From sequence record LR597663: a stretch of 64,000 nucleotides of DNA, one strand, 5' to 3'. A program made the translations under genes and the position numbers. The notes beneath the pieces were generated by a model. The model did not search any database and had not been told where the DNA came from. It saw only the letters and a program-made list of their open reading frames with translations. Positions 1 through 64,000 of this stretch are shown piece after piece (the first letter of the stretch is position 1; each line of letters opens with the position of its first letter). This stretch comes from Escherichia phage VpaE1_ev78.

Positions 1-98
1 CAGAGCACAAGAAGTGTGACTACTGTAACGGAGAAGGGTATACAAGAGCAGGTTGTTGCCCTATGTGTGGCGGTTCTGGTAAAATGTTTAATAAGTAA
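1..98 (+). CDS. 3' end of an upstream gene (5'-truncated by window); C-terminus has a DnaJ-type zinc finger
   Basis: Frame 3 open from window start to TAA at 96-98; translation ...CDYCNGEGYTRAGCCPMCGGSGKMFNK has two CxxCxGxG motifs. Confidence 0.45.
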   Translation, partial: EHKKCDYCNGEGYTRAGCCPMCGGSGKMFNK

Positions 99-126
99 TT
101 TAACAGTAAACTAAGAGGAAAGTATT

Positions 127-2493
127 ATGCGCATGGTAAACGACCACGCAGAAGTGATTAAGAGTTCAACTTCTTTGGAGACATCTCAAGCACAGATTAC
201 AATGACACCTGAAATGTTCAGCCTTTTGAGTTCCGGTGTATATACCTTTAAAGAAAGGGCAGTGATTCGTGAACTGTCATGTAATGCAGTAGATGCTCAG
301 AAAGAAGCTGGAAAAGAGAATATCCCGTTCCATGTGCATTTACCTACTCGTTTTGAGCCTTACTTTGAAGTCCGTGATTTTGGAACTGGATTGACTCATG
401 ATAAAGTTATGAGTTTGTACCTAAACTACGGGGCTTCTACGAAGAATGACTCTAATGATTACATTGGTGCAATGGGTATCGGCTCAAAATCTCCATTTGC
501 AATTGCTCAGTCATTCACAGTATCTAGCTATGTTGACGGTGTTGTTAATAAGTACTCAGTTTACCTTGAGAATGGTATCCCTCAAGTAACTAAGCTTACT
601 ACCAACCCAACAAAGGAACCTAATGGCTTAGCTGTACGTGTAGCAGTTGCTGACCATCGTATCTCAAAATTCTTTGAAGAAGCTGGTCACGTATACTCAT
701 ACTTTGCTGTAAAACCAGAAAGCAATATCGAGTATGACGATGTATTAGCAGATATGAACGTCATTGCCCGTGAAGAAGGTGTTTATGATGCCATGATTCA
801 TAAGCAAAGCTGGCGTTCTAGTAGTAACAGGACAGAGTTTAATGTGGTGATGGGTAACATTGCATACCCTGTTAACATGGAAGCATTACTTGGTGATGAT
901 TTCTTCAAAGTCTTGCCAGAATTTTTCCGTAGGAGCGTAGACCTTGTAAACACCTACATGCCTATTGGTTCAGTTGCTATTGCAGCTTCTCGTGAAGCAT
1001 TGCAGATGAATGACACGACAAAAAATGTTATCATTGAGGCTACTAAAAAGATAACTGAAGCAATTACAAAGGATGTTATCAAGAAAGTTAATAGTCAACC
1101 TACACTCATGGATGCTGCACAGGCTTATGCTGAGTTACGTTTGAACTCACGAGAGATGTTTAATGCTGTGTGTCCAAAGTTAGAGTGGGGAGGCGTTAAG
1201 CTTGATTCTCTGGAAGAAGAATTACTAAACATTCGTCGTGGAATTATCTACGCAGAAGACGGCTCAGTCATTTATGAACGTGACGGTAAAGGTAATATTA
1301 AGGTTGATAGGAACGGAAACAACATCCCTAAAGTAGATTATCTTTATGACCCAGTTGCTTATGTCAAGTTCAACTCTTTAGAGAGTAAGATTCGTGCAAC
1401 AGCACTTTCCTACACTCAAGAGGCAAGTATGTTCAATATCTTTGGCGCAATGCGTAAAAGCCAAATTGAACAGTTTTTGTTTGTTATAAATGACCGTCGC
1501 AATAAAAATGGTACTGAGAAGACTGTAGGACGCAACCAAATCTTGCGTGGTGCATGTCGAGACTATGCCAGTGAGTCAAGTCTGTTTCACAGATACAATG
1601 GTATTGTCTTTGTATTCTCGACTGAAAAAGAGTTAGATGACTTAATCAATCTGCACAAACTTGATAAAAGCTTGTTAAAGATTGTGAAAATGTCTGATAA
1701 GGAACACCATTACCAGCGTAAAGAAGCTGTAAGAGGTGTTGTAAAACTCTGGAAAGCTGTTCCAGCAGAAGGTGTAGCCTCCTACAAAGAGGTGTCAGAG
1801 GACTTAGACACAATTGAAGAACCTCAGCTTTACATTAAGGCAATTGGTGACACAGTTGATGGTGAATGTTTTTGCTCATCCCCAGAAGATGTAGCTAAGT
1901 CAGTTGCTAATGTTATTGGAAAGACAGTCTATGTTTTCCGAAAAGCAAATTGGAAAAAGATACCAGAAGACTGGATTGAAGTAGATGAGAAGCTCTTGAA
2001 CGACAGCTTAACTGATGTTCATTGGATTAATCATAACAGGTATATGACACGCATCTACATGAATGGTGTTCTTGACCTTACAAGTAGCTGGATTATTGCC
2101 AGAAACTTTACATTCAATAATAGGAAGATTTCTCGTGGTTATTGCTATTCACGGGATACAAACAAAACTATCTTCCTAGAAGGTAATGAAGAGGCTGTAG
2201 AGGCAATGTTCGGTAAAATCCAATACGTTGCTGCACCATTTGCATACACTTATACTATTAGTGTATTGAAAACTTTGAAAGACTGTCTTGACAATGATAC
2301 AAAGCTTTACAAGAAAATTAAGAAAGCTGGTGACCGTATGGTCATTAAGGTGACAAACTACCTTTCAAAAAGAAAACAAGAAAACTTCTTGCTTTCTCAT
2401 TTAGATTGGAATAAAGTGTCACCCATCGAAGTGAGTAAGTTCTTAGGCTTTGATGTAAAATGTGTTCCAGAAGGGACTACAATTTATGATTAA
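127..2493 (+). CDS. rIIA: rIIA-like protein with GHKL-type ATPase domain
   Basis: 788 aa; ATG preceded by AGAGGA RBS; N-terminal GHKL motifs (ELSCNAVDA N-box, DFGTG, GxGSKSPF); followed by a second large early gene as in rIIA-rIIB pairs. Confidence 0.6.
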   Translation: MRMVNDHAEVIKSSTSLETSQAQITMTPEMFSLLSSGVYTFKERAVIRELSCNAVDAQKEAGKENIPFHVHLPTRFEPYFEVRDFGTGLTHDKVMSLYLNYGASTKNDSNDYIGAMGIGSKSPFAIAQSFTVSSYVDGVVNKYSVYLENGIPQVTKLTTNPTKEPNGLAVRVAVADHRISKFFEEAGHVYSYFAVKPESNIEYDDVLADMNVIAREEGVYDAMIHKQSWRSSSNRTEFNVVMGNIAYPVNMEALLGDDFFKVLPEFFRRSVDLVNTYMPIGSVAIAASREALQMNDTTKNVIIEATKKITEAITKDVIKKVNSQPTLMDAAQAYAELRLNSREMFNAVCPKLEWGGVKLDSLEEELLNIRRGIIYAEDGSVIYERDGKGNIKVDRNGNNIPKVDYLYDPVAYVKFNSLESKIRATALSYTQEASMFNIFGAMRKSQIEQFLFVINDRRNKNGTEKTVGRNQILRGACRDYASESSLFHRYNGIVFVFSTEKELDDLINLHKLDKSLLKIVKMSDKEHHYQRKEAVRGVVKLWKAVPAEGVASYKEVSEDLDTIEEPQLYIKAIGDTVDGECFCSSPEDVAKSVANVIGKTVYVFRKANWKKIPEDWIEVDEKLLNDSLTDVHWINHNRYMTRIYMNGVLDLTSSWIIARNFTFNNRKISRGYCYSRDTNKTIFLEGNEEAVEAMFGKIQYVAAPFAYTYTISVLKTLKDCLDNDTKLYKKIKKAGDRMVIKVTNYLSKRKQENFLLSHLDWNKVSPIEVSKFLGFDVKCVPEGTTIYD

Positions 2494-2572
2494 AGTGTTT
2501 GACAAGGGGCTTCAAAGCCCCTTAAAATAGCATCACAAAATGATTTATTAACTAACAAGAGAGAGTAATAAG

Positions 2573-3682
2573 ATGACTACTAAAACTAAAGCACAGATTG
2601 ACGCAGAAATTTACAAACTGGTTAAAGAGGGCAAGCTGACTAAAACCGCTATTGCACAGAAATTTAACACCTCAACCCGTTCAGTCGGTCGTGCTGTAGA
2701 GCGTCATGAAGCAACCTTAAAAGGGAATAAGAAGGTGACTTCTACACCAGCTACGAAGACTTTGAAGCAAGTTGCTAAGACCTTTAAAAAGAAAGCTGAC
2801 AAACCAGTTGAAAAGGTTGTTAAAGAGTCTGTACAGAAAGCTCCAGTAAATAAACTACATGAAGCTATGCAGAAAGATGACAAGATTGAGTACATGATTA
2901 CTGGTGACTCTGTAATTATGACTTATGGTTCAGAGTCTGAAATTGTTGAGTCTACTCATCCGAACTATCAAGAGATTGTAGTTCATGTTGTGAAAGGTGA
3001 GTTTAAGAAAGCCTTTGAACTGATGAACATTCGTAAGTCTATTGAAAACTTCACTCAGGGTGCTATCACAATCAAAGGTGACAAGTTATTCTACGGTGCT
3101 GTTGAGATGCGTTCTACTCTGGTTGACCGTATTCTTCACATGATGAAGACTGGAGATAAAGGTTTCGAACGTCTTGTGATGTTCTTCGAAAAACTGATGG
3201 AAAACCCATCTAAAGATTCCGTAGAACAACTTTGGGGCTTCGTATCTCACCTTGATGTTGAAATTGATGAAGAAGGCTACATCATTGGTTGGAAGAAAGT
3301 ATCTACTCGTGAAGGCAAGCTGGTTGACTCCCACACCTACAGAGTACCTAATGATTTGGGTAACATTGTAGAAATGCCACGTTGGATGGTTGATAATAAC
3401 CGTAACGTGACTTGCTCTCAAGGTCTTCATGTTGGTGCTTGGGATTATGTTCGTTGTTTCTCAGGTGATACAATTCTGAAGGTTCGTGTCCATCCACGAG
3501 ACGTTGTATCCGTACCAACTGATTACAACGATATGAAGATGCGCTCGTCTCGTTATGAAGTTGCAGCAATCGTTGATAATCAACGTAAAGTGCTGAAAGC
3601 ATGGGATGGCAAGACTGAAGCTTTACATGTCATCGTTGGTACTGCTGGAGAACTTATCTCCCAACGTAAACGTGAAATCTAA
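2573..3682 (+). CDS. rIIB: rIIB-like protein (assigned by position and size)
   Basis: 369 aa ORF immediately downstream of the rIIA-like gene; GAGAG RBS; no motif recognised by eye. Confidence 0.4.
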   Translation: MTTKTKAQIDAEIYKLVKEGKLTKTAIAQKFNTSTRSVGRAVERHEATLKGNKKVTSTPATKTLKQVAKTFKKKADKPVEKVVKESVQKAPVNKLHEAMQKDDKIEYMITGDSVIMTYGSESEIVESTHPNYQEIVVHVVKGEFKKAFELMNIRKSIENFTQGAITIKGDKLFYGAVEMRSTLVDRILHMMKTGDKGFERLVMFFEKLMENPSKDSVEQLWGFVSHLDVEIDEEGYIIGWKKVSTREGKLVDSHTYRVPNDLGNIVEMPRWMVDNNRNVTCSQGLHVGAWDYVRCFSGDTILKVRVHPRDVVSVPTDYNDMKMRSSRYEVAAIVDNQRKVLKAWDGKTEALHVIVGTAGELISQRKREI

Positions 3683-3699
3683 TAAGTAATTTCTTAAAA

Positions 3700-3725
3700 G
3701 GCTGCTTCGGCGGCCTTTTTTATTT
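3700..3725 (+). terminator. Rho-independent terminator after rIIB-like gene
   Basis: GC stem aggctgc/gcggcct with ttcg loop followed by TTTTTTA. Confidence 0.6.
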
Positions 3726-3751
3726 GTGTTTTGTGCAGAGTACTGTATAAT
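3724..3751 (+). promoter_or_regulatory. Candidate promoter (TATAAT -10, weak -35) containing a TGTGCAG motif
   Basis: TATAAT at 3746-3751; TTGTGT about 16 nt upstream; TGTGCAG also recurs in the 7890-8082 repeats. Confidence 0.35.
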
Positions 3752-3782
3752 TGTTGTCACGATAAACTAAACAGGAGAACCA

Positions 3783-4331
3783 ATGAAGAAATTGATTCTA
3801 GGTTTGTGCTTAATGTTTACAGCACACTTATCTTATGCAGTTGACTGCCCAGAGCTATCAATTAGCCAAAAAGTAAACATGTTAAAAGCTTACCAGTATG
3901 GTGAGAATAACATGGGTAAAGGTTGGGGTATCACTCTAGCTGCTATAGCCTTACAAGAGTCAGAGTTAGGTCTGAAGGTAGAGAATAAAAAGACACATGA
4001 TTATGGTATTTTCCAGAATCACTTGAAGACTGTTGTAAAGCGTAACAAAATTAGTCCTAATGTGGCTAAAAAGAAACTCTTAAAAGACTTTGACTATGCT
4101 GCAAAGGAAACGCACAAAGAACTTGAGTTTTGGACAAAGGTGCATGGTCAGCCAAAGTCAAAGAAGACTTTACAAAAAGTTTTAGCATCATATAATGCTG
4201 GGTATTCGTACAGAATCCCTAAAGCTAAGAAGTATTCTCAAGATGTCTATAACAACATGAAAGTTATTGCTCAATGTGAATTTGCAACAAACATTTCTAA
4301 GGTAAATCATGAAAAAATTAAGAAAGTCTGA
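3783..4331 (+). CDS. Secreted protein with lytic-transglycosylase (SLT)-like motifs
   Basis: 182 aa; N-terminal signal peptide MKKLILGLCLMFTAHLSYA; AIALQESELG ... DYGIFQ resembles SLT catalytic Glu-Ser and GLMQ-type motifs; GGAG RBS. Confidence 0.45.
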   Translation: MKKLILGLCLMFTAHLSYAVDCPELSISQKVNMLKAYQYGENNMGKGWGITLAAIALQESELGLKVENKKTHDYGIFQNHLKTVVKRNKISPNVAKKKLLKDFDYAAKETHKELEFWTKVHGQPKSKKTLQKVLASYNAGYSYRIPKAKKYSQDVYNNMKVIAQCEFATNISKVNHEKIKKV

Positions 4332-5004
4332 TGAAGTACTGTGTCATGCTTATGACTTACACCCTCATGAGTTAGGTCTTAATTCCTGTGTATGGACTCC
4401 AGAACAGTGTAGGGATTTTGAAGACACCGCAAGAGAAGTTGTATGTTCACTCGAAGAGTTCCACACATCAGAGCCAATTGTGAATGTTGTAGATAAAGAG
4501 ACTGGACAAACTATAGGCGTGAGTCGTGATAGCTTAGTCATAGTCAATAAAGACCTTGTAGAAAAAGGGAATCTCATCTTAGCAGATATTGATGGTGTTC
4601 TTACAAATTTTAATCACGAAGATTGCTCAACGGAATTGACTGATGGTTCATTCTCACAGTATACCAATCTTCTTGATTCTGTAAGAGCAAAGCCAACGTA
4701 TGTTTTCAATATCATTGATGCAATTGCTAATCATGCTGCCATTGGACTCTTGACAGCGAGAGGTGAATCTCAGAGAATACCTACTGAGATGTTTTTAAGG
4801 CATTACATAGAGCATGATTACATGCTTTTTATGCGTGGTTTTGGGACTAACTCTATAAGTGCAGAAAGTTTGAAAGTGAGGATGATTCAGTCTTGCATTC
4901 TGCCTTACTTTAATATAGTATGCTTTATAGAAGATACAGAGAAGAATGTGCAGAAGGTGAACAGAATCCTTCCACACATTAAAACCATGTTAGTTAAACA
5001 TTGA
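4309..5004 (+). CDS. HAD-superfamily phosphatase-like protein (possible 5'(3')-deoxyribonucleotidase)
   Basis: 231 aa; HAD motif I ILADIDGVLTN (DxDGV), downstream T/S and D motifs; overlaps previous gene by 23 nt. Confidence 0.4.
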   Translation: MKKLRKSDEVLCHAYDLHPHELGLNSCVWTPEQCRDFEDTAREVVCSLEEFHTSEPIVNVVDKETGQTIGVSRDSLVIVNKDLVEKGNLILADIDGVLTNFNHEDCSTELTDGSFSQYTNLLDSVRAKPTYVFNIIDAIANHAAIGLLTARGESQRIPTEMFLRHYIEHDYMLFMRGFGTNSISAESLKVRMIQSCILPYFNIVCFIEDTEKNVQKVNRILPHIKTMLVKH

Positions 5005-5014
5005 GAGAAAACTT

Positions 5015-5479
5015 ATGAATAATATCATTACGGTAGCACTGGACGATACGGCAAACAAATCTGAAGTAGTTCGTAAAATGATTCAAGGTAACTTTGAAGG
5101 TAAAATTTTCCGTGCTGTTAATGTAAAAGCTGATGGTAGCATTCGTGAATATCGTGCATTGTTGAACGTTAAGAAGCACGTAAAAGGTGTTGGTTCAACG
5201 ACTGCACACAAAGAAAACCTGATGACTATCTATGATATGGGTAAGGCTTCAGAGTTAGGTGCTGAAGGTATCGTTAAAGAAGGTGCTCCGTATCGCTCTT
5301 TCAATCTGGAAACTACTCTTATGCTTTCCTTTACAAGTGGTTCCAAAACAATCACTTATCTCTTTACTGATGCTGCAACGGTATCTGCTATTAAGGATAG
5401 CACTGTCAAAGCTGGCGTAGTTGCTGCTGCAAAAGCTTCTTCGATGGCTGCGAATATCCTTGCTAAAGTCCTCGGTTAA
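5015..5479 (+). CDS. Hypothetical protein
   Basis: 154 aa ORF in early operon; followed by terminator. Confidence 0.45.
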   Translation: MNNIITVALDDTANKSEVVRKMIQGNFEGKIFRAVNVKADGSIREYRALLNVKKHVKGVGSTTAHKENLMTIYDMGKASELGAEGIVKEGAPYRSFNLETTLMLSFTSGSKTITYLFTDAATVSAIKDSTVKAGVVAAAKASSMAANILAKVLG

Positions 5480-5484
5480 GGTTA

Positions 5485-5512
5485 AGATACAGGCTCCTTC
5501 GGGAGCCTTTTT
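5485..5512 (+). terminator. Rho-independent terminator
   Basis: caggctcc-ttcg-ggagcc stem-loop followed by TTTTTC. Confidence 0.65.
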
Positions 5513-5531
5513 CATTTCAGGAGATTGTTAA

Positions 5532-5879
5532 ATGACATTTAAAGAGTTCTGTCAAGCTACTTTCATAATTGTTTTCTTAGTTGGTGCAGGTGTCTGGGGA
5601 GGATACTCTTACAGAGACTATCAAGTTGCTGAAACTGAGCTAAACAATCAAAAGCTCATAAGTGTTGCTAAAGATGCTTATCAGGAAGGGTTAGTCACAC
5701 TGAGCACCAATTACAAAAATGATTTGAAAGATGTGCTTGCTAAGAATAAGCATACAAAAGAGGTACTAACATATGAAAAAACTAAGCCAGAGTTTTATAA
5801 TGTTTGTGTTACTGATAACTATGTCAGGGTGTTCAACGAACAAAGTGAGCAGTACATTCAAAAACTCCCAAGTAAGTGA
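5532..5879 (+). CDS. Hypothetical membrane protein
   Basis: 115 aa; AGGAG RBS; hydrophobic N-terminus FIIVFLVGAGVWGG; 3' end overlaps next ORF by about 100 nt in another frame, so one boundary is uncertain. Confidence 0.35.
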   Translation: MTFKEFCQATFIIVFLVGAGVWGGYSYRDYQVAETELNNQKLISVAKDAYQEGLVTLSTNYKNDLKDVLAKNKHTKEVLTYEKTKPEFYNVCVTDNYVRVFNEQSEQYIQKLPSK

Positions 5880-6042
5880 GAGTGATAAGTACACGCAAGA
5901 AGAATCACGGTATATCATCAAAGGTAACACAGGCAGTGATGTAGCAGCAGCACTTGAGTTCTACCGTGATGGGTTTTACCAGTGCACAATCAAAGCTAAT
6001 AACCTCATTGACATGATTTTATTAGGGAATAAGCAGCAATGA
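5773..6042 (+). CDS. Putative lipoprotein
   Basis: 89 aa; AAAGAGG RBS; signal peptide with lipobox-like LITMSGCS. Confidence 0.45.
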   Translation: MKKLSQSFIMFVLLITMSGCSTNKVSSTFKNSQVSESDKYTQEESRYIIKGNTGSDVAAALEFYRDGFYQCTIKANNLIDMILLGNKQQ

Positions 6043-6308
6043 CAGAGAATCAAGATACTTTTTACGTAGAAGGGTACTTACTGTTACCACGACCAAAAGA
6101 AACTTATATGCGAATCGACTTCTTGCCAACCATTATGGATAATGTTATGTGTCATATCTTTATGCAAGGTGTCACGGCACAGCTTAAGCATGTTGGTAAA
6201 GAGTGCAAAATAAAGGTTGACACTCATCCAGAAATCAAAGAGAATCACTACACATGGTTCTTACCAGACTCTAAAGAAATCTTAGCAGTTCTTAAAACGA
6301 GGAAGTAA
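6039..6308 (+). CDS. Hypothetical protein
   Basis: 89 aa ORF, start overlaps upstream stop. Confidence 0.4.
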   Translation: MTENQDTFYVEGYLLLPRPKETYMRIDFLPTIMDNVMCHIFMQGVTAQLKHVGKECKIKVDTHPEIKENHYTWFLPDSKEILAVLKTRK

Positions 6309-6310
6309 CT

Positions 6311-6637
6311 ATGCAGATTAATGGAAGAGACTTTGTAGCCGTTTACTACGAGAAAGGTAAAGAAGTTGGCGTAGCACAAGTATCTTATGGCAATGGTAAG
6401 TGGCTATATGGAACAATCGCAGTAGTAGGCACAAGAAGTGATACAAAAACTTTTAAAGATTGTGTTGACCTTCTTGAAGAATCCATCCAGAATCATTGGT
6501 GTCTGATATGGATGACTGACAACGAAGTGATAGAACGCTTCAAAAAGATTGATATCAACATTGATAGTATTGAGCATGTTGATTTATATGAACTGACTGA
6601 GAAGGTAAATTATGAGAGTAATTCTAGCCAGAGATAA
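6311..6637 (+). CDS. Hypothetical protein
   Basis: 108 aa ORF tightly packed in operon. Confidence 0.4.
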   Translation: MQINGRDFVAVYYEKGKEVGVAQVSYGNGKWLYGTIAVVGTRSDTKTFKDCVDLLEESIQNHWCLIWMTDNEVIERFKKIDINIDSIEHVDLYELTEKVNYESNSSQR

Positions 6638-6839
6638 AAAGACACGGAAAATTATCCGGTCAGCAGTATTCATTGGAAGAAATAAAGTGATTCCATTTAC
6701 AGCAAATGATGTGATAGCCTACAGGGAAAAATTAGCATTTAGTTATTGCTTGCGTGGCTTCATCTCACAACCATTGGAAGACTTCAAAAGTCGTTGTGGT
6801 AAAGGTATCATCATTCAAGAGGCAATTATCAATGGCTGA
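6612..6839 (+). CDS. Hypothetical protein
   Basis: 75 aa ORF overlapping neighbours by a few codons. Confidence 0.3.
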   Translation: MRVILARDKKTRKIIRSAVFIGRNKVIPFTANDVIAYREKLAFSYCLRGFISQPLEDFKSRCGKGIIIQEAIING

Positions 6840-7032
6840 CTTCTGCAAAGACTGTTCTATAGAAATGTTTGGACGTGATACAGGTGACTTAAAAGGTCTT
6901 ATCACTGAAGATGACTTTAAAGCTGGCTACGCAATGCCAGTAATCTGTGAAGGTTGTGGGTGTATCTGGGTAGACCACGAAGGACAGCGTGTAAAACCTT
7001 CAGAAGATAAAGAATCTTGGGAGAGATGTTAA
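6832..7032 (+). CDS. Small zinc-ribbon protein
   Basis: Internal ATG of track ORF 6754-7032 chosen to avoid overlap; MADFCKDCS...CEGCGC gives CxxC...CxxC. Confidence 0.35.
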   Translation: MADFCKDCSIEMFGRDTGDLKGLITEDDFKAGYAMPVICEGCGCIWVDHEGQRVKPSEDKESWERC

Positions 7033-7818
7033 ATGGGTATTGTAAAAATCATCAAAGGTGATATCTTTGATGCCTTTGATAAAGGCAAATTTGATATCAT
7101 TGGTCATGGTTGCAACTGTATGAATTTCATGGGTGCAGGTATTGCAGCAACTATTTCTAAGCGTTATCCAAAAGTGTATGATACTGACACAGAAGTTTAC
7201 CTGTTTGCAGGTGGCATTCGTCACAAACCCTGTGAAAATTTACTAGGTAATTTCTCTGTAGCACGTTTAAAACAAGGCCGTATAGCTAACCTTTACACCC
7301 AACTTCATACTGGTAAAGATGCCCGATACAGTGCTTTAGAGTCATCTTTGAAACAGCTTAACAGATACTGTGAAGTTAACCAGTTGAAGAAAGTTGGTCT
7401 ACCTATGATTGGTGCAGGTATCGGTGGGCTTGACCCTCAAGCTGTCACAGTTATCATTAATCAGGTGATGAAGAGTGTAGATGTTTATCTGTATGTCTAT
7501 GAAGCAAAAATGTATAATGAGTTACACTCAGGTTGGAAAAACTACTGTGAACCAGAATACTTTGCAGGTGTAGTTGTGTTCACAGATAACGAAGTTACCC
7601 TCTTCAGACGAAGAAAAGGTAAGATACATCAAAGTAACCCTCCGGTTGAAAAGATGTCTCTGAGTAACGCTCTAGTTACCCACCTGTCGAAGAGCAATCA
7701 CAGGATTGCAGTAACATTTGGCAGTGATGCAGATACTTATATCTATGCAAGAACTGATGAGGATATCGAGACAGTTTTCTCTTCACCAGAAGTTACCTTC
7801 TTAGACGCAAAGAACTAA
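7033..7818 (+). CDS. Macrodomain protein (ADP-ribose binding/processing) with C-terminal extension
   Basis: 261 aa; N-terminal about 160 aa matches macrodomain signatures: IIKGDIFDAF...IIGHGCNCMNFMGAGIAATI and VGLPMIGAGIGGLDP. Confidence 0.6.
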   Translation: MGIVKIIKGDIFDAFDKGKFDIIGHGCNCMNFMGAGIAATISKRYPKVYDTDTEVYLFAGGIRHKPCENLLGNFSVARLKQGRIANLYTQLHTGKDARYSALESSLKQLNRYCEVNQLKKVGLPMIGAGIGGLDPQAVTVIINQVMKSVDVYLYVYEAKMYNELHSGWKNYCEPEYFAGVVVFTDNEVTLFRRRKGKIHQSNPPVEKMSLSNALVTHLSKSNHRIAVTFGSDADTYIYARTDEDIETVFSSPEVTFLDAKN

Positions 7819-7889
7819 GAAACTCTGTAGAATATTCACAATAGACCAAGCCTTTCTTATCTGGTAAATTTTTCAGGTAAGGAGGGCTT

Positions 7890-8082
7890 TTTCATTTCAG
7901 AATTGTGCAGGTAGATTTCTATAGAGAAACCTGTAGAGAAAATATTGAACTCCAAAGAGAAAATTCATTTTCAAACTGTGCAGATAATCTCCAAAGAGCT
8001 TTTTCATTTTCAAAACGTGCAGACCCCGCTCAGGTCGGGCAAGAAAAATCATTTTAGATTTGTGCAGGTAGGTTTTTATAGA
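7890..8082 (+). repeat. Four tandem promoter-like repeats TTTCATTTTCA..TGTGCAGG(N9)TATAGA in a 0.5 kb leader
   Basis: TGTGCAG-type cores at about 7904, 7977, 8016 and 8061, each preceded by TTTCATTT; two copies followed 9 nt later by TATAGA. Confidence 0.5.
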
Positions 8083-8094
8083 GAGCCAGACCAA

Positions 8095-8124
8095 CCCCTC
8101 TCCCCCTCTTACTCCCCCTCTCCC
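8095..8124 (-). repeat. G-tract cluster (four runs of 4-5 G on the minus strand; C-tracts on plus)
   Basis: Plus strand cccctctccccctcttactccccctctcccc; conspicuous in an AT-rich genome. Confidence 0.5.
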
Positions 8125-8247
8125 CAAAAGTCAAGAGAAAAATTTGTAGCGGATTGAAAAATAATTCTTGATTTGTGTTCTGTTTTGTGGTAGTCGTGTG
8201 CGCCCGTTTCATTACAGTTTTGCCAAAAATATTTTTAAAATTTTTTC

Positions 8248-8276
8248 TTGACTCTTTGAACGTGGTTATCTAGTAT
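8248..8276 (+). promoter_or_regulatory. Sigma70-like promoter (TTGACT-17-TAGTAT) driving the small-ORF array
   Basis: Near-consensus -35 and -10 hexamers with 17 nt spacer, immediately upstream of a conserved 5' stem-loop. Confidence 0.6.
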
Positions 8277-8280
8277 TTGC

Positions 8281-8339
8281 ATCAACGGGGAGGGAATGAC
8301 CTTCCCCACTAAATAAAGTCCTAAACTGGAGATTCAAAA
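8281..8339 (+). promoter_or_regulatory. Cassette type A copy 1: 5'UTR stem-loop ggggagggaatgaccttcccc plus conserved RBS
   Basis: Near-identical about 60 nt unit recurs before six genes; GGAGA RBS 8 nt before ATG. Confidence 0.6.
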
Positions 8340-8720
8340 ATGGCATATCGCGCACCTAAATTCATCAATAAAGACAACTTTCGCAACGCACTGGAGAAGT
8401 CACTTGATGAAAATTTTAAAGGTAACATTATCGTTGTTCACGCATTCAATTTTAAGTATGATGTAAACGGGAATAGAATCAACCATTACACGGCAACCAT
8501 GTTAGATGGTACACTATCAAGTGAAAAAGCCGTACTGAATGCACTAGCAGGACGCGGAAAAGTATTAGTAAGATGCGATAAGCGACGTTATCAGGGTGGC
8601 GCATATGGTTATGATGATGCTGTTTATCATCTTGAAAATATGGGCTATAAAGTAGAAAAAGCTGGGGTATCGCAAATCATCGGGAGCGATGGTTATGTAA
8701 CAATCTTCAAAATTAACTGA
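8340..8720 (+). CDS. Hypothetical small early protein
   Basis: 126 aa ORF directly after type A cassette. Confidence 0.5.
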   Translation: MAYRAPKFINKDNFRNALEKSLDENFKGNIIVVHAFNFKYDVNGNRINHYTATMLDGTLSSEKAVLNALAGRGKVLVRCDKRRYQGGAYGYDDAVYHLENMGYKVEKAGVSQIIGSDGYVTIFKIN

Positions 8721-8721
8721 T

Positions 8722-8810
8722 AAAGTACTTTACAAGGGGCTTATAGTTCGATAGAGTAAGCCCCAGATAAAGAGCTTTACCACTCAATCCTAAATTGGAG
8801 AATCTGAAAA
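8722..8810 (+). promoter_or_regulatory. Cassette type B copy 1: TTTACA-17-TAGAGT promoter-like unit overlapping an 8 bp stem-loop, plus conserved RBS
   Basis: agtactttacaaggggctta...taagccccagataaagagctttaccactcaatcctaaattggaga recurs with small changes before six genes. Confidence 0.55.
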
Positions 8811-9104
8811 ATGGCTATTATCAAAAACGTTGTAATTACTGCAAAAACTCGTGATGACGCTCGCGTTATGGCTAAAAAGTTATGCGGGAAAGTTGTTGAC
8901 AATGGGAAAAAATCTGCTGTAAGATGGGGCGTAAAGGTTGATAAACAGTTGAAGTTAAAAAATTCACCGATAAACCTTTTTACATGTGTAAACACTATCG
9001 GGAAGACAAATGTATACACGAAAAAGGCATACATTAGACGCGTAGCATTAACATCCCCCATTCGTACAATGAGAGGTTATGCAAAGCTGAAAATTAACAA
9101 ATAA
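8811..9104 (+). CDS. Hypothetical small early protein
   Basis: 97 aa ORF after type B cassette. Confidence 0.5.
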   Translation: MAIIKNVVITAKTRDDARVMAKKLCGKVVDNGKKSAVRWGVKVDKQLKLKNSPINLFTCVNTIGKTNVYTKKAYIRRVALTSPIRTMRGYAKLKINK

Positions 9105-9105
9105 A

Positions 9106-9189
9106 GTACTTTACAGGGGGCTTAAAAGTTGATATCTTAAGCCCCAGATAAAGAGCTTTACCACTTAATCCTAAACTGGAGATTCAAAA
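9106..9189 (+). promoter_or_regulatory. Cassette type B copy 2
   Basis: Same conserved unit (tactttacagggggctta...taagccccagataaagagctttacc...ggaga). Confidence 0.55.
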
Positions 9190-9702
9190 ATGAAAACTGT
9201 AGACGCTACCTTTGAAGTTGTAAAAGAAAAATTTTCCATCATCTACGAAGCGGTAAATTGCTACGAAGCAAGCCATAATCTTGATAATTGGGAGTTTACA
9301 GATGACCATCAAGGCGGTGTGACTGTTAAAAATCCTAACTGTCAGCGTAATGATTTTAAATATGCAATACCTTTGCATTACAGCCTTAAACAGCTTTCAA
9401 GTGACTATGCAAAACAAGGCCGGGAAAATCCATCAAAAGAGGCTTACACAAGCTTACAGAAAGAATTAGAAAGAGATTTAGAGGCTTCAGAATACAACCT
9501 TGCCGCGAAAGTTGTCGATGCAAATGGTCAAACAATTTTAGAAAGTTTTTATCTTGGTTATGCTTTCGATTGGTGCTATCGTGACGGCGATGATTTAGAG
9601 GATAGACTAAAAGAAGAGGTGAACAATTCAGACGCAGAAACTGAAGTATTAGAACGTTTGGAATCGTTGAAAGATTCAGTGATGAATATCTTTAAGAACT
9701 AA
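9190..9702 (+). CDS. Hypothetical acidic protein
   Basis: 170 aa ORF after type B cassette. Confidence 0.5.
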   Translation: MKTVDATFEVVKEKFSIIYEAVNCYEASHNLDNWEFTDDHQGGVTVKNPNCQRNDFKYAIPLHYSLKQLSSDYAKQGRENPSKEAYTSLQKELERDLEASEYNLAAKVVDANGQTILESFYLGYAFDWCYRDGDDLEDRLKEEVNNSDAETEVLERLESLKDSVMNIFKN

Positions 9703-9705
9703 ATA

Positions 9706-9794
9706 GATTTCTTTACACGGGGTTATCAGGCTGGTAGGATAGCCCCAGATAGAGAGATTTATCAAATAAAGCCCTTAAACTAGGAGATTCTAAA
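9706..9794 (+). promoter_or_regulatory. Cassette type B, diverged copy
   Basis: tttctttacacggggtta...tagccccagatagagag...ctaggagattctaaaATG retains layout with sequence drift. Confidence 0.4.
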
Positions 9795-10091
9795 ATGAAA
9801 TTATCAAATCAAGTGCGTGAAAATCTGAGCAAATTACTCAACAAAATTGATTTCATTGAAACATCAAGGAATAGCCATGATGTTATGGAATGGTTACACG
9901 GCAAAATAAAAGGTCGTCGTGTAGTGATTTGCTTATGGAACAGTTGCAGGGAGTATAAAAAACCTGTATTGCAAGTCAATATCTATGATGACACTTTTAA
10001 AAGTCCAGTAAAGTCTAAAAGCGATTTATTAGAATCCTATGAGATAACTGTAAGTGGCAAAGTATCACGTAAAGAGGAAACACCATGTTAA
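9795..10091 (+). CDS. Hypothetical small early protein
   Basis: 98 aa ORF. Confidence 0.45.
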   Translation: MKLSNQVRENLSKLLNKIDFIETSRNSHDVMEWLHGKIKGRRVVICLWNSCREYKKPVLQVNIYDDTFKSPVKSKSDLLESYEITVSGKVSRKEETPC

Positions 10092-10417
10092 TGACTGGTA
10101 TCACTGCAATCATTGCCATTTTCGCGCTATATAAGGCATATAAAGCCTATAATCTAGCAAATAAGGCAATCACACAGCAGGTTAGCAATAACCTTGTAGA
10201 GAGCTTTCTAGGGCGTCTCAGTGATGAGCAAATAAAGCGGCTAGATATGAGCTTCAGATATAAAGCGAAAACCTATCAGATAAGTGACATCTTCAAAGAT
10301 GATTTTCAGTTAGTCGATGATTATAATTCTCTGATAAATGCTTTAAATGTCAGTGACTTAAAAGACTACTACGCTGTAATTGTTCAAGAGTTGAGCAAAC
10401 GAAAACAAAACTGTTGA
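10085..10417 (+). CDS. Hypothetical small membrane protein
   Basis: 110 aa; N-terminal hydrophobic segment LMTGITAIIAIFALY; stop codon lies inside the next promoter -35. Confidence 0.45.
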   Translation: MLMTGITAIIAIFALYKAYKAYNLANKAITQQVSNNLVESFLGRLSDEQIKRLDMSFRYKAKTYQISDIFKDDFQLVDDYNSLINALNVSDLKDYYAVIVQELSKRKQNC

Positions 10418-10442
10418 CACTGGTTTTTAGATAGATTAAATT
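10414..10442 (+). promoter_or_regulatory. Sigma70-like promoter (TTGACA-17-TAAATT)
   Basis: Consensus -35, 17 nt spacer, TAAATT -10, followed by type A stem-loop. Confidence 0.6.
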
Positions 10443-10447
10443 ACACA

Positions 10448-10506
10448 TCAACGGGGAGGGAATGACCTTCCCCACTAAATAAAGTCCTAAACTGGAGATT
10501 CAAAAA
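10448..10506 (+). promoter_or_regulatory. Cassette type A copy 2
   Basis: caacggggagggaatgaccttccccactaaataaagtcctaaactggagattcaaaaa. Confidence 0.6.
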
Positions 10507-10665
10507 ATGTTTTGTGCAGGTGATAAAGTTGTCTGGAATGATATAGATGACGGTTTATGTACGAAAGTTGTTGTTATCTTAGAAATTGATTATATCACTG
10601 GTGTTGCAACTGTAGCAGATAATGATATAATCTTTGATGTCTTAATTAGTGAACTGTCAAAATAA
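10507..10665 (+). CDS. Very small ORF (52 aa) missing from the ORF track
   Basis: ATG directly after a type A cassette with conserved RBS; open 52 codons to TAA. Confidence 0.4.
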   Translation: MFCAGDKVVWNDIDDGLCTKVVVILEIDYITGVATVADNDIIFDVLISELSK

Positions 10666-10690
10666 AATCCTTAAACTAGGAGCTTTTAAA

Positions 10691-10963
10691 ATGTATACTA
10701 CTAACAACGGTCGTACTTTAAATGTCACACTACGTCACTATGTGAACGGTGTAATGCACTTCGAGGATTTACAAGCTGAACAGCACATTTTGGATTGGCA
10801 AGTTGCAGGACTCCAAAAAACTGCTACAGGATACGGGAAAAAGATTCCAACCAGTTGGAAAGTATACTACGAAGGACGTTTGCGCAGAATTTATCAAGAT
10901 GTGCAAAGCAATAGCGCATCGAGTTACATTATAGTAAAAGGCAAAAAACTGCATTTAATGTAA
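10691..10963 (+). CDS. Hypothetical small early protein
   Basis: Start moved to ATG (MYTTNNG) after conserved RBS ctaggagcttttaaa; track start 10649 overlaps upstream ORF. Confidence 0.45.
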   Translation: MYTTNNGRTLNVTLRHYVNGVMHFEDLQAEQHILDWQVAGLQKTATGYGKKIPTSWKVYYEGRLRRIYQDVQSNSASSYIIVKGKKLHLM

Positions 10964-11049
10964 AGTACTTTACAAGGGGCTTGGAAGTTGATATCTTAAG
11001 CCCCAGATAAAGAGCTTTACCACTCAATCCTAAATTGGAGAACTTAAAA
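10964..11049 (+). promoter_or_regulatory. Cassette type B copy 3
   Basis: Conserved unit as copies 1-2. Confidence 0.55.
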
Positions 11050-11454
11050 ATGGCTATTAATAACCGTGAATTATCAATGTTAAAAGCACGTTTGACCGTT
11101 AATCGAATCAACATTATGACATCATCAGCGCCTGATGAGACATTGCACAACATTATCGGAAAGATTCAAAGCGTTATTTTAGACGTTGAAAACGTAAAAA
11201 GTTCATTGGCTGACGTTGCAGCAGGTATCACGCTAGACGGTGCGCAATATGAAATGTCCGACATGTTAGGCAAATCAAAGGTAATGAATAAAGAGCTTGA
11301 TTTAAAGATGTTCCGATTTGCTGTTAAAGTATGGCTATCCGTCGAGTATGACGCTAATTTTGCAATCGCTGATTTCTTTGCCACTTGGTTACAACGTAAT
11401 TTGACAAATCACGATTTTCGTGATGTCTGCGATGCAATTTATGCAGAACTCTAA
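11050..11454 (+). CDS. Hypothetical small early protein
   Basis: Start at ATG (MAINNREL) after conserved RBS; track start 11035 lies inside the cassette. Confidence 0.45.
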   Translation: MAINNRELSMLKARLTVNRINIMTSSAPDETLHNIIGKIQSVILDVENVKSSLADVAAGITLDGAQYEMSDMLGKSKVMNKELDLKMFRFAVKVWLSVEYDANFAIADFFATWLQRNLTNHDFRDVCDAIYAEL

Positions 11455-11462
11455 AAATTTTG

Positions 11463-11491
11463 TTGACACTGGTTTTTAGATAGATTAAATT
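11463..11491 (+). promoter_or_regulatory. Sigma70-like promoter (TTGACA-17-TAAATT), duplicate of 10414-10442
   Basis: Identical promoter sequence ttgacactggtttttagatagattaaatt. Confidence 0.6.
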
Positions 11492-11495
11492 ACAC

Positions 11496-11554
11496 ATCAA
11501 CGGGGAGGGAATGACCTTCCCCACTAAATAAAGTCCTAAACTGGAGATTCTAAA
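11496..11554 (+). promoter_or_regulatory. Cassette type A copy 3
   Basis: Conserved stem-loop and RBS unit. Confidence 0.6.
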
Positions 11555-11758
11555 ATGGCTATTATTAATGGTTTAACCATTGAAACTACACACATCAAAG
11601 ATATCAAAGTTGGCGATATAGTCCTTTCCCACGGCGTAGAAAAAACTGTCACTGCAAAGGATATCAAAGAGGATTCTTTCATGGGTAGGACTCTTTTCGG
11701 TGATTCTTATTGCTTAGGTTACCTTGCAGTTTTAAAAGTTGTCAAAAATAACAAATAA
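11555..11758 (+). CDS. Hypothetical small early protein
   Basis: 67 aa ORF after type A cassette. Confidence 0.45.
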   Translation: MAIINGLTIETTHIKDIKVGDIVLSHGVEKTVTAKDIKEDSFMGRTLFGDSYCLGYLAVLKVVKNNK

Positions 11759-11842
11759 AGTACTTTACAAGGGGCTTATAAGTCTGTAAAGTAAGCCCCA
11801 GATAAAGAGCTTTACACAATCCTTAAACTAGGAGATTAAAAA
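11759..11842 (+). promoter_or_regulatory. Cassette type B copy 4
   Basis: Conserved unit. Confidence 0.55.
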
Positions 11843-12091
11843 ATGATGAACTATTTCAATATCCCTGATACCTGCCGACTGTTGACACGAGAAGAAAACT
11901 TGGGTAAACCTTTTCTTTACCACATGCCAGATAACACACCAAAAACTTATAGTTACAATGTCAACCGTTTTACCGCATACGCTGCAAAGAACGGTTATAA
12001 GTTGGTCACTCAAAAAGTAATGCTGGTTACAATCGCTGACGAGGTTCCTACGGTTGCAGTTAAACTAATTTTCTCAAAGAAAGTTAAATAA
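11843..12091 (+). CDS. Hypothetical small early protein
   Basis: 82 aa ORF after type B cassette. Confidence 0.45.
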   Translation: MMNYFNIPDTCRLLTREENLGKPFLYHMPDNTPKTYSYNVNRFTAYAAKNGYKLVTQKVMLVTIADEVPTVAVKLIFSKKVK

Positions 12092-12178
12092 AGTACTTTA
12101 CAAGGGGCTTATAGTTCGATAAAGTAAGCCCCAGATAAAGAGCTTTACCACTAAATCCTTAAACTAGGAGATTCTAAA
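12092..12178 (+). promoter_or_regulatory. Cassette type B copy 5
   Basis: Conserved unit. Confidence 0.55.
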
Positions 12179-12721
12179 ATGAAATGCTATCACGGAACTA
12201 CTCAAGAAAATTTCCTCAACCTGATTAATAACGGTGATAAACCATCAGGCGCATGGAATTGTTCAGATATGGACGGCAATTTTTACGTGTATCCAGAAAA
12301 TAAAATCTATGGCGACGATGAGGAAGAAATAGCATCAGAGGGCATTCAGCAAGCTCTAGGCAATGCCACTATCACCGCAGCTTTTCAGATGAAGACTCAA
12401 AATATTGTTATCTTAGAACTCGATATTCCAGAGGATGAGCTAAATGATGATTATTCTTGTGATAATATGTCGAGTGTAGCAAGTTTTACAGAGTACTTTG
12501 ATGTAAATTGGATTAAAAAGGTCTATACAACAGAGTTTAACGCTATGTATTCACCTTTTTGTCTTCCTTCATTGGATAACCCAAATTTAAACTATCTTGA
12601 CGAGTCTCTGGAGCTTCTTGCTAAAAGTGTTCAACAGTCAGACAGTATTCAGGTTTTTTGTGACATCATGGATACACTAACAGGAAACATTGCAGAAGAG
12701 GATTTAAAGAGCTTTTTCTAA
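12179..12721 (+). CDS. Hypothetical highly acidic protein
   Basis: 180 aa ORF rich in Asp/Glu (DDEEEIASEG, EDELNDDYSCDN); followed by terminator. Confidence 0.5.
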   Translation: MKCYHGTTQENFLNLINNGDKPSGAWNCSDMDGNFYVYPENKIYGDDEEEIASEGIQQALGNATITAAFQMKTQNIVILELDIPEDELNDDYSCDNMSSVASFTEYFDVNWIKKVYTTEFNAMYSPFCLPSLDNPNLNYLDESLELLAKSVQQSDSIQVFCDIMDTLTGNIAEEDLKSFF

Positions 12722-12747
12722 AAACCTATGCAATCACCTTATAAACA

Positions 12748-12776
12748 CTAATCAGCCCCTTGTAGGGGCTTTTAGG
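12748..12776 (+). terminator. Rho-independent terminator
   Basis: cagcccc-ttgt-aggggct followed by TTT. Confidence 0.55.
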
Positions 12777-12787
12777 AGGCTTAAATC

Positions 12788-13030
12788 ATGCTTACAACCG
12801 TTTATCTCATCCTTTCTATTTGTAATGGCCATTCATGTGACTTTAAAGGGCTTGAAGAGTTTACAGGAAGTAAAGAAAATGCTATTCAGGTTTGCCAGAT
12901 AGCAAGACAAGACTATCCCGCCAGTGATGATATACAATGTTACTTTAAGACAGAAGATGAAGACGGTATCTATTTTGACAGCGTAGATGGTCAATATGAA
13001 ATCATCATTGAAAAGACTAGACAAGCCTGA
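12788..13030 (+). CDS. Hypothetical small early protein
   Basis: 80 aa ORF with AGGAGG RBS. Confidence 0.45.
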   Translation: MLTTVYLILSICNGHSCDFKGLEEFTGSKENAIQVCQIARQDYPASDDIQCYFKTEDEDGIYFDSVDGQYEIIIEKTRQA

Positions 13031-13051
13031 TAAAAGTCTGTAAATTACTAA

Positions 13052-13109
13052 TCAACGGGGAGGGAATAACCCCCCTACTAAATAAAGTCCTAAACTGGAG
13101 ATTCTAAAA
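13052..13109 (+). promoter_or_regulatory. Cassette type A copy 4 (variant stem)
   Basis: caacggggagggaataacccccctactaaataaagtcctaaactggagattctaaaa. Confidence 0.55.
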
Positions 13110-13451
13110 ATGGCTTATGTAACCGTAATTACCGATAAAGAGGGTTCATCTTGGTCAACTCAAGTAAGTGACAAGATGTCACCTATGCAGTGCCTAAAAT
13201 ACTTTGAACAGTGGAACAAAGGTGAGGACACAAGCCCCTTTCAAGTGATGCAGATTATCCATGTAGACAACGAAGGGAATAAAACGACGCTGAATAGTGA
13301 GTACTATGCAAGCCGTTTTGAAACAAGAAGTAAAACGATGAAGCTCTTACGTGAATCCGGTTATGCCCATATTGCCGCGCTAATCTGGGATGACCTGCTA
13401 AAAAGTCAGCGTATCAGCTATGTAAAACCTGAAAAAATATTCATCAGTTAA
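13110..13451 (+). CDS. Hypothetical small early protein
   Basis: 113 aa ORF after type A cassette. Confidence 0.5.
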   Translation: MAYVTVITDKEGSSWSTQVSDKMSPMQCLKYFEQWNKGEDTSPFQVMQIIHVDNEGNKTTLNSEYYASRFETRSKTMKLLRESGYAHIAALIWDDLLKSQRISYVKPEKIFIS

Positions 13452-13483
13452 TCAATAACTTACAAAAAACTTTTAAAAAAATG

Positions 13484-13512
13484 TTGACAATACCCCTTGA
13501 CATTGGTAACTT
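13484..13512 (+). promoter_or_regulatory. Sigma70-like promoter (TTGACA-17-TAACTT)
   Basis: Consensus -35 and 17 nt spacer. Confidence 0.5.
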
Positions 13513-13579
13513 TGTTCGAGGGGGTTTATCTAAAAGGATTCACTTAAAAGATTCTTTATAGATAAGCTTAAAAAATTGC

Positions 13580-13608
13580 TTGCAATCAGCTATCAAAACA
13601 AGTAAATT
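13580..13608 (+). promoter_or_regulatory. Sigma70-like promoter (TTGCAA-17-TAAATT)
   Basis: -35-like hexamer, 17 nt spacer, TAAATT -10, followed by type A stem-loop. Confidence 0.5.
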
Positions 13609-13610
13609 AC

Positions 13611-13668
13611 TAATCAACGGGAGGGATGACCTCCCCCACTAAATAAAATCCTAAACTGGAGATTCAAA
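13611..13668 (+). promoter_or_regulatory. Cassette type A copy 5
   Basis: caacgggagggatgacctcccccactaaataaaatcctaaactggagattcaaa. Confidence 0.55.
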
Positions 13669-13932
13669 ATGGAACACGTCGAACTGACCACAATTTTACA
13701 AATTGCAACCGACAAAGAGGATGTAGCATTATTCCACCGTATCGAAAGTGATTTGTTCAATGGTGAAATCATTAAAGAGTCTTACGAAGTTGTCGGATTC
13801 AAAGACGGTAAAGCGTTCGGATTCTTTGACCTCGACAAAGGCAAAGCGGTTACAAAATATGATGTTTTATCTTGTGAGATTCTGACAAAATACAACGAAA
13901 AAAGACTTGCAACATACACCAATATGCAGTAA
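13669..13932 (+). CDS. Hypothetical small early protein
   Basis: 87 aa ORF. Confidence 0.45.
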   Translation: MEHVELTTILQIATDKEDVALFHRIESDLFNGEIIKESYEVVGFKDGKAFGFFDLDKGKAVTKYDVLSCEILTKYNEKRLATYTNMQ

Positions 13933-13937
13933 ATTAC

Positions 13938-14012
13938 TAATCAACGGGGAGGGAATGACCTTCCCCACTAAATAAAGTCCTTAAACTACTTCCTAAACTG
14001 GAGATTCTAAAA
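13938..14012 (+). promoter_or_regulatory. Cassette type A copy 6 (with duplicated RBS segment)
   Basis: TAAATT -10 followed by conserved stem-loop; RBS region partly duplicated (cctaaact twice). Confidence 0.55.
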
Positions 14013-14261
14013 ATGGCAACTATCCGCGCAACTGTCAATGCTTATGGCTGTTATACTCTGGACGTTAAATTCGATATTGGTGGAACTGATGAATGCTTTT
14101 CATTAGTGAAGACAGTTATCAAGCAAGTCATTCCAGATTATAATCCTACTGATGACTTCTGGAAAGATGCTGTAAAAGAGGCATTAAACGATGAACATCA
14201 TTACCATTATTGGGGTGACTTAATTGTCTCCCTGTACTACAATAAACAAGGTTACAACTAA
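14013..14261 (+). CDS. Hypothetical small early protein
   Basis: 82 aa ORF, last gene of the plus-strand early array. Confidence 0.45.
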   Translation: MATIRATVNAYGCYTLDVKFDIGGTDECFSLVKTVIKQVIPDYNPTDDFWKDAVKEALNDEHHYHYWGDLIVSLYYNKQGYN

Positions 14262-14299
14262 TCGACGCAACGGGGCTAAATAGCCCCAGATACCTTCAC

Positions 14300-14330
14300 A
14301 GCCCCATTTAAGGGGCTTTTTTACGTCTAT
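14300..14330 (+). terminator. Rho-independent terminator ending the early plus-strand unit
   Basis: cagcccc-attta-aggggct followed by TTTTTTA. Confidence 0.6.
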
Positions 14331-14350
14331 GTAATAGCCTCTATACAATC

Positions 14351-14372
14351 CCTTTCCTTTCCTTTCCTTTCC
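14351..14372. repeat. Microsatellite (CCTTT)4
   Basis: cctttcctttcctttcctttcc read directly. Confidence 0.8.
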
Positions 14373-15904
14373 AGAATCTTACCAGACCTTAAAAGTAATA
14401 ACTCTATAGCTTACTCTATAACCTCTTATCAAATCAACTTAAATATAAGCCCATAACCCGAGAGGGAAGGGCAACCGTTTAAACGCTCTATAAAGCTCTA
14501 TAACGGCCTTATCAACCTAACTTAAGGGATTGCATTAACTCACCCTAAAAAGCCCTTTATAGAGCTTCCTATAGCCTTAAAAGAATCTTATAAGGGTGTA
14601 AGCTTTATCATCTCGTTAGTTATCTTGTGAACTACTAAAAAGGGCTATGAGATAGGAATCTATCGAATCCTATTGTTAGTGTCTTAAAAGTATGTTATAG
14701 GGGCTTTAAAGTTACTTCAAAGTTGCTTAAAAGGAGCTATAAAGTTACGTAAATGCTAGCCCCCTTAACATTTTCTTAACAATTTCTTAACAATCCCTAC
14801 ATAGTTATGCTTTTAAGGCACTTGTTAGCAACTTGTTAGCCCCTTGTTAAATCTCTGTTAAGACCACGTAAAAGCCTTGTAAGAGTCTTTGACATAGCCT
14901 TAAAAGCTCCTGTAAAGCCCTATAAAGAGGTATCTGTACAGTTGGGGGATAGATACTAGGAAGAGACTTAAAAGAGCTTATAAAGAGCTATAGAGAGCTT
15001 TTAAGAGGTATGTTTAAAGAATCACTAAGAAAGGAAAGGGAACGATAAGAAAAGAAGTAGTGACCATGTTAATAGCTTGTTAAAAAGATTAAACACTTGT
15101 TAGAAACTTGTTAATTATCTTAACAAAATAACTCTTAAAAATTAACTTGTTAGCTCTTGTTAGTCATCTGTTAAGATTCTGTAAAGCCTATTCAGTACTT
15201 GTTAGAAATCTGTTACAGCCTTGTTAGTTCTGTTAAGAATCTGTTAAGACCTTTGAAGAGTTGTTAAGAAGGTGTTAGAACTGTTAAGAGATTGTTAAGG
15301 ATATTTTAAAATTTTGCAAAGTACTTGTAAGGGAGCTGTTAAGGGCTACCAAGCAGATATACATCCTAATCAGATATTTTTGAGTTCCTTCAAAGACCCT
15401 AAAAAATGACTTGACAGTCCTATTTTATAAAAATTTTAAGATTCTGAATAATTACCTATACAGCCTTTTAAAAATACAGGTAATAACAGGCTTATAAGAT
15501 ACCTTGTTAGTACCGTGTTAGACCTTGTGAGATAAGGTCTGTAAAGATATTCCTGTTAAGTTTGTTAAAACAGTCTATATAGAGGCTTAGTAATACCTAG
15601 TGAACACCTATAGAGAGTATCATAGCTAACATAGAGATTAAGAGGTGTATAGGAGCTTCTAAGAAGGTGTAGAGGGATGGTTAAGGTGATTGTATAGGTT
15701 GTTAAGAAGGCTTGTTAGAGGGCTTGTTAGAAGGGTTATACAGAGGGGCTATTAAGACCACTAGATAGTTACTAAGATACTATATAGTACTATATAACTA
15801 TATAGAGAGTAAGATTAAGAAGGTTGTTAAGAAGGATAGATACTTTATTCACATATGATGGTGACCCAGAGGTTGGGACAACCGATAAAATTTTATAAAA
15901 AATA

Positions 15905-15935
15905 TAAATTTCGTAAATTTTACTCAATAAAAAGC
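15905..15935 (-). terminator. Rho-independent terminator for the minus-strand unit
   Basis: Minus-strand reading agcctcc-ttaatt-gggggct followed by TTTTTATT. Confidence 0.5.
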
Positions 15936-15963
15936 CCCCAATTAAGGAGGCTCTTAAGATATT

Positions 15964-16557
15964 TTAAATCAGTGTTTCCAGAACTGTTTTTAGGGATGAC
16001 TTAGTTGTCTGATAAAAATGAGTGAATCCGTTGTTATTATCGAATATCTGCATCATGATATCATCTCCCTTGATTGGATACACTCGGATATCATAGTGAA
16101 ACCCATTAAAGACAGCAGAACCATTACAGAACACACTAAAATCATCCACTGAGATGTACTCTTCATGACCTGTGATTTTTATACAGATACCCTTACTTGG
16201 TCTCTTAGGATTGATGTCTTCCATAATAGACATACTCTGTCCACCAAGAGATACCATCGTGACCACTTTACGGTTCTTCTGTTTAAAGTACATCTTAACT
16301 TTCTGCAAAGTGTCTTCATAGAACGGATAAGACCTTTCTACAAAGATTCCTTCAAGTGGCTCTTTACCATTTTCAACTTCTCGGTTATGCCGTACTGCAA
16401 AGATAATTTGTTCGAACCAGTCAAGATTTTCTTCGGAGAGTGCTTCCCGAATATCACTCCAATCAAGGACTAGATAGTTACCTTCAACTTCTTTTAAGTT
16501 ATCTTTTTCCATAGCTATCACACCATTATCGTAAAACTTGGTAAGCTGGAACCGCAA
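15964..16557 (-). CDS. Hypothetical protein
   Basis: 197 aa ORF, last gene of minus-strand operon. Confidence 0.45.
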   Translation of the reverse strand: MRFQLTKFYDNGVIAMEKDNLKEVEGNYLVLDWSDIREALSEENLDWFEQIIFAVRHNREVENGKEPLEGIFVERSYPFYEDTLQKVKMYFKQKNRKVVTMVSLGGQSMSIMEDINPKRPSKGICIKITGHEEYISVDDFSVFCNGSAVFNGFHYDIRVYPIKGDDIMMQIFDNNNGFTHFYQTTKSSLKTVLETLI

Positions 16558-16990
16558 ACTTGTTGCCGTTGTTCTTAATGAGGTCTTCTTCTGTTACTAA
16601 GAATGTAATCCCACACAAGTGTGTGTAGTGGCTATCATACTCAAATATTTTAAGTAAGTATTTACCATCGTGATAAACAGATTCTACTACACCTTTTGCA
16701 ACAATCTTTCCAGTCTTGAAATCTTTAAGAGGGTATACATTACCAACTTTAGGGACTGTTTTCATCTCAGGTTCTTTTAGCTTCTCACTAACTTCTACAT
16801 CACCTAGTAAGTGAGAACTTTCAAACGCTACATATTGCATATAGGCTTCTGAGCATTCCCAGATAAAACAATGTACAAGAACCTTAGCAGCATGTCTTGA
16901 GCAATTTAACTTATCACAAATTTCTTTGTACATTTCGTCTTTAGTTGAGTTGTCAAGCATTGCTCTTTGCACTACTTCTTTAACTTTCAT
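16526..16990 (-). CDS. Hypothetical protein
   Basis: 154 aa ORF. Confidence 0.45.
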   Translation of the reverse strand: MKVKEVVQRAMLDNSTKDEMYKEICDKLNCSRHAAKVLVHCFIWECSEAYMQYVAFESSHLLGDVEVSEKLKEPEMKTVPKVGNVYPLKDFKTGKIVAKGVVESVYHDGKYLLKIFEYDSHYTHLCGITFLVTEEDLIKNNGNKFAVPAYQVLR

Positions 16991-17408
16991 AAGCTCTCCG
17001 AATAACCCTATTAAGCATCTCTAAAGTCAGTTTTCCAGACTCTAAATGTGGCATAACAAGCTTTAAAGCTTTTTCAACATCATGCACAACATCTATTATA
17101 CCTTCTGCATAGGCTTCTACAAGGATATCTTTTACGTTTTGTTGGTTACCTTTTTGTGGTATCACTAGATGCATATCAAAATCATTTGCTTGAGGATGGT
17201 CACTGCCACGCCAATAACCCTCTTTGTTAAAGCTGATGTAGTTACCGTGGTAAAAGTGTATACCATTAACTTTAAACTTTTCCAGTACAAGGCATTGAAT
17301 GGGGTATTCAGTATCCCAATCCCTGACTCCTAGAGCCTTCACTGTTGCGATATACTTCTGTGTTTTTGCATCTATGATGTCAAGTTCTTGACCAGCAATG
17401 ATTTGCAT
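16980..17408 (-). CDS. Hypothetical protein
   Basis: 142 aa ORF. Confidence 0.45.
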   Translation of the reverse strand: MQIIAGQELDIIDAKTQKYIATVKALGVRDWDTEYPIQCLVLEKFKVNGIHFYHGNYISFNKEGYWRGSDHPQANDFDMHLVIPQKGNQQNVKDILVEAYAEGIIDVVHDVEKALKLVMPHLESGKLTLEMLNRVIRRAYES

Positions 17409-17462
17409 ATTCGCTACCTTCTAAGTTCTATAAAGGGGCTATCAAGTAACCCCCTCAAGTTA

Positions 17463-17687
17463 CTACTCAGACTTTTCAGTCTTCTTATCGGATTTCTTGC
17501 TAGTCTTCTTCTCAGCTTTCTGCTCAGGTTCCTTCTCAGAAGTTGCCTTGATAACCATATCAAGAAGTTCTGATAAGTCACTCTTCAGAAGCGTTACAGG
17601 CTGCTCATTATAGAAGTTTTTGTCAAGATAAACTTTAAACTCTTCTATAGAAGGAAATCCAAAAATTGGTACAGGTGTCTTAATCAT
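17463..17687 (-). CDS. Hypothetical protein with Lys/Glu-rich C-terminal tail
   Basis: 74 aa; C-terminus EKEPEQKAEKKTSKKSDKKTEKSE. Confidence 0.4.
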   Translation of the reverse strand: MIKTPVPIFGFPSIEEFKVYLDKNFYNEQPVTLLKSDLSELLDMVIKATSEKEPEQKAEKKTSKKSDKKTEKSE

Positions 17688-17763
17688 TACTTAGTCTCTC
17701 CATAGGCATCTTTTAAGATTGCCTTGTTAATCATTTCAGCGATTGCAAAACGAACACATACAG

Positions 17764-18297
17764 CTATAATTGTAGGTTGCATTCTTTACTTACCTCTTCA
17801 AGTTTAACCTCAGAGTCCTTAAGTCGTTTCTTATGAACTCTGAATATCATTAGTGAGATGATGATACCAACTAAAGGAGCAGTATACAAGTACCAGATAT
17901 CATGTAGCTTTGCAGTAATCTGTGTAATGGTCAAGTCTTGAGCTATGTAGCTGATTGCTGATACGGCTAGTAATGTTGCTAAGAAGAAAACCAGTATCAT
18001 AACAATATTCAGACAACCTCTGGCGTGGTATTCATGCTTAATGCACTTATTCTTCTCTTCAACAACCCTGTTGTAGTCATTTGTAAAGTCTCTGTAGAAA
18101 GCTTTCAAGTATTCTTGAGTGTAGCCTTCAAAGCAACCTGTACCGTACCAATAATCACCACCAAAATGTGCTATGATACCGGTATCTCCATTCGGTTTGG
18201 TTACTCTAAGAGAAGTATGATGACCAGTCTTCTGGTAATCTATTTTGTATCTTTCTTCGTAAATCATTTCCCAACCCCTCTCAATCGTTTGTTCCAC
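17764..18297 (-). CDS. Hypothetical membrane protein
   Basis: 177 aa; two hydrophobic segments in C-terminal half. Confidence 0.45.
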   Translation of the reverse strand: MEQTIERGWEMIYEERYKIDYQKTGHHTSLRVTKPNGDTGIIAHFGGDYWYGTGCFEGYTQEYLKAFYRDFTNDYNRVVEEKNKCIKHEYHARGCLNIVMILVFFLATLLAVSAISYIAQDLTITQITAKLHDIWYLYTAPLVGIIISLMIFRVHKKRLKDSEVKLEEVSKECNLQL

Positions 18298-18482
18298 TCA
18301 AGGTCAACAAGCCTTTGCAGGACTTTCCCTCTAGGTGTTACACCTTTTAAATCTGCATCGTAGCAACGGTAAAAGTCACCTTCAGCGTGTTTACCATAGC
18401 ATTTTCTGATATTCTGGCTCCTACGATACTGCTCTAACAGGGATAGTTTGTAGTAATCTTCAACTGTAGTTAACTTTTTCAT
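18264..18482 (-). CDS. Hypothetical protein
   Basis: 72 aa ORF. Confidence 0.35.
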   Translation of the reverse strand: MKKLTTVEDYYKLSLLEQYRRSQNIRKCYGKHAEGDFYRCYDADLKGVTPRGKVLQRLVDLEWNKRLRGVGK

Positions 18483-19024
18483 TCTTTCACCATAGCATTT
18501 CTGAACTGGCGTTGTGTTTCTCTTGTAATTTCGTTTGGAGTAAACCCTGCTTTTAGCATATCTCTGAAAAGAACTTCTAAATGGTTCCTCTCAATGATGT
18601 AAATAGCATTCTGAATAACTGTTTTACGCTCCTTCAGGTCACTACTAATTTCTTCGCACTTACTGGTAAGCTCTGTGTCAACTTTCTTATAGACTGGCAT
18701 AACATGTGTGTAGCAACCTTTATTAGTCTCCATGAAAAATTTAAAAGATTCTTCAGAGTCCTTTAGAGCAATCCCTATAAAGTTTTTGTAAGCACCCGTG
18801 AAAGATAAGGACTCAATCTCAGCAGTTGAGTATACAGTCCCTGCACACAGTCTTGCAGAAGTACTAAATGTGTGGTTTGGTGTTGTGTCAAAGTCTAAGT
18901 TCTTCAGTGGTCGGAAATAAACTGTACCATTGTGTGAGATGTGTGTTACAACAGCCTCAACACTCTTTGAAGGATTCTGTTTAACATACAAAATAATTTT
19001 ATCGTGTTCTTTCACTTTAGCCAT
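18479..19024 (-). CDS. Hypothetical protein
   Basis: 181 aa ORF. Confidence 0.45.
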   Translation of the reverse strand: MAKVKEHDKIILYVKQNPSKSVEAVVTHISHNGTVYFRPLKNLDFDTTPNHTFSTSARLCAGTVYSTAEIESLSFTGAYKNFIGIALKDSEESFKFFMETNKGCYTHVMPVYKKVDTELTSKCEEISSDLKERKTVIQNAIYIIERNHLEVLFRDMLKAGFTPNEITRETQRQFRNAMVKE

Positions 19025-19096
19025 ATCTACTCTCCAGAAACTAAAAAGGGAACTACCTCTCGATAGCTCCCATCATAGTCAATATTGTATACTCGG

Positions 19097-19678
19097 TCAA
19101 GAGTATTTTTTAGGCAGTAATGCACTGCGCTTGTTACTCTCTTCACTCAACAATGCAATGAAATCATCACTTTTACCTTTCCACGGGCTGAATGAAGGGA
19201 TATGTTCACGGATAGCCTCGATAACCGTCTTAAGTGCCGTGTTCTTCATCCACCAATCAGAATCTGCTGATGCCACCACGTAGTATCCACCGTCATCAGT
19301 TAAAATTGGCTCTGAAATACATGGTGAAATCAAAGTGGTGATAATTGAACCATTGTTCATGTAGTATGTGCGTTTCATAACCTTTTCAAGAAGCTTGTGA
19401 AGGTCGCCAAACAATGTTACAAGTTCTTTGTGGTCAATATCTTTTTCGAGGTTTGCTCGATACTTCAATAGTGCAGCATCAACCTCTCTGTCATTGAACT
19501 TGAAATATTGAACTTCTTCAACAAGGCAAACACTGATGTTGTTAACATTCATAGTCAACTTGCAAACTTTTGCAGGAGAGTTGATACTTGGTTGAAAAAG
19601 TGCAATACAACCTTCAATATTTCCAAAATGTTGTACCAGTGTTACTTGTGGAGTGATATTCTGTTGCTCTTCGGACAT
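19097..19678 (-). CDS. Hypothetical protein
   Basis: 193 aa ORF. Confidence 0.45.
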   Translation of the reverse strand: MSEEQQNITPQVTLVQHFGNIEGCIALFQPSINSPAKVCKLTMNVNNISVCLVEEVQYFKFNDREVDAALLKYRANLEKDIDHKELVTLFGDLHKLLEKVMKRTYYMNNGSIITTLISPCISEPILTDDGGYYVVASADSDWWMKNTALKTVIEAIREHIPSFSPWKGKSDDFIALLSEESNKRSALLPKKYS

Positions 19679-20022
19679 TACAGTTTCCTCATTAAATACT
19701 TTTTAAGTTGTGTGTTAGGTTTCTCAAAAACTTCTATAGAAGATATCTTAACAGCTTCACCACGCATACCAGTATGTTTGAATATGTAGTACTCTAACAT
19801 CCCTATGTACTTTGCTGGTAAGTCATATTTGACATACACCGTCACAGAATCTTCAAATTCAACGACCTTTGTACCATCTTTGTAGTTAAACTCTTTAGGA
19901 TGGTCGTAGTTGTCTATGTCGTACATTAAAAAGAGTCTTTTACGTTGTAAGTCAAGCTTATTTGTTAAAGACTCTTTTATATCTGAGAAGTTTTTGTACA
20001 CTGTGACATGGAGCTTACTCAT
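19678..20022 (-). CDS. Hypothetical protein
   Basis: 114 aa ORF. Confidence 0.45.
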   Translation of the reverse strand: MSKLHVTVYKNFSDIKESLTNKLDLQRKRLFLMYDIDNYDHPKEFNYKDGTKVVEFEDSVTVYVKYDLPAKYIGMLEYYIFKHTGMRGEAVKISSIEVFEKPNTQLKKYLMRKL

Positions 20023-20308
20023 CGTTAAACTCTCTGACGAAGAAATAGTTGACTTTGTTATTACCTACCATAAGGTCAAAGCAGGTATTCTCAAAAGGTT
20101 TGTTGTAGGCATCATAAGAAGTATATGAGTCAGCTACTTGTTTAGTATTGAGCTTTTTACTTGATGGGTTTAAGAGGCCACCATACAGCTTCTTGATAGC
20201 CTCTTCTACAACAGACCAGATAATCTCGTCAGTAATTTCTTCGTACAGGTCAAGTTCACGCTCTAGTGAGAAGTCACAAATAGGGAAAACAACCTGTACT
20301 TTACTCAT
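20015..20308 (-). CDS. Hypothetical protein
   Basis: 97 aa ORF. Confidence 0.4.
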   Translation of the reverse strand: MSKVQVVFPICDFSLERELDLYEEITDEIIWSVVEEAIKKLYGGLLNPSSKKLNTKQVADSYTSYDAYNKPFENTCFDLMVGNNKVNYFFVREFNDE

Positions 20309-20706
20309 TAACGAATAACCTGTGAGACTTGAATTGCTTCAGTTACTGACAAATCACCCACTTTCTCTTCTTTGATAAAAGTGAAGGTGAGTTCAACAGG
20401 CTCTTGCTCTTCTTGCTCAACTGGAACACCATTAAGCTCATCAAAGATTGACTGAGTTGTCCAGTCTTCTCCACCATCTGGATAGTGGATTACGTAGAGA
20501 GGAAACTCTGTGTCAAACCAACCAAATACAGGGCAGCCATCTTCATCATCTCGCACCCGATGAAGGGTGCTTCCAGACCCTGTAAAACGAAGGAATAAAT
20601 CTCCGTTGCACTTGAATATTACTGCGTCGGCAAAACCTATGTCTTCTCGACCATCATGACCAAATGTGTCAACCTTTACTTGAATATCTCTAACATCTTT
20701 ATTCAT
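20308..20706 (-). CDS. Hypothetical protein
   Basis: 132 aa ORF. Confidence 0.45.
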   Translation of the reverse strand: MNKDVRDIQVKVDTFGHDGREDIGFADAVIFKCNGDLFLRFTGSGSTLHRVRDDEDGCPVFGWFDTEFPLYVIHYPDGGEDWTTQSIFDELNGVPVEQEEQEPVELTFTFIKEEKVGDLSVTEAIQVSQVIR

Positions 20707-21097
20707 AAAAACCTCTCTCTGCTTGTTCGATTTTTGCTCTTAAAGCTTCGCAATGTTGTAGATGATAGTTAGCTTCTTGTTCATGTGTTGCTAACTGCCT
20801 TTCCAGAACAGTTTTATAATAACTTGCGAGTTGCTCTTTTGTCAATGGGTGCTCTGAAATAATATCAAGTCCACTTTCACCGAGAGGGTTGAATTGTCCA
20901 TGTTCGTTGACATTGTAAGTCTCAAACTTGAACAGGCCATTGTTCACAGACTCAATAGGTGACAGTTCAACAAGCTCTACAGTAAACCGTGTATATACCT
21001 TGTCACCTCTTGAAACCACATTGTTCCCGACAATGCGTACAAGCGAGCCATTACGAGTGTACTTAAAAGTTCCAAAGTCACTAGCCCAAAGTTTCAT
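20699..21097 (-). CDS. Hypothetical protein
   Basis: 132 aa ORF with GGAG RBS. Confidence 0.45.
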   Translation of the reverse strand: MKLWASDFGTFKYTRNGSLVRIVGNNVVSRGDKVYTRFTVELVELSPIESVNNGLFKFETYNVNEHGQFNPLGESGLDIISEHPLTKEQLASYYKTVLERQLATHEQEANYHLQHCEALRAKIEQAERGFYE

Positions 21098-21111
21098 AGT
21101 TTTCTCCTTAG

Positions 21112-21140
21112 AAAATAAAAAAGGCTCCCGAAGGAGCCTA
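21112..21140 (-). terminator. Rho-independent terminator downstream of endolysin gene
   Basis: Minus-strand reading ggctcc-ttcg-ggagcc followed by TTTTTTTATTTT. Confidence 0.6.
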
Positions 21141-21148
21141 TGAAGATA

Positions 21149-21613
21149 TTACTTTGGGTATACACTGTCAAGATAAATGTCAGCTTCCATTCTACGTCTG
21201 TTTTTCAGTCCGTTTGAAGTGACTTTCTTACCTTTGACTGTAACCTTGTTCCACCACTGCATAGCTTCTGCACAACCAACCTTATTACCAGCATTGTGGC
21301 GCTTGATAAATGTGGAGTCCTGCATAGCCGTGATACCAATGTTGTATGTTTCACTTACGAGTGCATCAAACTCATTCTGAGAAGTTGGAACCTTGATAGC
21401 TTTGTTAACTGCTGCAACGAACTTTTCAACATCTGCGAGAAGGTACTGTTCAGCTTGTTCAGCCGTAATTTTCATACCCATCTTAACAGGTTTGCCAGCA
21501 ATACGGATAGTCCCATACCCAATTGTTGGGATTCCAGCAGAATCTTCGTAAGCCTCTAGCTTAAGACCTTCAAAGAACTTAATAGCGTCTAAACCTTTTC
21601 TTGAGAGTTGCAT
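21149..21613 (-). CDS. Endolysin, GH24 (T4/lambda-type) lysozyme
   Basis: 154 aa; FEGLKLEAYEDSAGIPTIGYGT matches the GH24 Glu-Asp-Thr catalytic arrangement. Confidence 0.7.
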   Translation of the reverse strand: MQLSRKGLDAIKFFEGLKLEAYEDSAGIPTIGYGTIRIAGKPVKMGMKITAEQAEQYLLADVEKFVAAVNKAIKVPTSQNEFDALVSETYNIGITAMQDSTFIKRHNAGNKVGCAEAMQWWNKVTVKGKKVTSNGLKNRRRMEADIYLDSVYPK

Positions 21614-22746
21614 TATGCCTCCCCTGCTGGATTAACTGTAACTGTTGCTGCATTAGATGTTACAGAGCCACCTGCGCCAGTAACTACACAGGTGTAGCTT
21701 CCTGCATCAGCAGCGGTTGCTCCTTCTTTGGTGTAGGTTGCAGTAGTTGCATCGAGGATGTCTTCCTCATCTTTCTTCCACTGATAACCTGTTGCACCTG
21801 TTGCCACAACATTCAACGTTAAGGTCTCACCTTCATTGATTTCTTGATTGGTTGGCTGTTGAGTGATGACAGGAAGTGCATTCACAGTAACTGTTGCAGG
21901 GCTAGAAGTAACAGAACCACCTGCGCCTGTTACAACGCAAGTGTATGAACCTGCATCTGCTGGCAGAGCACCAGACTTACTATAGGTTGCATCTGTAGCC
22001 GAAGGAATGTCAGAGCCATCTTTCTTCCACTGATAACCTGTTGCACCTGTTGCAGTCACTTCCAAGTTGATGTTTCCACCCTCATTGATGGTCTGGCTAG
22101 AAGGTTGTTGTGTAATCACAGGTAGTGCGTTCACAGTCACTGTTGCTGCATCTGAGGTAACACTTGTTCCACCCTCTCCAGATACAACACAAGTGTATGA
22201 ACCAGCGTCAGAAGGTGCTACTGACTGTTTTGTGTAAGTTGCAGAATTGGCACTAGGGATGTCCTCACCATCCTTCTTCCACTGATATCCAGTGGCGTTA
22301 GTTGCTAGAATGCTTAGAGTAAGTGTGCCACCCTCATTGACTGTTTGACCTGTTGGTTGCTGAGTAATTGCTGGTGGCTTAATAGCATCCTTCAACTTAG
22401 CATTCAACATTGAGAACGGCTTAACTCTTGCCAACCATTCACAGTAAATTGTGTCAACATCTTTACCATTGATGATTGCATACTGCAAATCCATGAAGAA
22501 GTCAGCAGTTCTCATCTGTGCACCAACACTGTAAAGCAATTCATCACTAAATGGAACTTTGTAGTCTGGTTTGTAGTCAAACTTCTCAACTTCTGCAATA
22601 TCAGCTTCAGGCCAATATGAACTATAGGTAAGTGGTAAAATAGCCTCTTGATATGTTCTAAAATCATATCTCTTACCAGCCTTTACATTTGCAATGAAAC
22701 CCTTCACAAACTCTTTGAAGTCTGGGTAAGTCTTTGCTTTAATCAT
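21613..22746 (-). CDS. Protein with N-terminal domain of unknown function plus three tandem Ig-like domains
   Basis: 377 aa; about 86 aa unit ITQQP..NEG....ATGATGYQWKKDG.DIP....ATY.K.....DAGSYTCVV.G.GGSVTS..ATVTVN repeated three times. Confidence 0.55.
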   Translation of the reverse strand: MIKAKTYPDFKEFVKGFIANVKAGKRYDFRTYQEAILPLTYSSYWPEADIAEVEKFDYKPDYKVPFSDELLYSVGAQMRTADFFMDLQYAIINGKDVDTIYCEWLARVKPFSMLNAKLKDAIKPPAITQQPTGQTVNEGGTLTLSILATNATGYQWKKDGEDIPSANSATYTKQSVAPSDAGSYTCVVSGEGGTSVTSDAATVTVNALPVITQQPSSQTINEGGNINLEVTATGATGYQWKKDGSDIPSATDATYSKSGALPADAGSYTCVVTGAGGSVTSSPATVTVNALPVITQQPTNQEINEGETLTLNVVATGATGYQWKKDEEDILDATTATYTKEGATAADAGSYTCVVTGAGGSVTSNAATVTVNPAGEA

Positions 22747-23114
22747 TTCTTTTTAGCCTCTAAATGTGCGTTTAGTCTAAAATAACCTTTGTGATGCGGA
22801 GATACATCACCAACAACAATACCTTTGACCTTATAACCTTTACCAATTACATACTGGATATCCATAAGGAATCTTCCAAGACCAACAATATGGAACATTG
22901 GATATAATAGATTCTCAGAATCTGGAATATTGATTTCAGGTTTGTAGGTGCGTTGTTCGCTTGTTGGTGTAATATCTTCTTCAGGCCATTTACTGAGTCT
23001 CCATGTCAAAGGTGTTGGGATAACATCATTAAGGTTGTACCTTTCACCATTTTGCACGGAATTGATATAGGATTGTAGGAAGCAATAAAAGTCTTTTGCA
23101 CTCTTAGCCTTCAT
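22743..23114 (-). CDS. Paralog of the N-terminal domain of the Ig-repeat protein
   Basis: 123 aa; aligns with residues 1-130 of the neighbour (MKAK..DF..F...I..V..G.RY, W.PE.DI, YKP, LLY, FLMD.QY). Confidence 0.5.
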   Translation of the reverse strand: MKAKSAKDFYCFLQSYINSVQNGERYNLNDVIPTPLTWRLSKWPEEDITPTSEQRTYKPEINIPDSENLLYPMFHIVGLGRFLMDIQYVIGKGYKVKGIVVGDVSPHHKGYFRLNAHLEAKKK

Positions 23115-23161
23115 TAAATATCCTTATAAATAGTTAAAGGGGCATCAGCCCCTATTCACAC

Positions 23162-23752
23162 TTAAGCTTTGGTCTTAAGTAGGTTCTTAAGTTTTTTAAG
23201 ATTCATACTCTCATCAAACTTAAAACCAAATCCATTGACATAATCAATGAACTCGGATTTCTTACTAAGTGACAATGCGTAACTCATATCAAAGTTCTTA
23301 CTTGTTTCTGCGTCTGGACTAGAGTTCACATCAAATGAAATTTCTGTAGGTTCTTGCTTACTTTTTCTCATATTATCAACCAACAAACATGTATAGTTTG
23401 CTGGATAGAAGTTTACACTACCATCAACGTAGCTGTACTTATTATTATGGATAAGGTTTGAAAATACCTTAAGGAATGTTTCTGAGTCGTGGCAAACAAG
23501 TTTGAATTGGCTGCTCTCTCCAAGCGCAACTAATGAGTACGGACTTTCACTATCAAAGTCATAATTTGGATTCGATGCCGTTACTGTTACACGCATCAAG
23601 TTATTAGCAATAGTCTTCTGTTTAAAAGAATTTTGAACATAGTGAAGACCTCTATCACACTGATTGACTAGCTCTTTAAGTAGGTCATTTGCATATGGCG
23701 AATTAATTGATACAGAGCCATCACTATTGTAATTAAAACTTACTGTTAACAT
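23162..23752 (-). CDS. Hypothetical protein
   Basis: 196 aa ORF. Confidence 0.45.
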   Translation of the reverse strand: MLTVSFNYNSDGSVSINSPYANDLLKELVNQCDRGLHYVQNSFKQKTIANNLMRVTVTASNPNYDFDSESPYSLVALGESSQFKLVCHDSETFLKVFSNLIHNNKYSYVDGSVNFYPANYTCLLVDNMRKSKQEPTEISFDVNSSPDAETSKNFDMSYALSLSKKSEFIDYVNGFGFKFDESMNLKKLKNLLKTKA

Positions 23753-23979
23753 TTTTCAGTTCTCCTGCGATTTATAATTTTGCTGCAATAGAGAAACGAA
23801 GTAAACTCACTGGAAGAAACCATTAAGTGTTGTTCACTAGATTGAGCCATTGCCCTGAAATACATTCCAGTCAAAGCATCATAGTGACTATTCTTTCCAA
23901 TTGAGGTTATATAGCCATGACTCTTTGCAGTTTGATATAAATCTATAATATCTGCGATTTCTAATTGGGAACTACACAT
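23746..23979 (-). CDS. Hypothetical protein
   Basis: 77 aa ORF. Confidence 0.35.
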   Translation of the reverse strand: MCSSQLEIADIIDLYQTAKSHGYITSIGKNSHYDALTGMYFRAMAQSSEQHLMVSSSEFTSFLYCSKIINRRRTEKC

Positions 23980-24143
23980 AGATAATCCTCTTGTCTTCTG
24001 TAATTTTGAAAGAACAGGTACAGACCAATTTCAGAGGATGAATAGTAGATTAACTCTACCCTTTTTGATTCCTTACAGTGATTGGTATTCTTACCTTTCT
24101 TCGGTTTATTTGATTTTCTCATTAAGTCTCCTTTGTAGAACAA
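23961..24143 (-). CDS. Hypothetical basic protein, first gene of minus-strand operon
   Basis: 60 aa ORF. Confidence 0.3.
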   Translation of the reverse strand: MFYKGDLMRKSNKPKKGKNTNHCKESKRVELIYYSSSEIGLYLFFQNYRRQEDYLCVVPN

Positions 24144-24371
24144 GGCAGACCTACAGCTTTAAGTAAGATGGTACAGTAATCCATACAACAAGTCAAGAAC
24201 TATTGCAAGTTAAAAAAGTTGTTGACAAAGTACTTGACAAGGTGTAGGCTTATAAATACTTAGAAGATAACTTAAAAGGTTCCTCTAAAAAGGCTATTTA
24301 AACAGATATCTTTCTGGATATCTATCTTTTATCTTAAAAGCCTTTTAAGAGGTCTTATAAGAGGCATACCA

Positions 24372-24743
24372 ATGAAAAACAGAACAAACAAAGGCCAGTT
24401 TAAAAAAGGCCAATCTGGAAACCCATCTGGAAGACCAAAAGGCTCTCGTAACAAAAGTTCACTTGTAAAAGCTCAACTGACCATTGATAATTCTGCTGAG
24501 TTTGCTGCAAAGTTGTTTGAAGCGATTGTTACAAGGGACGCTGCTAAGCTTGCAGAGTTCGGTTTGACGACTGACGATGTAAACCTGAAGTCGATGATGG
24601 AAGCTGGTAAAACTATCATGACTCACTCAGCAGGTGAGATGAAAGCGATTGCAGCAGACACTAAGAAGACACCTGATAATGGTGGTCAGTCTCAGGCAGA
24701 TAACAAACCAACGTTCTCTGCTGTAGCGACTCTCAAAAAATAA
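24372..24743 (+). CDS. Hypothetical protein with N-terminal GNPSGRPKG motif
   Basis: 123 aa; FKKGQSGNPSGRPKGSRNKS near N-terminus. Confidence 0.45.
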   Translation: MKNRTNKGQFKKGQSGNPSGRPKGSRNKSSLVKAQLTIDNSAEFAAKLFEAIVTRDAAKLAEFGLTTDDVNLKSMMEAGKTIMTHSAGEMKAIAADTKKTPDNGGQSQADNKPTFSAVATLKK

Positions 24744-24755
24744 TTTTAAAAGGTG

Positions 24756-24785
24756 TTGACAGACTCTACAAAGTTGCTCTAAAGT
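24756..24785 (+). promoter_or_regulatory. Sigma70-like promoter (TTGACA-18-TAAAGT)
   Basis: Consensus -35 and TAAAGT -10 upstream of the vWA gene. Confidence 0.5.
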
Positions 24786-24824
24786 CTGTCACATCAAACA
24801 ACAAATGAGAGAAGAGAGTAAAAT

Positions 24825-26240
24825 ATGAGCGAATTATTTAAACATGCGCACCTTCATGCAGGTCGAACTGAAAATGGTGCTGTAAACCATACTTCATCAA
24901 TGTCTGCTCTTGTGGACTTTTATAAAGCTGCTGGTTCAAGCCGTAGCAATGTAGAAGTCTTACCAGACCTGTTCTACAAAGCTTTGCGTGAGGATGTTGA
25001 TGTTGCAGTTCGTATTTTGCTTCATATGCGAGATGTACGAGAAGGTATGGGTGAGCGTAAAGCCTTCAGAACTGTTTTGCTTCAAGCGATTGAAGACAAA
25101 GTTTTAGAGCCTGTACAGGTTCTTCGCATTATGGATAAGATTGCAGAACTTGGTCGTTTTGATGACTTCAAAATCTTCGTAGGTACTCGTTTCGAGACAG
25201 ATGCCTTCAAACATTTAGAAGCAGCATTACTAGACCCTGCAACAGCAGGTTTGGCAGCCAAGTGGCTACCACGAGTCAAACCACGTCATAAGCAGTTTGT
25301 AAAACGTTTCTGCAAGTTTGCCAACTTGAGTGAGAAAGAGTACCGCACACTGTTGTCTGCACTATCTGATACAGTTGAGCAAAAAATCTCTGCTAATGAG
25401 TTTGGTAAGATTGACTACAGTAAGATTCCTTCTCTTGCTGCTGCACGTTACCAAAAGCTGTTTAACCGTAAAGATGGAGAGCGTTACAAAGCTTACATCG
25501 AGTCCTTATCAAAGGGTGAGGCTAAGATTAATGCTGGTGCTGTTTACCCATACGATGTGATTAAATCTGTCAAGCATGGTAATGCAGATGTTGCTAATGA
25601 GCAGTGGAAAGCACTACCAAACTGGATGGCAGAAGGTGAAAACATCTTATGTATGACTGATGTTTCAAGCTCAATGTCTTGGGTGAATTTTGGCTCCATT
25701 ACTGCTCTTGATATTGGTGTATCACTTGCCTTGTATGTAGCAGAACGCAATACAGGTTGCTTTAAGGATGAGTTGATGGTTTATTCAACAAACCCTCACT
25801 TCATCGAACTGAGTGGTGATTTACGAAACCGTCATCGTCAGGTGATGCGACACGTTGAATATGGCTCAACCAACTTACAAGCAGCTTTTGACCGCATTCT
25901 TGAGATAGGTAAGAGAAACAACTTGACTCAGGAAGATATGCCAAGTAAGCTTATCATCTTCTCCGATATGGAGTTCAATCAGGTTGATGGAGCTAACGGT
26001 CGTACAAACTTTGAAGCAATTCAGAGCAAGTACAAGAAAGCTGGATATGAGATGCCACAACTGGTATTCTGGTACTTAGCAAACCGTAATGGTACTTGCG
26101 AAGTGTCTGTTAAGGATAACGGTGTAGCAATGGTATCTGGTTTCTCTCCAGCCACTTTAAAAGCTCTGCTTGGTGGTGAGAAGTTTGACCCAATCAGCGT
26201 AATGCTCAAAGCAGTAATGATTGACCGCTATATCTGGTAA
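24825..26240 (+). CDS. vWA-domain protein with helical N-terminal domain (possible TROVE/Ro60-like architecture, unverified)
   Basis: 471 aa; C-terminal about 190 aa has MIDAS-like D-x-S-x-S (MTDVSSSMS) and later acidic motif FSDMEFNQ typical of von Willebrand A domains. Confidence 0.5.
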   Translation: MSELFKHAHLHAGRTENGAVNHTSSMSALVDFYKAAGSSRSNVEVLPDLFYKALREDVDVAVRILLHMRDVREGMGERKAFRTVLLQAIEDKVLEPVQVLRIMDKIAELGRFDDFKIFVGTRFETDAFKHLEAALLDPATAGLAAKWLPRVKPRHKQFVKRFCKFANLSEKEYRTLLSALSDTVEQKISANEFGKIDYSKIPSLAAARYQKLFNRKDGERYKAYIESLSKGEAKINAGAVYPYDVIKSVKHGNADVANEQWKALPNWMAEGENILCMTDVSSSMSWVNFGSITALDIGVSLALYVAERNTGCFKDELMVYSTNPHFIELSGDLRNRHRQVMRHVEYGSTNLQAAFDRILEIGKRNNLTQEDMPSKLIIFSDMEFNQVDGANGRTNFEAIQSKYKKAGYEMPQLVFWYLANRNGTCEVSVKDNGVAMVSGFSPATLKALLGGEKFDPISVMLKAVMIDRYIW

Positions 26241-26258
26241 AAAGTTTTAAAAAGGGTA

Positions 26259-26287
26259 TTGACAATGTGTTTAATACCCTTTAATAT
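26259..26287 (+). promoter_or_regulatory. Sigma70-like promoter (TTGACA-17-TAATAT) ahead of tRNA array
   Basis: Consensus hexamers; embedded in an 8 bp inverted repeat agggtatt/aataccct. Confidence 0.55.
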
Positions 26288-26349
26288 GTTCTACATAGAA
26301 ACGAAATGAGAGCTTTTCTAAGATACTGAAAAATATTTTAAAAAAGTTC

Positions 26350-26379
26350 TTGACAATCACTAAAAAATAATGTTAAAGT
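26350..26379 (+). promoter_or_regulatory. Sigma70-like promoter (TTGACA-18-TAAAGT) ahead of first tRNA
   Basis: Consensus -35 and TAAAGT -10 about 25 nt upstream of tRNA at 26406. Confidence 0.55.
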
Positions 26380-26405
26380 GGTTACATAGAGTTTGAAAAG
26401 TTTAT

Positions 26406-26482
26406 CTCTGTTTAGCTCAGCTTGGTAGAGCGTTCCGTTTGGGGCGGTAAGGCCGGAGGTTCAAGTCCTCCAACAGAGACCA
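26406..26482 (+). tRNA. tRNA-Pro (anticodon TGG), CCA encoded
   Basis: 7 bp acceptor ctctgtt/aacagag, D-loop with GG, T-arm ggagg-ttcaagt-cctcc; hand-folded. Confidence 0.55.
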
Positions 26483-26489
26483 AATTAAT

Positions 26490-26567
26490 GTTCCAGTAGA
26501 CAAAATGGTAAAGTCACCACTCTTTCAAAGTGGATATCTGAGGGTTCAAATCCCTTCTGGAACGCCA
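26490..26567 (+). tRNA. tRNA-Glu (TTC)
   Basis: Acceptor gttccag/ctggaac, anticodon stem ccact/agtgg with loop ctTTCaa, T-loop ttcaaat, CCA encoded. Confidence 0.6.
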
Positions 26568-26574
26568 GTTTTGA

Positions 26575-26648
26575 CAGAAGACCAATTGCAGCAAACTTAA
26601 TCTTATTCATCTGAAGGTAAATCGGACAAAGAAGAGATTTGGTCTGGT
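26575..26648 (+). repeat. Inverted-repeat-bracketed element, copy 1 (cagaagacca ... tggtctgg)
   Basis: Conserved 5' end cagaagacc(a/g)..t.cagcaa and 3' end ggtctgg shared by four elements; ends are mutually complementary. Confidence 0.55.
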
Positions 26649-26658
26649 CATTAAGAAT

Positions 26659-26735
26659 TGCGGGTATAGAGAAAGGGCGTCTCACATGTCTCATTAGCAT
26701 GGTATCGGCAGGTTCGACTCCTGCACCCGCCTCCA
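26659..26735 (+). tRNA. tRNA with CAT anticodon (Met/Ile2/initiator type); acceptor register uncertain
   Basis: D-stem gaga/tctc, anticodon stem catgt/gcatg with loop ctCATta, T-arm gcagg-ttcgact-cctgc; 1-72 appears mismatched. Confidence 0.4.
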
Positions 26736-26741
26736 AATTTA

Positions 26742-26806
26742 CAGAAGACCGTTTACAGCAATATTTATTAAATTTTTAGCGGAAAAAATTGAAAGATACG
26801 GTCTGG
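26742..26806 (+). repeat. Inverted-repeat-bracketed element, copy 2
   Basis: 5' acagaagaccgtttacagcaa identical to copy 4; 3' cggtctggtaa. Confidence 0.55.
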
Positions 26807-26819
26807 TAACACTAAACAT

Positions 26820-26896
26820 GGTTAGGAAGCACATAAGGTATGTGCGGTCGCCTGTTAAGCGAATGGCACAGGGTTCGAATCCCTGACTAACCGCCA
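26820..26896 (+). tRNA. tRNA-Asn (GTT)
   Basis: D-stem gcac/gtgc, anticodon loop ctGTTaa, T-arm caggg-ttcgaat-ccctg, CCA encoded. Confidence 0.55.
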
Positions 26897-26905
26897 AATT
26901 TAAAT

Positions 26906-26993
26906 GTGTCGTTATCCCGTAGATGGTAGCGGTGGGGACTGTAAATCCCTTGTCATTGAGACTCGGTAGGTTCGACTCCTACACGGCACACCA
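26906..26993 (+). tRNA. tRNA-Tyr (GTA), long variable arm
   Basis: Acceptor gtgtcgt/acggcac, anticodon loop ctGTAaa, 88 nt with extra arm, T-arm gtagg-ttcgact-cctac, CCA encoded. Confidence 0.6.
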
Positions 26994-26998
26994 ATAAA

Positions 26999-27076
26999 GG
27001 TTATGTAGTTTAATTTGGTTAAAATACTCCCCTGTCACGGGAGATGATGAGGGTTCAAATCCCTTCGTAACCGCCA
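26999..27076 (+). tRNA. tRNA-Asp (GTC)
   Basis: Acceptor ggttatg/cgtaacc, anticodon stem ctccc/gggag with loop ctGTCac, T-loop ttcaaat, CCA encoded. Confidence 0.65.
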
Positions 27077-27137
27077 ATTTTGAGAGGGCTATTTAGCCCC
27101 TCCCTTAAAGAGTTCTTACGAGTATTCTTTAAAGGAG

Positions 27138-27211
27138 CAGAAGACCAAATACAGCAAGTTATTTAAAATTTCAAGCCAATTTAATTTTGAAAAATTTAAA
27201 ACTTGGTCTGG
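27138..27211 (+). repeat. Inverted-repeat-bracketed element, copy 3
   Basis: cagaagaccaaatacagcaag ... cttggtctgg. Confidence 0.5.
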
Positions 27212-27224
27212 CTCAACAAATTTA

Positions 27225-27355
27225 CAGAAGACCGTTTACAGCAAAACTTAACAATCTATTTCTCCGGTAAAGAAAAGGCGAAGGTTCGATTCCTTCACTC
27301 GGCAGATGTCGAGTTGGTGTAATGGTAGTACTTAAGATGATAAACAACGGTCTGG
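27225..27355 (+). ncRNA. Inverted-repeat-bracketed element, copy 4, carrying tRNA-like fragments (candidate structured ncRNA or decayed tRNA)
   Basis: Same conserved ends as copy 2; interior has a T-arm gaagg-ttcgatt-ccttc (27280-27296), a 7 bp hairpin (27297-27314) and a D-arm-like tggtgtaatggtagtac, but no anticodon arm. Confidence 0.4.
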
Positions 27356-27504
27356 TAATTATCTTTGTAGATAAGTTATTAAGCTTACCTGTGAGTATGC
27401 GACCACAAAGGGTGAAAGGGTAAATTCTAGATTTAAACCCAAAAAGGCACATCGCTACAGACCTTAAGCAAGTCTGGGTAGCTTATCTACAAAGATAATT
27501 TAAT

Positions 27505-27580
27505 GGAAGTGTAGCAGAATGGTGATGCGGCAGACTTTTAATCTGACAGGCGATGGGTTCGAATCCCTCCACTTCTACCA
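27505..27580 (+). tRNA. tRNA-Lys (TTT)
   Basis: Acceptor ggaagtg/cacttct, anticodon loop ctTTTaa, T-loop ttcgaat, CCA encoded; T-stem appears short. Confidence 0.5.
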
Positions 27581-27584
27581 ATAT

Positions 27585-27661
27585 GGTTCAGTCGCAGATA
27601 AGGTAATGCAAGGGTCTCATAAGCCCTATGAATGTGGGTTCGATTCCCATCTGAACCTCCA
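27585..27661 (+). tRNA. tRNA-Met (CAT)
   Basis: Acceptor ggttcag/ctgaacc, anticodon stem agggt/gccct with loop ctCATaa, T-arm gtggg-ttcgatt-cccat, CCA encoded. Confidence 0.6.
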
Positions 27662-27662
27662 A

Positions 27663-27738
27663 GCTGGTATAGTTAAGAAGGTTATAACACTCCCCTGATA
27701 AGGGAACATCGGTGGTTCGATTCCACCTACCAGTACCA
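27663..27738 (+). tRNA. tRNA-Ile (GAT)
   Basis: Acceptor gctggta/taccagt, D-stem gtta/taac, anticodon loop ctGATaa, T-arm ggtgg-ttcgatt-ccacc, CCA encoded. Confidence 0.65.
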
Positions 27739-27753
27739 ATTTCAATAAAGTTG

Positions 27754-27782
27754 TTGACATTGAGATGTGACTACTTTATAGT
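27754..27782 (+). promoter_or_regulatory. Sigma70-like promoter (TTGACA-17-TATAGT) inside tRNA region
   Basis: Consensus -35, 17 nt spacer, TATAGT -10. Confidence 0.55.
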
Positions 27783-27986
27783 AACCTTAGTTTTCGTTGC
27801 GTAGCGTCTATTTTGCAAATTTAAAATAAATGCAAACGACAATGTTTTTCTGGCAGTAGCTTGATAGGCTAAACACCAGTGAGGTCTTCCAATCCCTCAT
27901 CAAAGAATTTGGCGTACTCGCCCACGGTATGATTAATAAGGTGGGCATCTTTAAGGGCTTTCTAAGAGAGTCTTTAAAGATAATTA

Positions 27987-28068
27987 CGGGGCGTATCTCA
28001 GCGGTCTTCTAAACCGCCGTTAACCGAGTAAGTGGAGTATGCGGGTTCGAGTCCTGCCGCCTCGACCA
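27987..28068 (+). tRNA. Atypical tRNA-like gene (no clear D-arm; anticodon-type loop ctTCTaa); identity unresolved
   Basis: Acceptor cggggcg/cgcctcg, T-arm gcggg-ttcgagt-cctgc and CCA present; only one perfect 5 bp stem-loop in the body, 23 nt between it and the T-arm. Confidence 0.3.
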
Positions 28069-28082
28069 ATTTTGGAGAAATC

Positions 28083-28430
28083 ATGAAAACTTGTATTAGG
28101 TGCAAACTTAGCAAGGATGAAAATGATTTCTACATGAAAGATGGTAGGAGAACTCATTCATACTGTAAAAAGTGTGTTAATGAGCAAACCATAGAAAGAC
28201 AAAGAGCACTTAAACTCTCAGCTATTGAGTACAAAGGTGGGGTTTGTCACGATTGTGGTAAAAAGTATCATCCAGCAGTGTATGACTTCCATCATTTGAA
28301 TCCTTCAGAGAAAGATTTTAACATTGGTCATAGGAAAAGCCTTAAGTTCTCTCAAGAACTAAAAGATGAACTTGACAAATGTGTTTTGCTATGTTCAAAT
28401 TGCCATAGGGTAAGACATGCAAAGTATTAG
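28083..28430 (+). CDS. HNH endonuclease with N-terminal zinc finger
   Basis: Start at ATG (MKTCIRCK) with GGAG RBS; CxxC...CxxC then DFHHLNP...LLCSNCHRVRH (HNH motif); track start 28032 lies in the upstream tRNA. Confidence 0.6.
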   Translation: MKTCIRCKLSKDENDFYMKDGRRTHSYCKKCVNEQTIERQRALKLSAIEYKGGVCHDCGKKYHPAVYDFHHLNPSEKDFNIGHRKSLKFSQELKDELDKCVLLCSNCHRVRHAKY

Positions 28431-28573
28431 TTAGCAGATTACTTAGACGACCTAAGCGGGTCTTCCTGTAGGGAGGTGGTCTGTATCTCATGTTTTCCAG
28501 AACATGTAAATAATCTGAGAAGAAGCTTGACAGTGTTGAGATAACAGGGTAAGCTTCGAATTATAGTTTTAAT

Positions 28574-28644
28574 AGGGGTGAGCTATGGCAGCAATAGAGT
28601 CTCCAAAATTCTTGATTAGAGTTCGAATCTCTACACCCCTGCCA
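28574..28644 (+). tRNA. tRNA-Trp (CCA)
   Basis: Acceptor aggggtg/cacccct, anticodon loop ctCCAaa, T-arm tagag-ttcgaat-ctcta, CCA encoded. Confidence 0.5.
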
Positions 28645-28658
28645 GAACAGGTGCTTGT

Positions 28659-29063
28659 ATGAAACTTTGTAGAAAATGTTCTCAAGAAAAGCCTTTAAGC
28701 TGCTTTCATAAAAGAGGTAATGGCTATCAGTCTGCTTGCAAAGATTGTAAAGCTAAGTACTCAGCAAAGAGATACAAAGAAGACCCTACTTATAAAGCAA
28801 AAAGAAAAGTTAGGGCAAAATATGACAAAAAGAGGAACAGAGAGTTCCTTAGTAGATATAAAAAGTTTTGCAAATGCAGAATATGTGGCGAATCTGAGCC
28901 AGTAGCTTTGGATTTTCATCACTTAGACCCTAAAGAGAAAGATTTTGCTCCAAGCAATCTTAAAACTTACTCTAGGGGCACTATTAAGCGTGAAGTCCGT
29001 AAGTGTGTTGTGCTTTGTTCAAACTGTCATAGGAAAGTTCATGAAGGACTGTTAAGTATTTAA
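28659..29063 (+). CDS. HNH endonuclease with N-terminal zinc finger (paralog of 28083-28430)
   Basis: 134 aa; CRKCSQEK...CKDC zinc finger and DFHHLDPKEKDF...VLCSNCHRKVH HNH motif. Confidence 0.6.
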   Translation: MKLCRKCSQEKPLSCFHKRGNGYQSACKDCKAKYSAKRYKEDPTYKAKRKVRAKYDKKRNREFLSRYKKFCKCRICGESEPVALDFHHLDPKEKDFAPSNLKTYSRGTIKREVRKCVVLCSNCHRKVHEGLLSI

Positions 29064-29076
29064 CAGTCTTATTAGG

Positions 29077-29164
29077 GGTAGGTAGCGGCTAATGGTAGCC
29101 AAACTGTCTTGAAAACAGTTGCCACTGTAGAGATACGGTGAGGGTTCGACTCCTTTACTTACCG
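29077..29164 (+). tRNA. tRNA-Ser (TGA), long variable arm
   Basis: Acceptor ggtaggt/acttacc, anticodon stem actgt/acagt with loop ctTGAaa, 88 nt with extra arm. Confidence 0.6.
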
Positions 29165-29323
29165 CCTAATAAGATTTAAAGCCAAGCTTCATTCGGATGT
29201 TGCTTTGGTATCCCGCGTGTATTGTTGTACACACTGATAAAGCACCTAGTAGGTGTCACGGAGAAGAGATAATATCAAGCTCTCCAAAGGTTCTAGTCAC
29301 CGGATTAAACAAGACTATGCAAA

Positions 29324-29350
29324 GACCTTTTTAGGTCTTTTTAGAGGGCT
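29324..29350 (+). terminator. Terminator-like hairpin
   Basis: aaagacc-ttttta-ggtcttt followed by TTAG. Confidence 0.4.
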
Positions 29351-29421
29351 TCTAAGGTTATTACAGCTTGTTGTGGAACCTTGTTGCTTAGGTTCTTAGA
29401 AGTTCTCTAAAAAGATTTAAT

Positions 29422-29499
29422 GGGAGATTGACGGTAATTGGTAAACCTATCTCGCTTAGAACGAGATGTTTGAGGGTTCGAATCCCTTGTCTCCTACCA
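29422..29499 (+). tRNA. tRNA with anticodon TAG (Leu-type) but short variable loop
   Basis: Acceptor gggagat/gtctcct, perfect anticodon stem tctcg/cgaga with loop ctTAGaa, T-arm gaggg-ttcgaat-ccctt, CCA encoded; only 5 nt variable region. Confidence 0.45.
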
Positions 29500-29506
29500 A
29501 ATTAAT

Positions 29507-29582
29507 GCAGGTGTAGCAAAATGGTTATGCGGCTGACTCTTAATCAGTAAGACGATGGGTTCAATTCCCTCCACCTGTACCA
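29507..29582 (+). tRNA. tRNA-Lys (CTT)
   Basis: Acceptor gcaggtg/cacctgt, anticodon loop ctCTTaa, T region gatgggttcaattccctcc like the Lys(TTT) gene, CCA encoded. Confidence 0.5.
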
Positions 29583-29587
29583 AAAAT

Positions 29588-29663
29588 GGGGTCATAGTTT
29601 ATATGGTTAAAATTCGAGTTTTGCAAACTTGGGAACTGAGTTCAATTCTCAGTGACTCCACCA
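29588..29663 (+). tRNA. tRNA-Ala (TGC)
   Basis: Acceptor ggggtca/tgactcc, anticodon stem cgagt/acttg with loop ttTGCaa, T-arm ctgag-ttcaatt-ctcag, CCA encoded. Confidence 0.6.
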
Positions 29664-29669
29664 ATTAGT

Positions 29670-29744
29670 GCATCCATAGTTTAAACGGGAAAATTACAGT
29701 CTTCCAAACTGAGGTTGAGGGTTCGATTCCCTCTGGATGCTCCA
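29670..29744 (+). tRNA. tRNA-Gly (TCC)
   Basis: Acceptor gcatcca/tggatgc, anticodon loop ctTCCaa, T-arm gaggg-ttcgatt-ccctc, CCA encoded. Confidence 0.6.
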
Positions 29745-29751
29745 AATTAAT

Positions 29752-29827
29752 GCTCCTATCGTATAATTGGCTATTACGGTTGCCTTGTAAGTAACTTATC
29801 AGGGTTCGAATCCTTGTGGGAGCACCA
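29752..29827 (+). tRNA. tRNA-Thr (TGT)
   Basis: Acceptor gctccta/tgggagc, anticodon stem gttgc/gtaac with loop ctTGTaa, T-loop ttcgaat, CCA encoded. Confidence 0.6.
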
Positions 29828-29924
29828 ATTTAGAGGTCAAGTGAAAGACCGCTTTGAGTCAACTGAAGACCGTAACAAATTCCACGGAGTTGAGTTAGCG
29901 GCACAACTCCAGACCTCTTCTCAC

Positions 29925-29999
29925 ACTCGCTTAGTTTATATGGTAAAACACCACCCTTACAAGATGAAGAAAAAGGTTCAAGTCCTTTAGTGAGTACCA
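29925..29999 (+). tRNA. tRNA, anticodon uncertain (possibly TAC, Val)
   Basis: Acceptor actcgct/agtgagt, T-arm aaagg-ttcaagt-ccttt, CCA encoded; anticodon stem pairs poorly. Confidence 0.4.
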
Positions 30000-30000
30000 T

Positions 30001-30078
30001 GTTCCAGTATCCCAATTGGCAGAGGATGCAAGCTCAAACCTTGTACTAGTGATGGTTCGAATCCATCTTGGAACACCA
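30001..30078 (+). tRNA. tRNA with anticodon CAA (Leu-type) but short variable loop
   Basis: Acceptor gttccag/ttggaac, anticodon stem gcaag/cttgt with loop ctCAAac, T-arm gatgg-ttcgaat-ccatc, CCA encoded. Confidence 0.45.
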
Positions 30079-30083
30079 ATTTT

Positions 30084-30159
30084 GCAGGATTAGTTCAAAT
30101 GGATAGAGCAACAGTCTACGAAGCTGTTAATAGGGGTTCAAATCCCTTATCCTGCGCCA
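30084..30159 (+). tRNA. tRNA-Arg (ACG)
   Basis: Acceptor gcaggat/atcctgc, anticodon stem acagt/gctgt with loop ctACGaa, T-loop ttcaaat, CCA encoded. Confidence 0.6.
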
Positions 30160-30178
30160 ATTTAAAGAGGCTATTTAG

Positions 30179-30736
30179 ATGAGATATTTGAAGTATGCTT
30201 CATGGATTTTCTTAGCTTTGTTAGAACCATTTGCAGCAATCTTAGCAGTTATCTTAGCACCTTTTGTAGTTCCATTCTACAGTGAGAAGAAAGGACACTT
30301 ACCTTTCGGGTTCAGATGGATGGAGACATATGACAACCCAATTGATGGTGATGAAGGTCACGTTAAAAGATGGGCTAATATTAGATGGATTGGTAAACTA
30401 GGTGTCTACATGCAAAGAGTCGGATGGCTCTGGAGAAACAAAGCTTATAACTTCTCTTACCATGTGTTAGGAAGAGATGTAAAAGATGTTACTAAGTGGA
30501 AAGGTAATATCAACGTAAGTTCTAACCCTGAAGATAATCAGACAGGTTATCTCCTAATGTGGAACAGTAATGCTTGGGGATTATTCGCTTTTACCCCATC
30601 AATTAAAATCTTTGGTAAACAGTTTTACTGGAGAATTTATATTGGGTGGAAGCTAAAAAGTGTTGTCCCAGAAGAAAGAGCATTCTCAAGGGAAAGAGTT
30701 ATGTTGGCATTCTTTATTCATCCACTAAGAAAGTAA
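30179..30736 (+). CDS. Hypothetical membrane protein embedded in tRNA array
   Basis: 185 aa; AAGAGG RBS; hydrophobic N-terminus WIFLALLEPFAAILAVILAPFVVPF; Trp-rich. Confidence 0.5.
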   Translation: MRYLKYASWIFLALLEPFAAILAVILAPFVVPFYSEKKGHLPFGFRWMETYDNPIDGDEGHVKRWANIRWIGKLGVYMQRVGWLWRNKAYNFSYHVLGRDVKDVTKWKGNINVSSNPEDNQTGYLLMWNSNAWGLFAFTPSIKIFGKQFYWRIYIGWKLKSVVPEERAFSRERVMLAFFIHPLRK

Positions 30737-30744
30737 AGATTTAA

Positions 30745-30820
30745 AGGGGATTAGTTTACAAGGTTAAAACCTCGGTCTTTGAAATCGAAGAAGTTGGTTC
30801 AATTCCAACATCCCCCGCCA
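30745..30820 (+). tRNA. tRNA-Gln (TTG)
   Basis: Acceptor aggggat/atccccc with 1-72 mismatch, anticodon loop ctTTGaa, T-arm gttgg-ttcaatt-ccaac, CCA encoded. Confidence 0.5.
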
Positions 30821-30822
30821 AT

Positions 30823-30901
30823 GCTCCATTACTCCAATTGGCAGAGAGGCCAGACTTAAAATCTGTGTTATGTATCGGTTCGAATCCGATATGGAGTACC
30901 A
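30823..30901 (+). tRNA. tRNA with anticodon TAA (Leu-type), atypical fold
   Basis: Acceptor gctccat/atggagt, 4 bp anticodon stem with loop ctTAAaa, T-arm atcgg-ttcgaat-ccgat, CCA encoded; 8 nt variable region. Confidence 0.4.
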
Positions 30902-30905
30902 AATT

Positions 30906-30981
30906 TAGCGGTATAGCATAACTGGCAATGCAGCAGCCTCTGAAGCTGTCCTATTAAGGTTCAAATCCTTATGCCGCTGCC
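30906..30981 (+). tRNA. tRNA-Gln (CTG)
   Basis: Acceptor agcggta/tgccgct, anticodon stem gcagc/gctgt with loop ctCTGaa, T-loop ttcaaat, CCA encoded. Confidence 0.5.
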
Positions 30982-31012
30982 ACTTCTAAGGATTCTTACG
31001 AGAGTCCTTAAA

Positions 31013-31088
31013 TGTGGCCTTATCATAAATGGTAATGACCCATGCTGTGAACATGGTCTATACGGGTTCAAATCCCGTAGGTCACCCC
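31013..31088 (+). tRNA. tRNA-His (GTG)
   Basis: Acceptor gtggcct/aggtcac, D-stem tcat/atga, perfect anticodon stem ccatg/catgg with loop ctGTGaa, discriminator C, CCA encoded. Confidence 0.65.
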
Positions 31089-31092
31089 AATT

Positions 31093-31168
31093 TATAGTCC
31101 AAGTAGCTTATATGGTTAAAGCGCGTGTCTGAAAAACATGAGAAGAGGGTTCAAATCCCACTGGACTA
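31093..31168 (+). tRNA. tRNA-Phe (GAA)
   Basis: Perfect 7 bp acceptor tagtcca/tggacta, anticodon stem cgtgt/acatg with loop ctGAAaa, T-loop ttcaaat. Confidence 0.6.
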
Positions 31169-31187
31169 CCAATTTCAAAGGTGCTTA

Positions 31188-31922
31188 ATGAAAGAGATGA
31201 CAGAACAAGGTAAGGAGATTTTTAATCTCTTAAAAACCGGTAAAGGGTTCTCTAACCCACTTATTACTGGTGCAGCAGTTCTCGGTGGAACCGTAGCTGC
31301 TTCTACATCACTTGTAAGCTCTATTAGTTCTGTAACAGACCCTACAATGAAGGAGAAACTTGTTGCTGCTGGACTTACAACAGTCCTTCTAAACAGCTTT
31401 ACAACAAGCCTTACAAGCACTACAGCAACTACTAAAACTCTGACAGACTACGGTCAAAAGTCTATTGATGAGTTTTCATCACGTATGCAGGTAGCAAAGG
31501 GGTATTCCAATGTTATGGGTGCAGCAGGAGAACAAGTTGGTTGTACACCATTCAGTGGTATCATGGGTGTTGCTACAGAGTATGGTCAAAAAGCTATTGA
31601 CATGATGAACAGTACACTAGATAGTGTTAATGGTGTGTTAAGTGACTTGCAAGATGCTATTGATAAGGGTCTTGATACTGTTTCTGATTTAGCTAATCAG
31701 GCTGTTAGTAAGATTAATGAAGGTATTTCAAAGATTACAGCTTATGCAGATGAAGTTGTGCAGATGATTGAAGAAGAAGCTGCCCTTATTGCAGAGTACC
31801 TTAAAACGAATATCAATGGGTTCTTAGCAGGTATCTTACCAGACTGGTTTGATGATGCCTGTAAAACTGGTGTGATTGACACTATTGCAACACCAGAAAT
31901 GAAGAGCGCATTACAGAAATAA
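31188..31922 (+). CDS. Hypothetical Ser/Thr-rich protein
   Basis: Start at internal ATG (MKEMTEQ) with AAAGGTG RBS, because track start 31125 lies inside tRNA-Phe. Confidence 0.45.
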   Translation: MKEMTEQGKEIFNLLKTGKGFSNPLITGAAVLGGTVAASTSLVSSISSVTDPTMKEKLVAAGLTTVLLNSFTTSLTSTTATTKTLTDYGQKSIDEFSSRMQVAKGYSNVMGAAGEQVGCTPFSGIMGVATEYGQKAIDMMNSTLDSVNGVLSDLQDAIDKGLDTVSDLANQAVSKINEGISKITAYADEVVQMIEEEAALIAEYLKTNINGFLAGILPDWFDDACKTGVIDTIATPEMKSALQK

Positions 31923-31924
31923 AT

Positions 31925-32017
31925 GGAAGATTAACCCTAAAAGGTAAGGGAGCAGTTTGCTAAACTGCCAGTAGCTGAGAAATCGGTGTACCAGTTCAAG
32001 TCTGGTATCTTCCTCCA
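31925..32017 (+). tRNA. tRNA-Ser (GCT), long variable arm
   Basis: Acceptor ggaagat/atcttcc, anticodon stem gcagt/actgc with loop ttGCTaa, 93 nt with extra arm, CCA encoded. Confidence 0.65.
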
Positions 32018-32021
32018 ATTT

Positions 32022-32097
32022 GAATCCGTGACAGAAATGGCTATGTGCCTGTCTGCAAAACAGGTTTATAAGGGTTCGAGTCCCTTCGGATTCTCCA
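32022..32097 (+). tRNA. tRNA-Cys (GCA)
   Basis: Acceptor gaatccg/cggattc, anticodon stem cctgt/acagg with loop ctGCAaa, T-arm aaggg-ttcgagt-ccctt, CCA encoded. Confidence 0.65.
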
Positions 32098-32262
32098 AGT
32101 TATTTTACTCTCTCTCAATTAAAATAATAATAATGCCCTGCTATAAGTATTCTTCCTTTCGCTACCGAAGAGTATTTTTAGACAGGGCTTTTTTACAGAG
32201 TTATACTTTATAAGAAGGCTTATACAGTATGTCTCTGACGTACATTGTGGTTTCTCCTTGAC

Positions 32263-32292
32263 GGTCTCTGTGCCGTCTTTTTTAAGGAGAAA
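32263..32292 (+). terminator. Rho-independent terminator closing the tRNA unit
   Basis: gacggtctc-tgt-gccgtc followed by TTTTTTAA, just upstream of the structural operon RBS. Confidence 0.55.
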
Positions 32293-32319
32293 CATGGTTA
32301 ATTATTTGGAGAAAACATA

Positions 32320-32520
32320 ATGAGTGAGACCGTTTATAAAGAACTTTATGAAGCTAATAAGAAGCTAGAATTTATGCAGAATACTATCATGGCAATTGCA
32401 GACAGATTGTCTGTAGCAACAGGTATTGATATTAAAGAAGCATCTATGGATGCACTTCTTGATGCTGTTGATGCAAAGTTCGAAGTTAAGAAAGAAGAGA
32501 CTGCTACAGACTCTGAATAA
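32320..32520 (+). CDS. Small protein upstream of large terminase
   Basis: 66 aa ORF with GGAGA RBS; too small to call a small terminase with confidence. Confidence 0.4.
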   Translation: MSETVYKELYEANKKLEFMQNTIMAIADRLSVATGIDIKEASMDALLDAVDAKFEVKKEETATDSE

Positions 32521-32541
32521 TTCTATTTGCGGAGGCGCTTA

Positions 32542-34143
32542 ATGGACTTAAATGCTGTTAAGCAGAAGCGAGTGGAAGATGTTAGGAAAGTCCTAGCTGG
32601 AGAGTTGGGGCTTTCTGATGAAGTAAAAGAAATTATCAAATCATTCGGTAAAGACCCCTCTAAATTCCTTCCAACTCAAATTCTGACTTTATTAAGATAC
32701 ACACCAGACCAAGTTCGCCTTATCTTTAAATTGATGACTGATAAGAACTATGTAGCCCCTCAACCGGGTTCTCAAGAGGTCTTTTTAAATACTAATGCTG
32801 ACTTGGTTCTTTATGGTGGTGCTGCTGGTGCTGGTAAAACTGCTGCATTGTTAATGGACTCTTTAAGATTTATTGAAGACCCTAACTATAATGCTGTATA
32901 TTTCCGTCGAAATACAACACAGTTACAAGGTGGTTTATGGCCTGCTGCAAAGAAACTATTTGGTAAGTTTGGTGGGATTCCTCACGAGCAGAAGATGACT
33001 ATCACATTCCCTTCTGGGGCAACTATCAAGTTTACCTACCTAGAACTTGAAAAGCACGCTGAAGGTCATCAGGGTATTGAATACTCAGCTATTTACTTTG
33101 ACGAAGGTACACACTTCTCTGCTTCACAGATTTCATACCTACAAACCCGTCTACGTTCTGGTGCTGAAGGCGATTCATACATGAAGATTTCCATGAACCC
33201 AGACAGAGACCATTTTATTTATGATTGGGTAGAACCATTCTTAGATGAAGAAGGTTATCCAGACCCTGAAAAGTGTGGTCGTATTCGTTGGTATGTAATG
33301 AATGATGGTGTGATGGTTTCTGATTGGGAGAGAGACAAGATTCTTGAAATGTTCCCTCTTGAGATTCCTCAAACATACACCTTTATCTCTGGTACGATTG
33401 ATGATAACCCAATCCTTGACTTCTTAGAGCCTAAGTACCGTGGTAAGTTGGAAAACAACACCCCTGTAAACGTTGCAAGACTTCGTTTCGGTAACTGGAA
33501 GGCTCGTGCAGAAGGTTCAAACTATTGGCAAAGACAATGGTGTGAAATTGTTGATTCACTCCCAGAAGATGTATTTGATGTTAGAGCATGGGACTTAGCA
33601 GCAACTTTACCATCTGAGATTAACCCTAATCCAGACTGGACAGCAGGTGTTAAGATGGGTAAATCTAAAAAAGACGGTTGCTATTATATCATTGATGTAG
33701 TAAGATTTAGAGATAGACCCTCTGGAGTCGAAACACAAATTAATTTGACTGCTGAAAGTGACGGTAAGCGAACTGGTATTTTTATCCCTCAAGACCCAGG
33801 CGCTGCTGGTAAATCCTACGCAACATCCCTCATCAGGAAACTTGCCGAGAAAGGCTATCGTGCAAGAGCTAAACCAACAAATAAAGATAAAGTTACCCGA
33901 TTTGCGGGGTTTTCTGCTGCTTCTGAAGCTGGACTTGTAAAAGTCTTGAGAGGTAGTTGGAACGAAGCTTACTTCCAAGAACTTGAAGGCTTTTGTGGTG
34001 ATGGTAAAACTAAAGATGACCAAGTGGATGCTACCAGTGATGCTTTCAACAGTCTTAACGAAGTTAAATTATTCAAGCCACCATCAATGGGTGCTCACAC
34101 AGACTTAGTGAGAGGAAACCCATATGAGGGGCTTAGACGTTGA
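32542..34143 (+). CDS. Terminase large subunit
   Basis: About 533 aa from ATG after GGAGG RBS (track used TTG at 32527); Walker A-like GGAAGAGKT; first gene of head operon. Confidence 0.6.
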   Translation: MDLNAVKQKRVEDVRKVLAGELGLSDEVKEIIKSFGKDPSKFLPTQILTLLRYTPDQVRLIFKLMTDKNYVAPQPGSQEVFLNTNADLVLYGGAAGAGKTAALLMDSLRFIEDPNYNAVYFRRNTTQLQGGLWPAAKKLFGKFGGIPHEQKMTITFPSGATIKFTYLELEKHAEGHQGIEYSAIYFDEGTHFSASQISYLQTRLRSGAEGDSYMKISMNPDRDHFIYDWVEPFLDEEGYPDPEKCGRIRWYVMNDGVMVSDWERDKILEMFPLEIPQTYTFISGTIDDNPILDFLEPKYRGKLENNTPVNVARLRFGNWKARAEGSNYWQRQWCEIVDSLPEDVFDVRAWDLAATLPSEINPNPDWTAGVKMGKSKKDGCYYIIDVVRFRDRPSGVETQINLTAESDGKRTGIFIPQDPGAAGKSYATSLIRKLAEKGYRARAKPTNKDKVTRFAGFSAASEAGLVKVLRGSWNEAYFQELEGFCGDGKTKDDQVDATSDAFNSLNEVKLFKPPSMGAHTDLVRGNPYEGLRR

Positions 34144-34159
34144 TAGCTAGGTGAGAAGA

Positions 34160-35626
34160 ATGGCAGATATTACAGAAACACAAGAAAGCTTACCACCATT
34201 TAGAATGGGTGAAGTAGGTTCTTTGGGTCTGAAGGTTAAGAATGGAAGAATCTATGAAGAACCTCGTCAGGCACTAAGGTTCCCTGAAAGTATTAAAACT
34301 TTCCAATTAATGATGCGTGACCCTGCTGTAGCAGCATCTGTAAATATTATTAAGATGTTTGTCAGAAAAGTCAACTGGAGATTCGTACCTCCAAAGGGAA
34401 AAGAGCAAGACCCTAAAATGCTTGAAAGAGCAGACTTCTTTAATTCTTTAATGGATGACATGGAGCATGATTGGGCAGATTTTATTAACTCTGTAATGTC
34501 ATTCTGCACTTATGGGTTCTGTGTTAACGAAAAGGTTTATAAGAAACGTCAGGGTAAAAAAGGAAAGTACCAGTCGAAATTTGATGATGGTCTAATTGGG
34601 TGGGCTAAATTACCAATTAGAAACCAATCAACACTTGATAAGTGGTATTTTGACGAAGACTTTAGAAAAGTTACTGGTGTTAGGCAGAATCTGAGAAATG
34701 TTTCACATATTGCTGGAGCAATTAATCTCGGAGAAAGACCACTAACAAGAAAACTTCCACGAGCTAAATTCATGCTGTTTAAGTATGACGATGAATATGG
34801 AAACCCAGAAGGTCGCTCACCATTACTTAATGCTTATGTACCGTGGAAGTATAAAGTTCAGATTGAAGAGTACGAAGCTGTTGGTGTCTCAAGAGATTTA
34901 GTAGGTATGCCAAAGATTGGTTTACCACCAGATTATCTGGATGAAAATGCAGAACCTGAAAAGAAAGCTTTCGTACAATACTGCAAAACTGTTGTTAACG
35001 ATATGATTGCTAATGATAGAGCGGGTTTAATCTGGCCTAGATATATCGACCCAGAAACTAAAGAGGATATTTTCGAGTTCTCATTAGTTTCTAGACAGGG
35101 TGCTAAAGCATACGATACAGGTTCTATTATTGACAGATATTCCAAGCAGATTATGATGGCATTTATGTCAGATGTTCTTGCTATGGGTCAGTCAAAATAC
35201 GGTTCATTCTCTCTTGCAGATTCTAAGACAAGCTTACTAGCGATGTCAGTAGATATTCTGCTTAAGCAAATTAAGAACGTAATTAACCGTGACTTAGTTG
35301 CACAGACTTATGCTCTTAATATGTGGGATGATGAAGAACATGTACAAATCACATATGATGATATCGAAACTCCAGACCTTGAAGCAATTGGTTCTTATAT
35401 TCAGAAGACTGTTGCAGTAGGTGCTTTGGAAGTTGACAAAGAGCTATCTAACAAGCTTAGAGAGCATATTGGTCTTCCTCCTGCTGATGAATCTCAGCCA
35501 GTATCTGAAAAGCTTTCTCCAAATAGTCAAAGCCGCTCAGGAGATGGTTATAAGACCGCTGGAGAAGGTACTGCAAAGACACCTTCAGCAAAAGACCCAA
35601 GCACAGCAAATAAGGCAAATAAATAA
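34160..35626 (+). CDS. Portal protein
   Basis: About 489 aa directly after terminase; ATG with GGTGA RBS (track used GTG at 34151); assigned by position and size. Confidence 0.5.
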   Translation: MADITETQESLPPFRMGEVGSLGLKVKNGRIYEEPRQALRFPESIKTFQLMMRDPAVAASVNIIKMFVRKVNWRFVPPKGKEQDPKMLERADFFNSLMDDMEHDWADFINSVMSFCTYGFCVNEKVYKKRQGKKGKYQSKFDDGLIGWAKLPIRNQSTLDKWYFDEDFRKVTGVRQNLRNVSHIAGAINLGERPLTRKLPRAKFMLFKYDDEYGNPEGRSPLLNAYVPWKYKVQIEEYEAVGVSRDLVGMPKIGLPPDYLDENAEPEKKAFVQYCKTVVNDMIANDRAGLIWPRYIDPETKEDIFEFSLVSRQGAKAYDTGSIIDRYSKQIMMAFMSDVLAMGQSKYGSFSLADSKTSLLAMSVDILLKQIKNVINRDLVAQTYALNMWDDEEHVQITYDDIETPDLEAIGSYIQKTVAVGALEVDKELSNKLREHIGLPPADESQPVSEKLSPNSQSRSGDGYKTAGEGTAKTPSAKDPSTANKANK

Positions 35627-36126
35627 TGGCTGAAGTTATCTCTATTTCAAATGCTACACGAGTGCATTCGTATAGGGGTGTCCTTATCATCACTGATAAG
35701 TTATCTGTAGAGGCTGGCTCAAGGGTCAGCCTTTCAGGTTATGTTAGTGATGGTGGAATCTCTGACGTTTTCACTATTTGCAGGTTACTTGATGCACCAA
35801 TGAGTGGAAAACCGTTTATTTCAGGAAATTGTAGTGAAATTGTTAAAATTCCATTTGACAGTTCATGCCTTTTGGGTGTAAAGTTATATAACTGCGAGAA
35901 TAAACGTATCAATGTTAATAGCATTGAAGCCGCTTTCATTACCCTCGATACTGCATTTCAATCTCCAATGACAGTTAATAAAGAAACAAACAGACTTGAA
36001 TACATTTTTTCACAAAATGATTACAAAGTACTTGTCAAAGGTAAAGTATATGATATGATTGTAAATGTGGTAGATGAATCTGGTAACCATTCAACAGTCC
36101 TTAAACAAAAAGTAAGGTTTAATTAA
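35626..36126 (+). CDS. Hypothetical head-module protein
   Basis: 166 aa; start overlaps portal stop (TAATG). Confidence 0.45.
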   Translation: MAEVISISNATRVHSYRGVLIITDKLSVEAGSRVSLSGYVSDGGISDVFTICRLLDAPMSGKPFISGNCSEIVKIPFDSSCLLGVKLYNCENKRINVNSIEAAFITLDTAFQSPMTVNKETNRLEYIFSQNDYKVLVKGKVYDMIVNVVDESGNHSTVLKQKVRFN

Positions 36127-36458
36127 TGGGAACATTAACTATTGATGGTAAGAATAAAATCCTCGCCACGCTAACCCCAACGACTATTATTTTACACAAT
36201 GTAGACCCAACGGCAGACCCTACAGCAAATAAGGTTACTCAGCCAGTGGCTATTTATTTTTCTGAACCGGATAATGGCTTAATTGCCTCAGAAGACACAG
36301 TTAATATTACTGTCCCAGCTTCTGCAACGGTCTCACACTATAGCTTGTGGGATGCTAACGATAAATGCGTGGCAACTGGTGCTCTTAGCAAACCTCAATT
36401 CTTTGCTGAAGAAGGTATCTATGTTATCTCTTCAGTCTCTGTAGATTTAAACAAATAG
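36126..36458 (+). CDS. Hypothetical head-module protein
   Basis: 110 aa; start overlaps upstream stop. Confidence 0.45.
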   Translation: MGTLTIDGKNKILATLTPTTIILHNVDPTADPTANKVTQPVAIYFSEPDNGLIASEDTVNITVPASATVSHYSLWDANDKCVATGALSKPQFFAEEGIYVISSVSVDLNK

Positions 36459-36469
36459 GGTGAGTAAAA

Positions 36470-37816
36470 ATGAGTTCGAATATCTTCAGACTTGCTGATA
36501 GATTATTCAACCAACCTTTACTAGCCACTGAATCATTAGCTCACTCAGCAGCAACTTATGTGAATAACAGATTGCTGGGTGATGTCCAAGCAGCAGTAAA
36601 CTTTGATAAACCTAAAGGTGAAGCAAGAAGTCTTTTAAAAGTAAAAGATGATATTGCTATTATCCCTATTATGGGTGGCTTAACCCATCGTATGACATTC
36701 ATTGATGCAATGTGCACAGGTGGTTTAAGTTCTTATGAAGGTTTACGCAGAGGCTTTGACGAAGCTTTAGCAGATGAGTCAATTAAGACTATTGTTCTGC
36801 ACATTGATTCTGGTGGTGGTGAAGCTTCAGGTTGCTTTGAATTAGCACGTCACATTATGGCTTCAAGAGGCCAAAAGAAAATTATTGCTTATGTAGATGA
36901 GTTCGCTTGTTCCGCTGCATATGCTCTTGCATCTTCTGCTGAAGAAATTATTGCATCACCAGATGCAGATGTTGGTTCTATTGGTGTAATCATGGTTCAT
37001 CAGGAATTAACTAAGGCATTTGAAAAGAATGGCGTAACAATTAACGTCATCAAAGCTGGTGAGTTTAAAGGTATGGGTTCACCATTCCAAGCACTTTCAG
37101 AAGAAAGCAAAGAAAGACTTCAAAAGAGAATTAATGATACCTACGCAACCTTTACAGGTTTTGTAGCTGAATCTCGTAATCTCTCTGAAGAAGCTGTAAA
37201 GAATACTGAGGCGAATGTTTATTCTGCTCAGGAAGCTCTTGAACTTGGTTTAATTAATTCAATCATGTCTCAAGATGATTTCTTAAATTACTTACAAGGT
37301 TCTGAAGAGGCTCCTGTAAGTTTAAACGTTAACAATTCAGGTGAAGAAATGACTGAACAAGAAAAGCAAGAACTAGAAGCTTTGCGTCTTCAGGTTGCTC
37401 AAATGAAAGCTAAAGAACAGGAAGCTGCTTTGTCAGATTTGACTAATAAGATTTCTGCTTCTGCTGAAGCTTTTGGGTTTGATGCAAAAGAAGCTGCAAC
37501 GACTATTTTAGGTGCTGGTCTTGACAACCCTCTGAGTGTTCTGTTTATGAATGCTATGGAAGGTGCTAACCAGAAACTTAATGAAACTATCGCGTCCCAT
37601 GCTTCTGCAATGGAAGAAAAAGAATCAGAAATTACCAAGCTGAAAGAAACTGCTGGTGCTGTTCTTGAACATTCCAACGCTATGGAAGAAATGGGTAATG
37701 ACGGCGAAGCTGATTTGGTTGAAGAAGAAAAAGAACCAGCTAAGAATGCTTCCGAAGACACCGCTGAACAACGCAAACTGGCTCTCCAGAATGCTCTAAA
37801 ATCTCTTATCAAATAA
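36470..37816 (+). CDS. Prohead protease (S49/ClpP-like) fused to a C-terminal scaffold-like coiled-coil region
   Basis: 448 aa; TIVLHIDSGGGEASG and DEFACSAAYALASSAEEIIASP resemble SppA/ClpP-family motifs; C-terminal 150 aa is Glu/Ala/Lys-rich. Confidence 0.55.
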   Translation: MSSNIFRLADRLFNQPLLATESLAHSAATYVNNRLLGDVQAAVNFDKPKGEARSLLKVKDDIAIIPIMGGLTHRMTFIDAMCTGGLSSYEGLRRGFDEALADESIKTIVLHIDSGGGEASGCFELARHIMASRGQKKIIAYVDEFACSAAYALASSAEEIIASPDADVGSIGVIMVHQELTKAFEKNGVTINVIKAGEFKGMGSPFQALSEESKERLQKRINDTYATFTGFVAESRNLSEEAVKNTEANVYSAQEALELGLINSIMSQDDFLNYLQGSEEAPVSLNVNNSGEEMTEQEKQELEALRLQVAQMKAKEQEAALSDLTNKISASAEAFGFDAKEAATTILGAGLDNPLSVLFMNAMEGANQKLNETIASHASAMEEKESEITKLKETAGAVLEHSNAMEEMGNDGEADLVEEEKEPAKNASEDTAEQRKLALQNALKSLIK

Positions 37817-37827
37817 GGAACACAATA

Positions 37828-38205
37828 ATGGCATATCAAGGTTTTACTAAGTTAGGTAACAGAGAACCTCTGAATGATATCATTCTTTGGGAACAGATTA
37901 CCCCAACAGGTCACTCTCGTAAAGAGTACACTCCAGTTGCTTCAACAGAATACCGTGTAGGTGAAGTTCTGAAAGCAGACGGTACTAAAGTTGCAGCAGG
38001 GGAAGAAGCTCAGGCTGACTCTGTATGTATCGTTAACTTCTACGCAGACTCACAACTGTCTTATCATGGTCAGTTGAAAGTTGTTGGTATTTACCGTGAC
38101 GCAGAACTAAAAGACCTGCTTACTCTTGAATCAGGTGTTGATGCTGATGCAGTCAAGACAGCTCTGGCTGCTAAAGGTATTGATTTCGTACCAACTGGCC
38201 TGTAA
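37828..38205 (+). CDS. Putative head decoration protein
   Basis: 125 aa ORF between protease and capsid genes; assigned by position. Confidence 0.35.
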   Translation: MAYQGFTKLGNREPLNDIILWEQITPTGHSRKEYTPVASTEYRVGEVLKADGTKVAAGEEAQADSVCIVNFYADSQLSYHGQLKVVGIYRDAELKDLLTLESGVDADAVKTALAAKGIDFVPTGL

Positions 38206-38238
38206 TAACAATAATAAGACATTCTGGAGAATTTTACA

Positions 38239-39345
38239 ATGTTGACTAATTCTGAAAAAAGCAGATTTTTCCTTGCTGACCTGACTGGTGAAGTCCAGTC
38301 TATCCCAAACACTTATGGGTATATTTCCAACTTAGGTCTATTCCGTTCAGCACCAATCACCCAAACTACTTTCCTTATGGACTTGACTGATTGGGATGTT
38401 AGCTTGCTTGATGCGGTAGACCGTGATAGCCGTAAAGCAGAGACTAGCGCACCTGAGCGTGTTCGTCAAATCAGCTTCCCAATGATGTACTTCAAAGAAG
38501 TTGAAAGCATTACTCCTGATGAGATTCAGGGTGTACGTCAGCCAGGCACTGCAAACGAACTGACTACTGAAGCTGTAGTACGTGCTAAGAAGCTGATGAA
38601 GATTCGTACCAAGTTCGATATTACTCGTGAGTTCCTGTTTATGCAAGCTCTGAAGGGTAAAGTTGTTGATGCTCGTGGTACTCTGTACGCTGACCTGTAC
38701 AAGCAGTTCGACGTTGAGAAGAAGACTATTTACTTCGACCTTGACAATCCTAATGCTGATATCGACGCTTCTATTGAAGAACTGCGTATGCACATGGAAG
38801 ATGAAGCTAAGACTGGCACTGTAATCAACGGTGAAGAGATTCACGTAGTTGTTGACCGTGTATTCTTCAGCAAACTGGTTAAGCATCCTAAGATTCGTGA
38901 TGCTTATCTTGCACAGCAGACTCCACTGGCTTGGCAACAGATTACTGGTTCTCTGAGAACTGGTGGTGCTGACGGCGTTCAGGCTCATATGAATACTTTC
39001 TACTACGGTGGTGTTAAGTTTGTCCAGTACAACGGTAAGTTCAAAGACAAGCGTGGTAAGGTTCACACTCTGGTTAGCATTGACAGCGTAGCAGACACTG
39101 TTGGTGTTGGTCATGCTTTCCCTAACGTAGCTATGCTGGGTGAAGCTAACAACATCTTCGAAGTTGCATATGGTCCATGTCCTAAGATGGGTTACGCAAA
39201 TACACTTGGTCAGGAACTGTACGTATTCGAATACGAAAAAGACCGTGACGAAGGTATTGACTTCGAAGCTCACTCTTACATGCTGCCATACTGTACTCGT
39301 CCTCAGTTGCTGGTAGATGTTCGCGCTGACGCTAAAGGCGAATGA
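38239..39345 (+). CDS. Major capsid protein
   Basis: 368 aa directly after protease/decoration genes; strong RBS context. Confidence 0.5.
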   Translation: MLTNSEKSRFFLADLTGEVQSIPNTYGYISNLGLFRSAPITQTTFLMDLTDWDVSLLDAVDRDSRKAETSAPERVRQISFPMMYFKEVESITPDEIQGVRQPGTANELTTEAVVRAKKLMKIRTKFDITREFLFMQALKGKVVDARGTLYADLYKQFDVEKKTIYFDLDNPNADIDASIEELRMHMEDEAKTGTVINGEEIHVVVDRVFFSKLVKHPKIRDAYLAQQTPLAWQQITGSLRTGGADGVQAHMNTFYYGGVKFVQYNGKFKDKRGKVHTLVSIDSVADTVGVGHAFPNVAMLGEANNIFEVAYGPCPKMGYANTLGQELYVFEYEKDRDEGIDFEAHSYMLPYCTRPQLLVDVRADAKGE

Positions 39346-39366
39346 TATTCTTAAGGAGGGTTATGA

Positions 39367-39816
39367 ATGTGTTATACAGGCGACCCAGCCAATAACCCTC
39401 TTGATAGAGTAAGAATCCTCTGCACAGACACCAATAATGATGAAATTCTTATTGAACAGTCTGTGCTAGAGTGGTTCTATCTAGAATCTGGAAAGGATGA
39501 AAAGAAAGCAGCCATCAAAGCTCTTAAATATTTACTCTTTCAAGTAGCCAAGATGGGAGATGAGAAGGTTGGTGGTGTTTATTTACGTAACTCTTCCAGA
39601 TTCAAATCTCTGAAAGCTGTTTATGACGACCTTGTTAAAAGCTCTGTTTCAGGACTACCCTATGCAGGTGGTATTAATCAGTGTGACATTGATATGCGTC
39701 GTCAGAATCCTTGCTCTGTCAAGAAATACACAGAATATGGTGATGCTGCCAGATACGAAGGCAGAGATTACTGCAACCGTGTTAATGGCGTATTTATTAT
39801 CGAGCGAGATGAATAA
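39367..39816 (+). CDS. Head-tail connector/completion protein (positional)
   Basis: 149 aa ORF after capsid gene. Confidence 0.35.
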   Translation: MCYTGDPANNPLDRVRILCTDTNNDEILIEQSVLEWFYLESGKDEKKAAIKALKYLLFQVAKMGDEKVGGVYLRNSSRFKSLKAVYDDLVKSSVSGLPYAGGINQCDIDMRRQNPCSVKKYTEYGDAARYEGRDYCNRVNGVFIIERDE

Positions 39817-40298
39817 TGGTTAAAAGGGTTATTCACCCCGCTAGAGCAAAATTAGTCGGGGCTATGAAGAACTTGCAAACGGCTAATGCTCAAGTTGGGT
39901 ATTTTCAAGAACAAGGTCAACATAGCTCTGGTTTTTCTTATCCTGCTTTAATGTATTTACAAGAAGTTATTGGGGTTCCTTCAGCTTCTGGTAAAGTATA
40001 TCGTAGGTTGTTTGAAATCACTATGATGCTAAACAGACAGACCTTGTTAGAGCAGACTAAGAAGAATCTATATAAGCAACTTAGCAGTCTCAACACAGAC
40101 CCTTCAAATACCTTAGAAGCATTTGCAAAGAATGCTCAAAAGGCAATTAAAAGGGGTTTTGGTAATTCTGCTATCCTCCCTCCTAACGCACCTTCCACAG
40201 TCAAGAAAAAAGGCTTTAATGCACCTCTTGTTGAGACAGGTGACTTAAGAGATAACCTTGCTTATAAAATTTCTACTAAGAAGGGTATTAAGAAATGA
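39816..40298 (+). CDS. Head-tail joining protein (positional)
   Basis: 160 aa ORF. Confidence 0.35.
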   Translation: MVKRVIHPARAKLVGAMKNLQTANAQVGYFQEQGQHSSGFSYPALMYLQEVIGVPSASGKVYRRLFEITMMLNRQTLLEQTKKNLYKQLSSLNTDPSNTLEAFAKNAQKAIKRGFGNSAILPPNAPSTVKKKGFNAPLVETGDLRDNLAYKISTKKGIKK

Positions 40299-40696
40299 GA
40301 CTCTTAAACAGACACAGCTTTGTAGTAAAGCGTAAAGTCTCTGAAGACGGTTATTATAATGATGATGGTGATTGGGTAGCTTCACAAGATATTGTAGAGG
40401 TTAACTGTAAAGGTAATATCCAGCCATATATCAAAGGTTCTGTAAAGAATGGTACACAGATTGCTTTACCGGAAGGTATTAGACTAACCGATACAAGAAT
40501 CCTGTATACTACATATAAACTTAGAACTTCAGATGATGTAGAGTGGAATGAGTCTGATATTGTTATGATTGATGGTCATGAGTATGAAGTATTTATGACT
40601 ATGGATTGGTCACAGCAATTAGCCCATACATCCCATTATGAATATATCATTATTAGAAGGGATAAAATGAATGCAGTTAGAAACAGCAGAACTTGA
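40295..40696 (+). CDS. Hypothetical structural protein
   Basis: 133 aa ORF. Confidence 0.35.
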   Translation: MRLLNRHSFVVKRKVSEDGYYNDDGDWVASQDIVEVNCKGNIQPYIKGSVKNGTQIALPEGIRLTDTRILYTTYKLRTSDDVEWNESDIVMIDGHEYEVFMTMDWSQQLAHTSHYEYIIIRRDKMNAVRNSRT

Positions 40697-41270
40697 AAAA
40701 GGTCTAGTTAGAACCTTAGTGGATGTTATTGGTCACAGATTAGCTCGTGATAAAAATAATAGACCAAACGTAATTAGAGCTTACCCTTCTGATAACTCAA
40801 ATGACAAAGGTTTAAAACCTGACCAGCCATTTATTACCGTATATTGTCAAGATGCTGCAACACCTTATGGTTGGGTTCTTGATAAGTTTGTTGAAGATGA
40901 TGTAGTTTGTTACAGAATCGCTTTTCAGATTCCTGTATTGATTACGGTAAATGGTAAAGGTGCTCACAGTATTATGCTTGAGCTTAAACAAAGATTAGAG
41001 ATGAGTTCAGTCAGAGATTTAATCCTTGAAGAAACAGGAGCTACAGTATTAGACACTGGAGCAATCCCTAACGATTACACTTATCTCAATACAGATTTCG
41101 AAAATTCTGCGCCTCTTGTTGTAACTCTTGTAAAAAACTCAGTCCTGAAAGATGAACGTGGAAGTATTATTGAGCGTGTCATTGTTGATGGTGAGTTGGT
41201 TTATGAAGAAGGGCAAGAGCCACCAGAATATACTATCCATCTAGATGTAGACTCCAAAGGGGTAAAATAA
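40671..41270 (+). CDS. Tail completion/terminator protein (positional)
   Basis: 199 aa ORF immediately upstream of sheath-like gene. Confidence 0.35.
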   Translation: MQLETAELEKGLVRTLVDVIGHRLARDKNNRPNVIRAYPSDNSNDKGLKPDQPFITVYCQDAATPYGWVLDKFVEDDVVCYRIAFQIPVLITVNGKGAHSIMLELKQRLEMSSVRDLILEETGATVLDTGAIPNDYTYLNTDFENSAPLVVTLVKNSVLKDERGSIIERVIVDGELVYEEGQEPPEYTIHLDVDSKGVK

Positions 41271-42623
41271 ATGTGGAATCCAATTGTTAATGTAGGTATT
41301 ACATTGAACACCGCAGGAACTACAAGAGAAGGTTTTGGTTTGCCACTATTCTTAGCTTCAACAGATAACTTTGAAGAAAGAGTGCGTGGTTATACTTCCT
41401 TAACTGAAGTTGCTGAAGATTTCGATGAGAATACTGCTGCATATAAGGCTGCTAAACAACTTTGGAGTCAGACTCCTAAAGTAACTCAGCTTTATATTGG
41501 TAGACGCGCTATGCAGTACACTGTATCAATTCCTGATGAGGTTACTGAGAGCACGGACTACTCAATTACTGTAGCTGTCGGTGGGGGAATGTCACAACCA
41601 TTCCAGTACACCTCACAAGGTGAAGATACTGCCGAGAATGTATTACAACAGTTTAAAACACAGATTGAAGCTGACCAATCAATTAAAGATAAAGTTTCAG
41701 TCAATGTTACTGGTAGCAACGGTTCTGCCACAATGGTCATCTCCAAAGCTGGTGACAATGATTTCGTGAAGGTAACCACTACAGCACAAACTGTGTCTAT
41801 TGCAAGCACAACTGCTGATACAGCGTCAACTGCTCTGGCAGCTATTGAAGCTTATTCTACCGACTGGTATTTCATTGCAGCAGAAGGCAGAACTCAACAG
41901 TTTGTTTTGGCAATGGCTTCTGAGATTCAGGCTCGTAAGAAAATCTTCTTCACAGCTAACTCTGATGTAGCAGCACTGCAAGGTACAGAATTAAATAGTG
42001 CAAATGATGTTCCAGCACAGCTTGCTAAGAGTATGTATACTCGCACAGTTTGCTTGTGGCATCACACAGCGGCAGAAGATTATCCAGAGATGGCATATAT
42101 TGCTTATGGCGCTCCATACGATGCAGGGTCAATTGCTTGGGGTAATGCTCAGTTGACTGGTGTAGCTGCTTCTTTACAGCCAGCTAATAAGAGACCTCTG
42201 ACAAGCATTCAGAAGTCAGCTTTAGATGTACGTCACTGTAACTTTATCGACCTTGATGGTGGTGTTCCAGTGGTTCGTAGAGGGATTACTTCTGGTGGGG
42301 AATGGATTGATATCGTCCGTGGTGTTGACTGGTTAGAATCAGACCTGAAAACTTCTCTGAGAGACTTGCTAATTAACCAGAAGGGTGGTAAGATTACTTA
42401 TGATGATACTGGTATTACCCGTATTCGTCAAGTCATTGAAACCTCTCTACAAAGAGCAGTCAACAGAAACTTCCTGTCATCTTACACAGTTAATGTTCCT
42501 AAAGCCTCTCAAGTTGCTTTGGCAGACAAGAAAGCTCGTATCCTGAAAGATGTTACCTTCGCAGGTATCTTAGCAGGGGCTATCTTGGATGTTGACTTGA
42601 AAGGTACAGTGGCTTACGAATAA
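41271..42623 (+). CDS. Tail sheath-like protein
   Basis: 450 aa followed by a 148 aa tube-sized gene, chaperone pair and tape measure: the sheath-tube order of contractile tails. Confidence 0.45.
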   Translation: MWNPIVNVGITLNTAGTTREGFGLPLFLASTDNFEERVRGYTSLTEVAEDFDENTAAYKAAKQLWSQTPKVTQLYIGRRAMQYTVSIPDEVTESTDYSITVAVGGGMSQPFQYTSQGEDTAENVLQQFKTQIEADQSIKDKVSVNVTGSNGSATMVISKAGDNDFVKVTTTAQTVSIASTTADTASTALAAIEAYSTDWYFIAAEGRTQQFVLAMASEIQARKKIFFTANSDVAALQGTELNSANDVPAQLAKSMYTRTVCLWHHTAAEDYPEMAYIAYGAPYDAGSIAWGNAQLTGVAASLQPANKRPLTSIQKSALDVRHCNFIDLDGGVPVVRRGITSGGEWIDIVRGVDWLESDLKTSLRDLLINQKGGKITYDDTGITRIRQVIETSLQRAVNRNFLSSYTVNVPKASQVALADKKARILKDVTFAGILAGAILDVDLKGTVAYE

Positions 42624-42638
42624 TAGAGGTAAATTGGA

Positions 42639-43085
42639 ATGGCTATGTATCAGCAATATTCCCCTAAAGACGTTGTATGTAGCTGGAATGGTATTGCCAT
42701 TGAAGGCTTTGCCCCAGACTCATTTTTACGTCTACAGAGAACATCACCACTTATCACACCAGTTGTAGGTGCAGGTGGTCAGGTTGCTCTGACAAGAAAT
42801 GCAGACAAGACAGGTACTATTGAGATTGAGCTAATGCAGACTTCTCTCTCTAACCAGATGCTTTCTGCAATTCAAGCTAAACAAGACAACATGGAACTTG
42901 AAGAAGATATCTCTTCTAACTTCGTAATCTACGACCCATCAGGCTCTGTTCTGGCAACTGGTATTAATGCTTGGTTGCAGGAATTACCACAGATTGAACT
43001 TGGGCGTGACCAGAACTCTAAAACTTGGATTTTTGGTTGTGAGAAGCTAGACTACACTTCTACAATTCCAGCGTCAAGTGTTTAA
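42639..43085 (+). CDS. Tail tube protein
   Basis: 148 aa after sheath-like gene; followed by terminator-like hairpin. Confidence 0.45.
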   Translation: MAMYQQYSPKDVVCSWNGIAIEGFAPDSFLRLQRTSPLITPVVGAGGQVALTRNADKTGTIEIELMQTSLSNQMLSAIQAKQDNMELEEDISSNFVIYDPSGSVLATGINAWLQELPQIELGRDQNSKTWIFGCEKLDYTSTIPASSV

Positions 43086-43094
43086 TAAATCCTA

Positions 43095-43130
43095 TAAGGG
43101 GGAGACTTTAAAAGGTCTTCCCCTTTTTTG
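43095..43130 (+). terminator. Terminator/attenuator hairpin after tube gene
   Basis: gggggagac-ttaaaa-ggtcttcccc followed by TTTTTTG. Confidence 0.5.
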
Positions 43131-43158
43131 TTTCTTTTAAAAGTATTAAGGAATCACA

Positions 43159-43557
43159 ATGAAAACAGAATCTAAAGTAATTAATGGTAAGAAAGTAAAT
43201 ATCGTTCTGCTTGGGGCAAGAGATGGGATTAAGATGTCTATGAAGCTGGGTAAAATTGTTGTTCCAACATTTGCACAGATGCTGTCAAGTCTGACTGACA
43301 AGGGTAAGAAAGAAGCTCCAATGGTTCCATTTAAAGAACTTGTTGAAGCTTGTTTTGACAGAATTGAAGAAATTAACCTTGAAGAAATGGCTACCCTGTT
43401 ATTTCAAGGGGCAACTGTTGATGACTTCCCACTTAATATTGATACATACTTCCAAGCAAACTATGGTGAATTTATTGATTACTTAGCATTTGCGCTGGAG
43501 GCAAACTTCGGAAGTTTTTTCGAAGCAAGCATTTTCAAAAGCCTAACTTCTCAGTAA
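43159..43557 (+). CDS. Tail assembly chaperone (G-like)
   Basis: 132 aa upstream of tape measure; contains slippery heptamer T_TTT_TTC near its 3' end. Confidence 0.5.
   Translation: MKTESKVINGKKVNIVLLGARDGIKMSMKLGKIVVPTFAQMLSSLTDKGKKEAPMVPFKELVEACFDRIEEINLEEMATLLFQGATVDDFPLNIDTYFQANYGEFIDYLAFALEANFGSFFEASIFKSLTSQ
43515..43521 (+). other. Candidate -1 programmed ribosomal frameshift site (T TTT TTC)
   Basis: X_XXY_YYZ heptamer in the zero frame of 43159-43557; the -1 frame stays open from here through 43799. Confidence 0.5.
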
Positions 43558-43559
43558 AC

Positions 43560-43798
43560 ATGGGTAACACTCTACAGACACCACTGACTGATGCTGCTGT
43601 AGAGGCAACCTATGAAGAAGCAGACGAGATGAAATTTGTGCTTGCTATTTATGGTATGGAAGGGTGTAAAGAAACACTTGACCAACTCTTTGCTATGACA
43701 TTCTCTGATTTATTATCATTGAGACAATTTCTTGAAATTCAGAGGTCGTATAAAGAGGAAATTGCTTACAACGAACTTAGAAGAGCAGGAAAAATGTA

Positions 43799-43799
<1 letters not shown>
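43560..43799 (+). CDS. Tail assembly chaperone extension (T-like; probably made as a frameshift fusion)
   Basis: 79 aa ORF in the -1 frame relative to upstream chaperone, ending at tape measure start. Confidence 0.45.
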
Positions 43800-51797
<7,998 letters not shown>

Positions 51798-51799
51798 TA

Positions 51800-52987
51800 A
51801 TGGCGGTAGGTGAAATTCAAATTAGTGCCTTGCCTCAAGCAGCCTTACCAATTGACCTTAGTGATATCTTCCATCTTAAGCAGGGTATTGAGGATAAGAG
51901 ATGTACTCTTGAGCAATTACTTGCTCCACACTCAAGCCTAAGAAATAACCCTCATGGTGTTACTAAAACACAAATTGGTTTAGATAACGTTATCAATGCT
52001 CTTCAGTTAGTTGCTGCAAATAACTTATCAGACGTTACTAATGTAGCTCAGGCAAGAGCAAATCTACAGATTATGTCTTCAGAAGAGGTTAATAATCTTG
52101 TTCAACAGCATATTCAGGACAAGAGCAACCCACATAATACAACTAAGGCACAGGTAGGGTTGAGTAATGTTCAGAACTGGACAACATCTAACCTTTATAA
52201 TGAAGATGCAGATAAGTATGCTACAGCAAGAGCAGTAAATAACTTGTACAAGGCTGTTCAGGCTTCCTATCCAGTAGGTACTATCCATCTTTCCATGAAC
52301 TCTGCAAACCCTTCTACATATTTAATTTGTGGAGGAACTTGGGAGTTAGTTTCAAAAGGTAGAGCATTGGTTGGTTATGACTCTGACACAAGACCAGCAG
52401 GTTCTGTATTTGGTGCTTCAACTGTCACTTTGTCAGTTAATAACATGCCTCAACACTCTCACTCTGTGTCTCTTAGTGGTGGTGGTCATACTCATAATGC
52501 AACGGTGTCAATTTCAACTTTTGATTATGGAACTAAGACTACCAATTCTTTTGACTATGGAACAAAGACTACTAACACAACAGGTAACCACAACCATGTT
52601 GGTAGTGGGTCAACAAGTACTGCTGGTGCTCACAACCACAGATTGACACATGAAGCAGGCGGTGGCCTATCGGAAAGACCTGCAATGGTTTGGTCTACAA
52701 GAAATGACCAATCGTGGTACTCAGCAGATGCTGTCTGTGAAGTCGCTGGTGCACATACCCACTCTTTCAGTGTTACCACCAACACAACTGGTAACCACAA
52801 CCATACAGTAGGTATTGGTGCTCACAGCCACACAGTTGGTATTGGTTCGCATACACATAATGGTACTGTAACAGTTTCTTCTTCTGAACATACGCATAGC
52901 GGGAACACTAATAGTGTTGGTGGAGGACAAGCTTTCAACATTGAGCAGCCATCCTTCGTACTGTATGTATGGCAGAGAACAGCTTAA
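51800..52987 (+). CDS. Tail fibre protein with tail-collar domain and His-rich (HxH) C-terminus
   Basis: 395 aa; NPH..TK.Q.GL.NV repeats, YPVGTIHLSMNSANPSTYLICGGTWELVSKGRALVG collar motif, then HSHSVS...HTHN...FDYGTKTTN...NHNH...AHSHTVGIGSHTHN. Confidence 0.6.
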   Translation: MAVGEIQISALPQAALPIDLSDIFHLKQGIEDKRCTLEQLLAPHSSLRNNPHGVTKTQIGLDNVINALQLVAANNLSDVTNVAQARANLQIMSSEEVNNLVQQHIQDKSNPHNTTKAQVGLSNVQNWTTSNLYNEDADKYATARAVNNLYKAVQASYPVGTIHLSMNSANPSTYLICGGTWELVSKGRALVGYDSDTRPAGSVFGASTVTLSVNNMPQHSHSVSLSGGGHTHNATVSISTFDYGTKTTNSFDYGTKTTNTTGNHNHVGSGSTSTAGAHNHRLTHEAGGGLSERPAMVWSTRNDQSWYSADAVCEVAGAHTHSFSVTTNTTGNHNHTVGIGAHSHTVGIGSHTHNGTVTVSSSEHTHSGNTNSVGGGQAFNIEQPSFVLYVWQRTA

Positions 52988-53000
52988 TTTCTTTACAGGG

Positions 53001-53026
53001 GCTTTATAGCCCCTTTTAAGAGGAAA
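53001..53026 (+). terminator. Terminator-like hairpin between the two fibre genes
   Basis: ggggct-ttat-agcccc followed by TTTTAAG. Confidence 0.45.
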
Positions 53027-53033
53027 ATTTATA

Positions 53034-55382
53034 ATGGCAGACTACAAATTGAGTGAATTAAACTCAATCGACACAATCCGTTCAGATGACCTTCTTCATG
53101 TCAGAGTTAAAAAGAGACCTGAAATGCTGGGTGATGAAGACCGTCGAATGACCTATCAAGACTTCTTAGCATCTTTTAAGCTTGAGAGATTTGTTCAGAT
53201 TGCTGGTAGCACTATGACAGGTGACTTAGGGATTGTTAAGTTACTTTATGGTGGTAAGGTAGTATTTAACCCAACAGGCTCTTCTGAGATTAATATTGGG
53301 GATGTTTTAAAGACTTTTAAAATCAACGCAAATGGCCTTAAACTGACTATTGCAGACACTTCAAGGTCGGCAACTGTTTATCATACTCTGAATAAGCCAA
53401 GCCCTAATGAACTTGGGATGAGAACTAATGAAGAGAATGATGCAAGGTATGCAAGACTAGCTATCACAAACACATTCTCTGGAACTCAAAATATTCAAGG
53501 TGATGCTAACTTACTTCGCCTTAGAAACCAAAATGCAAATAATGCACAATATATCGAAGGTGTAAACCTAGATGGCTCGGCTAGATGGTGGGTTGGTATT
53601 GGTAGTAATGGCTCTGACGAAGTAAAGCTGTACAATAACAAATACAACTCAGCCTTGACTGTTGCAAGTAATGTCTCTGTTAATAAGTCTTTAGCAATCA
53701 CTGGTCAAGTTCAACCTTCTGACTTCTCTAACTTAGATGCTAGATACTTTACTCAGACAGTAGCTAATCAGAGATTTGCACAGTTAGCTGCGAATAACAA
53801 TTTCACTGGCACTAACACGTTTAGCAGAAACCTACGTATTATCAGTGACGGTGCTGCTTTAAGGTTGAAAAATGCAACAACTAGCTCACTATACATTCAG
53901 GGTGTTGACTCTCAGAACACTAACAGGTGGTATGTAGGGAACGGGGATAACACAGCCTCTGTGCTGCTAAACAACTATGTACACGGTTCAAATATCAGGC
54001 TTGATAATGGCTATATCTCAGTCAACCAGAACTTCAGAATCACTGGTCAAGTTCAACCTTCGGATTGGACTAATATTGACTCTAGATATATTCCGGCAGC
54101 AACTTTGAGTAACCTACCTAAGCTTAATGTTGCTAACACATTTGTGAATGTGCAAACTATTGTATCAAATAATGAAGGCGTAGTATTAAGAAACTTAACA
54201 CAGGGGCAGCCACAATATATCCGTGGTGTTGATACCCAGAATGTATCTAGTTGGTGGGTAGGTGTGGGTGGCACAAATTCTACTGATGTGGCATTAAACA
54301 ACAGCTACTCTGGGACTCAAATTACTCTTATGCCTTCAGCGATTAAGGCTAATAAGAACCTAACCATTACTGGTCAAGTTCAACCTTCTGATTGGTCTAA
54401 CTTAGATGCTAGATATTTTGTTAAAACTCAGTTATTAAACCAATCCTTAATGACTGTTTCTGTAGATAACCTTGAAAACCCTTCAGGTTTTAATCTTGGA
54501 TATTCAGGTTTTGTCAGAAACAATCAGGTTGCTAGTGGACTGAGAGAATTGGCAATTCATGTTGCTCACTCTAATAAGACTGCTGCACATGCAAGAGGAA
54601 TCTCTTTTGTGTATGGCTCAAATGGACTGGCAACATTTACCTATGCCTATGACAAAAATGGTGACTATGCCGGAGAGGCACAGCTTTACACAACTGATTT
54701 TAAACCAACCCCTTCAGATATCGGTGCATACACTAAAGCTGAAACTGACCAGAAGATTGCACAGGCAGTAAGTGACTCTACAGACCTTAATAAAATCTAT
54801 CCAGTAGGTATTGTAACGTGGTTTAACAGTAATGTTGACCCTAATACAGCGTTGCCTGGGTTAACTTGGACGTACCTTAACAATGGTGTTGGTAGAACTA
54901 TCAGGATTGCAGCAGCAAACGGTTCAGATGTTGCTACAACAGGTGGTTCAGATTCTGTGACGCTAGCTGTTGGTAACTTACCATCACACACCCATAGTTT
55001 CTCTGCTACCACTTCATCTTTTGATTATGGTACGAAGAACACTAATAGTACTGGTGCACATACCCATTCAGTTAGTGGTACTGCTGCATCTGCTGGGCAA
55101 CACGCACACAGAATTTCACAGGGTGACAACGCTAACGTTTCATCAGGTAGAGTCGCATCTTCAAACTCTGCTCAGACCCATGTTGGTTGGACTGAAAATG
55201 ATGGTGTTCACACCCACTCAGTTAGTGGTACTGCTGCATCTGCTGGTGGACATGCTCACTCTGTAGGTATTGGTGCTCATAGCCACACAGTTAGTGGTAA
55301 CACTGGTGGTACAGGTTCTGGTTCAGCATTTAGTGTTACTAACCAGTTCTACAAGTTAATGGCTTGGGTAAGAACTGCTTAA
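53034..55382 (+). CDS. Large tail fibre protein with three internal repeats, tail-collar domain and HxH-rich C-terminus
   Basis: 782 aa; three about 110 aa repeats each ending ITGQVQPSD(F/W)(S/T)N(L/I)D(A/S)RY; YPVGIVTWFNSNVDP collar motif; C-terminal FDYGTKNTN and repeated H.H. Confidence 0.6.
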   Translation: MADYKLSELNSIDTIRSDDLLHVRVKKRPEMLGDEDRRMTYQDFLASFKLERFVQIAGSTMTGDLGIVKLLYGGKVVFNPTGSSEINIGDVLKTFKINANGLKLTIADTSRSATVYHTLNKPSPNELGMRTNEENDARYARLAITNTFSGTQNIQGDANLLRLRNQNANNAQYIEGVNLDGSARWWVGIGSNGSDEVKLYNNKYNSALTVASNVSVNKSLAITGQVQPSDFSNLDARYFTQTVANQRFAQLAANNNFTGTNTFSRNLRIISDGAALRLKNATTSSLYIQGVDSQNTNRWYVGNGDNTASVLLNNYVHGSNIRLDNGYISVNQNFRITGQVQPSDWTNIDSRYIPAATLSNLPKLNVANTFVNVQTIVSNNEGVVLRNLTQGQPQYIRGVDTQNVSSWWVGVGGTNSTDVALNNSYSGTQITLMPSAIKANKNLTITGQVQPSDWSNLDARYFVKTQLLNQSLMTVSVDNLENPSGFNLGYSGFVRNNQVASGLRELAIHVAHSNKTAAHARGISFVYGSNGLATFTYAYDKNGDYAGEAQLYTTDFKPTPSDIGAYTKAETDQKIAQAVSDSTDLNKIYPVGIVTWFNSNVDPNTALPGLTWTYLNNGVGRTIRIAAANGSDVATTGGSDSVTLAVGNLPSHTHSFSATTSSFDYGTKNTNSTGAHTHSVSGTAASAGQHAHRISQGDNANVSSGRVASSNSAQTHVGWTENDGVHTHSVSGTAASAGGHAHSVGIGAHSHTVSGNTGGTGSGSAFSVTNQFYKLMAWVRTA

Positions 55383-55461
55383 TCCCTTGTTGACTGATTG
55401 TTAAGATGGTGTTAATATTCTTTATGGGTATTCTCACCATCTTGGCTGATGAGGTGATTAA

Positions 55462-55656
55462 ATGCCTACAATCCTAGCAATTCTTCTAAAAAATCTAGGT
55501 AGCTTCTTCTGGAAACTCATTTTATCCCTTCTAAGTGAATACATGATTGAGAAAGTGTTCTTTAAGCTTGCAAGATACCTTGCGAGTAAAACAGACACGC
55601 CTATTGATGATGAGTTCGTAGATAACTTAGAAAAAGCTTTTAAGGGGGAGAAATAA
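55462..55656 (+). CDS. Small membrane protein (holin-like candidate)
   Basis: 64 aa; GAGGTGA RBS; hydrophobic N-terminal segment. Confidence 0.4.
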   Translation: MPTILAILLKNLGSFFWKLILSLLSEYMIEKVFFKLARYLASKTDTPIDDEFVDNLEKAFKGEK

Positions 55657-56028
55657 ATGAAGTGGCTAGAGGAAGCTTTTAAAAATAATATTGGTGCAAT
55701 TGTAGTTGGTATTTTTAGTGTTATTGGGATGTATACCACTATGCAAGTTTCAAGTGGTAAGCAAGAAGTGTCTGTCACAACAAAGTTACAGCAGCTAGAT
55801 AATTATTCCAAAAGTAACTATTCAGCTATTCGTGATTTACAGTCTGACATGAGACTGATTCAGCTAGGGATGGAGAACCAGAAAGTTCAGTTAGAGAATG
55901 TTAAGGGTGAAAACGCAAAACTTACCAAAACTCTTGATAAATTCTCTGACAGTGTGAACAATCTGGCTCAATCAGTATCAGCCCTCCAAGCTATTACTGA
56001 AAAGAACACAAAGAATACTGAAAAATAA
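55657..56028 (+). CDS. Small membrane-anchored coiled-coil protein (lysis accessory/spanin-like candidate)
   Basis: 123 aa; N-terminal TM segment IGAIVVGIFSVIGMYTTM then helical region. Confidence 0.4.
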   Translation: MKWLEEAFKNNIGAIVVGIFSVIGMYTTMQVSSGKQEVSVTTKLQQLDNYSKSNYSAIRDLQSDMRLIQLGMENQKVQLENVKGENAKLTKTLDKFSDSVNNLAQSVSALQAITEKNTKNTEK

Positions 56029-56035
56029 AGTTTAA

Positions 56036-56062
56036 GGCTCCTTTTTACGGGAGCCTTTTTTG
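56036..56062. terminator. Bidirectional rho-independent terminator between convergent operons
   Basis: ggctcc-tttttac-gggagcc with T-runs on both strands. Confidence 0.65.
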
Positions 56063-56064
56063 TT

Positions 56065-56964
56065 TTACTTACCTACTGACAGAGGTGCTTCAATCTTCCC
56101 TGCATGTTGGTAGTTGTTAATTCCACCAATAAAGTCACTTGCAGTAAGATGTTTTAAGTCACTTAAAGTGTTAAGCTGTACACCAATCTCAAAAGTAGGT
56201 GCATGAAACTCTTCATTGTTCATCAGTTCATAGACCTGCTTCATATGGTTATGATAAATCTGAGTATCTCCAAAGACACCTATCAAGTATCGTGGAGTGT
56301 ATCCAGTCATCTTGCAAAGAACTTCCAGAATAAAACCATAAGATGCAATGTTAAACGGAAGTCCTAAAAAGGTGTCTACAGAACGTTGATACCATTGTAA
56401 GTCAACTTCACCTTCGTTAGTGATATAAATCTGAAACAGAACATGACAAGGTGCTAAAGCCATTGAGTTAGCTGCAATATCTGCTGCATTCCAAGCATTA
56501 ACAAGCATGTAACGGTCTGTGATATCACCTTTCATCTTCGTTACTAAGGTCTCTAACTGGTCTACAACACAACCATTATGACCTTCAAAGTTTCTCCACT
56601 GAACCCCGTAGATTCTCCCACCTGCATCCTCTAACCAATCTTGTTCAGAAGAATAGTTAGAGCTTAACCAGCGTTTAAAATCATCTGACCAGATAGTCCA
56701 GCGTTCCCCATCATTTTCACCCCAAGTACGGTAACGAAGTTCACCAAGCTTATTCTCACCGTTCAGGAACCATAAAGCTTCCCCAATAACTTGCCTTGTA
56801 AACACCTGTTTAGATGTTAAGAGTGGGAAACCAGTACGCATATCAAAACGAAACTGTGGTGGAGCAAATGCAGAGATAACATCTCCAGTTCTTGTAGTAC
56901 GCAGTTCACCAACGGATAAAACATGGTTCAGGATATTTTTGTAACTTGTATCTGCTTGTGACAT
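56065..56964 (-). CDS. thyA: Thymidylate synthase (ThyA family)
   Basis: 299 aa; FPLLTSK, EALWFLNGE, ALAPCHVLFQIYI (catalytic Cys), QRSVDTFLGLPFNIASY; Asn conserved in PFNIAS indicates dUMP specificity. Confidence 0.75.
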   Translation of the reverse strand: MSQADTSYKNILNHVLSVGELRTTRTGDVISAFAPPQFRFDMRTGFPLLTSKQVFTRQVIGEALWFLNGENKLGELRYRTWGENDGERWTIWSDDFKRWLSSNYSSEQDWLEDAGGRIYGVQWRNFEGHNGCVVDQLETLVTKMKGDITDRYMLVNAWNAADIAANSMALAPCHVLFQIYITNEGEVDLQWYQRSVDTFLGLPFNIASYGFILEVLCKMTGYTPRYLIGVFGDTQIYHNHMKQVYELMNNEEFHAPTFEIGVQLNTLSDLKHLTASDFIGGINNYQHAGKIEAPLSVGK

Positions 56965-56965
56965 A

Positions 56966-57511
56966 TCAAAAGTGTCCTTTTACTTGTGGAACATAAATTT
57001 CAAAGGTTGCTTTACCATCCTCTGATGGTTTTGACTGTACCTTTGTAAATACACGGTTATCATACAGCTTCTCAAAGAAGTTTTCAAAAGGTAAATACAC
57101 AGTGGCCTCTTCAGTAACTTTATGGAAAACTGTATGGAAAACTACACCAGCATACGGCAAAGCATTGACAAGAACACCTGCACCACCAATTACAAAGACA
57201 TCTTCATCAATAGAGCTATCAAGATACTTCAAAAATGCTCCAAAGGATTCTTTACTGGCCTTAGCATACATTACATCATCTTTGTCAAAGTCTATACCCA
57301 AATATGGAACAGAGTTCGTTAAGACGAGGTTTGTACGTTCTGGTAATGGTTTGCTACCCAGAGTCTTAAAAGTCTCATTACCCATTACTACTAAGTTATC
57401 TTTAGTGAGTCTCTTAAACTCTTGCATATCCTGTTTATGTCGAGGCCACGGCATACCAGTTGGAGTACCAAACTCCCCATTTTCACCACTTGCAAAGATT
57501 AATTTAATCAT
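56966..57511 (-). CDS. folA: Dihydrofolate reductase
   Basis: 181 aa; GMPWPRHKQDMQEFKRLT resembles the DHFR N-terminal motif; adjacent to thyA. Confidence 0.65.
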   Translation of the reverse strand: MIKLIFASGENGEFGTPTGMPWPRHKQDMQEFKRLTKDNLVVMGNETFKTLGSKPLPERTNLVLTNSVPYLGIDFDKDDVMYAKASKESFGAFLKYLDSSIDEDVFVIGGAGVLVNALPYAGVVFHTVFHKVTEEATVYLPFENFFEKLYDNRVFTKVQSKPSEDGKATFEIYVPQVKGHF

Positions 57512-57768
57512 TTTGTAAATCCTTTCTTAATGAACCAGTTGATAACACTCTTCACAGCTTTACTACGATGGTAGATAAAATGTGGAGAGGGTTGGTATGA
57601 ACCATAAGCCCAGAAAGCGATAATTTCATTACACCCTGTGCATCGGGTACTTTCTTCAGCAATATGACCGTTGACTATTTCACTTACCTCACCTTGTAAG
57701 TCTGTACACCCGCAATGTGGACAACGGATAGGTGTTCCATCAGACTCATAGCAGTGTTCAATTTTCAT
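57508..57768 (-). CDS. Small zinc-ribbon protein
   Basis: 86 aa; CPHCGC ... CTGC. Confidence 0.4.
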   Translation of the reverse strand: MKIEHCYESDGTPIRCPHCGCTDLQGEVSEIVNGHIAEESTRCTGCNEIIAFWAYGSYQPSPHFIYHRSKAVKSVINWFIKKGFTK

Positions 57769-58284
57769 CTATTTAACCTCAAAAACTGGTTCAAGAACCA
57801 ATATAAAGTCTACACAGTCATCTTCTTCATCCAGAATACCATCAAAGTTCTTAGGTACAAAGTCGAAGAGGCTCATAGAATATCGGTCAGAAGTAACCCT
57901 GATAGTGTTCCCTATATTCTCTACAGTTAATATTGTACGGCTTTCTGTTACCTCACTTAGAAGATTACTCACAAAGTCATCTAAGAAGTGTTTCATCAGT
58001 GACTTGAAGCCTTTAGGGTAATCTGTACCAGAGTATGTTTCAATCTGAGGAACAAGCTTAACATTTATACTAGTCTTTGTTAAGAACGTTTTAGAGAACA
58101 TGCTATCAGGTAGCTTACAAACAGTCTTTCCAGTACCTTCATGTTCAATCTCAACAAAACCAGCTTCGTCGCCACATGTAACTATTTTAAAAGATGCTTC
58201 ATTCTCATACTGTGAAGCCATAAACTTTTTAAGCATCTCTTTAAGGAAATCTGCATGAGCATCTTGTAAGTAGATATCAATCAT
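57769..58284 (-). CDS. Hypothetical protein
   Basis: 171 aa ORF. Confidence 0.45.
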   Translation of the reverse strand: MIDIYLQDAHADFLKEMLKKFMASQYENEASFKIVTCGDEAGFVEIEHEGTGKTVCKLPDSMFSKTFLTKTSINVKLVPQIETYSGTDYPKGFKSLMKHFLDDFVSNLLSEVTESRTILTVENIGNTIRVTSDRYSMSLFDFVPKNFDGILDEEDDCVDFILVLEPVFEVK

Positions 58285-58297
58285 AGTTAATCACCTA

Positions 58298-58657
58298 TTA
58301 TGGGAACAAACATTTAATGTCATCGTTTTTGAAAACGAAGCTTGTGTAGTTGTGACCGTCAACATCCAGCCAAACAGCTTGAACATCTACACCATCAAGA
58401 TTGTGGTAAAGCTCTTTGATGAAGTGGTCTTTCACAATCTGGCTGCTAGTTGTCTCCAGCTTAATGTTTGAGATTGCTGAACCTACAGCCATATAACCCA
58501 TGACACGTTTCTTCTCAGTGTGCTTAATCTTACCATCTTTGTAAGCCATAATGAGATTGGAAAGAATCTTCACACCATAATACTTTTCAAGGTGAGTAGG
58601 TGCACCATAAAAGCCTAATGCAAAGTTTTCAGAGTGGATAATGTTTTCACGTTTCAT
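58298..58657 (-). CDS. Hypothetical protein
   Basis: 119 aa ORF. Confidence 0.45.
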   Translation of the reverse strand: MKRENIIHSENFALGFYGAPTHLEKYYGVKILSNLIMAYKDGKIKHTEKKRVMGYMAVGSAISNIKLETTSSQIVKDHFIKELYHNLDGVDVQAVWLDVDGHNYTSFVFKNDDIKCLFP

Positions 58658-58658
58658 A

Positions 58659-58988
58659 TTAATCTGCCAGCCTTAAATTAAAATTAACACCAAATTTTTC
58701 GCATACTTCCAACATATACTCAAGGGAGACATTACCAGTGAGGTGGATTATGTTGGATACGCGAGCCTGAGAGATACCACAAATTTTAGCAACTTGCTCT
58801 TGAGAAAGACCTCTGGATTTAATCTCTCTCTTAAAACGATGTGCAACGAAATCTCTCATTTCGTCTACATCCATTGGACAAATATAACTCTCCATTTCAG
58901 CCTCTCTGTCAGCCTCCCAATCATCTTGTGGAGCATAAGGGTCAAAAACCTCATTCATCTTTCTTCTTCCGTTTTCGTGAAGTGTCAA
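58659..58988 (-). CDS. Helix-turn-helix DNA-binding protein (XRE-like)
   Basis: 109 aa; C-terminal LSQEQVAKICGISQARVSNIIHLTGNVSLEYMLEVCEKFGV resembles an XRE-family HTH. Confidence 0.5.
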   Translation of the reverse strand: MTLHENGRRKMNEVFDPYAPQDDWEADREAEMESYICPMDVDEMRDFVAHRFKREIKSRGLSQEQVAKICGISQARVSNIIHLTGNVSLEYMLEVCEKFGVNFNLRLAD

Positions 58989-59163
58989 TCAATGAATCTA
59001 TGTTTGTAGCCCTAACCTTTTCACGTTCATCGTTAAGATAATCATCAAGAGCCTTTTCAATCTGTGAATCATCTTGACAGATAACTGTAAAGACTGTAAA
59101 GCCGTCTGTATCATCAATTATCTTACCATAACCGCTTCTGGGATGTAACTTTTTAAGAGCCAT
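58951..59163 (-). CDS. Hypothetical protein
   Basis: 70 aa ORF overlapping downstream gene start. Confidence 0.3.
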   Translation of the reverse strand: MALKKLHPRSGYGKIIDDTDGFTVFTVICQDDSQIEKALDDYLNDEREKVRATNIDSLIDTSRKRKKKDE

Positions 59164-59164
59164 A

Positions 59165-59548
59165 TCAAATACCTGTGCAGCTTCTGTTTTCTAAGAAATA
59201 CTCAACACCATACATAGCTTTTTGCATCAAATCTTCTTTAAACTGGATACGATGATTGAGCATAGCCTGTACATCAATATCATCAGGGTGCTTCTCTTTA
59301 ATATTTGCAGATTGCAGGAAATACTCTGCAAGAACACGATACTGATAGTCAGTTACCTTATCAGTCATCTCTGTTAAAGACTCTTCAGAGATTGGTTTAA
59401 GTAGCTCACCATTAGCCAGAGCAACACCTTTAACAATCTGGCAAGTGTCTTCTGGAACTCCTGATAAATCCACATTTGGAAGTTCTGTTGCATTGACTGG
59501 TAAATTCATTGACATAACCATTGCAGCAGCTAATAAAATCTTTTTCAT
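59165..59548 (-). CDS. Secreted protein (signal peptide)
   Basis: 127 aa; N-terminal MKKILLAAAMVMSMNLPVNA. Confidence 0.45.
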   Translation of the reverse strand: MKKILLAAAMVMSMNLPVNATELPNVDLSGVPEDTCQIVKGVALANGELLKPISEESLTEMTDKVTDYQYRVLAEYFLQSANIKEKHPDDIDVQAMLNHRIQFKEDLMQKAMYGVEYFLENRSCTGI

Positions 59549-59820
59549 AATGACCTCAAAGTTATATTAAATTTTGTATTACATTGAGTATAAAAATAAG
59601 CTATAACACCTGACTTGTCAACAGATTTTATAGCTTATTTGGCAGATTTTTTATAAGGCTACTGCCATCCTTCCATACCAGACCACACCATGCCAAACCA
59701 GACTTCACATCACCTTACCGTGCAATACATTACTTAAAAACCCTCTTAAAAGACTCTTAAGTTATGCTGGTGAGTACCTGTTGGTTTATGCTGCTCAGTA
59801 TACTCACCAAATTTTCTATG

Positions 59821-60009
59821 TCAACAGCTTTCTAATAAAGTTTTATGAAGATTTTGCTTAACAACCCGCCTCACATGCCTGTGCTCTTTCTTAATAAAGA
59901 GTGACCTCTTCTTGACAGAGCGCCTATTCTTGTAGGTATCACTAGGATACTTATCATGAACCGGACAACAGCTACCCGGATTTGTAAACTTGATAATCTC
60001 TCTTTTCAC
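59821..60009 (-). CDS. Small basic protein
   Basis: 62 aa, Lys/Arg-rich. Confidence 0.3.
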   Translation of the reverse strand: MKREIIKFTNPGSCCPVHDKYPSDTYKNRRSVKKRSLFIKKEHRHVRRVVKQNLHKTLLESC

Positions 60010-61148
60010 TATTCATAATCCCTAATAACTAGCCCAACAGGGAACTGTAAAGAACCCTTACGAGTCATCTTCTGGAACTGAACCGTTAAAGGCTTCCCGA
60101 TAAACTCTTCAGGATGTTCAGCAAGATACTGTTTCTTCTCATGAGTAGTCTTCCATGAGACATCTACAAAGACGTTAGGAAGAGTCTCTACAACGAACTT
60201 GCCATGACCGCGTTTATCGGTCTTTACACCAGTCACTTTAAACTCTTCAGTGTGCATCTTCTTGTGTTTAATCAAGAAGTAAGAACGGTGACAACACTCA
60301 TAGAAGGAGTCTTCAGAGATTGAACGGTACATTGCACCTTCAAACTTAGCTTCAACCCACTTATCATGAGCTTCATCAAACTCTTCCCAAGAATTTACAC
60401 GACGAGATTTGACAGGAACAACTTTACAGCCATCTCTGAAGTCATTCAATGGTGAAGTCTCAATAATATCTCTACGCTCAGGCCACGTCTTAGTGCTGTC
60501 ACAAATATCATACCAGTAAAACTTGAGTAGGCGACGGTCAGGATTGTCTTCATTTTTAATCATAGAGACAATATCTTCTAAATCCCACCCATGAGCATAA
60601 ATCTCACCATCAAACTCATCAACATCTTTGTGGAGCCTTAACATTGCCATAATGTCAGGTATTAGCTCAGTAGGGATTTTATAAACAGTATTCTCACGAG
60701 AGTATGCTGTAAATACACTACCAATGCTTAAGTGTCTTGAAATTCTACAACGGACACCATCAAGTTTTGGTTGAGCATCAGCAGGAAATATCAAATACTT
60801 TGCATGACTAACCTTTGCAGCATCATGAGCAAGCTGTACACCTACCTTCTCAGTATTCTGTGCAGACTCTTTTGTGTAAGCATAACCTTTGCGGTCAACT
60901 TGCTTTTTATACTTAGCAGCAACTTCAAAGAGGGCTTGCTGTTCAGCGTTACGCTCATTCTTTTTACCGATGTTTTTAGGTTCTGCTGTATACTCTTCAA
61001 ACATCATCTTGCCATTTTCTTTACCGTAGGTTGTAATAACTTTGTCACCTACAGCAACGCATGACCAGACGTTGAAGGAACCATCTTTATTTTGTTTGTA
61101 CAGAATTGTCATTTTTAACCTCTGAGTGATACCAAGTCTTGCAAGCAT
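60009..61148 (-). CDS. ATP-dependent DNA ligase
   Basis: 379 aa (true start may be internal MTILYKQ); motif I KLDGVRCRI, DGEIYAHG, EGAMYRS, LIKHKK; C-terminal OB-like region. Confidence 0.7.
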   Translation of the reverse strand: MLARLGITQRLKMTILYKQNKDGSFNVWSCVAVGDKVITTYGKENGKMMFEEYTAEPKNIGKKNERNAEQQALFEVAAKYKKQVDRKGYAYTKESAQNTEKVGVQLAHDAAKVSHAKYLIFPADAQPKLDGVRCRISRHLSIGSVFTAYSRENTVYKIPTELIPDIMAMLRLHKDVDEFDGEIYAHGWDLEDIVSMIKNEDNPDRRLLKFYWYDICDSTKTWPERRDIIETSPLNDFRDGCKVVPVKSRRVNSWEEFDEAHDKWVEAKFEGAMYRSISEDSFYECCHRSYFLIKHKKMHTEEFKVTGVKTDKRGHGKFVVETLPNVFVDVSWKTTHEKKQYLAEHPEEFIGKPLTVQFQKMTRKGSLQFPVGLVIRDYE

Positions 61149-61305
61149 TACATGCGTAAAGCTCTAAGTCATTTTTATCTGGTTTATGGAAACAGTTTGA
61201 CCCACAACGACACCGGAATAGTTTACCATCAACACGAAGAATGAATGTTTCAAGCTCACCATCTTCTGTAAGAACTGCGTTCTTAAATTTATCTTCTACA
61301 GTCAT
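61087..61305 (-). CDS. Small zinc-ribbon protein
   Basis: 72 aa; CRCGSNC ... CNAC; overlaps the annotated ligase start, favouring an internal ligase start. Confidence 0.35.
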   Translation of the reverse strand: MTVEDKFKNAVLTEDGELETFILRVDGKLFRCRCGSNCFHKPDKNDLELYACNACKTWYHSEVKNDNSVQTK

Positions 61306-61508
61306 TTTCTCTTACCGCCAATCTCTACGTCAATAACTTGAACATCACCAGCAACATCAAACTTATGAATGATGCTTTCCACAGTGTAAGTCCAACCATC
61401 AATGCGAACCAGCTCACCTTCTCGTGGAACTATTGGATTACGTTGAGCTACGGTTGTAGTGGAGTGAACAACATCATAACAGTAGATATAGTTTACTAGG
61501 ACTTCCAT
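61302..61508 (-). CDS. Hypothetical protein
   Basis: Track ORF 61302-61607 shortened to an internal Met to avoid overlap with the lipoprotein gene. Confidence 0.3.
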   Translation of the reverse strand: MEVLVNYIYCYDVVHSTTTVAQRNPIVPREGELVRIDGWTYTVESIIHKFDVAGDVQVIDVEIGGKRK

Positions 61509-61518
61509 CGTGAAAACC

Positions 61519-61779
61519 TCACTCAATAACCGTAGTATGTGATTGCCCATTTTTGCCATAGCTATAAGATGTTGTTGTTTGAGAGTTTGGGCATCTGACA
61601 ACAACAATATCTCTACTTATAGCATCACCATGTAACTTGTATACTCTGCAATCTTGCATCTCTGGTGGGAGGCTGTAAGAAGCATTTTTATCTTCATAAG
61701 AAGGGTTGCAGCCAGATAGAAAAATAACACCAAGCGCAATTACTGCTTTCCACATAACACTTCTCCTATTACTGTTCAC
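61519..61779 (-). CDS. Putative lipoprotein
   Basis: Signal peptide with lipobox MWKAVIALGVIFLSGC (start may be this internal Met). Confidence 0.45.
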   Translation of the reverse strand: MNSNRRSVMWKAVIALGVIFLSGCNPSYEDKNASYSLPPEMQDCRVYKLHGDAISRDIVVVRCPNSQTTTSYSYGKNGQSHTTVIE

Positions 61780-62011
61780 GATGTTCTACTTCTCTGTATG
61801 TACGTCGGTAGTTTATGATAAGAGGTGCTAATTCATTGCTTTTAACATTTGAACGTAACAGTTGCCAATCAAAACCTTTACCGACTCTTCCATACAAACT
61901 AAATAATTTTACTTTGCGTTTCATTTTGGTATACCAATACTCAGAGGTCAATATTAATACGTTCGCCCTTAAGGACTCCTGTACGGTCTCTTGCAATCTT
62001 GCCGTCAACAA
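61769..62011 (-). CDS. Hypothetical protein
   Basis: 80 aa ORF. Confidence 0.3.
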   Translation of the reverse strand: MLTARLQETVQESLRANVLILTSEYWYTKMKRKVKLFSLYGRVGKGFDWQLLRSNVKSNELAPLIINYRRTYREVEHREQ

Positions 62012-62168
62012 TAAGGATATGTGCAGCCCTTAAAGAGTCACCATTAAAAGCTTTTACGAACTTACTAGGCATCACTACAATGGACATCTCCTGAATCAAC
62101 TCTGGAGTATAGCAATTGTCGTGAAGTTGCTGAATAACGTCTGCAAGTGTCATTTTTGATGTCTCCAA
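61941..62168 (-). CDS. Hypothetical protein
   Basis: 75 aa ORF. Confidence 0.3.
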   Translation of the reverse strand: METSKMTLADVIQQLHDNCYTPELIQEMSIVVMPSKFVKAFNGDSLRAAHILIVDGKIARDRTGVLKGERINIDL

Positions 62169-62359
62169 TACTCAATGTCAATAAGTTCTTGTGCAATGCT
62201 TTTCAGATTACCTTTCAAGAAAACCTTCTCAGAACCTGAAATAGATGAATTGTCAATTAACCTGTTCATCCTCTCAAACAACTTCTGCTTACGATTCTTG
62301 ATAGTCTCCTTTGAAGCACCTTTCATCATTGCTGCATGGGTTCTTCCACGATGGCTCAT
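62150..62359 (-). CDS. Hypothetical protein
   Basis: 69 aa ORF. Confidence 0.3.
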   Translation of the reverse strand: MSHRGRTHAAMMKGASKETIKNRKQKLFERMNRLIDNSSISGSEKVFLKGNLKSIAQELIDIEYWRHQK

Positions 62360-62410
62360 AAGCCCTCCTATATAAGATATAGTATAAGGTACTCTTCCCT
62401 GAGCACCTTG

Positions 62411-62977
62411 TCAACTTAGTTTTGCAAACTCTCCGTGGAGTTTAGTAGCAGCTTCACAGTAAGCTTTATGGGCTTCTTCAGGTGTGTCATAGTATCCTAA
62501 TGACATCTTTTTACCTTTATAGCTTATTTGCGCAACCCACCTACCAGACTTCTTCTTCAGGCTTACACCCTTATAGCCTGATTTATTGGTGGATAGTTTG
62601 CTTTTATTCCAAGCACTTTGGTAGTCATCTGCTTCTCTTAAGTTTGCAATCCTGTTATCAAGGGAGTCCCCGTTAATATGGTCAATAACACCTTTCGGTA
62701 ACCTGCCATACACGTACAGCCATGCGAGTCTGTGCGCTTTATGTGCTTTCTTGTCAAAATAGATAGTAATCTGCTTATGACCAGTTGAGTCAATCTGAAT
62801 GCTCCCCGCTACCTGTCCTGCGTGCTGACTATTAAAAACTTTAACAGCCTTTGAGTCACCCTCTCTACGAAGCCAAGTAAAGACCCCTGTTTCGGGGTCA
62901 TAGTGTAGTAGTTCCTTTAAACGTTCTTGTGTAATCATTTTGTCACCATTAATGCACTTCCAACCACGATTTACCAA
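62411..62977 (-). CDS. HNH homing endonuclease with AP2-type DNA-binding domain
   Basis: 188 aa; HRLAWLYVYGRLPKGVIDHINGDSLDNRIANLR (HNH) then YKGVSLKKKSGRWVAQISYKGKKMSLGYYDTPEEAHKAY (AP2-like); start overlaps 3' end of DNA polymerase gene. Confidence 0.7.
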   Translation of the reverse strand: MVNRGWKCINGDKMITQERLKELLHYDPETGVFTWLRREGDSKAVKVFNSQHAGQVAGSIQIDSTGHKQITIYFDKKAHKAHRLAWLYVYGRLPKGVIDHINGDSLDNRIANLREADDYQSAWNKSKLSTNKSGYKGVSLKKKSGRWVAQISYKGKKMSLGYYDTPEEAHKAYCEAATKLHGEFAKLS

Positions 62978-64000
62978 CCTTACCAGTACCAGTTACCAGT
63001 GTTTCACTCTTTAGTCCTAAGTTCTTAGAGGCTTGCCCGTAATACCAATCAGTGACAGCTTTCACCTCTGCCGTCATACTTTCTGGGCATTCCCAACTCG
63101 TCTCGTCGTGATAGGAGCACAATAAACGAGCACCTATAGCTGGTTTGCGACCGTTCAACTTCATCAAACCTTCGTCAATCATACGACGGCAAGCAAGGTT
63201 AATTGCCTCGTTCTGAATCTGACTTTCCGAACCCATGAGCAAATAATTCAATAGCTTATGCGGAGATTTACACCACAACCAAGCTCCAGCAACCTTTACA
63301 AAACCCCCTTTAGAGATTGCAGCAGTCTTACCAAACACCTCTTCAAGTGCCTTTTTAGTTGCTTTGTAGTCAGCTTCCAAGTCATCTAGTAGCTTCTTAA
63401 TTTTAGGCAAACGAATAAAGTAAGTTTGTTTAGTCAGTGCACCTTCCTGAGTAGTTGCAGCTTTAATCGTCTTAGCAAACTTCTCATCCCCTGCACCGAA
63501 CAGCAGTGCATAGATACCATTCTTAGCTTTCTTACGGCCTTTGCTAATCTCATGAAGAAGGTTCTCATCCTGAGTAGCTCGACAAGTCAAGATGTCCTGC
63601 TCATCATTCAAGCTAAAGTAAATACTGTTCAGTGTATGTGCATCAGTCCCTGAATAGACAACGTACAGGTCATTCTCAGAGTCATAGCGAAGGTACTTAT
63701 CAATCTCTGGGTTGAGGTACTCATCAAAATGTTTGCAGTAATAGCGTCCATCTTCTTGACGAATGAACTCAATCTCTTCTTTACCTTGCGTTACCGCTTT
63801 GGTGAAGTCTTTATCGCCCATAAAGTTACAAAGAAGAACTAGCTGGGCTGAGTTCATATCTACAGAGACAACGTTAGTACCTTCCTCACAAATCCACACT
63901 GCCCTCATTGGTTCTCCATAGACAGCAGCACCAGACGGTACGTTTACAATACCATACTGTGTCATACGTCCAGTTGAAGTACCAAACACCATTGCACCAG
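62949..64000 (-). CDS. DNA polymerase, family A (C-terminal polymerase domain only; gene continues beyond window end)
   Basis: Motif A-like VSVDMNSAQLVLL, motif B-like RKKAKNGIYALLFGAG, motif C SYHDETSW, C-terminus SWLEVH; the Met at 63992 is probably not the true start. Confidence 0.65.
   Translation of the reverse strand, partial: GAMVFGTSTGRMTQYGIVNVPSGAAVYGEPMRAVWICEEGTNVVSVDMNSAQLVLLCNFMGDKDFTKAVTQGKEEIEFIRQEDGRYYCKHFDEYLNPEIDKYLRYDSENDLYVVYSGTDAHTLNSIYFSLNDEQDILTCRATQDENLLHEISKGRKKAKNGIYALLFGAGDEKFAKTIKAATTQEGALTKQTYFIRLPKIKKLLDDLEADYKATKKALEEVFGKTAAISKGGFVKVAGAWLWCKSPHKLLNYLLMGSESQIQNEAINLACRRMIDEGLMKLNGRKPAIGARLLCSYHDETSWECPESMTAEVKAVTDWYYGQASKNLGLKSETLVTGTGKVGKSWLEVH

Follow-up and report, generated by a model that had tools for sequence, protein, structure and literature searches.

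The window analysed here, a stretch of 64,000 nucleotides from Escherichia phage VpaE1_ev78 (sequence record LR597663), contains an open reading frame for a two-domain macrodomain protein (the macro gene; Table 1). This gene is the final open reading frame of a co-oriented block that is flanked by two hairpin terminators (5491-5508 and 7848-7889); the hairpin at the downstream end has a folding energy of -24.9 kcal/mol (z = -7.1 against shuffled sequences; RNA fold). The TAA stop codon of the preceding 66-aa open reading frame directly abuts the ATG of the macro gene, and the two genes are for this reason possibly translationally coupled; GGGAGAG, a Shine-Dalgarno-like sequence, is found 5' of the same ATG. 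A search for a sigma-70 promoter directly upstream of the macro gene yielded no convincing candidate, and a literature search for Felixounavirus transcriptomes yielded nothing relevant; early expression, as assumed in the initial annotation, is plausible from the position of the gene.

Table 1. Features of the macro gene, its product and its immediate surroundings; positions refer to the window.
Feature	Position	Strand	Basis
Upstream 66-aa CxxC...CxxC open reading frame (phrog_2210)	6832..7032	+	Read from sequence
Open reading frame of the two-domain macrodomain protein, 261 aa	7033..7818, stop codon included	+	ORF finder, ATG start
Macrodomain, aa 1-157; TARG1/DarG-like (ALC1-like) class, T4 Tk.4/AdfM clade	7033..7503	+	Pfam, PADLOC, NCBIfam, Foldseek, BLASTP
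H25-G-C-N28-C...M33-G-A-G-I-A38, active-site Asn and first Gly-rich ADP-ribose/phosphate-binding loop	7105..7146	+	Alignment
N86-L-Y-T-Q90 motif	7288..7302	+	HMMER, BLASTP, MAFFT
G122-L-P-M-I-G-A-G-I-G-G-L-D134, second Gly-rich loop	7396..7434	+	Alignment
C-terminal orphan domain, aa 158-261: one helix, six beta-strands, C-terminal helix	7504..7815	+	Domain model
Intrinsic terminator hairpin followed by U-run, closing the transcription unit	7848..7889	+	Pattern scan, RNA fold

The source phage belongs to Felixounavirus (Ounavirinae), a group throughout which the gene is conserved. The 3 kb around the gene share 98.6% identity with Escherichia phage vB_EcoM_ULIM3 (ULIM3), which encodes a 100% identical protein; the same stretch is 92-95% identical to many Felix-O1-like phages of E. 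coli and Salmonella. In the annotated relative Pr103Blw, the macro gene belongs to the right arm of the genome, at a distance of ~7 kb from the terminal repeat, and follows rIIA, rIIB and the genes for polynucleotide kinase and the spanins, with all of them in one orientation. The co-oriented polynucleotide kinase gene (pnk) lies 2 kb upstream of the macro gene; apart from pnk, the ten flanking open reading frames were assigned to PHROGs of unknown function (PHROG search). Since no DarT or other ADP-ribosyltransferase domain was found in these ten flanking frames by Pfam search, the macro gene is an orphan. When T4 AdfA (61.2), AdfN (30.3) and Alt were used as tblastn queries, no match was obtained in the window; with T4 Tk.4, PhiKZ gp104 and the DarG macrodomains as queries, the macro gene was the only match.

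Macrodomain assignment and active-site residues

Residues 1-157 are a genuine macrodomain; the initial annotation had placed such a domain in the N-terminal ~160 residues, and both its profile match and its modelled fold, which resembles TARG1 and DarG, bear this out. The search against Pfam Macro (PF01661), which had been suggested as a check, produced a score of 30 bits, above the gathering score of 22 (E 5.3e-7); the match extends over residues 25-141 and covers nearly the whole profile (positions 2-117 of 118, or 116/118). The sequence strings originally quoted as macrodomain signatures are all found in the translation, GDIFDAF at residues 9-15, GHGCNCMNFMGAGIAATI at residues 24-41, and VGLPMIGAGIGGLDP at residues 121-135. 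The protein matches PHROG 335 ("phosphatase") from end to end (E 5.7e-115), and the macrodomain part is basic (pI ~9).

DarG was the sole match among defence-system profiles, and it was found with the macrodomain part only, both in PADLOC (DarG, E 5.7e-15, profile positions 5-146 of 329) and in NCBIfam (antitoxin_DarG, NF048014, E 9.1e-15, profile positions 2-152 of 338); in both cases the score is higher than that of T4 Tk.4. The possibility that the phage protein is a true DarG was considered and rejected: its NCBIfam score of 54.7 bits compares with an equivalog cut-off of 250, and it has neither a match to the DarT-binding domain nor an adjacent darT. Among proteins of solved structure in the PDB, the single sequence matched human TARG1/OARD1 (1.4e-6), Mycobacterium tuberculosis DarG (5e-5) and Thermus aquaticus DarG (1e-4); a profile built from 15 family sequences matched the same three proteins more strongly (8e-14, 4e-11 and 2e-8, respectively), together with SCO6735 (2.2e-10) and yeast Poa1p (1.6e-9). 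The AlphaFold2 model, built on the family alignment, has a mean pLDDT of 81.4; in a Foldseek search against the PDB, TARG1 ranked first with a target-normalised TM score of 0.83 (4J5S, ADP-ribose-bound), followed by TTHA0132 and DarG macrodomains (0.75-0.79), among them T. aquaticus DarG (0.76-0.79; 0.76 for the ADP-ribose-bound form).

Catalytic residues were mapped on a MAFFT table of 32 sequences, consisting of DarGs, TARG1, both AdfM proteins and 26 database homologues; the PDB alignments to PhiKZ gp104 supplied the DarG sequences, and a tblastn search for bona fide DarG from plasmids recovered nothing more specific than genes annotated as "macro domain-containing" or SLOG. The mapping, which had also been proposed at the outset, gave a divided result: the active-site asparagine is kept, but the lysine of DarG and TARG1 is replaced by glutamine. 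N28 aligns with N22 of T. aquaticus DarG and N23 of PhiKZ AdfM and is invariant in the family, as are the other residues named for its motif in Table 1 (H25 to C29 and M33 to A38). In the second Gly-rich stretch, which aligns with PPLGxGNGGL of DarG, residues G122, P124, G127, G129, I130 and D134 are invariant; GAGIA (34-38) in the first loop and GAGIGG (127-132) in the second are both unchanged throughout the family alignment. Q90 sits at the position of the catalytic lysine (K80 in DarG, K84 in TARG1, K78 in PhiKZ AdfM) in the HMMER alignment to TARG1, the BLASTP alignment to gp104 and the MAFFT table. Since D125 of TARG1 corresponds to G131 in the phage protein, the TARG1-type Lys/Asp dyad is absent. 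The glutamine is a uniform trait of the Tk.4-like relatives; Q90 and the entire NLYTQ motif are invariant in 26/26 Tk.4-like homologues, and HGCNC and NLYTQ are present in every member of the Tk.4-like clade, T4 Tk.4 included. Because T4 Tk.4, a functional AdfM, also has glutamine, the lysine does not define the T4-type branch.

A precedent for glutamine at this position exists in SCO6735, a macrodomain protein of the bacterium Streptomyces coelicolor, which cleaves thymidine-linked ADP-ribose from DNA and has Gln85 at the DarG/TARG1 lysine position; its Q85A and Q85E variants lost all activity, and a water-mediated mechanism has been proposed (PMC9411070). Q90 is equated with SCO6735 Q85 indirectly, by way of the TARG1 and DarG alignments. 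Since SCO6735 is active with an essential glutamine, the glutamine of the phage protein is no argument against activity. The substitutions of both TARG1 residues could also be read as loss of catalysis, in which case the phage protein would be a non-catalytic ADP-ribose binder that acts as a reader or sponge, or that neutralises DarT by binding through its C-terminal domain; in keeping with this alternative, catalytically dead SCO6735 Q85A still inhibits DarT through interaction (PMC9411070), and AdfB of phage ICP1, a protein of 77 aa, functions by binding DarT. Yet N28 and both Gly-rich loops have been retained without exception, SCO6735 is an active DNA hydrolase that depends on the glutamine in question, and the strict conservation of NLYTQ points to catalysis, not decay, at this site; a purely binding function appears very unlikely.

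Relation to phage AdfM proteins and other ADP-ribose enzymes

Homologues of the phage protein include T4 Tk.4 (35% identity over 161 aa, E 5e-24, BLASTP) and PhiKZ gp104 (25% identity, E 2e-5, BLASTP), and PHROG 335 is the best match for all three proteins (6e-115 for the phage protein, 1e-65 for T4 Tk.4 and 8e-43 for PhiKZ gp104). The tblastn matches in T4-like phages adjoin vs, and annotated records identify them as tk.4. Transposon sequencing (HIDEN-SEQ) of T4 singled out tk.4 as the only significant gene needed on a DarTG2 host, for which it was named adfM, and a clean tk.4 knockout was sensitive to DarTG2; the evidence in this study is genetic only, and removal of ADP-ribose from DNA was inferred from it (preprint 10.1101/2025.11.20.689424). 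The name AdfM was independently chosen for PhiKZ gp104 together with its homologues in chimalliviruses; the purified PhiKZ protein strips ADP-ribose off a DarT2-modified oligonucleotide, with N23A assayed as active-site control, and AdfM-mutant phages suffer a titre loss of 3-6 logs on DarTG2 hosts (PMC13309987). N23 and K78 were designated as putative active-site residues, equivalent to N22 and K80 of T. aquaticus DarG (PMC13309987). Judged by homology to these two proteins, both of which have been shown to protect from DarTG2, the suggestion of the initial annotation that the gene serves in counter-defence against ADP-ribosylation, with DarTG as one candidate target, appears sound; the homology supports narrowing it to DarTG2. 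The literature search found no paper linking any Felixounavirus with DarTG; in the PhageMaP knockout screen of phage Bas63, DarTG was outside the set of systems used, and the macro gene is not discussed in the main text.

Beyond the shared PHROG and the HGCNC, NLYTQ and IGAGIG motifs, T4 Tk.4 resembles the phage protein in being encoded by an orphan gene, and both phages are virulent coliphages with the morphology of myoviruses. The two proteins differ in architecture, since T4 Tk.4 consists of a macrodomain alone (155 aa) and the phage protein has an additional C-terminal domain of 104 aa; in gene neighborhood, which is tk/vs/regB in T4 and rIIA-rIIB-pnk-spanins here; and in that the demonstrated DarTG2 phenotype belongs to the T4 protein only. 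PhiKZ gp104 shares the PHROG, the macrodomain fold and the aligned asparagine (N23/N28), but it keeps the lysine (K78) where the phage protein has glutamine, enters the phage nucleus, and lacks the C-terminal extra domain. DarG (NF048014; PDB 5M31, 5M3E, 5M3I) likewise has two domains with a homologous macrodomain in first position; its C-terminal domain is unrelated by sequence to that of the phage protein, and its Lys80 is glutamine in the phage protein. SCO6735 (PDB 5E3B) is likewise a stand-alone macrodomain protein of the ALC1/TARG1-like class with the glutamine, and it protects against DarT (PMC9411070); in contrast to the phage protein, it serves in bacterial housekeeping or stress and lacks a C-terminal domain, and in sequence it is not specifically nearer to the phage protein than TARG1 or DarG. 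AdfN, another anti-DarT factor, has a different mode of action, as a NADAR enzyme whose specificity is for adducts on guanine.

TARG1 provides the best match among solved structures, but its Lys84 and Asp125 are Gln90 and Gly131 in the phage protein, and this eukaryotic enzyme acts on protein-linked ADP-ribose. A target in some other ADP-ribose-based defence would be compatible with this structural similarity; the phage protein might cleave or sequester the Thoeris signals gcADPR and His-ADPR, or remove ADP-ribose that other host ADP-ribosyltransferases (CmdT-type enzymes, for example) have attached to RNA or protein. Macrodomains bind many ADP-ribose conjugates, and in Thoeris II it is a macro domain of the effector ThsA that detects His-ADPR; the allele replacement described below would suit any role in an arms race. 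On the other hand, the literature found links no member of the clade to Thoeris or CmdTAC, DarG is the only defence profile matched, and the single significant hit for T4 Tk.4 was obtained specifically under DarTG2; a defence system other than DarTG2 is consequently regarded as a quite unlikely target.

The yeast enzyme Poa1p leads to a different alternative, in which the phage protein does not act on DNA but cleans up soluble ADP-ribose derivatives, either as a phosphatase for ADP-ribose-1''-phosphate, like Poa1p, or as a deacetylase for O-acetyl-ADP-ribose; the targets would be by-products left by RNA repair or by host enzymes that consume NAD. "Phosphatase / A1pp motif" is a long-standing annotation of the family; H25-G-C-N-C of the phage protein aligns with H23-S-C-N-C of Poa1p, where H23 has been probed by mutation, and the similarity continues as H-x-C-N-C...GxGIA. 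In one homologue (P0020), the fusion partner is a cREC domain for cyclic-phosphate processing, which suggests that some relatives, at least, act on small molecules, and most phage Macro domains have been argued to act on soluble ADP-ribose derivatives (Iyer et al., 2022). The co-oriented pnk gene upstream could be added as a sign of a link to RNA repair; yet neither KptA nor 2H genes were found by Pfam among the ten flanking open reading frames. T4-type Pnk/ligase repair is not known to yield ADP-ribose-1''-phosphate, which belongs to the Tpt1/KptA pathway, and this counts against a substrate from that source. Further, TARG1 and DarG outscore Poa1p, a eukaryotic enzyme acting on soluble ADP-ribose-1''-phosphate, in sequence as well as in structure, and the T4 homologue, which has identical motifs, shows a specific DarTG2 phenotype. 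A soluble substrate is, on this evidence, unlikely.

The C-terminal domain and the replaced allele

The C-terminal extension of ~100 residues that had been noted at the outset is real coding sequence. In comparison to the Pr103Blw allele, dN/dS is 0.09 for the C-terminal part and 0.10 for the macrodomain part; since a value of 0.09 indicates purifying selection, the C-terminal part is not read-through. At greater divergence, the C-terminal domain gathers ~2-3x more non-synonymous change than the macrodomain. The model of this domain has a pLDDT of 78. Pfam gave only sub-threshold matches (NAC, E 0.018; PH, E 0.16), and the domain is possibly PH-like. When the C-terminal domain was searched with phmmer against 1.84 billion cluster representatives, only its own Ounavirinae family was found; a profile of the domain, searched against 5.8 billion proteins, added only a fragment and a split copy of one allele (P0031, in which the P0009 allele is split or frameshifted), and a BFVD structure search returned only a macro protein from a Felix-like phage. 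The C-terminal domain has no detectable relatives outside Felix-O1-like phages.

The DarG profiles stop before this domain, which is therefore not, by sequence, the DarT-binding domain of DarG. A role as DNA mimic or DNA binder was considered and found unsupported, as the net charge is ~0 and varies between homologues. With low confidence, the domain may mediate a protein contact. A more specific proposal, that it evolved independently as a module for binding DarT or targeting the replisome and turns the phage protein into a two-function mimic of DarG, is doubtful; if it were true, the Gln-type macrodomain would erase the modification and the C-terminal domain would capture its target stoichiometrically, and hypervariable alleles would track differing host DarT variants.

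Homologues of the macro protein were found in 2,817 phage records by tblastn; the two-domain form (at least 80% query coverage) occurs in 258 of them. In two more distant Ounavirinae contigs (L009 and L010), the macro proteins are 64-68% identical, within the range of their neighbours (58-87%). A different pattern was observed in a contig from Logan (L008; SRR18206799), where ten matching flanking proteins are 95-100% identical and the 6.5 kb upstream share 95.6% nucleotide identity, but the macro protein has only 39% identity overall, with 50% in the macrodomain part and 23% in the C-terminal part. Homology is lost ~140 nt into the macro gene and returns ~190 nt past its end; length and architecture of the protein are unchanged, and the upstream 66-aa open reading frame is 100% conserved in L001 and L008 despite the swapped macro allele of the latter. 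The contig thus represents an allelic replacement at a fixed locus; the cluster to which the replacing allele belongs has 96 member sequences. Allele swaps of this kind are typical of arms-race genes and frequent in counter-defence genes, and this one is suggestive of such a role but no proof of it.

Proposed function and implications

The reading that is considered probable, with some reserve, is that the macro gene encodes an orphan DNA ADP-ribosylglycohydrolase of the AdfM type, which erases the thymidine adducts of DarT2 by means of N28 and a water molecule positioned by Gln90, and which carries a C-terminal accessory interaction module. In this sequence of events, host DarTG2, once triggered, would attach ADP-ribose through DarT2 to thymidines of single-stranded phage DNA and thereby block replication; the two Gly-rich loops of the phage macrodomain (G34-A38 and G127-G132) would hold the ADP-ribose moiety, and the bond between thymidine and ribose would be hydrolysed by N28 and the water placed by Q90. 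The mechanism would be of the glutamine type, as in SCO6735, and not of the lysine type found in DarG, and it would leave the DNA replicable again. The C-terminal domain, as an accessory specific to Felix-O1-like phages, would most likely contact a protein, either DarT, which the unrelated C-terminal domain of DarG also binds, or phage replication proteins, and is unlikely to take part in catalysis. As a caveat, some observations count against assigning the protein to the AdfM type: its identity to the biochemically characterised AdfM of PhiKZ is only 25%, the catalytic lysine of DarG and PhiKZ AdfM is missing, and the H-x-C-N-C motif is common to Poa1p, an ADP-ribose-1''-phosphate phosphatase. 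The analysis establishes domain identity, homology to both AdfM proteins, residue mapping, conservation and orphan status; substrate (T-ADPr DNA), glutamine function, time of expression and any part played by the C-terminal domain are proposed by inference.

That phage macrodomains can be anti-DarT2 factors was already published in 2025-26, and the macro gene extends this principle to another phage group; the overall picture of ADP-ribosylation conflicts is not changed by it. New in detail are the replacement of lysine by glutamine across the T4-type branch, an orphan C-terminal domain that is restricted to Felix-O1-like phages, and the deep allele swap. The uniform glutamine ties the T4-type AdfM branch mechanistically to SCO6735 and designates N28 and Q90 as targets for mutagenesis. 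The conserved yet fast-evolving C-terminal domain and the replacement by a 39%-identical allele suggest that determinants of specificity are located outside the catalytic core. For a gene that is labelled "phosphatase" or "hypothetical" in ~250 genomes, the analysis provides a candidate function, DarTG2 counter-defence; Felix-O1-like phages are widely used in typing, biocontrol and therapy of Salmonella and E. coli, and it would be useful in these applications to know which host defences they neutralise.

Allelic replacement at the macro locus

In the related Ounavirinae contig L008 (Logan SRR18206799), the macro gene is replaced by another allele (L008 7001-7780, corresponding to window ~7175-8003); the macro proteins of L008 and the window are only 39% identical, whereas ten matching flanking proteins share 95-100% identity. 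This L008-type allele belongs to the homologue cluster P0009, which comprises 96 member sequences. The 66-aa ORF whose stop codon directly abuts the macro start codon is 100% conserved, including where the macro allele has been swapped. The 75-aa ORF is wholly replaced in L008, and in the annotated Felixounavirus relative Pr103Blw it retains 70% identity, compared to 96-100% for its neighbors; it may represent a second arms-race gene within the same operon as the macro gene.

Features of the window around and beyond the macro gene
Feature	Window position	Remarks
Polynucleotide kinase gene, closely followed by i-spanin and o-spanin genes	4309-6042	
75-aa ORF (phrog_6082)	6612-6839	Hypervariable among otherwise near-identical Felixounaviruses
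66-aa ORF (phrog_2210)	6832-7032	CxxC...CxxC, zinc-ribbon-like pattern
TCATTT-N7-GTGCAG array	7892-8067	Four copies; intergenic, directly past the macro gene terminator
Long polypyrimidine tract (CCAACCCCTCTCCCCCTCTTACTCCCCCTCTCCCC)	8087-8125	Same intergenic region as the array
tRNA gene cluster	26406-32097	26 genes, all on the + strand

Neighboring gene block and intergenic repeats

A single 154-aa ORF separates the polynucleotide kinase gene from the spanin genes, an arrangement that resembles phage T4, where the spanin genes pseT.3 and pseT.2 adjoin pseT; a tblastn search with T4 PseT gave no match at the polynucleotide kinase gene of the window. On the 3' side of the macro gene, the repeat TCATTT-N7-GTGCAG may constitute an operator or phage-promoter array. 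The whole window contains five matches to this motif (four exact, and one located elsewhere with one mismatch) against 0.42 expected by chance, a count that was reached in none of 100 shuffles, and the motif is kept in L008.

Domain architecture of macro homologues

In one short contig, L012, the macro and C-terminal parts of a P0009-type allele (291-1069) lie in two overlapping ORFs, of 162 aa and 114 aa respectively; the break could stem from a frameshift or an error of assembly, or the two domains could be naturally separate there. The metagenomic homologue P0020 (339 aa) combines a Tk.4-like macrodomain, named for the T4 macrodomain protein, with a fused cREC_REC "cyclic-phosphate processing receiver" domain (PF20274, E 4.7e-7). 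The fusion hints that some members of the Tk.4-like clade process soluble ADPr cyclic phosphates.

Follow-up and report, generated by a model that had tools for sequence, protein, structure and literature searches.

An array of four direct repeats occupies the non-coding DNA downstream of the macro-domain gene in a Felixounavirus genome. The repeats are genuine sites that have been selected as DNA throughout the subfamily Ounavirinae, and they are neither coding sequence, a conserved RNA fold, a genome end nor promoters in themselves. Around the early region no other non-coding element was found to be conserved so strongly. As a sequence family the array is new, but it is of a kind already familiar, the repeat arrays of phage control and origin regions. 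The reading preferred here, to which a probability of roughly 40% is given, is that the repeats would serve as sites for a putative sequence-specific DNA-binding protein acting in transcriptional control; we infer from the sequence that such a protein binds them, together with its identity and the direction of regulation.

Felix O1-type phages, classical typing phages of Salmonella, also find wide use in biocontrol. According to the Felix O1 genome paper, the temporal control of transcription is not known, which makes a regulator that has yet to be assigned plausible. The array is not described in the genome papers of Felix O1, wV8 and UAB_Phi87, and a literature search for a transcriptome study of Felix O1-type phages found none. 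The array offers a deeply conserved handle on two open questions, temporal transcription control and the replication origin. It is also a defined DNA bait of about 25 bp, present in five copies, with which the regulator or initiator might be captured, and a well-delimited target for work on transcript starts and replication profiles.

The repeat array and its genomic setting

The window, i.e. the whole stretch of 64 kb that was analysed, belongs to a Felixounavirus genome: 2.2 kb around the array shares 99.9% identity with Escherichia phage vB_EcoM_ULIM3, while the 521-bp intergenic region is 100% identical to Salmonella phage UAB_Phi87. Between 251 and 291 phage records match, nearly all of them of the Felix O1 type (Ounavirinae). 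The genes, the terminator and the repeats (R1–R4) are as follows.

7033–7818: macro-domain 'phosphatase' gene, upstream of the array (Pfam Macro, PHROG 335)
7848–7889, plus strand: intrinsic terminator hairpin of the macro gene, a 17-pair stem followed by a T-run
7887–7913, plus strand: R1, CTTTTTCATTTCAGAATTGTGCAGGTA, 37.5 bits; 89–93% identical to Mooglevirus/Suspvirus
7960–7986, plus strand: R2, AAAATTCATTTTCAAACTGTGCAGATA, 35.0 bits; 79% identity between genera
7999–8025, plus strand: R3, CTTTTTCATTTTCAAAACGTGCAGACC, 33.2 bits; 78–81% identity between genera
8044–8070, plus strand: R4, AAAAATCATTTTAGATTTGTGCAGGTA, 33.5 bits; 85–89% identity between genera
8340–8720: gene for 126 residues, function unassigned, downstream of the array

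The repeat unit of about 25 bases consists of a tract of five A/T bases, TCATTTY, approximately six variable bases and GTGCAGR (W5-TCATTTY-N6-GTGCAGR), and the four units, starting at 7887, 7960, 7999 and 8044, share one orientation. Their cores are TCATTTCAGAATTGTGCAG (7892–7910), TCATTTTCAAACTGTGCAG (7965–7983), TCATTTTCAAAACGTGCAG (8004–8022) and TCATTTTAGATTTGTGCAG (8049–8067). The degenerate core TCATTTYnnAnnnGTGCAG has four exact matches, where 0.3 would be expected by chance, and R1–R4 score 33–37 bits with a 27-position motif matrix built from the copies in relatives. Beyond these and a solitary copy at 3715, no site in the genome of about 88 kb exceeds 16 bits, the next-best match reaching 7 bits in the 64-kb window and 15.7 bits in the remaining 24.8 kb. 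Pattern matching and the matrix agree that the four copies proposed in the first-pass annotation are real direct repeats; the TGTGCAG core ascribed to all of them is exact in three, while R3 carries CGTGCAG. A further element, CTCCAAAGAG, stands directly 5′ of R2 (7950–7959) and of R3 (7989–7998), and the one upstream of R2 is 93–100% identical between genera.

The upstream product was rightly recognized as a macro-domain protein, as confirmed by the match to Pfam Macro; its gene has its counterpart in wV8 gene 12, and the gene at 8340 in wV8 gene 14. A rho-independent terminator is annotated in wV8 at the position of the macro-gene terminator, the T-run of which (7890–7894) doubles as the 5′ A/T part of R1. 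A terminator is found 5′ of the array in all genera, and the order of macro gene, terminator, four repeats, C-rich tract and promoters is common to Felixounavirus, Mooglevirus, Suspvirus and Kolesnikvirus. The description of the whole region as a 0.5-kb leader is only partly apt, because the gene at 8340 has its own promoter at 8248–8276 and its likely 5′ untranslated leader is therefore about 60 nt long.

Conservation of the repeats

The array follows the macro gene in all four genera of the Ounavirinae, namely Felixounavirus, Mooglevirus (Michonne), Suspvirus (SUSP1) and Kolesnikvirus (Erwinia and Hafnia phages). Apart from the repeats, nothing in the intergenic region can still be aligned with Kolesnikvirus; R4 aligns with unit 3 of the Erwinia-phage array. 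Between the window and Mooglevirus or Suspvirus the units are 78–93% identical, whereas identity is 33–47% in the spacers and 67–68% at the four-fold degenerate sites of the adjacent macro gene; the units are thus under purifying selection and the spacers are not. The distances between successive repeats are 73/39/45 in Felixounavirus, 75/41/45 in Mooglevirus and Suspvirus and 37/37/39 in Kolesnikvirus, and the copy number falls to three in phiWec177, in which R2 is deleted, and in metagenomic contigs of the L040 type. The genes downstream of the array differ between lineages, while the array itself persists.

An array is also carried by the far more distant L050, an 88-kb metagenomic phage with proteins 30–44% identical and without detectable nucleotide similarity. 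Its macro gene is followed by the array AAAWTCATTTTAAAAACGTGCATAGG, made up of two pairs and a degenerate copy with spacings of 36/148/38. Next come a stretch rich in C and an AT-rich block, 170 bp long, of TTAACA repeats. Pattern scans of IMG/VR, of JGI/ENA metagenomes and of GTDB genomes (one per bacterial species) returned many matches, among which no array scoring with the matrix lay outside Ounavirinae-type contigs; the others, including L042, were chance matches in unrelated repeats that failed the motif matrix. A comparison with 5,426 E. coli genomes and with 72,556 plasmids found no similarity to host or plasmid DNA.

In the least probable of the readings considered, the repeats would be functionless, decaying relics of a tandemly duplicated terminator-plus-promoter cassette. 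Both R1 and the solitary copy adjoin terminators, a mini-hairpin precedes R2 and R3 with a T-run after that of R3, and the genome is full of duplicated promoter–hairpin cassettes, as is also recorded in the Felix O1 paper. Decay is, however, difficult to reconcile with units conserved well above the silent-site level while the spacers have dropped to 33–47%, and with the survival of the array in a lineage that shares no other nucleotide similarity.

Coding, RNA-fold and terminus candidates

Substitutions fall on the three codon positions in the proportions 14/16/14, 11/10/12 and 17/16/18, with no bias towards the third, and a coding function was rejected. The ORFs called here by several annotators differ between genera, and wV8 has a 2-nt indel inside them; the absence of codon-phase bias and of conservation between genera bears out the earlier suspicion that the ORFs crossing the region are spurious. 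A known RNA family or CRISPR was likewise discarded, no Rfam match lying near the threshold of any family, as was a conserved RNA fold, the consensus fold being that of the terminator only and the covariation term being unfavourable on both strands. A genome terminus or packaging site was also considered and rejected, the 542 bp duplicated at the ends of the UAB_Phi87 record mapping to 30404–30945 of the window; the SpeI sites are incompatible with a genome end near 8 kb. In the UAB_Phi87 genome paper the terminal repeats were determined experimentally, and the published direct terminal repeat (DTR) is 608 bp.

Relation of the repeats to promoters

None of the four repeats passes a plus-strand scan for sigma-70 promoters (−35 and −10 boxes 16–18 bp apart, with A2 and T6 of the −10 box). 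In the best register only R1 has both promoter halves, TTTTCA-17-TAGATT, with 8 of 12 matches. TATAGA does follow two of the repeats after 9 nt, as had been noticed, at 7920–7925 (R1) and 8077–8082 (R4), but nothing resembling a −10 element is present at this distance from R2 and R3. In relatives the hexamer becomes TGTAGA, TATGGA or TGTAGG, and in allele B of the neighbouring G-run tract it is lost altogether; position 2 loses its essential A in some of the variants, and position 6 is never T. The idea of a repeated promoter is not upheld by a hexamer that is restricted to R1 and R4 and mutates freely in close relatives. The other half of the same proposal, a regulator-binding element that does not follow the sigma-70 consensus, fits the failure of all four repeats in the scan and the selection of the units, and not of the spacers, as DNA. 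A search of the window for TGTGCAG(N9)TATAGA, as the first-pass annotation had recommended, showed no enrichment elsewhere (11 matches with at most two mismatches, 6.4 expected).

The only other credible copy of the motif in the genome lies within a promoter.

3715–3741, plus strand: solitary copy of the repeat, CTTTTTTATTTGTGTTTTGTGCAGAGT, 17.7 bits

This copy adjoins the rIIB terminator (3700–3715) and is placed between the −35 box and the perfect −10 box, TATAAT (3746–3751), of the promoter for the gene at 3783; TATAAT follows GTGCAG after 7 nt, as against 9 nt to TATAGA at R1 and R4. The TGTGCAG preceding a TATAAT at 3731–3751, singled out from the beginning, is real and conserved in relatives. 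The site scores 18–28 bits across Felixounavirus, Mooglevirus and Suspvirus and 24–28 bits in the latter two, in which the promoter reads TTGAAA-16-TATAAT. TGTGCAG and TTTATTTG are nearly fixed across lineages (TGTGTAG in contig L055), while the surrounding bases vary; no solitary copy was found in Kolesnikvirus. Since it lies upstream of the transcription start, the solitary copy can act there only as DNA, and it is the best single clue that the motif may be a protein-binding site with a role in transcription.

An activator-dependent promoter of the T4 middle type would have its box at a constant distance from a TAnnnT −10 element in every copy; here the arrangement is present at two of the four array copies, and the distance is different at 3715. 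A genome-wide promoter class was rejected, the motif occurring at two loci only. A related reading, in which host RNA polymerase, modified as at T4 middle promoters, would use each repeat as a non-canonical promoter (a GTGCAG box plus TATAGA), is considered very improbable. It could draw on the hexamers that follow GTGCAG at R1 and R4 (TATAGA, 9 nt) and at the solitary copy (TATAAT, 7 nt), and on the other register of R1, in which TAGATT, 17 nt after TTTTCA, is replaced by TAGAGT in most relatives and by TATTAT in Michonne, where the scan reports it. On the other hand, a −10-like element is missing from R2 and R3, TATAGA lacks conservation, the units of Kolesnikvirus have no plus-strand −10 element, and the absence of the motif from all other intergenic regions shows that it is not a promoter class.

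A candidate regulatory array at the boundary of two early units

Between the array and the gene at 8340 lie promoter-like sites in both directions.

8134–8129 / 8111–8106, minus strand: leftward promoter-like site TTGACT-17-TAAGAG, read from the sequence, which would transcribe into the array
8168–8196, plus strand: rightward promoter-like site TTGATT-17-TAGTCG, back to back with the leftward site
8248–8276, plus strand: sigma-70-type promoter TTGACT-17-TAGTAT of the gene at 8340, from the promoter scan
8287–8307, plus strand: leader hairpin of the gene at 8340, with the ribosome-binding site GGAG at 8328–8331

The −35 boxes of the leftward and rightward sites are 33 bp apart, and the block 8127–8200 is 78–82% identical between genera and nearly invariant within the genus. 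In this window the leftward site fails the criteria of the promoter scan because position 6 of its −10 box is not T; its 17-nt geometry is nevertheless kept in both alleles of the tract (TAAGAG, TAATAG and TAGCCT) and in Mooglevirus and Suspvirus, and its Kolesnikvirus counterpart is strong (TTGACC-18-TATACT).

In the regulatory reading preferred here, a putative binder, probably encoded by the phage, would recognize the asymmetric tandem sites, the two conserved blocks of which, about 12 bp apart, would suit one protein contacting two successive major grooves. The place of its assembly would be the non-coding stretch that is bounded by the terminator of the operon running from rIIA to the macro-domain gene and by the promoters heading the small-gene cluster. 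Binding at the fifth site would occlude the promoter after rIIB, whereas binding at the array may block or modulate the back-to-back promoter pair at 8106–8196 and stop transcription from crossing between the two units. Most probably it would control transcription where two early units meet, as part of the infection programme, with the adjacent G-run tract as a possible, looser component.

In favour of such an array are counted the four strong copies and one weaker copy of the motif genome-wide, with nothing else comparable; the presence of the array in four genera and in the distant L050; the overlap of the solitary copy with a TTGAAA-16-TATAAT promoter and the conserved divergent promoter-like sites that the array borders; and the lack of a codon-phase signal, of a cross-genus ORF, of a conserved RNA structure and of an Rfam match. 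Against it are counted the position of the sites 90–280 bp upstream of the rightward promoters, which is odd for a simple repressor; the spacing of 37–75 bp, which does not hold the sites on one helix face; and the turnover of downstream genes beside an array that stays, a pattern no less to be expected of an autonomous element, for instance an origin.

The flanking genes offer no DNA-binding domain, Pfam finding no domain but Macro, and a C-terminal extension of the macro protein was rejected as the binder, being absent in the distant lineage of L050, which keeps the array. The only annotated HTH regulator (58662–58958, Pfam HTH_3) was also set aside, since no homologue was detected by tblastn in the array-bearing Erwinia phages. 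HTH_3 proteins usually bind palindromes; the repeat sites are not palindromes, which was counted against this candidate. Compared by eye with the consensus sequences for DnaA, IHF, CRP, Fis, Fur and OmpR, and likewise for Mar/Sox, sigma-54 and Ter, the repeats gave no convincing match, which is not counted as a test.

The G-run tract beside the array

A G-rich tract on the minus strand lies between R4 and the rightward promoter-like site, overlapping the leftward one.

8095–8125, minus strand: G-run tract GGGG AGA GGGGG AGTAAGA GGGGG AGA GGGG (a C-tract on the plus strand)

With its runs of 4, 5, 5 and 4 G, this is the only canonical G4 motif in the 64 kb (four runs of at least three G, loops of 1–7 nt; 0.04 expected), and its G4Hunter score of −2.36 is the most extreme in the window, the next being −1.44. 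ViennaRNA with RNA parameters also predicts a quadruplex at the tract, which is indicative only. Motif search and G4Hunter thus confirm the pattern of minus-strand G-runs described in the first-pass annotation, but the tract is not fixed: among 33 distinct Felixounavirus, Mooglevirus and Suspvirus sequences, 20 carry the C-rich allele and 13 (about 40%) allele B, GGTAGGTGGGTGCAGGTGGGGATGTCGCCATTTCTCACAAGGCTACCACATC, which is of exactly equal length, has its G-runs on the plus strand and could form two tetrads at most. The canonical minus-strand G4 motif is kept in 18 of the 20 sequences with the C-rich allele (18 of 33 overall). G4Hunter scores are −2.16 in Michonne, −1.92 in SUSP1, −1.60 in Tian and +1.52 in allele B; a magnitude of at least 1.5, reached by 0.045% of the 25-nt windows here, is found beside the array in every lineage examined. 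In Kolesnikvirus about 150 bp separate the tract from the promoter.

Richness in G-runs beside the array therefore seems to be kept, whereas sequence and strand are not. Such variation speaks against a function as RNA of one particular strand; the tract may instead have a structural role as DNA, or may simply be permissive. Its two alleles provide a natural experiment that could show whether a G4-prone sequence is of consequence to a control region of a phage.

This variation also weighs on the improbable alternative that the element works as RNA, either as a leftward transcript of about 250 nt from the 8134–8106 promoter, carrying four antisense repeats that would bind or sponge a protein, or through rightward read-through in which the C-tract would load Rho and so back up the terminator. 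The leftward promoter-like site directed into the array is conserved and, in Kolesnikvirus, strong, and the plus-strand C-tract is free of G over about 35 nt, as is typical of a Rho loading site. However, the leftward −10 box is poor here (TAAGAG), the leftward RNA would have no clear terminator, the strand asymmetry flips in allele B, no conserved secondary structure or Rfam match was found on either strand, with covariation unfavourable, and the copy at 3715, upstream of a transcription start, could act only as DNA. The RNA, non-canonical-promoter and relic readings fit the data less well than the regulatory and origin readings.

The array as a possible replication origin

The main rival to transcriptional control is that the array is a replication origin, a possible if rather unlikely reading in which an initiator would use the repeats as iterons, transcriptional activation or primer RNA would come from the flanking promoters and the G-run tract would favour strand opening or an R-loop, the leftward RNA of the C-rich allele having two of the four G-runs at its start. 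Non-coding repeats are a common mark of the origins of phages and satellites (PMC7145576), and here four to five direct repeats (at least three being the usual criterion) share one orientation within a non-coding region of about 500 bp. Their copy number and position are kept across the subfamily, even though the genes downstream of the array change. The array is adjoined by promoter-like sites of both orientations, the G4Hunter magnitude of at least 1.5 beside it is retained in all lineages examined, and in L050 it is followed by the 170-bp AT-rich stretch packed with TTAACA repeats. The replisome of the phage is T7-like, comprising a primase-helicase and a DNA polymerase of family A, and no mention of an origin was found in the genome papers searched (Felix O1, wV8 and UAB_Phi87).

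Several features of the window do not suit an origin. No exceptionally unstable AT-rich DNA adjoins the array (442 of 63,960 40-bp windows are less stable than the adjacent DNA, the least stable being at 15.0–16.0 kb and 59.5 kb); the GC skew has no inflection at 8 kb and simply follows transcription; the spacing (73, 39 and 45) is irregular rather than the regular two turns of classical iterons; and no initiator gene is recognizable. In allele B the leftward RNA would be C-rich, so that the R-loop idea fails for 13 of the 33 distinct sequences, and the site inside the promoter after rIIB is left unexplained unless the initiator also represses. The more specific proposal, that array and tract together form the long-sought replication origin of Felix O1-type phages, with a putative initiator bound to the four units and the DNA opened by transcription from the promoter pair together with a G4- or R-loop-prone tract, is put forward as rather unlikely; if it held, the two tract alleles would be natural variants of how the origin opens.

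Comparison with known systems

Iteron arrays, such as lambda ori with its four O-protein sites, the RepA, pi and TrfA iterons and the RepA_N iterons of the ICP1 satellite PLE (PMC7145576), resemble the array in comprising several same-orientation direct repeats of about 20 bp in non-coding DNA near promoters, with 3–5 copies kept in relatives. They differ in spacing, which is irregular here (37–75 bp) and not about two helical turns, and the window has neither an outstanding AT-rich unwinding element nor a recognizable initiator gene, while one copy lies in an unrelated promoter.

Two other systems belong to transcriptional control. The p4 sites of phi29 lie between the divergent early A2b/A2c and late A3 promoters and are inverted repeats that overlap the promoters. 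Both regions are short and intergenic, with divergent promoters and several candidate sites for a small phage regulator switching expression classes, but the sites of the array are asymmetric, tandem and mostly upstream of promoters. T4 middle promoters combine a MotA box at −30 with a −10 element, and at R1, R4 and 3715 a box unrelated to sigma-70 likewise stands 7–9 nt before a TATA-like hexamer; here, however, the hexamer is unconserved at R1 and R4 and absent at R2 and R3, and the motif is not spread over many genes. According to the Felix O1 genome paper, T4-like proteins that modify RNA polymerase are apparently not encoded.

For the tract, the C-rich allele recalls in its arrangement the G-rich elements of origins. 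G-rich R-loop or G4 elements are found at the origins of ColE1 (RNA II), T4 (oriF) and mitochondria (CSB II). The G-clusters of the C-rich allele lie at a promoter-like site and shortly beyond it, on the strand that would not be the template for leftward transcription, whereas in allele B the strand is reversed and in Kolesnikvirus the tract is distant from the promoter.

Small early genes of T4-type phages are reportedly flanked by promoter–stem-loop cassettes (PeSLs), said to have been described by Arbiol and co-workers in 2010. The small genes at 8729, 9110, 9712, 10969, 11764 and 12097 each have a repeated promoter-plus-hairpin cassette of similar design, and similarity between relatives breaks at the 8248 promoter region, at about 8284–8290. 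The four-repeat array differs from these cassettes in sequence, in its lack of a hairpin and in not flanking genes. The family formed by the 8248 promoter and its leader recurs at 10414 and 11463 and is annotated as DR_6 in wV8.

Alleles of the tract downstream of the repeats

Comparison of the window with the loci L010-L016, L022-L024, L028-L031 and L033 revealed that the tract between R4, the last of the four direct repeats, and the -35 box of the leftward promoter-like site (8072-8125) exists as two alleles of equal length, the first being C-rich on the plus strand and the second carrying its G-runs on that strand. Both alleles are present among the contigs of a single metagenome (3300045988), and contig L102 has one additional CTCTTACTCCCCC unit.

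Two metagenome contigs, L018 (L018/L039) and L020 (L020/L046), end exactly within the C-tract (...CTCTTACTCC), and in L020 Nextera adapter sequence continues past this end. Contigs L066/L085, which derive from a different assembly, end approximately 80-100 nt beyond R4, as judged from the length of the locus. These ends probably represent an assembly break rather than a physical end of the DNA, the likely cause being either that the G/C-runs were poorly covered or that the two alleles occur together.

Other copies of the repeat motif

The promoter that follows the rIIB terminator contains a single, isolated copy of the repeat motif (3715-3751). This copy is kept in three genera, scoring 17.7 bits in the window compared with a higher 24-28 bits in Mooglevirus and Suspvirus. 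Its distribution among lineages is identical to that of a small helix-turn-helix (HTH) protein:

58662-58958, minus strand, Cro/C1-type HTH protein of 99 residues (Pfam HTH_3, E = 5e-10)

Felixounavirus, Mooglevirus and Suspvirus all retain this protein, and no homologue was detected in the Erwinia phages. Its gene is located in the cluster for replication and nucleotide metabolism.

A degenerate half-repeat, TTTCATTACAGTTTTG, which lacks GTGCA, is found between the two rightward promoters (8207-8222), with partial conservation in Mooglevirus and Suspvirus. In an unrelated 10-kb contig (L042 / L110), a similar core, AATCATTTTAACATAGTGCAGTG, occurs in a pair of 47-bp direct repeats at 3880-3990 (reverse-complement orientation), with a promoter immediately downstream; these repeats were not scored by the motif matrix and the match was judged to be due to chance.

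Promoter-hairpin cassettes of the small genes

Similarity among relatives breaks at approximately 8284-8290. A cassette that recurs in front of every small gene is composed of TTTACA, a GGGGCTT...AAGCCCC hairpin that covers the spacer and the -10 element, and then AGATAAAGAGCTTTA. The Felix O1 paper describes these cassettes as 57-bp repeats; they resemble the promoter-stem-loop cassettes known from T4-type phages.

Promoter-hairpin cassettes 5' of the small genes
8729-8790, cassette
9110-9170, cassette
9712-9770, cassette
10969-11030, cassette
11764-11825, cassette
12097-12160, cassette

Genome ends and AT-rich stretches

The initial 542 bp of the UAB_Phi87 record are the same as its final 542 bp; the direct terminal repeat is reported as 608 bp in the UAB_Phi87 paper. 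The counterpart of this repeat in the window is 30404-30945, and the physical ends of this phage type are therefore placed there, in the tRNA region.

The most AT-rich and least stable DNA of the window, reaching 93% AT per 40 bp, is found at 15045-15984, coinciding with a change in the sign of the GC skew (about 13-17 kb), and at 59532-59631. Divergent promoters or an unwinding element may be located in these stretches. In L050, a distant 88-kb relative, an AT-rich block of approximately 170 bp (5600-5770, reverse-complement orientation) contains more than ten TTAACA/TTAACC repeats and sits between the L050 repeat array and the next promoter.

Follow-up and report, generated by a model that had tools for sequence, protein, structure and literature searches.

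A 5.8-kb island of small genes flanked by two intrinsic terminators is very probably a hyperplastic region of this phage genome, in which repeated intergenic cassettes serve both as expression adaptors for nearly every ORFan and as recombination sites within one plastic locus. Beyond the repeats themselves, the island shows conserved promoter elements, hairpins that are conserved and covary, and gene polymorphism bounded by cassettes, with chimeras at the junctions; the cassettes are conserved in three genera. The source phage is a Felixounavirus (a Felix O1-like myovirus) and a member of the Ounavirinae, and is not T4-like, as had been thought from the sequence.

Results

A bounded island of small genes

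Within the window, the whole 64-kb stretch of DNA analysed, the region from 8.24 to 14.02 kb holds twelve units, six of type A and six of type B, together with an RBS module common to both types, CT(T)AAAYT(A)GGAG, in 13 copies; everything lies on the + strand, and each copy ends at the ATG of a small ORF. The preliminary description had given six copies of each type, a common RBS context and about 15 tiny ORFs, all of which we find (15 ORFs of 52-180 aa); it placed the first unit from 8281, which in fact starts at its own -35, at 8248. The units are 85-100 nt long, 78-100% identical to one another and share a single orientation, and the number of matches to either hairpin pattern expected in the shuffled window is 0. 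HMM profiles built from the cassette copies had no significant match outside the island, either in the 64-kb window or in the related phage ASO1A, of which the remaining 29.6 kb were searched. A sigma70 scan scored at least 9/12 for 10 of the 12 units. The terminators that bound the island are t13 and t23, respectively, of the Felix O1 genome paper:

7848..7889, + strand: intrinsic terminator, left bound of the island, closing the upstream operon; 17-bp stem and T-run
14300..14317, + strand: intrinsic terminator, right bound of the island; AGCCCC...GGGGCT and TTTTTT

Between them lie the small genes and two junctions that carry neither type of unit:

8340-8720, 8811-9104, 9190-9702, 9795-10091, 10085-10417, + strand: small genes 1-5
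10507-10665, 10691-10963, 11050-11454, 11555-11758, 11843-12091, + strand: small genes 6-10
12179-12721, 12788-13030, 13110-13451, 13669-13932, 14013-14261, + strand: small genes 11-15
10660..10690, + strand: RBS-only module, AAATAAAATCCTTAAACTAGGAGC..., separating the 52-aa gene from the gene with ATG 10691
12754..12770, + strand: different junction type, GC hairpin AGCCCCTTGTAGGGGCT then TTTTAGGAGG

Pfam gave no family for any of the 15 genes, and the PHROGs that they match are of unknown function only, with no PHROG match for the 52-aa gene (10507-10665). The host-takeover or anti-defence role raised in the preliminary description is not supported for any of them. The 52-aa gene had been thought detectable only through its cassette; it is an ordinary ATG ORF with an RBS, and is annotated in all five annotated relatives that carry it. 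It is 99.4-100% identical in all seven carriers, and the RBS-only module at 10660..10690 is a breakpoint for its presence or absence. There is no endonuclease gene among the island genes; HNH and GIY-YIG endonucleases are encoded elsewhere in the genome. At 12754..12770, our + strand reading is of a terminator-like stem whose T-run runs into the SD of the 12788 gene, and the terminator scan called this hairpin on the - strand only. Phage Maleficent has an element similar to this junction.

Type A cassettes

8248..8339, + strand: type A cassette 1; -35 TTGACT 8248-8253, -10 TAGTAT 8271-8276, hairpin 8287-8307, SD GGAG, ATG 8340 (RNA fold computed)
10414..10506, + strand: type A cassette 2; -35 TTGACA 10414, -10 TAAATT to 10442, hairpin 10453-10473, ATG 10507
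11463..11554, + strand: type A cassette 3; -35 TTGACA 11463, -10 TAAATT to 11491, hairpin 11502-11522, ATG 11555
13018..13109, + strand: type A cassette 4, variant; -35 TAGACA 13018, -10 TAAATT to 13046, weaker hairpin 13057-13076, ATG 13110
13580..13668, + strand: type A cassette 5; -35 TTGCAA 13580-13585, -10 TAAATT 13603-13608, hairpin 13619-13637, ATG 13669
13907..14012, + strand: type A cassette 6; -35 TTGCAA 13907-13912, -10 TAAATT 13930-13935, hairpin 13946-13966, ATG 14013

The sigma70-like -10 earlier reported as usual in these units is indeed present, but "usually" falls short, as in all six copies TAnnnT follows a -35-like hexamer at a spacing of 17 bp, the predicted promoter pattern being TTGnnn, 17 bp, TAnnnT. 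The GGGG...CCCC hairpin lies ~3-4 nt downstream of the predicted start site and is followed by a fixed leader and then the RBS module. Cassettes 2 and 3 are 99% identical over 95 nt. Cassette 5 is chimeric. Toward its 5' end it matches the cassette before a 176-aa gene that is absent from this phage, and toward its 3' end the relatives' cassette ahead of the 13669 gene. The -35 of cassette 6 falls within the upstream gene, and its RBS module is partly duplicated (13 nt, 13980-13992). Among unique type A variants, TAnnnT stands 10 nt ahead of the hairpin in 164/164, with TTGnnn or TAGACA 17 bp further upstream in ~160/164; 62/62 hairpin variants fold (median -12.3 kcal/mol), though their stems and loops differ.

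Type B cassettes

8721..8810, + strand: type B cassette 1; upstream stop codon, -35 TTTACA 8729-8734, -10 TAGAGT 8752-8757 in the loop, upper stem 8736-8764, lower stem ~8721-8733 with 8768-8780, then SD, ATG 8811 (fold z = -3.9)
9102..9189, + strand: type B cassette 2; TTTACA 9110, -10 TATCTT 9133-9138, upper stem 9117-9145, ATG 9190
9700..9794, + strand: type B cassette 3, divergent copy; TTTACA 9712, -10 TAGGAT 9735-9740, stem 9719-9746 (GGGGTTATC/GATAGCCCC), ATG 9795
10961..11049, + strand: type B cassette 4; TTTACA 10969, -10 TATCTT 10992-10997, stem 10976-11004, ATG 11050
11756..11842, + strand: type B cassette 5; TTTACA 11764, -10 TAAAGT 11787-11792, stem 11771-11799, ATG 11843
12089..12178, + strand: type B cassette 6; TTTACA 12097, -10 TAAAGT 12120-12125, stem 12104-12132, ATG 12179 (fold z = -4.3)

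The predicted type B promoter is TTTACA, 17 bp, TAnnnT, with the predicted start at the A of AGATAAAG. The pattern had been recognized correctly, but the hairpin, described as 8 bp, has an upper stem of 9 bp and a lower stem of 11 bp, giving three tiers and ~20 bp in an RNA fold of ~60 nt that includes both the predicted -35 and the predicted -10. Transcripts begun at this promoter would be unable to form the hairpin, which would arise in read-through RNA only. Fold energies run from -24.6 to -27.6 kcal/mol (z -3.4 to -4.3). In the relatives, TAnnnT is found exactly 17 bp past TTTACA in 145/158 unique variants, and most of the other 13 have the hexamer displaced by 1 bp; the loop outside the -10 is variable, and an extended-10 TG is also seen in 76/158.

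RNAalifold returned an identical three-tier structure for 18 type B copies from three genera, in which 98.4% of cells pair, against 32-58% with the partners slid, and the covariation score lies above those of 500/500 shuffles. Across the 158 variants, the Watson-Crick type switches at upper-stem positions 3, 7, 8 and 9 and at lower-stem positions 5 and 6, and there are >250 G.U cells against only a dozen A.C, which indicates that it is the + strand that pairs, most simply as RNA. The divergent cassette 3 preserves a 13-bp lower stem through compensatory and G.U changes. Constraint at the DNA level may account in part for six of the 11 lower-stem pairs, which are invariant and overlap the -35.

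Mooglevirus and Erwinia phage phiEa21-4 carry cassettes of the same kind, making three genera in all. In the Mooglevirus comparison, cassettes are 82-88% identical against 70-79% for genes, and in phiEa21-4 the stem of the B-type units is a compensated GGTG/CACC.

Gene turnover among relatives

The 13 genomes compared have 13 architectures on one collinear backbone, so the locus is far from invariant among relatives. Each gain or loss of a gene takes one cassette with it, and 60/73 internal homology breakpoints fall within cassettes, which make up 23% of the region; the 12 relatives and the IMG/VR fragments share kinship, so these counts are not of independent events. Enrichment of breakpoints between genes would also be expected if selection merely purges gene-damaging indels. 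Gene order is never permuted, and the "shuffling" suggested earlier therefore stands as in-register gain, loss and allele replacement at cassettes, but not as reordering.

Junction cassettes are chimeras, the 5' half matching one and the 3' half the other of the cassettes on either side of the missing gene. Crossovers map to the type A hairpin, to the first 20 nt of a type B unit, or to the RBS module that both types share, where the product is an A/B hybrid cassette; one gene replacement has RBS modules at both bounds. In GEP101 and ESCO45, cassette B3 and the 9795 gene are lost, with one end outside the cassettes, at a TAAA microhomology. Identity to one relative jumps from 66-78% to 98-100% between adjacent genes, and two type A copies beside unrelated genes are 99-100% identical within each of 3 genomes, whereas orthologous copies are 92% identical. 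Taken together, cassettes that are paralogues in one genome (0.78-0.85) resemble each other no more closely than non-orthologous cassettes of different genomes do (0.79-0.85), which argues for occasional exchange and not continuous homogenisation.

Discussion

Because the units are 78-100% identical and co-oriented, homologous recombination between them can delete, insert or replace single genes in register. This could take place within one genome or between co-infecting relatives, and each recombinant would retain one intact, possibly chimeric, cassette, so that the gene would remain expressed. Nearly every ORFan would thereby come with its own standard promoter, hairpin and RBS. The type A hairpin may shield the 5' end of the mRNA and may also mark cistron boundaries in read-through RNA. 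Type B would be dual-coded, as a promoter in DNA and as a hairpin in RNA read through from upstream, where it may insulate cistrons, whether as an attenuator of read-through, a processing structure or a protector of 3' ends. Promoter activity, start sites, the roles of the hairpins in RNA and expression timing are all what we infer from these features; the searched literature holds no transcription-start, promoter-activity or RNA-end data for any Felix O1-like phage. The island probably belongs to the early or middle phage programme, against which counts end-point RT-PCR in Felix O1, which gave 5 min for only some of the island genes and 25 min for others.

Cassette-bounded gene turnover is known from T4-type phages and, in the literature searched, is not described for the Felix O1-like group; among those papers, the one on the Felix O1 genome records them as "direct repeats" and nothing more. 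The promoter-early stem-loops (PeSLs) of T4-type phages RB49/phi1, T4/PST and KVP40/nt-1 (PMC2839356, Arbiol et al. 2010; PMC4122927, Comeau et al. 2014) comprise an upstream stop codon, an AT-rich stretch, sigma70 -35 and -10, a stem-loop, SD and ATG; the stem-loop, GGGG...CCCC, covers the -10 or lies between it and the -35 (PMC2839356). The present comparisons support a match to PeSL anatomy and behaviour in an unrelated phage subfamily, and the PeSL logic invoked in the preliminary description holds on every point that sequence can address. The type B layout is exactly that of a PeSL; the T4/PST TTTACW-N17-TAYWAT resembles TTTACA-N17-TAnnnT within a shared sigma70-like -35/N17/-10 plan; both kinds of element cluster densely among ORFans in a plastic region, and both show indels and replacements between close relatives, with crossovers inside units and, here, chimeric junctions. 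Unlike PeSLs, the cassettes of this unrelated lineage (Ounavirinae) form two discrete, tightly conserved sub-families with a shared RBS module that is itself a possible crossover site, and all copies lie in a single island. The type A stem-loop follows the predicted start site, in the 5' UTR, and the type B hairpin is a ~20-bp three-tier structure whose covariation and + strand G.U pairs argue for a role at the RNA level. A further difference is that promoter and attenuator activity and mini-circles have been shown for RB49. Halovirus HF2 has two classes of short intergenic repeats acting as promoters, but it is an archaeal virus with archaeal promoters, and the part of the account drawn on here mentions no hairpin, RBS module or link to gene shuffling (PMC8707807).

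Some GenBank records annotate the hairpins as rho-independent terminators, which would make each gene its own transcription unit: type A hairpins are WebGeSTer terminators in ASO1A, the KhF1 record annotates several, on the opposite strand, and RB49 PeSL stem-loops lowered downstream lacZ expression (PMC2839356). We regard this as unlikely, since there is no U-tract after either hairpin (ACTAAATAAAG after type A, AGATAAAGAG after type B), so classical termination is not predicted, and a consensus scan that detects the true terminators at 7848 and 14300 flags 0/12 of the hairpins. A repressor reading is very unlikely: a dimeric phage or host protein would use the type B palindromes (TAAAGTACTTTA, which covers the -35, and TAAAGAGCTTTA, which spans +4 to +15) as operators and shut the promoters off, with the lower stem a by-product. 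The 12 bp of TAAAGTACTTTA are perfectly palindromic, the predicted promoter is bracketed by the pair of sites and the lower-stem positions are mostly invariant, but in divergent copies (9700-9794 and several relatives) the palindrome at the first site is lost while G-C to U-A changes and G.U pairs preserve the complementarity between the two sites.

An equally doubtful account would have the units be regulatory sequences held alike by selection, with no special role for recombination and with only boundary-respecting indels surviving. Purifying selection does act on the cassettes, orthologous slots are more similar than paralogous copies, and both the unpermuted gene order and the indel at microhomology outside the cassettes fit this account; it sits badly with junction cassettes that are exact single units built from halves of two different flanking cassettes, with A/B hybrids joined at the RBS module, with near-identical cassette pairs beside unrelated genes, and with gene-by-gene mosaic identity in which genomes that are otherwise ~92% identical share one gene at 100%. 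That the repeats are self-spreading miniature mobile elements (MITE- or REP-like) or footprints of homing endonucleases is scarcely credible: they are short, structured and multi-copy, and the genome does encode endonucleases, but all copies share one locus and one orientation, each runs exactly from a stop codon to the next ATG without terminal inverted repeats or target duplications, and there are neither copies elsewhere in the genome nor an endonuclease gene in the island.

Both hairpins have possible functional counterparts. RNase III processing hairpins lie between the early genes of T7, at sites not known to contain promoters. Type B in read-through RNA is likewise intercistronic, in what is probably an early phage operon, with two ~10-bp stems, a small internal loop and no U-tract; it differs in containing a predicted promoter, its stem lengths and 3x3 loop are a general resemblance only, and Rfam has no matching family. 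If the loop were cut in its 3' side, the upstream mRNA would keep a hairpin at its 3' end. Stem-loops at the 5' terminus, such as that of the ompA leader, protect mRNA from 5'-end-dependent decay, and the type A hairpin resembles them in lying ~3-4 nt from the predicted 5' end of its own transcript.

Results

Cassette layout of the island

A repeat finder, searches by pattern and HMMs trained on the copies themselves all recovered six copies each of the two cassette types in the island of 15 small genes at ~8.24-14.02 kb, the number given in the preliminary description. In type A units (A1-A6) a sigma70-like promoter precedes a G-rich/C-rich hairpin and an RBS module, and in type B units (B1-B6) the promoter lies inside a longer RNA hairpin, again followed by the RBS module. 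The module common to both types, CT(T)AAAYT(A)GGAG, occurs in 13 copies, one of them standing alone. In shuffled sequence, 0 matches to either hairpin pattern are expected. Outside the island, the HMMs found no significant cassette copy in the window, nor did they in the other 29.6 kb of the relative ASO1A, and the IMG/VR sequences with a type B match are all 54-94 kb long, mostly ~87-90 kb, which is the genome size of Felix O1-like phages.

Cassettes, other junctions and bounds of the island
7848-7889: intrinsic terminator, left bound (t13 of the Felix O1 genome paper)
ATG at 8340: type A unit (A1)
ATG at 8811: type B unit (B1)
ATG at 9190: type B unit (B2)
ATG at 9795: type B unit (B3)
10085-10091: junction without cassette, 7-nt gene overlap
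ATG at 10507: type A unit (A2)
10660-10690: junction without full cassette, RBS module only
ATG at 11050: type B unit (B4)
ATG at 11555: type A unit (A3)
ATG at 11843: type B unit (B5)
ATG at 12179: type B unit (B6)
12754-12780: junction of another type, terminator-like hairpin with its T-run leading into the SD
ATG at 13110: type A unit (A4)
ATG at 13669: type A unit (A5)
ATG at 14013: type A unit (A6)
14300-14317: intrinsic terminator, right bound (t23 of the Felix O1 genome paper)

The ATG is the 3' end of the unit in 12 of 12 cases. Every B unit starts at, or just past, the upstream stop codon, and A units begin 0-130 nt past it, except for A6, which begins within the 3' end of the upstream gene. 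A sigma70 scan scores 10 of the 12 units at 9/12 or higher. Within A6 the RBS module is partially duplicated over 13 nt (TCCTTAAACTACT, 13980-13992), apparently as a scar of unequal recombination between the two module variants.

The window starts at rIIA and contains 26 tRNA genes. Megablast of 8200-14400 matched 257 phage records, nearly all of them Escherichia, Salmonella or Shigella Felixounavirus (Ounavirinae), with top matches at 91-94% identity and patchy coverage of 52-95%; the phage is not T4-like, in agreement with the preliminary description. The 15 ORFs encode proteins of 52-180 aa. None matched a Pfam family, and PHROGs returned only families of unknown function, so the idea that these are anti-defence or host-takeover genes gains no support either way. 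The 52-aa gene (10507-10665) had been thought detectable only through its cassette, but it is a plain ATG ORF and is annotated in the 5 annotated relatives that carry it.

Anatomy of type A

All six A copies have a -35-like hexamer (TTGACT, TTGACA twice, TAGACA, TTGCAA twice), a 17-bp spacer and then TAAATT or TAGTAT as the -10, followed in order by ten bases (consensus ACnnATCAAC), the hairpin, ACTAAATAAAGTCC and the RBS module. This arrangement is kept among the unique type A sequences from relatives, where TAnnnT lies 10 nt before the hairpin in 164/164 and TTGnnn or TAGACA 17 bp further upstream in ~160 of the 164. The hairpin itself is kept as a shape, with all 62 variants folding (median -12.3 kcal/mol) while their stems vary from GGGA/TCCC to GGGGAGGG/CCTTCCCC and their loops differ too. 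Given the usual 7-nt distance from the -10, type A transcripts are predicted to start ~3-4 nt before the hairpin.

Anatomy of type B and its RNA hairpin

Type B reads, from the upstream stop codon, TAAAGTAC, TTTACA, N, GGGGCTTA, a loop with TAnnnT, TAAGCCCC, AGATAAAGAGCTTTAC and the RBS module, so that the stem reaches across spacer and -10. In 145 of 158 unique variants TAnnnT follows TTTACA at exactly 17 bp, with a 1-bp shift in most of the others; outside TAnnnT the loop varies freely, and 76/158 variants have the extended -10 TG. Folded as RNA, the unit has a lower stem of 11 bp containing an A/A mismatch, then a 3x3 internal loop (CAN/AGA) and an upper stem of 9 bp closed by a loop of ~11 nt, at -24.6 to -27.6 kcal/mol (z -3.4 to -4.3). 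RNAalifold independently recovered this three-tier structure from 18 copies from Felixounavirus, Mooglevirus and Kolesnikvirus, in which 98.4% of stem cells are paired versus 32-58% when the partners are slid, and the covariation score exceeds that of all 500 shuffles. Among the 158 variants, covariation is found at positions 3 (GC/UA), 7 (UA/AU), 8 (AU/UA) and 9 (four pair types) of the upper stem and at positions 5 (GC/UA) and 6 (UG/UA/CG) of the lower stem. Stem cells hold more than 250 G.U or U.G pairs versus about a dozen A.C, which means that pairing is good on the + strand only, a bias most simply explained by structure in RNA. Independent palindromic operators were considered for type B and rejected.

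The predicted type B start is the A of AGATAAAG, just past the upper stem. The hairpin should be formable only in transcripts arriving from upstream; the leader made from the B promoter itself is unstructured (z = 0.0).

All B promoters have a GC-rich discriminator (AAGCCCC, e.g. 8758-8764) between the -10 and the predicted start, contributed by the 3' arm of the hairpin. GC-rich discriminators in E. coli are associated with short-lived open complexes and with sensitivity to ppGpp and supercoiling, and this one could link island expression to host physiology.

Gene gain, loss and exchange among relatives

The island was compared across the window and 12 Felixounavirus genomes. In place of the syntenic, invariant locus that would speak against shuffling, these 13 genomes have 13 different architectures, with gene order collinear, and every presence or absence of a gene is accompanied by exactly one cassette. 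Of 73 internal homology breakpoints, 60 fall inside cassettes (±5 nt), which make up 23% of the region, and eight further breakpoints sit 3 nt outside that margin. Selection that keeps genes intact could by itself explain such enrichment. The sequences at the junctions, where cassettes are chimeric, are more specific. A 176-aa gene present in the other 12 genomes is absent from the window, where the cassette at 13580-13668 matches a relative's upstream cassette on its 5' side and the downstream cassette on its 3' side, switching within the hairpin. Phage KEP1 has no 11843 gene, and the switch there lies within ~20 nt of the start of a type B unit; in VpaE1_ev035, which has no 11555 gene, a type A unit is joined to a type B RBS module. 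In DE17 the 9190 gene is replaced by a different gene, with RBS modules at both bounds. One exception to these cassette-to-cassette exchanges is the loss of B3 with the 9795 gene in two phages, which ends at a TAAA microhomology.

Identity to a single relative leaps from gene to gene, as with VpaE1_ev035 (99.7, 99.3, 96.3 ... 91.4, 77.8, 98.3 ... 71.5%). The 52-aa gene is 99.4-100% identical (0-1 nt differences) in all seven carriers among the 13 genomes and missing from the other six, and its flanks are 89-98% identical to the window, a pattern suggesting that this one gene has spread laterally very recently. Two A copies, 10412-10506 and 11461-11555, share 99% identity yet precede unrelated genes, and on that ground tandem gene duplication was rejected as their source. 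In three genomes the two resemble each other more closely than orthologous copies do between genomes. Homogenisation is apparent in this one A pair only, and we rejected genome-wide concerted evolution of the cassettes.

Conservation in other genera

The same island is found in Citrobacter phage Maleficent (Mooglevirus), where almost all genes follow an A or B unit. Identity to the window is 82-88% for its cassettes, 70-79% for its genes and 65% for its macro-domain protein. In Erwinia phage phiEa21-4 (Kolesnikvirus) the B-type units carry a compensated GGTGTTTAT/ATAAGCACC stem, and the phage has its own RBS-module consensus and further promoter-in-hairpin variants.

Discussion

The island combines repeats, conserved promoter elements, covarying hairpins and chimeric junctions, and its cassettes probably serve both as expression adaptors and as portable homology that allows genes to be gained, lost or replaced in register. 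Promoter use, start sites and a role for the hairpins in RNA are what we infer from this architecture. We favour hairpins that insulate cistrons from each other: in type A the hairpin would protect the 5' end, and in type B it would cause attenuation, or else processing with protection of the 3' end.

The cassettes were also compared with other classes of element. In some GenBank records the hairpins are labelled as terminators and certain type A promoters as promoters, but no U-tract follows the stems (type A is followed by ACUAAAUAAAG, type B by AGAUAAAGAG) and a consensus scan for rho-independent terminators flags 0 of 12, so we read these 'terminators' as cassette parts. Mobile repeats of the MITE or REP kind would have terminal inverted repeats, target duplications and copies dispersed in both orientations; this reading is rejected, since the units occupy one locus in one orientation and always run from stop to ATG. 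RNase III intercistronic sites of the T7-early type are interrupted double-stranded hairpins of ~20 bp that are cleaved by RNase III. The shape of type B fits such a site (11-bp lower stem, 3x3 loop, 9-bp upper stem), and a permissive Rfam search of 7.7-14.9 kb gave a single match, at chance level, with no model matching type B. Judged by this shape, type B may be RNase III-like, which is attractive because initiation and processing would yield the same leader.

That idea can be extended into a reading that we consider rather unlikely, in which type B is a dual-coded insulator that, with type A and the RBS module, forms an Ounavirinae-wide plug-and-play standard convergent with the promoter-early stem-loop cassettes (PeSLs) of T4-type phages. 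As DNA, the ~60 nt would work as a promoter; in RNA that reads through from upstream, they would form a processing hairpin of the RNase III type. The downstream gene would have nearly the same 5' UTR whether its mRNA began at the predicted start, the A of AGAUAAAG, or was cut in the internal loop (AGA, 3' side), and the processed upstream mRNA would retain a protective 3' hairpin. If so, any acquired ORF could be expressed at a level that does not depend on its context and be swapped through homologous recombination.

To our knowledge, PeSL-type cassettes are documented only in T4-like phages. They run from an upstream stop codon through an AT-rich stretch, the sigma70 boxes and a GGGG...CCCC stem-loop, placed over the -10 or between the two boxes, to an SD and an ATG; they are found clustered among ORFans of hyperplastic regions and recombine among themselves (PMC2839356, PMC4122927). 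Type B matches this description at every point, and type A departs from it only in that its stem starts 10 nt after the -10. The units of the window likewise cluster among 15 ORFans, with 13 architectures in 13 genomes and none elsewhere, and recombination is evident in the chimeric junctions, the 60/73 breakpoints in cassettes, the replacement bounded by RBS modules and the mosaic identity. At the level of sequence, then, the PeSL-like logic proposed in the preliminary description holds for layout, sigma70-like promoter, stem-loop, ORFan-rich hyperplastic cluster and crossovers inside units. The PeSLs of RB49 have further been shown to act as promoters, to attenuate transcription entering from upstream and to release mini-circles when neighbouring units recombine. 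Homology does not follow. The genome is not T4-like and the cassettes resemble TTTACW-N17-TAYWAT and G(n)-loop-C(n) only generically, so we regard them as the same kind of system as PeSLs and not as members of a homologous family.

No paper in the searchable literature ties PeSLs to Felix O1-like phages, and for Felix O1 cassettes, promoters and transcriptomics it holds no start-site data or cassette description beyond a list of direct repeats and generic sigma70 predictions. In the Felix O1 genome paper the 57-bp sequence (type B) and the 39-bp one (type A promoter) figure only as direct repeats, and the organisation of transcription is stated to be unknown. End-point RT-PCR of Felix O1 detected island genes 16, 20, 21 and 22 at 5 min and genes 14, 17, 19 and 23 at 25 min, which hints at early-to-middle expression of the island.

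The island extends PeSL logic to phages of the Felix O1 group, which are unrelated to T4-like ones, and does so with a clearer definition in sequence and direct evidence from junctions. This suggests that large lytic phages have a general, convergent means of keeping swappable accessory genes expressed. Felix O1-like phages are widely used as therapy and biocontrol candidates. Because close isolates differ most in the island, it is a natural place to seek host-range, takeover or counter-defence genes, and the cassettes offer ready-made parts and sites for gene insertion. A covarying RNA hairpin around a promoter is also a testable case of overlapping DNA and RNA codes.

Other features near the island

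Just upstream of the island, 7033-7818 (+) encodes a 261-aa protein with a Macro domain (Pfam PF01661, E = 5e-7; PHROG 335 'phosphatase'). Its homologues in T4-like phages and many others are weak (~30-38% identity). Placed beside an accessory island, as an enzyme that binds or removes ADP-ribose, it might counter host defences based on ADP-ribosylation. From the left terminator to the first cassette, ~350 bp of non-coding sequence (7890-8240), up to 98% identical in relatives, contain four copies of a ~35-nt repeat (TCATTTnnAnnnnGTGCAG(G/A)TA...) and a polypyrimidine run, CCCCTCTCCCCCTCTTACTCCCCCTCTCCCC, at ~8095-8125.

Between the 13110 gene and A5, the conserved non-coding stretch 13452-13579 has tandem TTGACA boxes (TTGACAATACCCCTTGACATTGGTAACTT), the second inside a CCCC...GGGG hairpin that is followed by a second long hairpin (fold z = -3.8). 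It is up to 98% identical in relatives, above its flanking genes, is present in Mooglevirus, and may act as a strong promoter with its leader or as a small RNA.

At the switch from + to - strand genes, ~1.6 kb (14330-15960) lack any ORF of at least 90 aa and contain more than 20 copies of CTTGTTA(G/A), often spaced by 11 bp, with inverted TTAACAA copies, CTATAAAG-type repeats and a CCTTT run; phage skuden has a repeat_region annotated here. The stretch resembles an array of iterons or protein-binding sites and might be a replication origin. The 26 tRNA genes lie in several clusters at 26406-32097 (+); the Felix O1 genome paper reports slightly fewer, 22.

Follow-up and report, generated by a model that had tools for sequence, protein, structure and literature searches.

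Helically phased motif arrays at the collapsed genome-end junction of a Felix O1-like phage, with a probable part in DNA packaging

The question raised by positions 14262-15963 of the window (the whole stretch of 64,000 nucleotides from Escherichia phage VpaE1_ev78, record LR597663, that was analysed) is what is served by 1702 bp which hold no ORF of at least 60 aa on either strand and are filled with short repeats; the source phage is a Felixounavirus, that is, a Felix O1-like myovirus, and in more than 190 Felix O1-like records the corresponding intergenic locus shows about 91% identity to the island. The initial annotation, made from the letters alone, had singled out this island as the only long ORF-free stretch, and indeed the next-largest ones in the window, of 766, 579 and 485 bp, are tRNA regions. 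The convergent intrinsic terminators which it described are seen at 14300-14317 (plus strand) and 15949-15935 (minus strand), both being annotated at homologous places in phage AYO145A, and the microsatellite that it wrote as (CCTTT)4 is found as (CCTTT)4.4. Two short ORFs considered as hidden genes, one of 45 aa (15790-15927, minus strand) and one of 31 aa (15314-15409, plus strand), are broken by stops or frameshifts in relatives; a structured RNA was also rejected, an Rfam scan of 14000-16200 at E<=1 giving two chance-level matches only (E=0.39 and 0.86), well short of the gathering score. The junction shows no excess of promoter-like sites (12 vs 8.2+-3.3 in shuffles), and the seven ORFs flanking the island have no Pfam domain and match unknown-function PHROGs only.

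14262..15963, no strand: whole non-coding island, almost certainly a genome-end junction with one copy of the direct terminal repeat (DTR), the homologous DTR edges lying inside it
14272..14327, plus strand: terminator region of the plus-strand (rIIA-side) unit, a hairpin at 14272-14287 and then a stem-loop at 14300-14317 with a T-run
14351..14372, no strand: (CCTTT)4.4 microsatellite, poorly conserved (0.65-0.68 in its bin)
15935..15949, minus strand: terminator of the minus-strand unit

The nature of the locus can be read from the ends of related genomes. In the records of phages HP1, I14.1, CRP22 and NBEco005 the first base is the homologue of 14759, and the other end carries an exact repeat (570, 581, 579 and 651 bp, respectively; 100% identical) whose last base is the homologue of 15350, three of these four deposited DTRs probably coming from read-pileup software and not from wet-lab mapping, and both edges being placed in the window by homology to relatives and not from its own virion DNA. 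The edges (…GCTA|GCCCCCTTAACA at 14759 and …GGGCTACC|AAGCAGATATACA at 15350) are identical in the four independent records, as fixed, non-permuted ends are, and the edge signatures described below recur in 17-19 distinct sequences belonging to four genera. The DTR of UAB_Phi87 was measured at 608 bp by Bal31 digestion, which degraded two specific fragments of its DNA, and run-off sequencing (PMC4837284), and in the UAB_Phi87 record the corresponding edge motifs enclose 614 bp, a difference of 6 bp from the laboratory value; a DTR of 581 bp was assigned to Pr103Blw by PhageTerm (PMC8303462), and clustering of TerL into a Felix O1-like DTR group has been reported (PMC4837284). The island is almost certainly where the two physical ends of the phage genome, right and left, have been collapsed into one junction, and the locus the terminus and DTR of the phage; the ends fall in the middle of the window because the assembly is a collapsed, circularly opened representation. 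The 127-bp "repeat_region" annotated in PC79-13 is not the DTR but an assembly overlap at a different position.

14262..14758, no strand: right-end unique spacer, which precedes the right DTR copy in virion DNA
14704..14758, plus strand: five 11-bp units (CTTTAAAGTTA CTTCAAAGTTG CTTAAAAGGAG CTATAAAGTTA CGTAAATGCTA) abutting the predicted left-end cut
14759..15350, no strand: DTR-homologous segment of 592 bp, with the edges of the exact DTRs of four relatives
14764..14792, minus strand: three inverted CTTAACA units at 11-bp spacing, just inside the left edge
14820..15345, plus strand: direct TGTTAR arrays in the DTR (14820-14864 and 15064-15345), mostly 9-12 bp apart
15313..15363, plus strand: right-edge signature TTTGCAAAG-N29-AAGCAGATATACA, with the predicted cut after 15350
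15351..15963, no strand: left-end unique spacer, which follows the left DTR copy

From the list of functions which the initial annotation had offered for such arrays, a packaging site or terminus is upheld by the DTR edges of the four relatives and by the published DTRs; partition is not supported, the phage being lytic and no par genes adjoining the island. A plasmid-like centromere bound by a ParR/ParB-type protein would have in its favour the resemblance of the 11-bp direct-repeat blocks to plasmid R1 parC, but in a virulent myovirus, with no parA/parM/parB/parR-like gene beside the island or in the annotated 73 kb of I14.1, and at a locus that is the physical genome end, this function is extremely unlikely. 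The DTR as such is already known for the genus; the island is, by sequence homology, the same locus as the published Felix O1-like DTRs (UAB_Phi87, Pr103Blw and HP1), its edges agreeing to the base with those of four deposited genomes, and those reports give only the existence and the length of the repeat (PMC4837284, PMC8303462). The motif arrays appear to be undescribed: in the literature searched on Felix O1-like phages no description of the arrays, their phasing or the edge signatures was found, a full-text literature search for the motif strings gave primer lists only, and the Felix O1 genome paper lists other repeats, the island region being absent from that list.

The dozens of motif copies claimed from the letters alone are amply present when the island is compared with 1000 dinucleotide-preserving shuffles of itself: 34 TGTTAR cores are found (29 on the plus and 5 on the minus strand) vs 1.9+-1.4 expected (z=20), a density well above that of shuffled sequence, which the initial annotation had named as the contrary case; elsewhere in the window the density is about 1 per kb. 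Octamers of the form CTNNNNAG number 67 vs 11.8+-3.2 in shuffles (z=17), CTTGTTAG occurs 10 times vs 0.06 and CTGTTAAG 7 times vs 0.08, and the second family which had been announced, TATAGAG/CTCTATA, holds up as well (10 vs 0.78). A site-refined PWM (consensus aCTTGTTARga) finds 38 island sites, 31 of them on the plus strand, vs 3.1+-2.0 in shuffles, and the TGTTA core is nearly invariant (PWM probability 0.89-0.96 per position). As for the spacing of about one helical turn that had been noticed by eye, it is confirmed by the gaps between successive plus-strand TGTTAR sites, whose mode is 11 bp (10 of 28 gaps), by CTN4AG pair distances peaking at 10-11, 21-22, 32-33 and 42-44 bp, and by a Fourier peak at 10.5 bp whose power (11.5) exceeds the maximum of 2000 random-position nulls (10.6). 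The only other phased TGTTAR pairs in the window, at 31625 and 55399, were discarded as chance occurrences, lying in a coding region and in an ordinary sigma-70-like promoter.

The comparison across genera separates the motifs from the DNA around them. In three genera the TGTTAR columns are 0.94 conserved vs 0.84 for the other columns, and between genera the island DNA is 74-78% identical, the adjacent protein only 48-55%. In Erwinia/Kolesnikvirus phages, where general DNA similarity is gone, the TGTTAAGA arrays, the inverted left-edge copies and both edge signatures are kept, and the right-end spacer has CTTCTAAG as its motif instead. Conservation over four genera holds for the edge signatures, for the motif columns and for the 11-bp register. 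Indels among homologues measure 11 bp in 13 cases and 21-23 bp in 7, and never 8-10 or 14-20 bp, and therefore the helical register is preserved, although these counts, like those of conservation, are phylogenetically non-independent. Motif conservation and the kept 11-bp register argue that the arrays are functional, putative protein-binding DNA and not inert; the caveat of the initial annotation, that the region might be simply a genome terminus, was right as to the terminus and probably wrong as to the inertness. That the phased A/T-rich octamers are structural DNA only, intrinsically curved or easily wrapped to the benefit of whatever terminase or host nucleoid protein acts there, with no dedicated sequence-specific binder and with repeats maintained by slippage, would be in keeping with the 10.5-bp periodicity, with unit-sized indels compatible with replication slippage between tandem units, and with a polymorphic unit copy number (2-4 TTAACA units); this is nevertheless very unlikely, since the TGTTA core is near-invariant and kept across genera while spacers diverge, curvature alone needing neither, and since the periodicity of AA dinucleotides is borderline (power 7.3 vs a 99th-percentile null of 8.4).

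The motifs are distributed unevenly over the junction, with 27 of the 38 PWM TGTTAR sites in the DTR segment, 11 in the left-end spacer and none in the right-end spacer, where a single exact TGTTAG core lies at 14674. The right-end spacer carries the second family instead (CTCTATA five times at 14339-14502, plus CTTAAAAG/CTATAAAG) and an imperfect 48-nt palindrome with arms at 14478-14525 and 14535-14582; at 14745-14752, 6 bp from the predicted left-end cut, lies the palindrome TTACGTAA, and the arrangement TTACGTAA-N6|GCC is kept in 17 distinct edge sequences. The inverted units inside the left edge vary between 2 and 4 copies in relatives and are also present in Kolesnikvirus, and a CTTAAAAG/CTATAGAG block (14899-15005) together with a purine-rich spacer breaks up the direct arrays of the DTR. 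At the right edge the gap of the signature is exactly 29 nt in 17/17 Ounavirinae IMG/VR loci, in the window and in Erwinia phage Roscha1; 4 of the 21 IMG/VR right-edge hits, with a 25-nt gap and in a tape-measure-like gene of an unrelated phage, were discarded as chance. CAGATAT is repeated at 15354 and 15371, and the stretches 14762-14793 and 15314-15345, at the two inner ends of the DTR, form an imperfect inverted repeat (72% complementary). The left-end spacer has its PWM TGTTAR sites at 15480-15571, 15656, 15697-15733 and 15822, TATAGAG/CTATATAG repeats at 15575-15615 and 15780-15807, and a 65-bp stretch of 78% AT at 15870-15934, a second AT-rich patch lying at 15296-15322.

The explanation that we prefer for the whole, and to which a probability of roughly 60% may be given, is that of a DTR concatemer junction whose arrays are cis-acting packaging machinery. 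The phage would package unit-length genomes with short exact DTRs; the concatemer would run from the right-end spacer (14262-14758) through one DTR copy (14759-15350) to the left-end spacer (15351-15963), and the terminase, judging by homology and by the published end mapping of relatives, would cut at two fixed sites, A14758|G14759 and C15350|A15351, the DTR being duplicated so that a copy stands at both ends of each virion DNA. The short motifs would be the cis-acting part of the cutting machinery, with helix-register TGTTAR arrays (10.5-11 bp) filling the DTR and the left-end spacer, and a genus-specific family (CTnTAAAG/CTCTATA, TTACGTAA) filling the right-end spacer; a phage protein may bind one face of the helix cooperatively and build a nucleoprotein structure, which would mark the junction for the terminase and tell apart the two cut sites, flanked by TTACGTAA-N6| on the left and by TTTGCAAAG-N29|AAGCAGATATACA on the right. 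That packaging or end processing, and not some other end-associated function, is what the arrays serve we hold to be slightly more likely than not; some or all of the TGTTAR sites could have a different role at the ends, for example in replication priming, end protection or ejection control.

32527..34143, plus strand: large terminase subunit, TerL (phrog_979, E=8e-234; Pfam Terminase_6N and Terminase_6C)

TerL is the enzyme expected to cut both edges, acting in trans from 17 kb away. Neither the neighbours of TerL nor those of the island include a recognisable small terminase subunit or a protein with a DNA-binding domain, and the only homologues of the 66-aa ORF immediately upstream of TerL (32320-32520) are near-identical and unnamed; the binder may be a small terminase subunit that escapes recognition, or a different DNA-binding protein. 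The one clear HTH_3 protein (58659-58988, minus strand) is a DNA binder otherwise without link to the island; together with the 66-aa product and the N-terminal 95 residues of TerL it is a candidate for this role. A wider proposal, which we hold to be speculative and unlikely as it stands, would give the Ounavirinae a two-part helix-phased scaffold (TGTTAR on the DTR and left end, a genus-specific family on the right) to which one or more phage proteins not yet recognised would bind in place of the canonical small terminase subunit; the structure would select the cut site and double as a telomere-like shield against RecBCD, for which these phages have no known inhibitor.

Direct repeats in phase with the helix, close to an AT-rich stretch, are also what iteron origins and R1 parC possess, and it has to be asked whether a phage initiator uses the repeats as its iterons and the AT-rich stretch as an unwinding element, replication starting at or near the ends. 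The iteron-like phasing, the 78% AT stretch and the AT-rich patch adjoining the arrays, the flip of strand composition inside the island, and the secondary replication origins that T7-type phages have near their ends would all suit an origin, yet we consider one unlikely. No adjacent initiator or partition gene accompanies the island as it does those systems, the neighbours being the unknown-function PHROGs without Pfam domain mentioned above; DnaA boxes are not enriched, the host-factor boxes in the island amounting to one DnaA match (TTWTNCACA), no IHF site and no Chi, and PhoP-type KGTTTA occurs twice there vs 108 times in the whole window. Conservation is lower in the AT-rich stretch (0.77-0.82) than in the arrays; in I14.1 the DNA polymerase and primase-helicase genes surround a divergent intergenic region in the middle of the genome, some 52 kb from its left end; and the mapped termini account for the edge-anchored architecture of a site that stands at physical ends. 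The change in GC skew is uninformative on this point because it coincides with a switch in gene orientation, which cumulative skew follows throughout the window, and skew was dropped as origin evidence.

The position of the arrays at both physical ends would also suit the loading of a virion, early or host protein for end protection or control of DNA entry, as a cap against RecBCD or as a means of pacing ejection, and there is a parallel in the terminal repeat of T5, which has a large untranslated, repeat-rich region linked to injection arrest, the "injection stop signal", with 8 ordered DnaA boxes (bioRxiv 10.1101/866236). The T5 repeat is, however, about 10 kb long, and such ordered boxes are absent from the island, with its one match in 1.7 kb; moreover, the island has no Chi sites, two-step injection is not known in Felix O1-like phages, and the presence of distinct flank signatures, one precisely at each cut site, better fits the specification of cleavage. 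Altogether, we find this role quite unlikely.

The packaging reading bears on a wider matter. To our knowledge, the way in which DTR-phage terminases locate two different cut sites and double the repeat has been worked out in outline for T7/T3 only and hardly at all for DTR myoviruses. Felix O1-like phages are in wide use for the typing and biocontrol of Salmonella and E. coli and are being engineered; the real ends, at 14759 and 15350, matter for annotation, most records being opened arbitrarily at rIIA, and the surrounding 1.7 kb, as conserved and putatively cis-acting DNA, should not be taken for a neutral insertion site. The locus is relevant to genome rebooting and to the design of packaging signals for transducing particles, and the core motif and the two edge signatures together make a defined bait for the missing DNA-recognition component of the packaging machinery.

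Among known systems, T7/T3 offer close parallels in layout: the DTR is short and exact and lies in non-coding DNA where the transcription units of the right and left ends meet, one motif of 7-8 nt recurs in a single orientation at regular intervals within the DTR as well as on either side of it, and the ends are made by sequence-specific terminase cuts, which are placed here by homology. The T7 sequence has a DTR of 160 bp, 11 CCTAAAG copies within its first 420 nt, with a spacing of 13 bp immediately beyond the DTR, and further CCTAAAG/CCTAAGG copies before the right DTR; we know of no established function for these arrays. The differences are nonetheless many, the present phage being a myovirus with a T4-type TerL (Terminase_6N/6C) and no recognisable gp18-like small subunit, and the island having a DTR 3.7 times longer, a spacing of 10.5-11 instead of 13 bp, a core of TGTTAR instead of CCTAAAG, about 38 sites, a second family confined to the right-end side, inverted left-edge copies, and no promoter cluster such as phiOL and A0-A3 in the T7 junction. 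Since the motif is different, TerL is of T4 type and no gp18-like subunit is seen, the likeness to T7, in which the small terminase subunit recognises PacB and cleavage takes place at PacC (PMC9860248), is one of working principle and not of membership.

Several short repeats next to a fixed cut site are likewise a property of lambda cosB and SPP1 pac. The R1-R3 repeats of cosB with their IHF bend, and pacL/pacR of SPP1, have been proposed to assemble a bent or wrapped nucleoprotein complex, and these sites comprise 3-6 elements over about 100-250 bp with a known small terminase subunit; the island, by comparison, has dozens of units over 1.6 kb and no recognised binder. As a counterpoint, 38 sites over 1 kb are far above the needs of any characterised pac or cos site.

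The island, the non-coding stretch at 14262-15963 which the initial annotation singled out for its short repeats, is indeed the longest of the window without an ORF of at least 60 aa on either strand, the runners-up being tRNA regions; it is genuinely non-coding, since the short ORFs within it are broken by stops or frameshifts in relatives. The convergent terminators and the (CCTTT)4 microsatellite reported there were both located, while searches of the island for known RNA families and promoter clusters returned none.

14013-14261, + strand: 82-aa ORF, its stop codon directly preceding the island
14300-14317, + strand: terminator-like hairpin closing the converging plus-strand unit
14351-14372: (CCTTT)4.4 run
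15949-15935, - strand: terminator-like hairpin closing the converging minus-strand unit
15964-16557, - strand: 197-aa ORF, its stop adjoining the far side of the island

At 13600-13990, direct repeats of about 60-75 bp (13602-13675 and 13929-13988), detected as secondary BLAST pieces, flank an 87-aa ORF (13669-13932) and may match direct repeats between genes that the Felix O1 genome paper lists.

Felix O1, wV8-like and numerous further Felixounavirus genomes share the island, at about 91% identity, in the corresponding intergenic region; 255 records gave matches (191 covering 80% or more of the query), and in a more sensitive search several independent records started exactly at query base 498. 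Comparison of both record ends in HP1 (a Mooglevirus, with an annotated repeat_region), I14.1, CRP22 and NBEco005 revealed a 100%-identical direct repeat of 570, 581, 579 and 651 bp, respectively, whose first base is in all four homologous to window position 14759 and whose last is homologous to 15350. The left edge (…GTAAATGCTA before and GCCCCCTTAACA… after the cut, 14758/14759) and the right edge (…TGTTAAGGGCTACC before and AAGCAGATATACA… after, 15350/15351) are the same in these records and in the window. The direct terminal repeat (DTR) of UAB_Phi87 measures 608 bp by Bal31 digestion and run-off sequencing (PMC4837284), and 614 bp separate the two edge motifs in its record; the repeats of Pr103Blw are 581 bp by PhageTerm (PMC8303462). 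In the Felix O1 genome paper short terminal repeats were inferred, such genomes being by convention opened at rIIA, and for this reason the genome ends lie mid-window as a single collapsed copy. From the mapped repeats of relatives and the literature, the island is therefore composed of three segments:

14262-14758: right-end spacer
14759-15350: DTR segment, 592 bp, by homology to the repeats of relatives
15351-15963: left-end spacer

Homology and published mapping in relatives thus place the predicted virion DNA ends at the two edges, which supports the packaging-site reading among those initially proposed; a partition site, also suggested, is rejected, as no partner genes were found beside the island or in the annotated 73 kb of relative I14.1. 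In the Erwinia lineage the DTR-sized segment is 439 bp, against 570-658 bp across the E. coli/Salmonella genera. The 127-bp terminal 'repeat_region' annotated in PC79-13 (OR687644.2, marked circular) maps to 15203-15329, inside the DTR, and looks like an assembly overlap, not the genuine repeat. Two database records are anomalous: I14.1 (PP892526.1) carries a Tequintavirus (T5-like) taxonomy line despite its Felix O1-like genome, and in the 147-kb record GU169904.1, 'Staphylococcus phage SA1', a Felix O1-like island lies at 135357-137078, pointing to chimerism or contamination of that record.

The repeats of the island, including the second, TATAGAG-type family, are far beyond chance.

Motif counts in the island, observed and in 1000 dinucleotide-preserving shuffles
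TGTTAR, + strand: 29; shuffles 1.9±1.4 (z=20)
YTAACA (TGTTAR on the - strand): 5; shuffles 1.3±1.1 (z=3.3)
CTTGTTAG: 10; shuffles 0.06
CTGTTAAG: 7; shuffles 0.08
TATAGAG/CTCTATA: 10; shuffles 0.78
CTNNNNAG octamer: 67; shuffles 11.8±3.2 (z=17)

In the rest of the window TGTTAR occurs about once per kb per strand. A matrix refined from these sites (consensus aCTTGTTARga) finds 38 sites in the island, against 3.1±2.0 in shuffles, and its T-G-T-T-A core reaches 0.89-0.96 per position; this almost invariant core fits poorly with the arrays being purely curvature DNA. Spacing follows the helical turn, as initially noted: the modal gap between successive sites is 11 bp, octamer pair distances peak at 10-11, 21-22, 32-33 and 42-44 bp, and Fourier analysis gives a peak at 10.5 bp whose power, 11.5, is higher than that of any of 2000 random-position nulls. 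Such iteron-like arrays, together with a 65-bp stretch of 78% AT at 15870-15934, could mark a replication origin; this is unlikely, given that no initiator adjoins the island, that it holds a single DnaA box and lacks IHF sites, that the replication genes of I14.1 lie mid-genome, and that the cumulative GC skew, an initially suggested check carried out within the window, is accounted for by transcription. End protection or ejection control, as in the untranslated repeat region of T5, is possible, but the ordered DnaA boxes characteristic of that region are missing.

The arrays are unevenly placed relative to the predicted ends: 27 of the 38 matrix sites fall in the DTR, 11 in the left-end spacer and none in the right-end spacer, which instead carries the second family, CTTAAAAG/CTATAAAG included.

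14339-14502: five CTCTATA motifs, right-end spacer
Centre near 14530: imperfect 48-nt palindrome, right-end spacer
14764, 14775 and 14786: three inverted CTTAACA units, immediately within the left edge

Repeat units from 14820 onward are oriented oppositely to the CTTAACA units (14764-14792), whose 11-bp unit is present in 2, 3 or 4 copies among isolates. The right-end spacer terminates in five 11-bp units reaching the left cut, the last holding the palindrome TTACGTAA 6 bp from it; a larger dyad (14699-14733 and 14810-14844) encloses this cut, and the inner extremities of the DTR (14762-14793 and 15314-15345) form an imperfect inverted repeat. The right cut is flanked by TTTGCAAAG with N29 on one side and by AAGCAGATATACA, then a second CAGATAT, on the other.

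In a nine-genome alignment of Felixounavirus, Mooglevirus and Suspvirus, conservation is 0.94 in TGTTAR columns versus 0.84 elsewhere, and 0.98 and 0.92 in the 30-bp bins with the two edges; between genera the island DNA is 74-78% identical, versus 48-55% for the adjacent protein. Only about 100 bases are alignable in Erwinia Kolesnikvirus phages (Roscha1) and Salmonella phage PMBT37, and the plan is nevertheless the same: TTAACA-type units spaced 11 bp apart lie immediately within the left edge, TGTTAAGA arrays run across the 439-bp DTR-sized segment and past it, and both edge signatures are present; the motif of the right-end spacer is another one, CTTCTAAG. Scanning IMG/VR for the right-edge signature yielded 17 Ounavirinae loci, in every one of which the gap is exactly 29 nt and the left-edge signature lies 439-658 bp upstream; a further four matches (25-nt gap), inside protein-coding sequence of an unrelated phage, were dismissed as chance. 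Indels among homologues measure 11 bp (n=13) or 21-23 bp (n=7) and never 8-10 or 14-20 bp, counts which are not phylogenetically independent; these sizes and the variable TTAACA unit number make the 11-bp unit the module of change, helical register being kept. Conservation, shared plan and register-keeping indels are evidence, at the level of sequence comparison, that the arrays are probably functional.

The phased arrays would be binding sites for a protein coating one helix face and organising the junction for terminase, the differing flank elements possibly specifying left versus right cut. The working precedent is the T7 concatemer junction, with short-repeat arrays in and beside the DTR; in the T7 sequence, the DTR is 160 bp and CCTAAAG occurs 11 times in the first 420 nt, at 13-bp spacing directly after the DTR, with related copies ahead of the right DTR. 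Multi-element terminase sites also include lambda cosB and SPP1 pac. In T7, PacB is recognised by the small terminase subunit and PacC is cut by the large one (PMC9860248); unlike T7, the island belongs to an unrelated myovirus lineage in which no small subunit is recognisable beside the large subunit, TerL (32527-34143), or annotated in a PHROG-style annotated relative. About 95 residues precede the ATPase domain of TerL, and the ORF immediately upstream (32320-32520, 66 aa) falls in a PHROG of unknown function and has only near-identical, unnamed homologues. No DNA-binding domain was found in the proteins neighbouring the island; the only clear sequence-specific DNA binder encountered, a Cro/C1-type HTH_3 protein (E=5e-10; 58659-58988, - strand) in a nucleotide-metabolism operon, is a candidate for binding the arrays.

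As the DTR of the genus is already published, the locus as such is not novel, and the element, which may be a further instance of a T7-type concatemer junction with short-repeat arrays, is unlikely to surprise a specialist; in the literature searched, no description was found of the arrays or their phasing, of their strict restriction to the DTR and left side, or of the right-side second family or conserved edge signatures. It is well defined and offers a direct handle on the proposed recognition protein.

Elsewhere in the window, 26 tRNA genes cluster at 26406-32097 (+ strand), interspersed with small ORFs and a 265-aa DUF7217 protein (31125-31922). Avoidance of restriction and Dam sites is extreme: GATC is absent from 1-64000 (213-225 expected), and 33 of the 64 palindromic hexamers occur at most once, GAATTC, GGATCC, CTGCAG and GTCGAC not at all.
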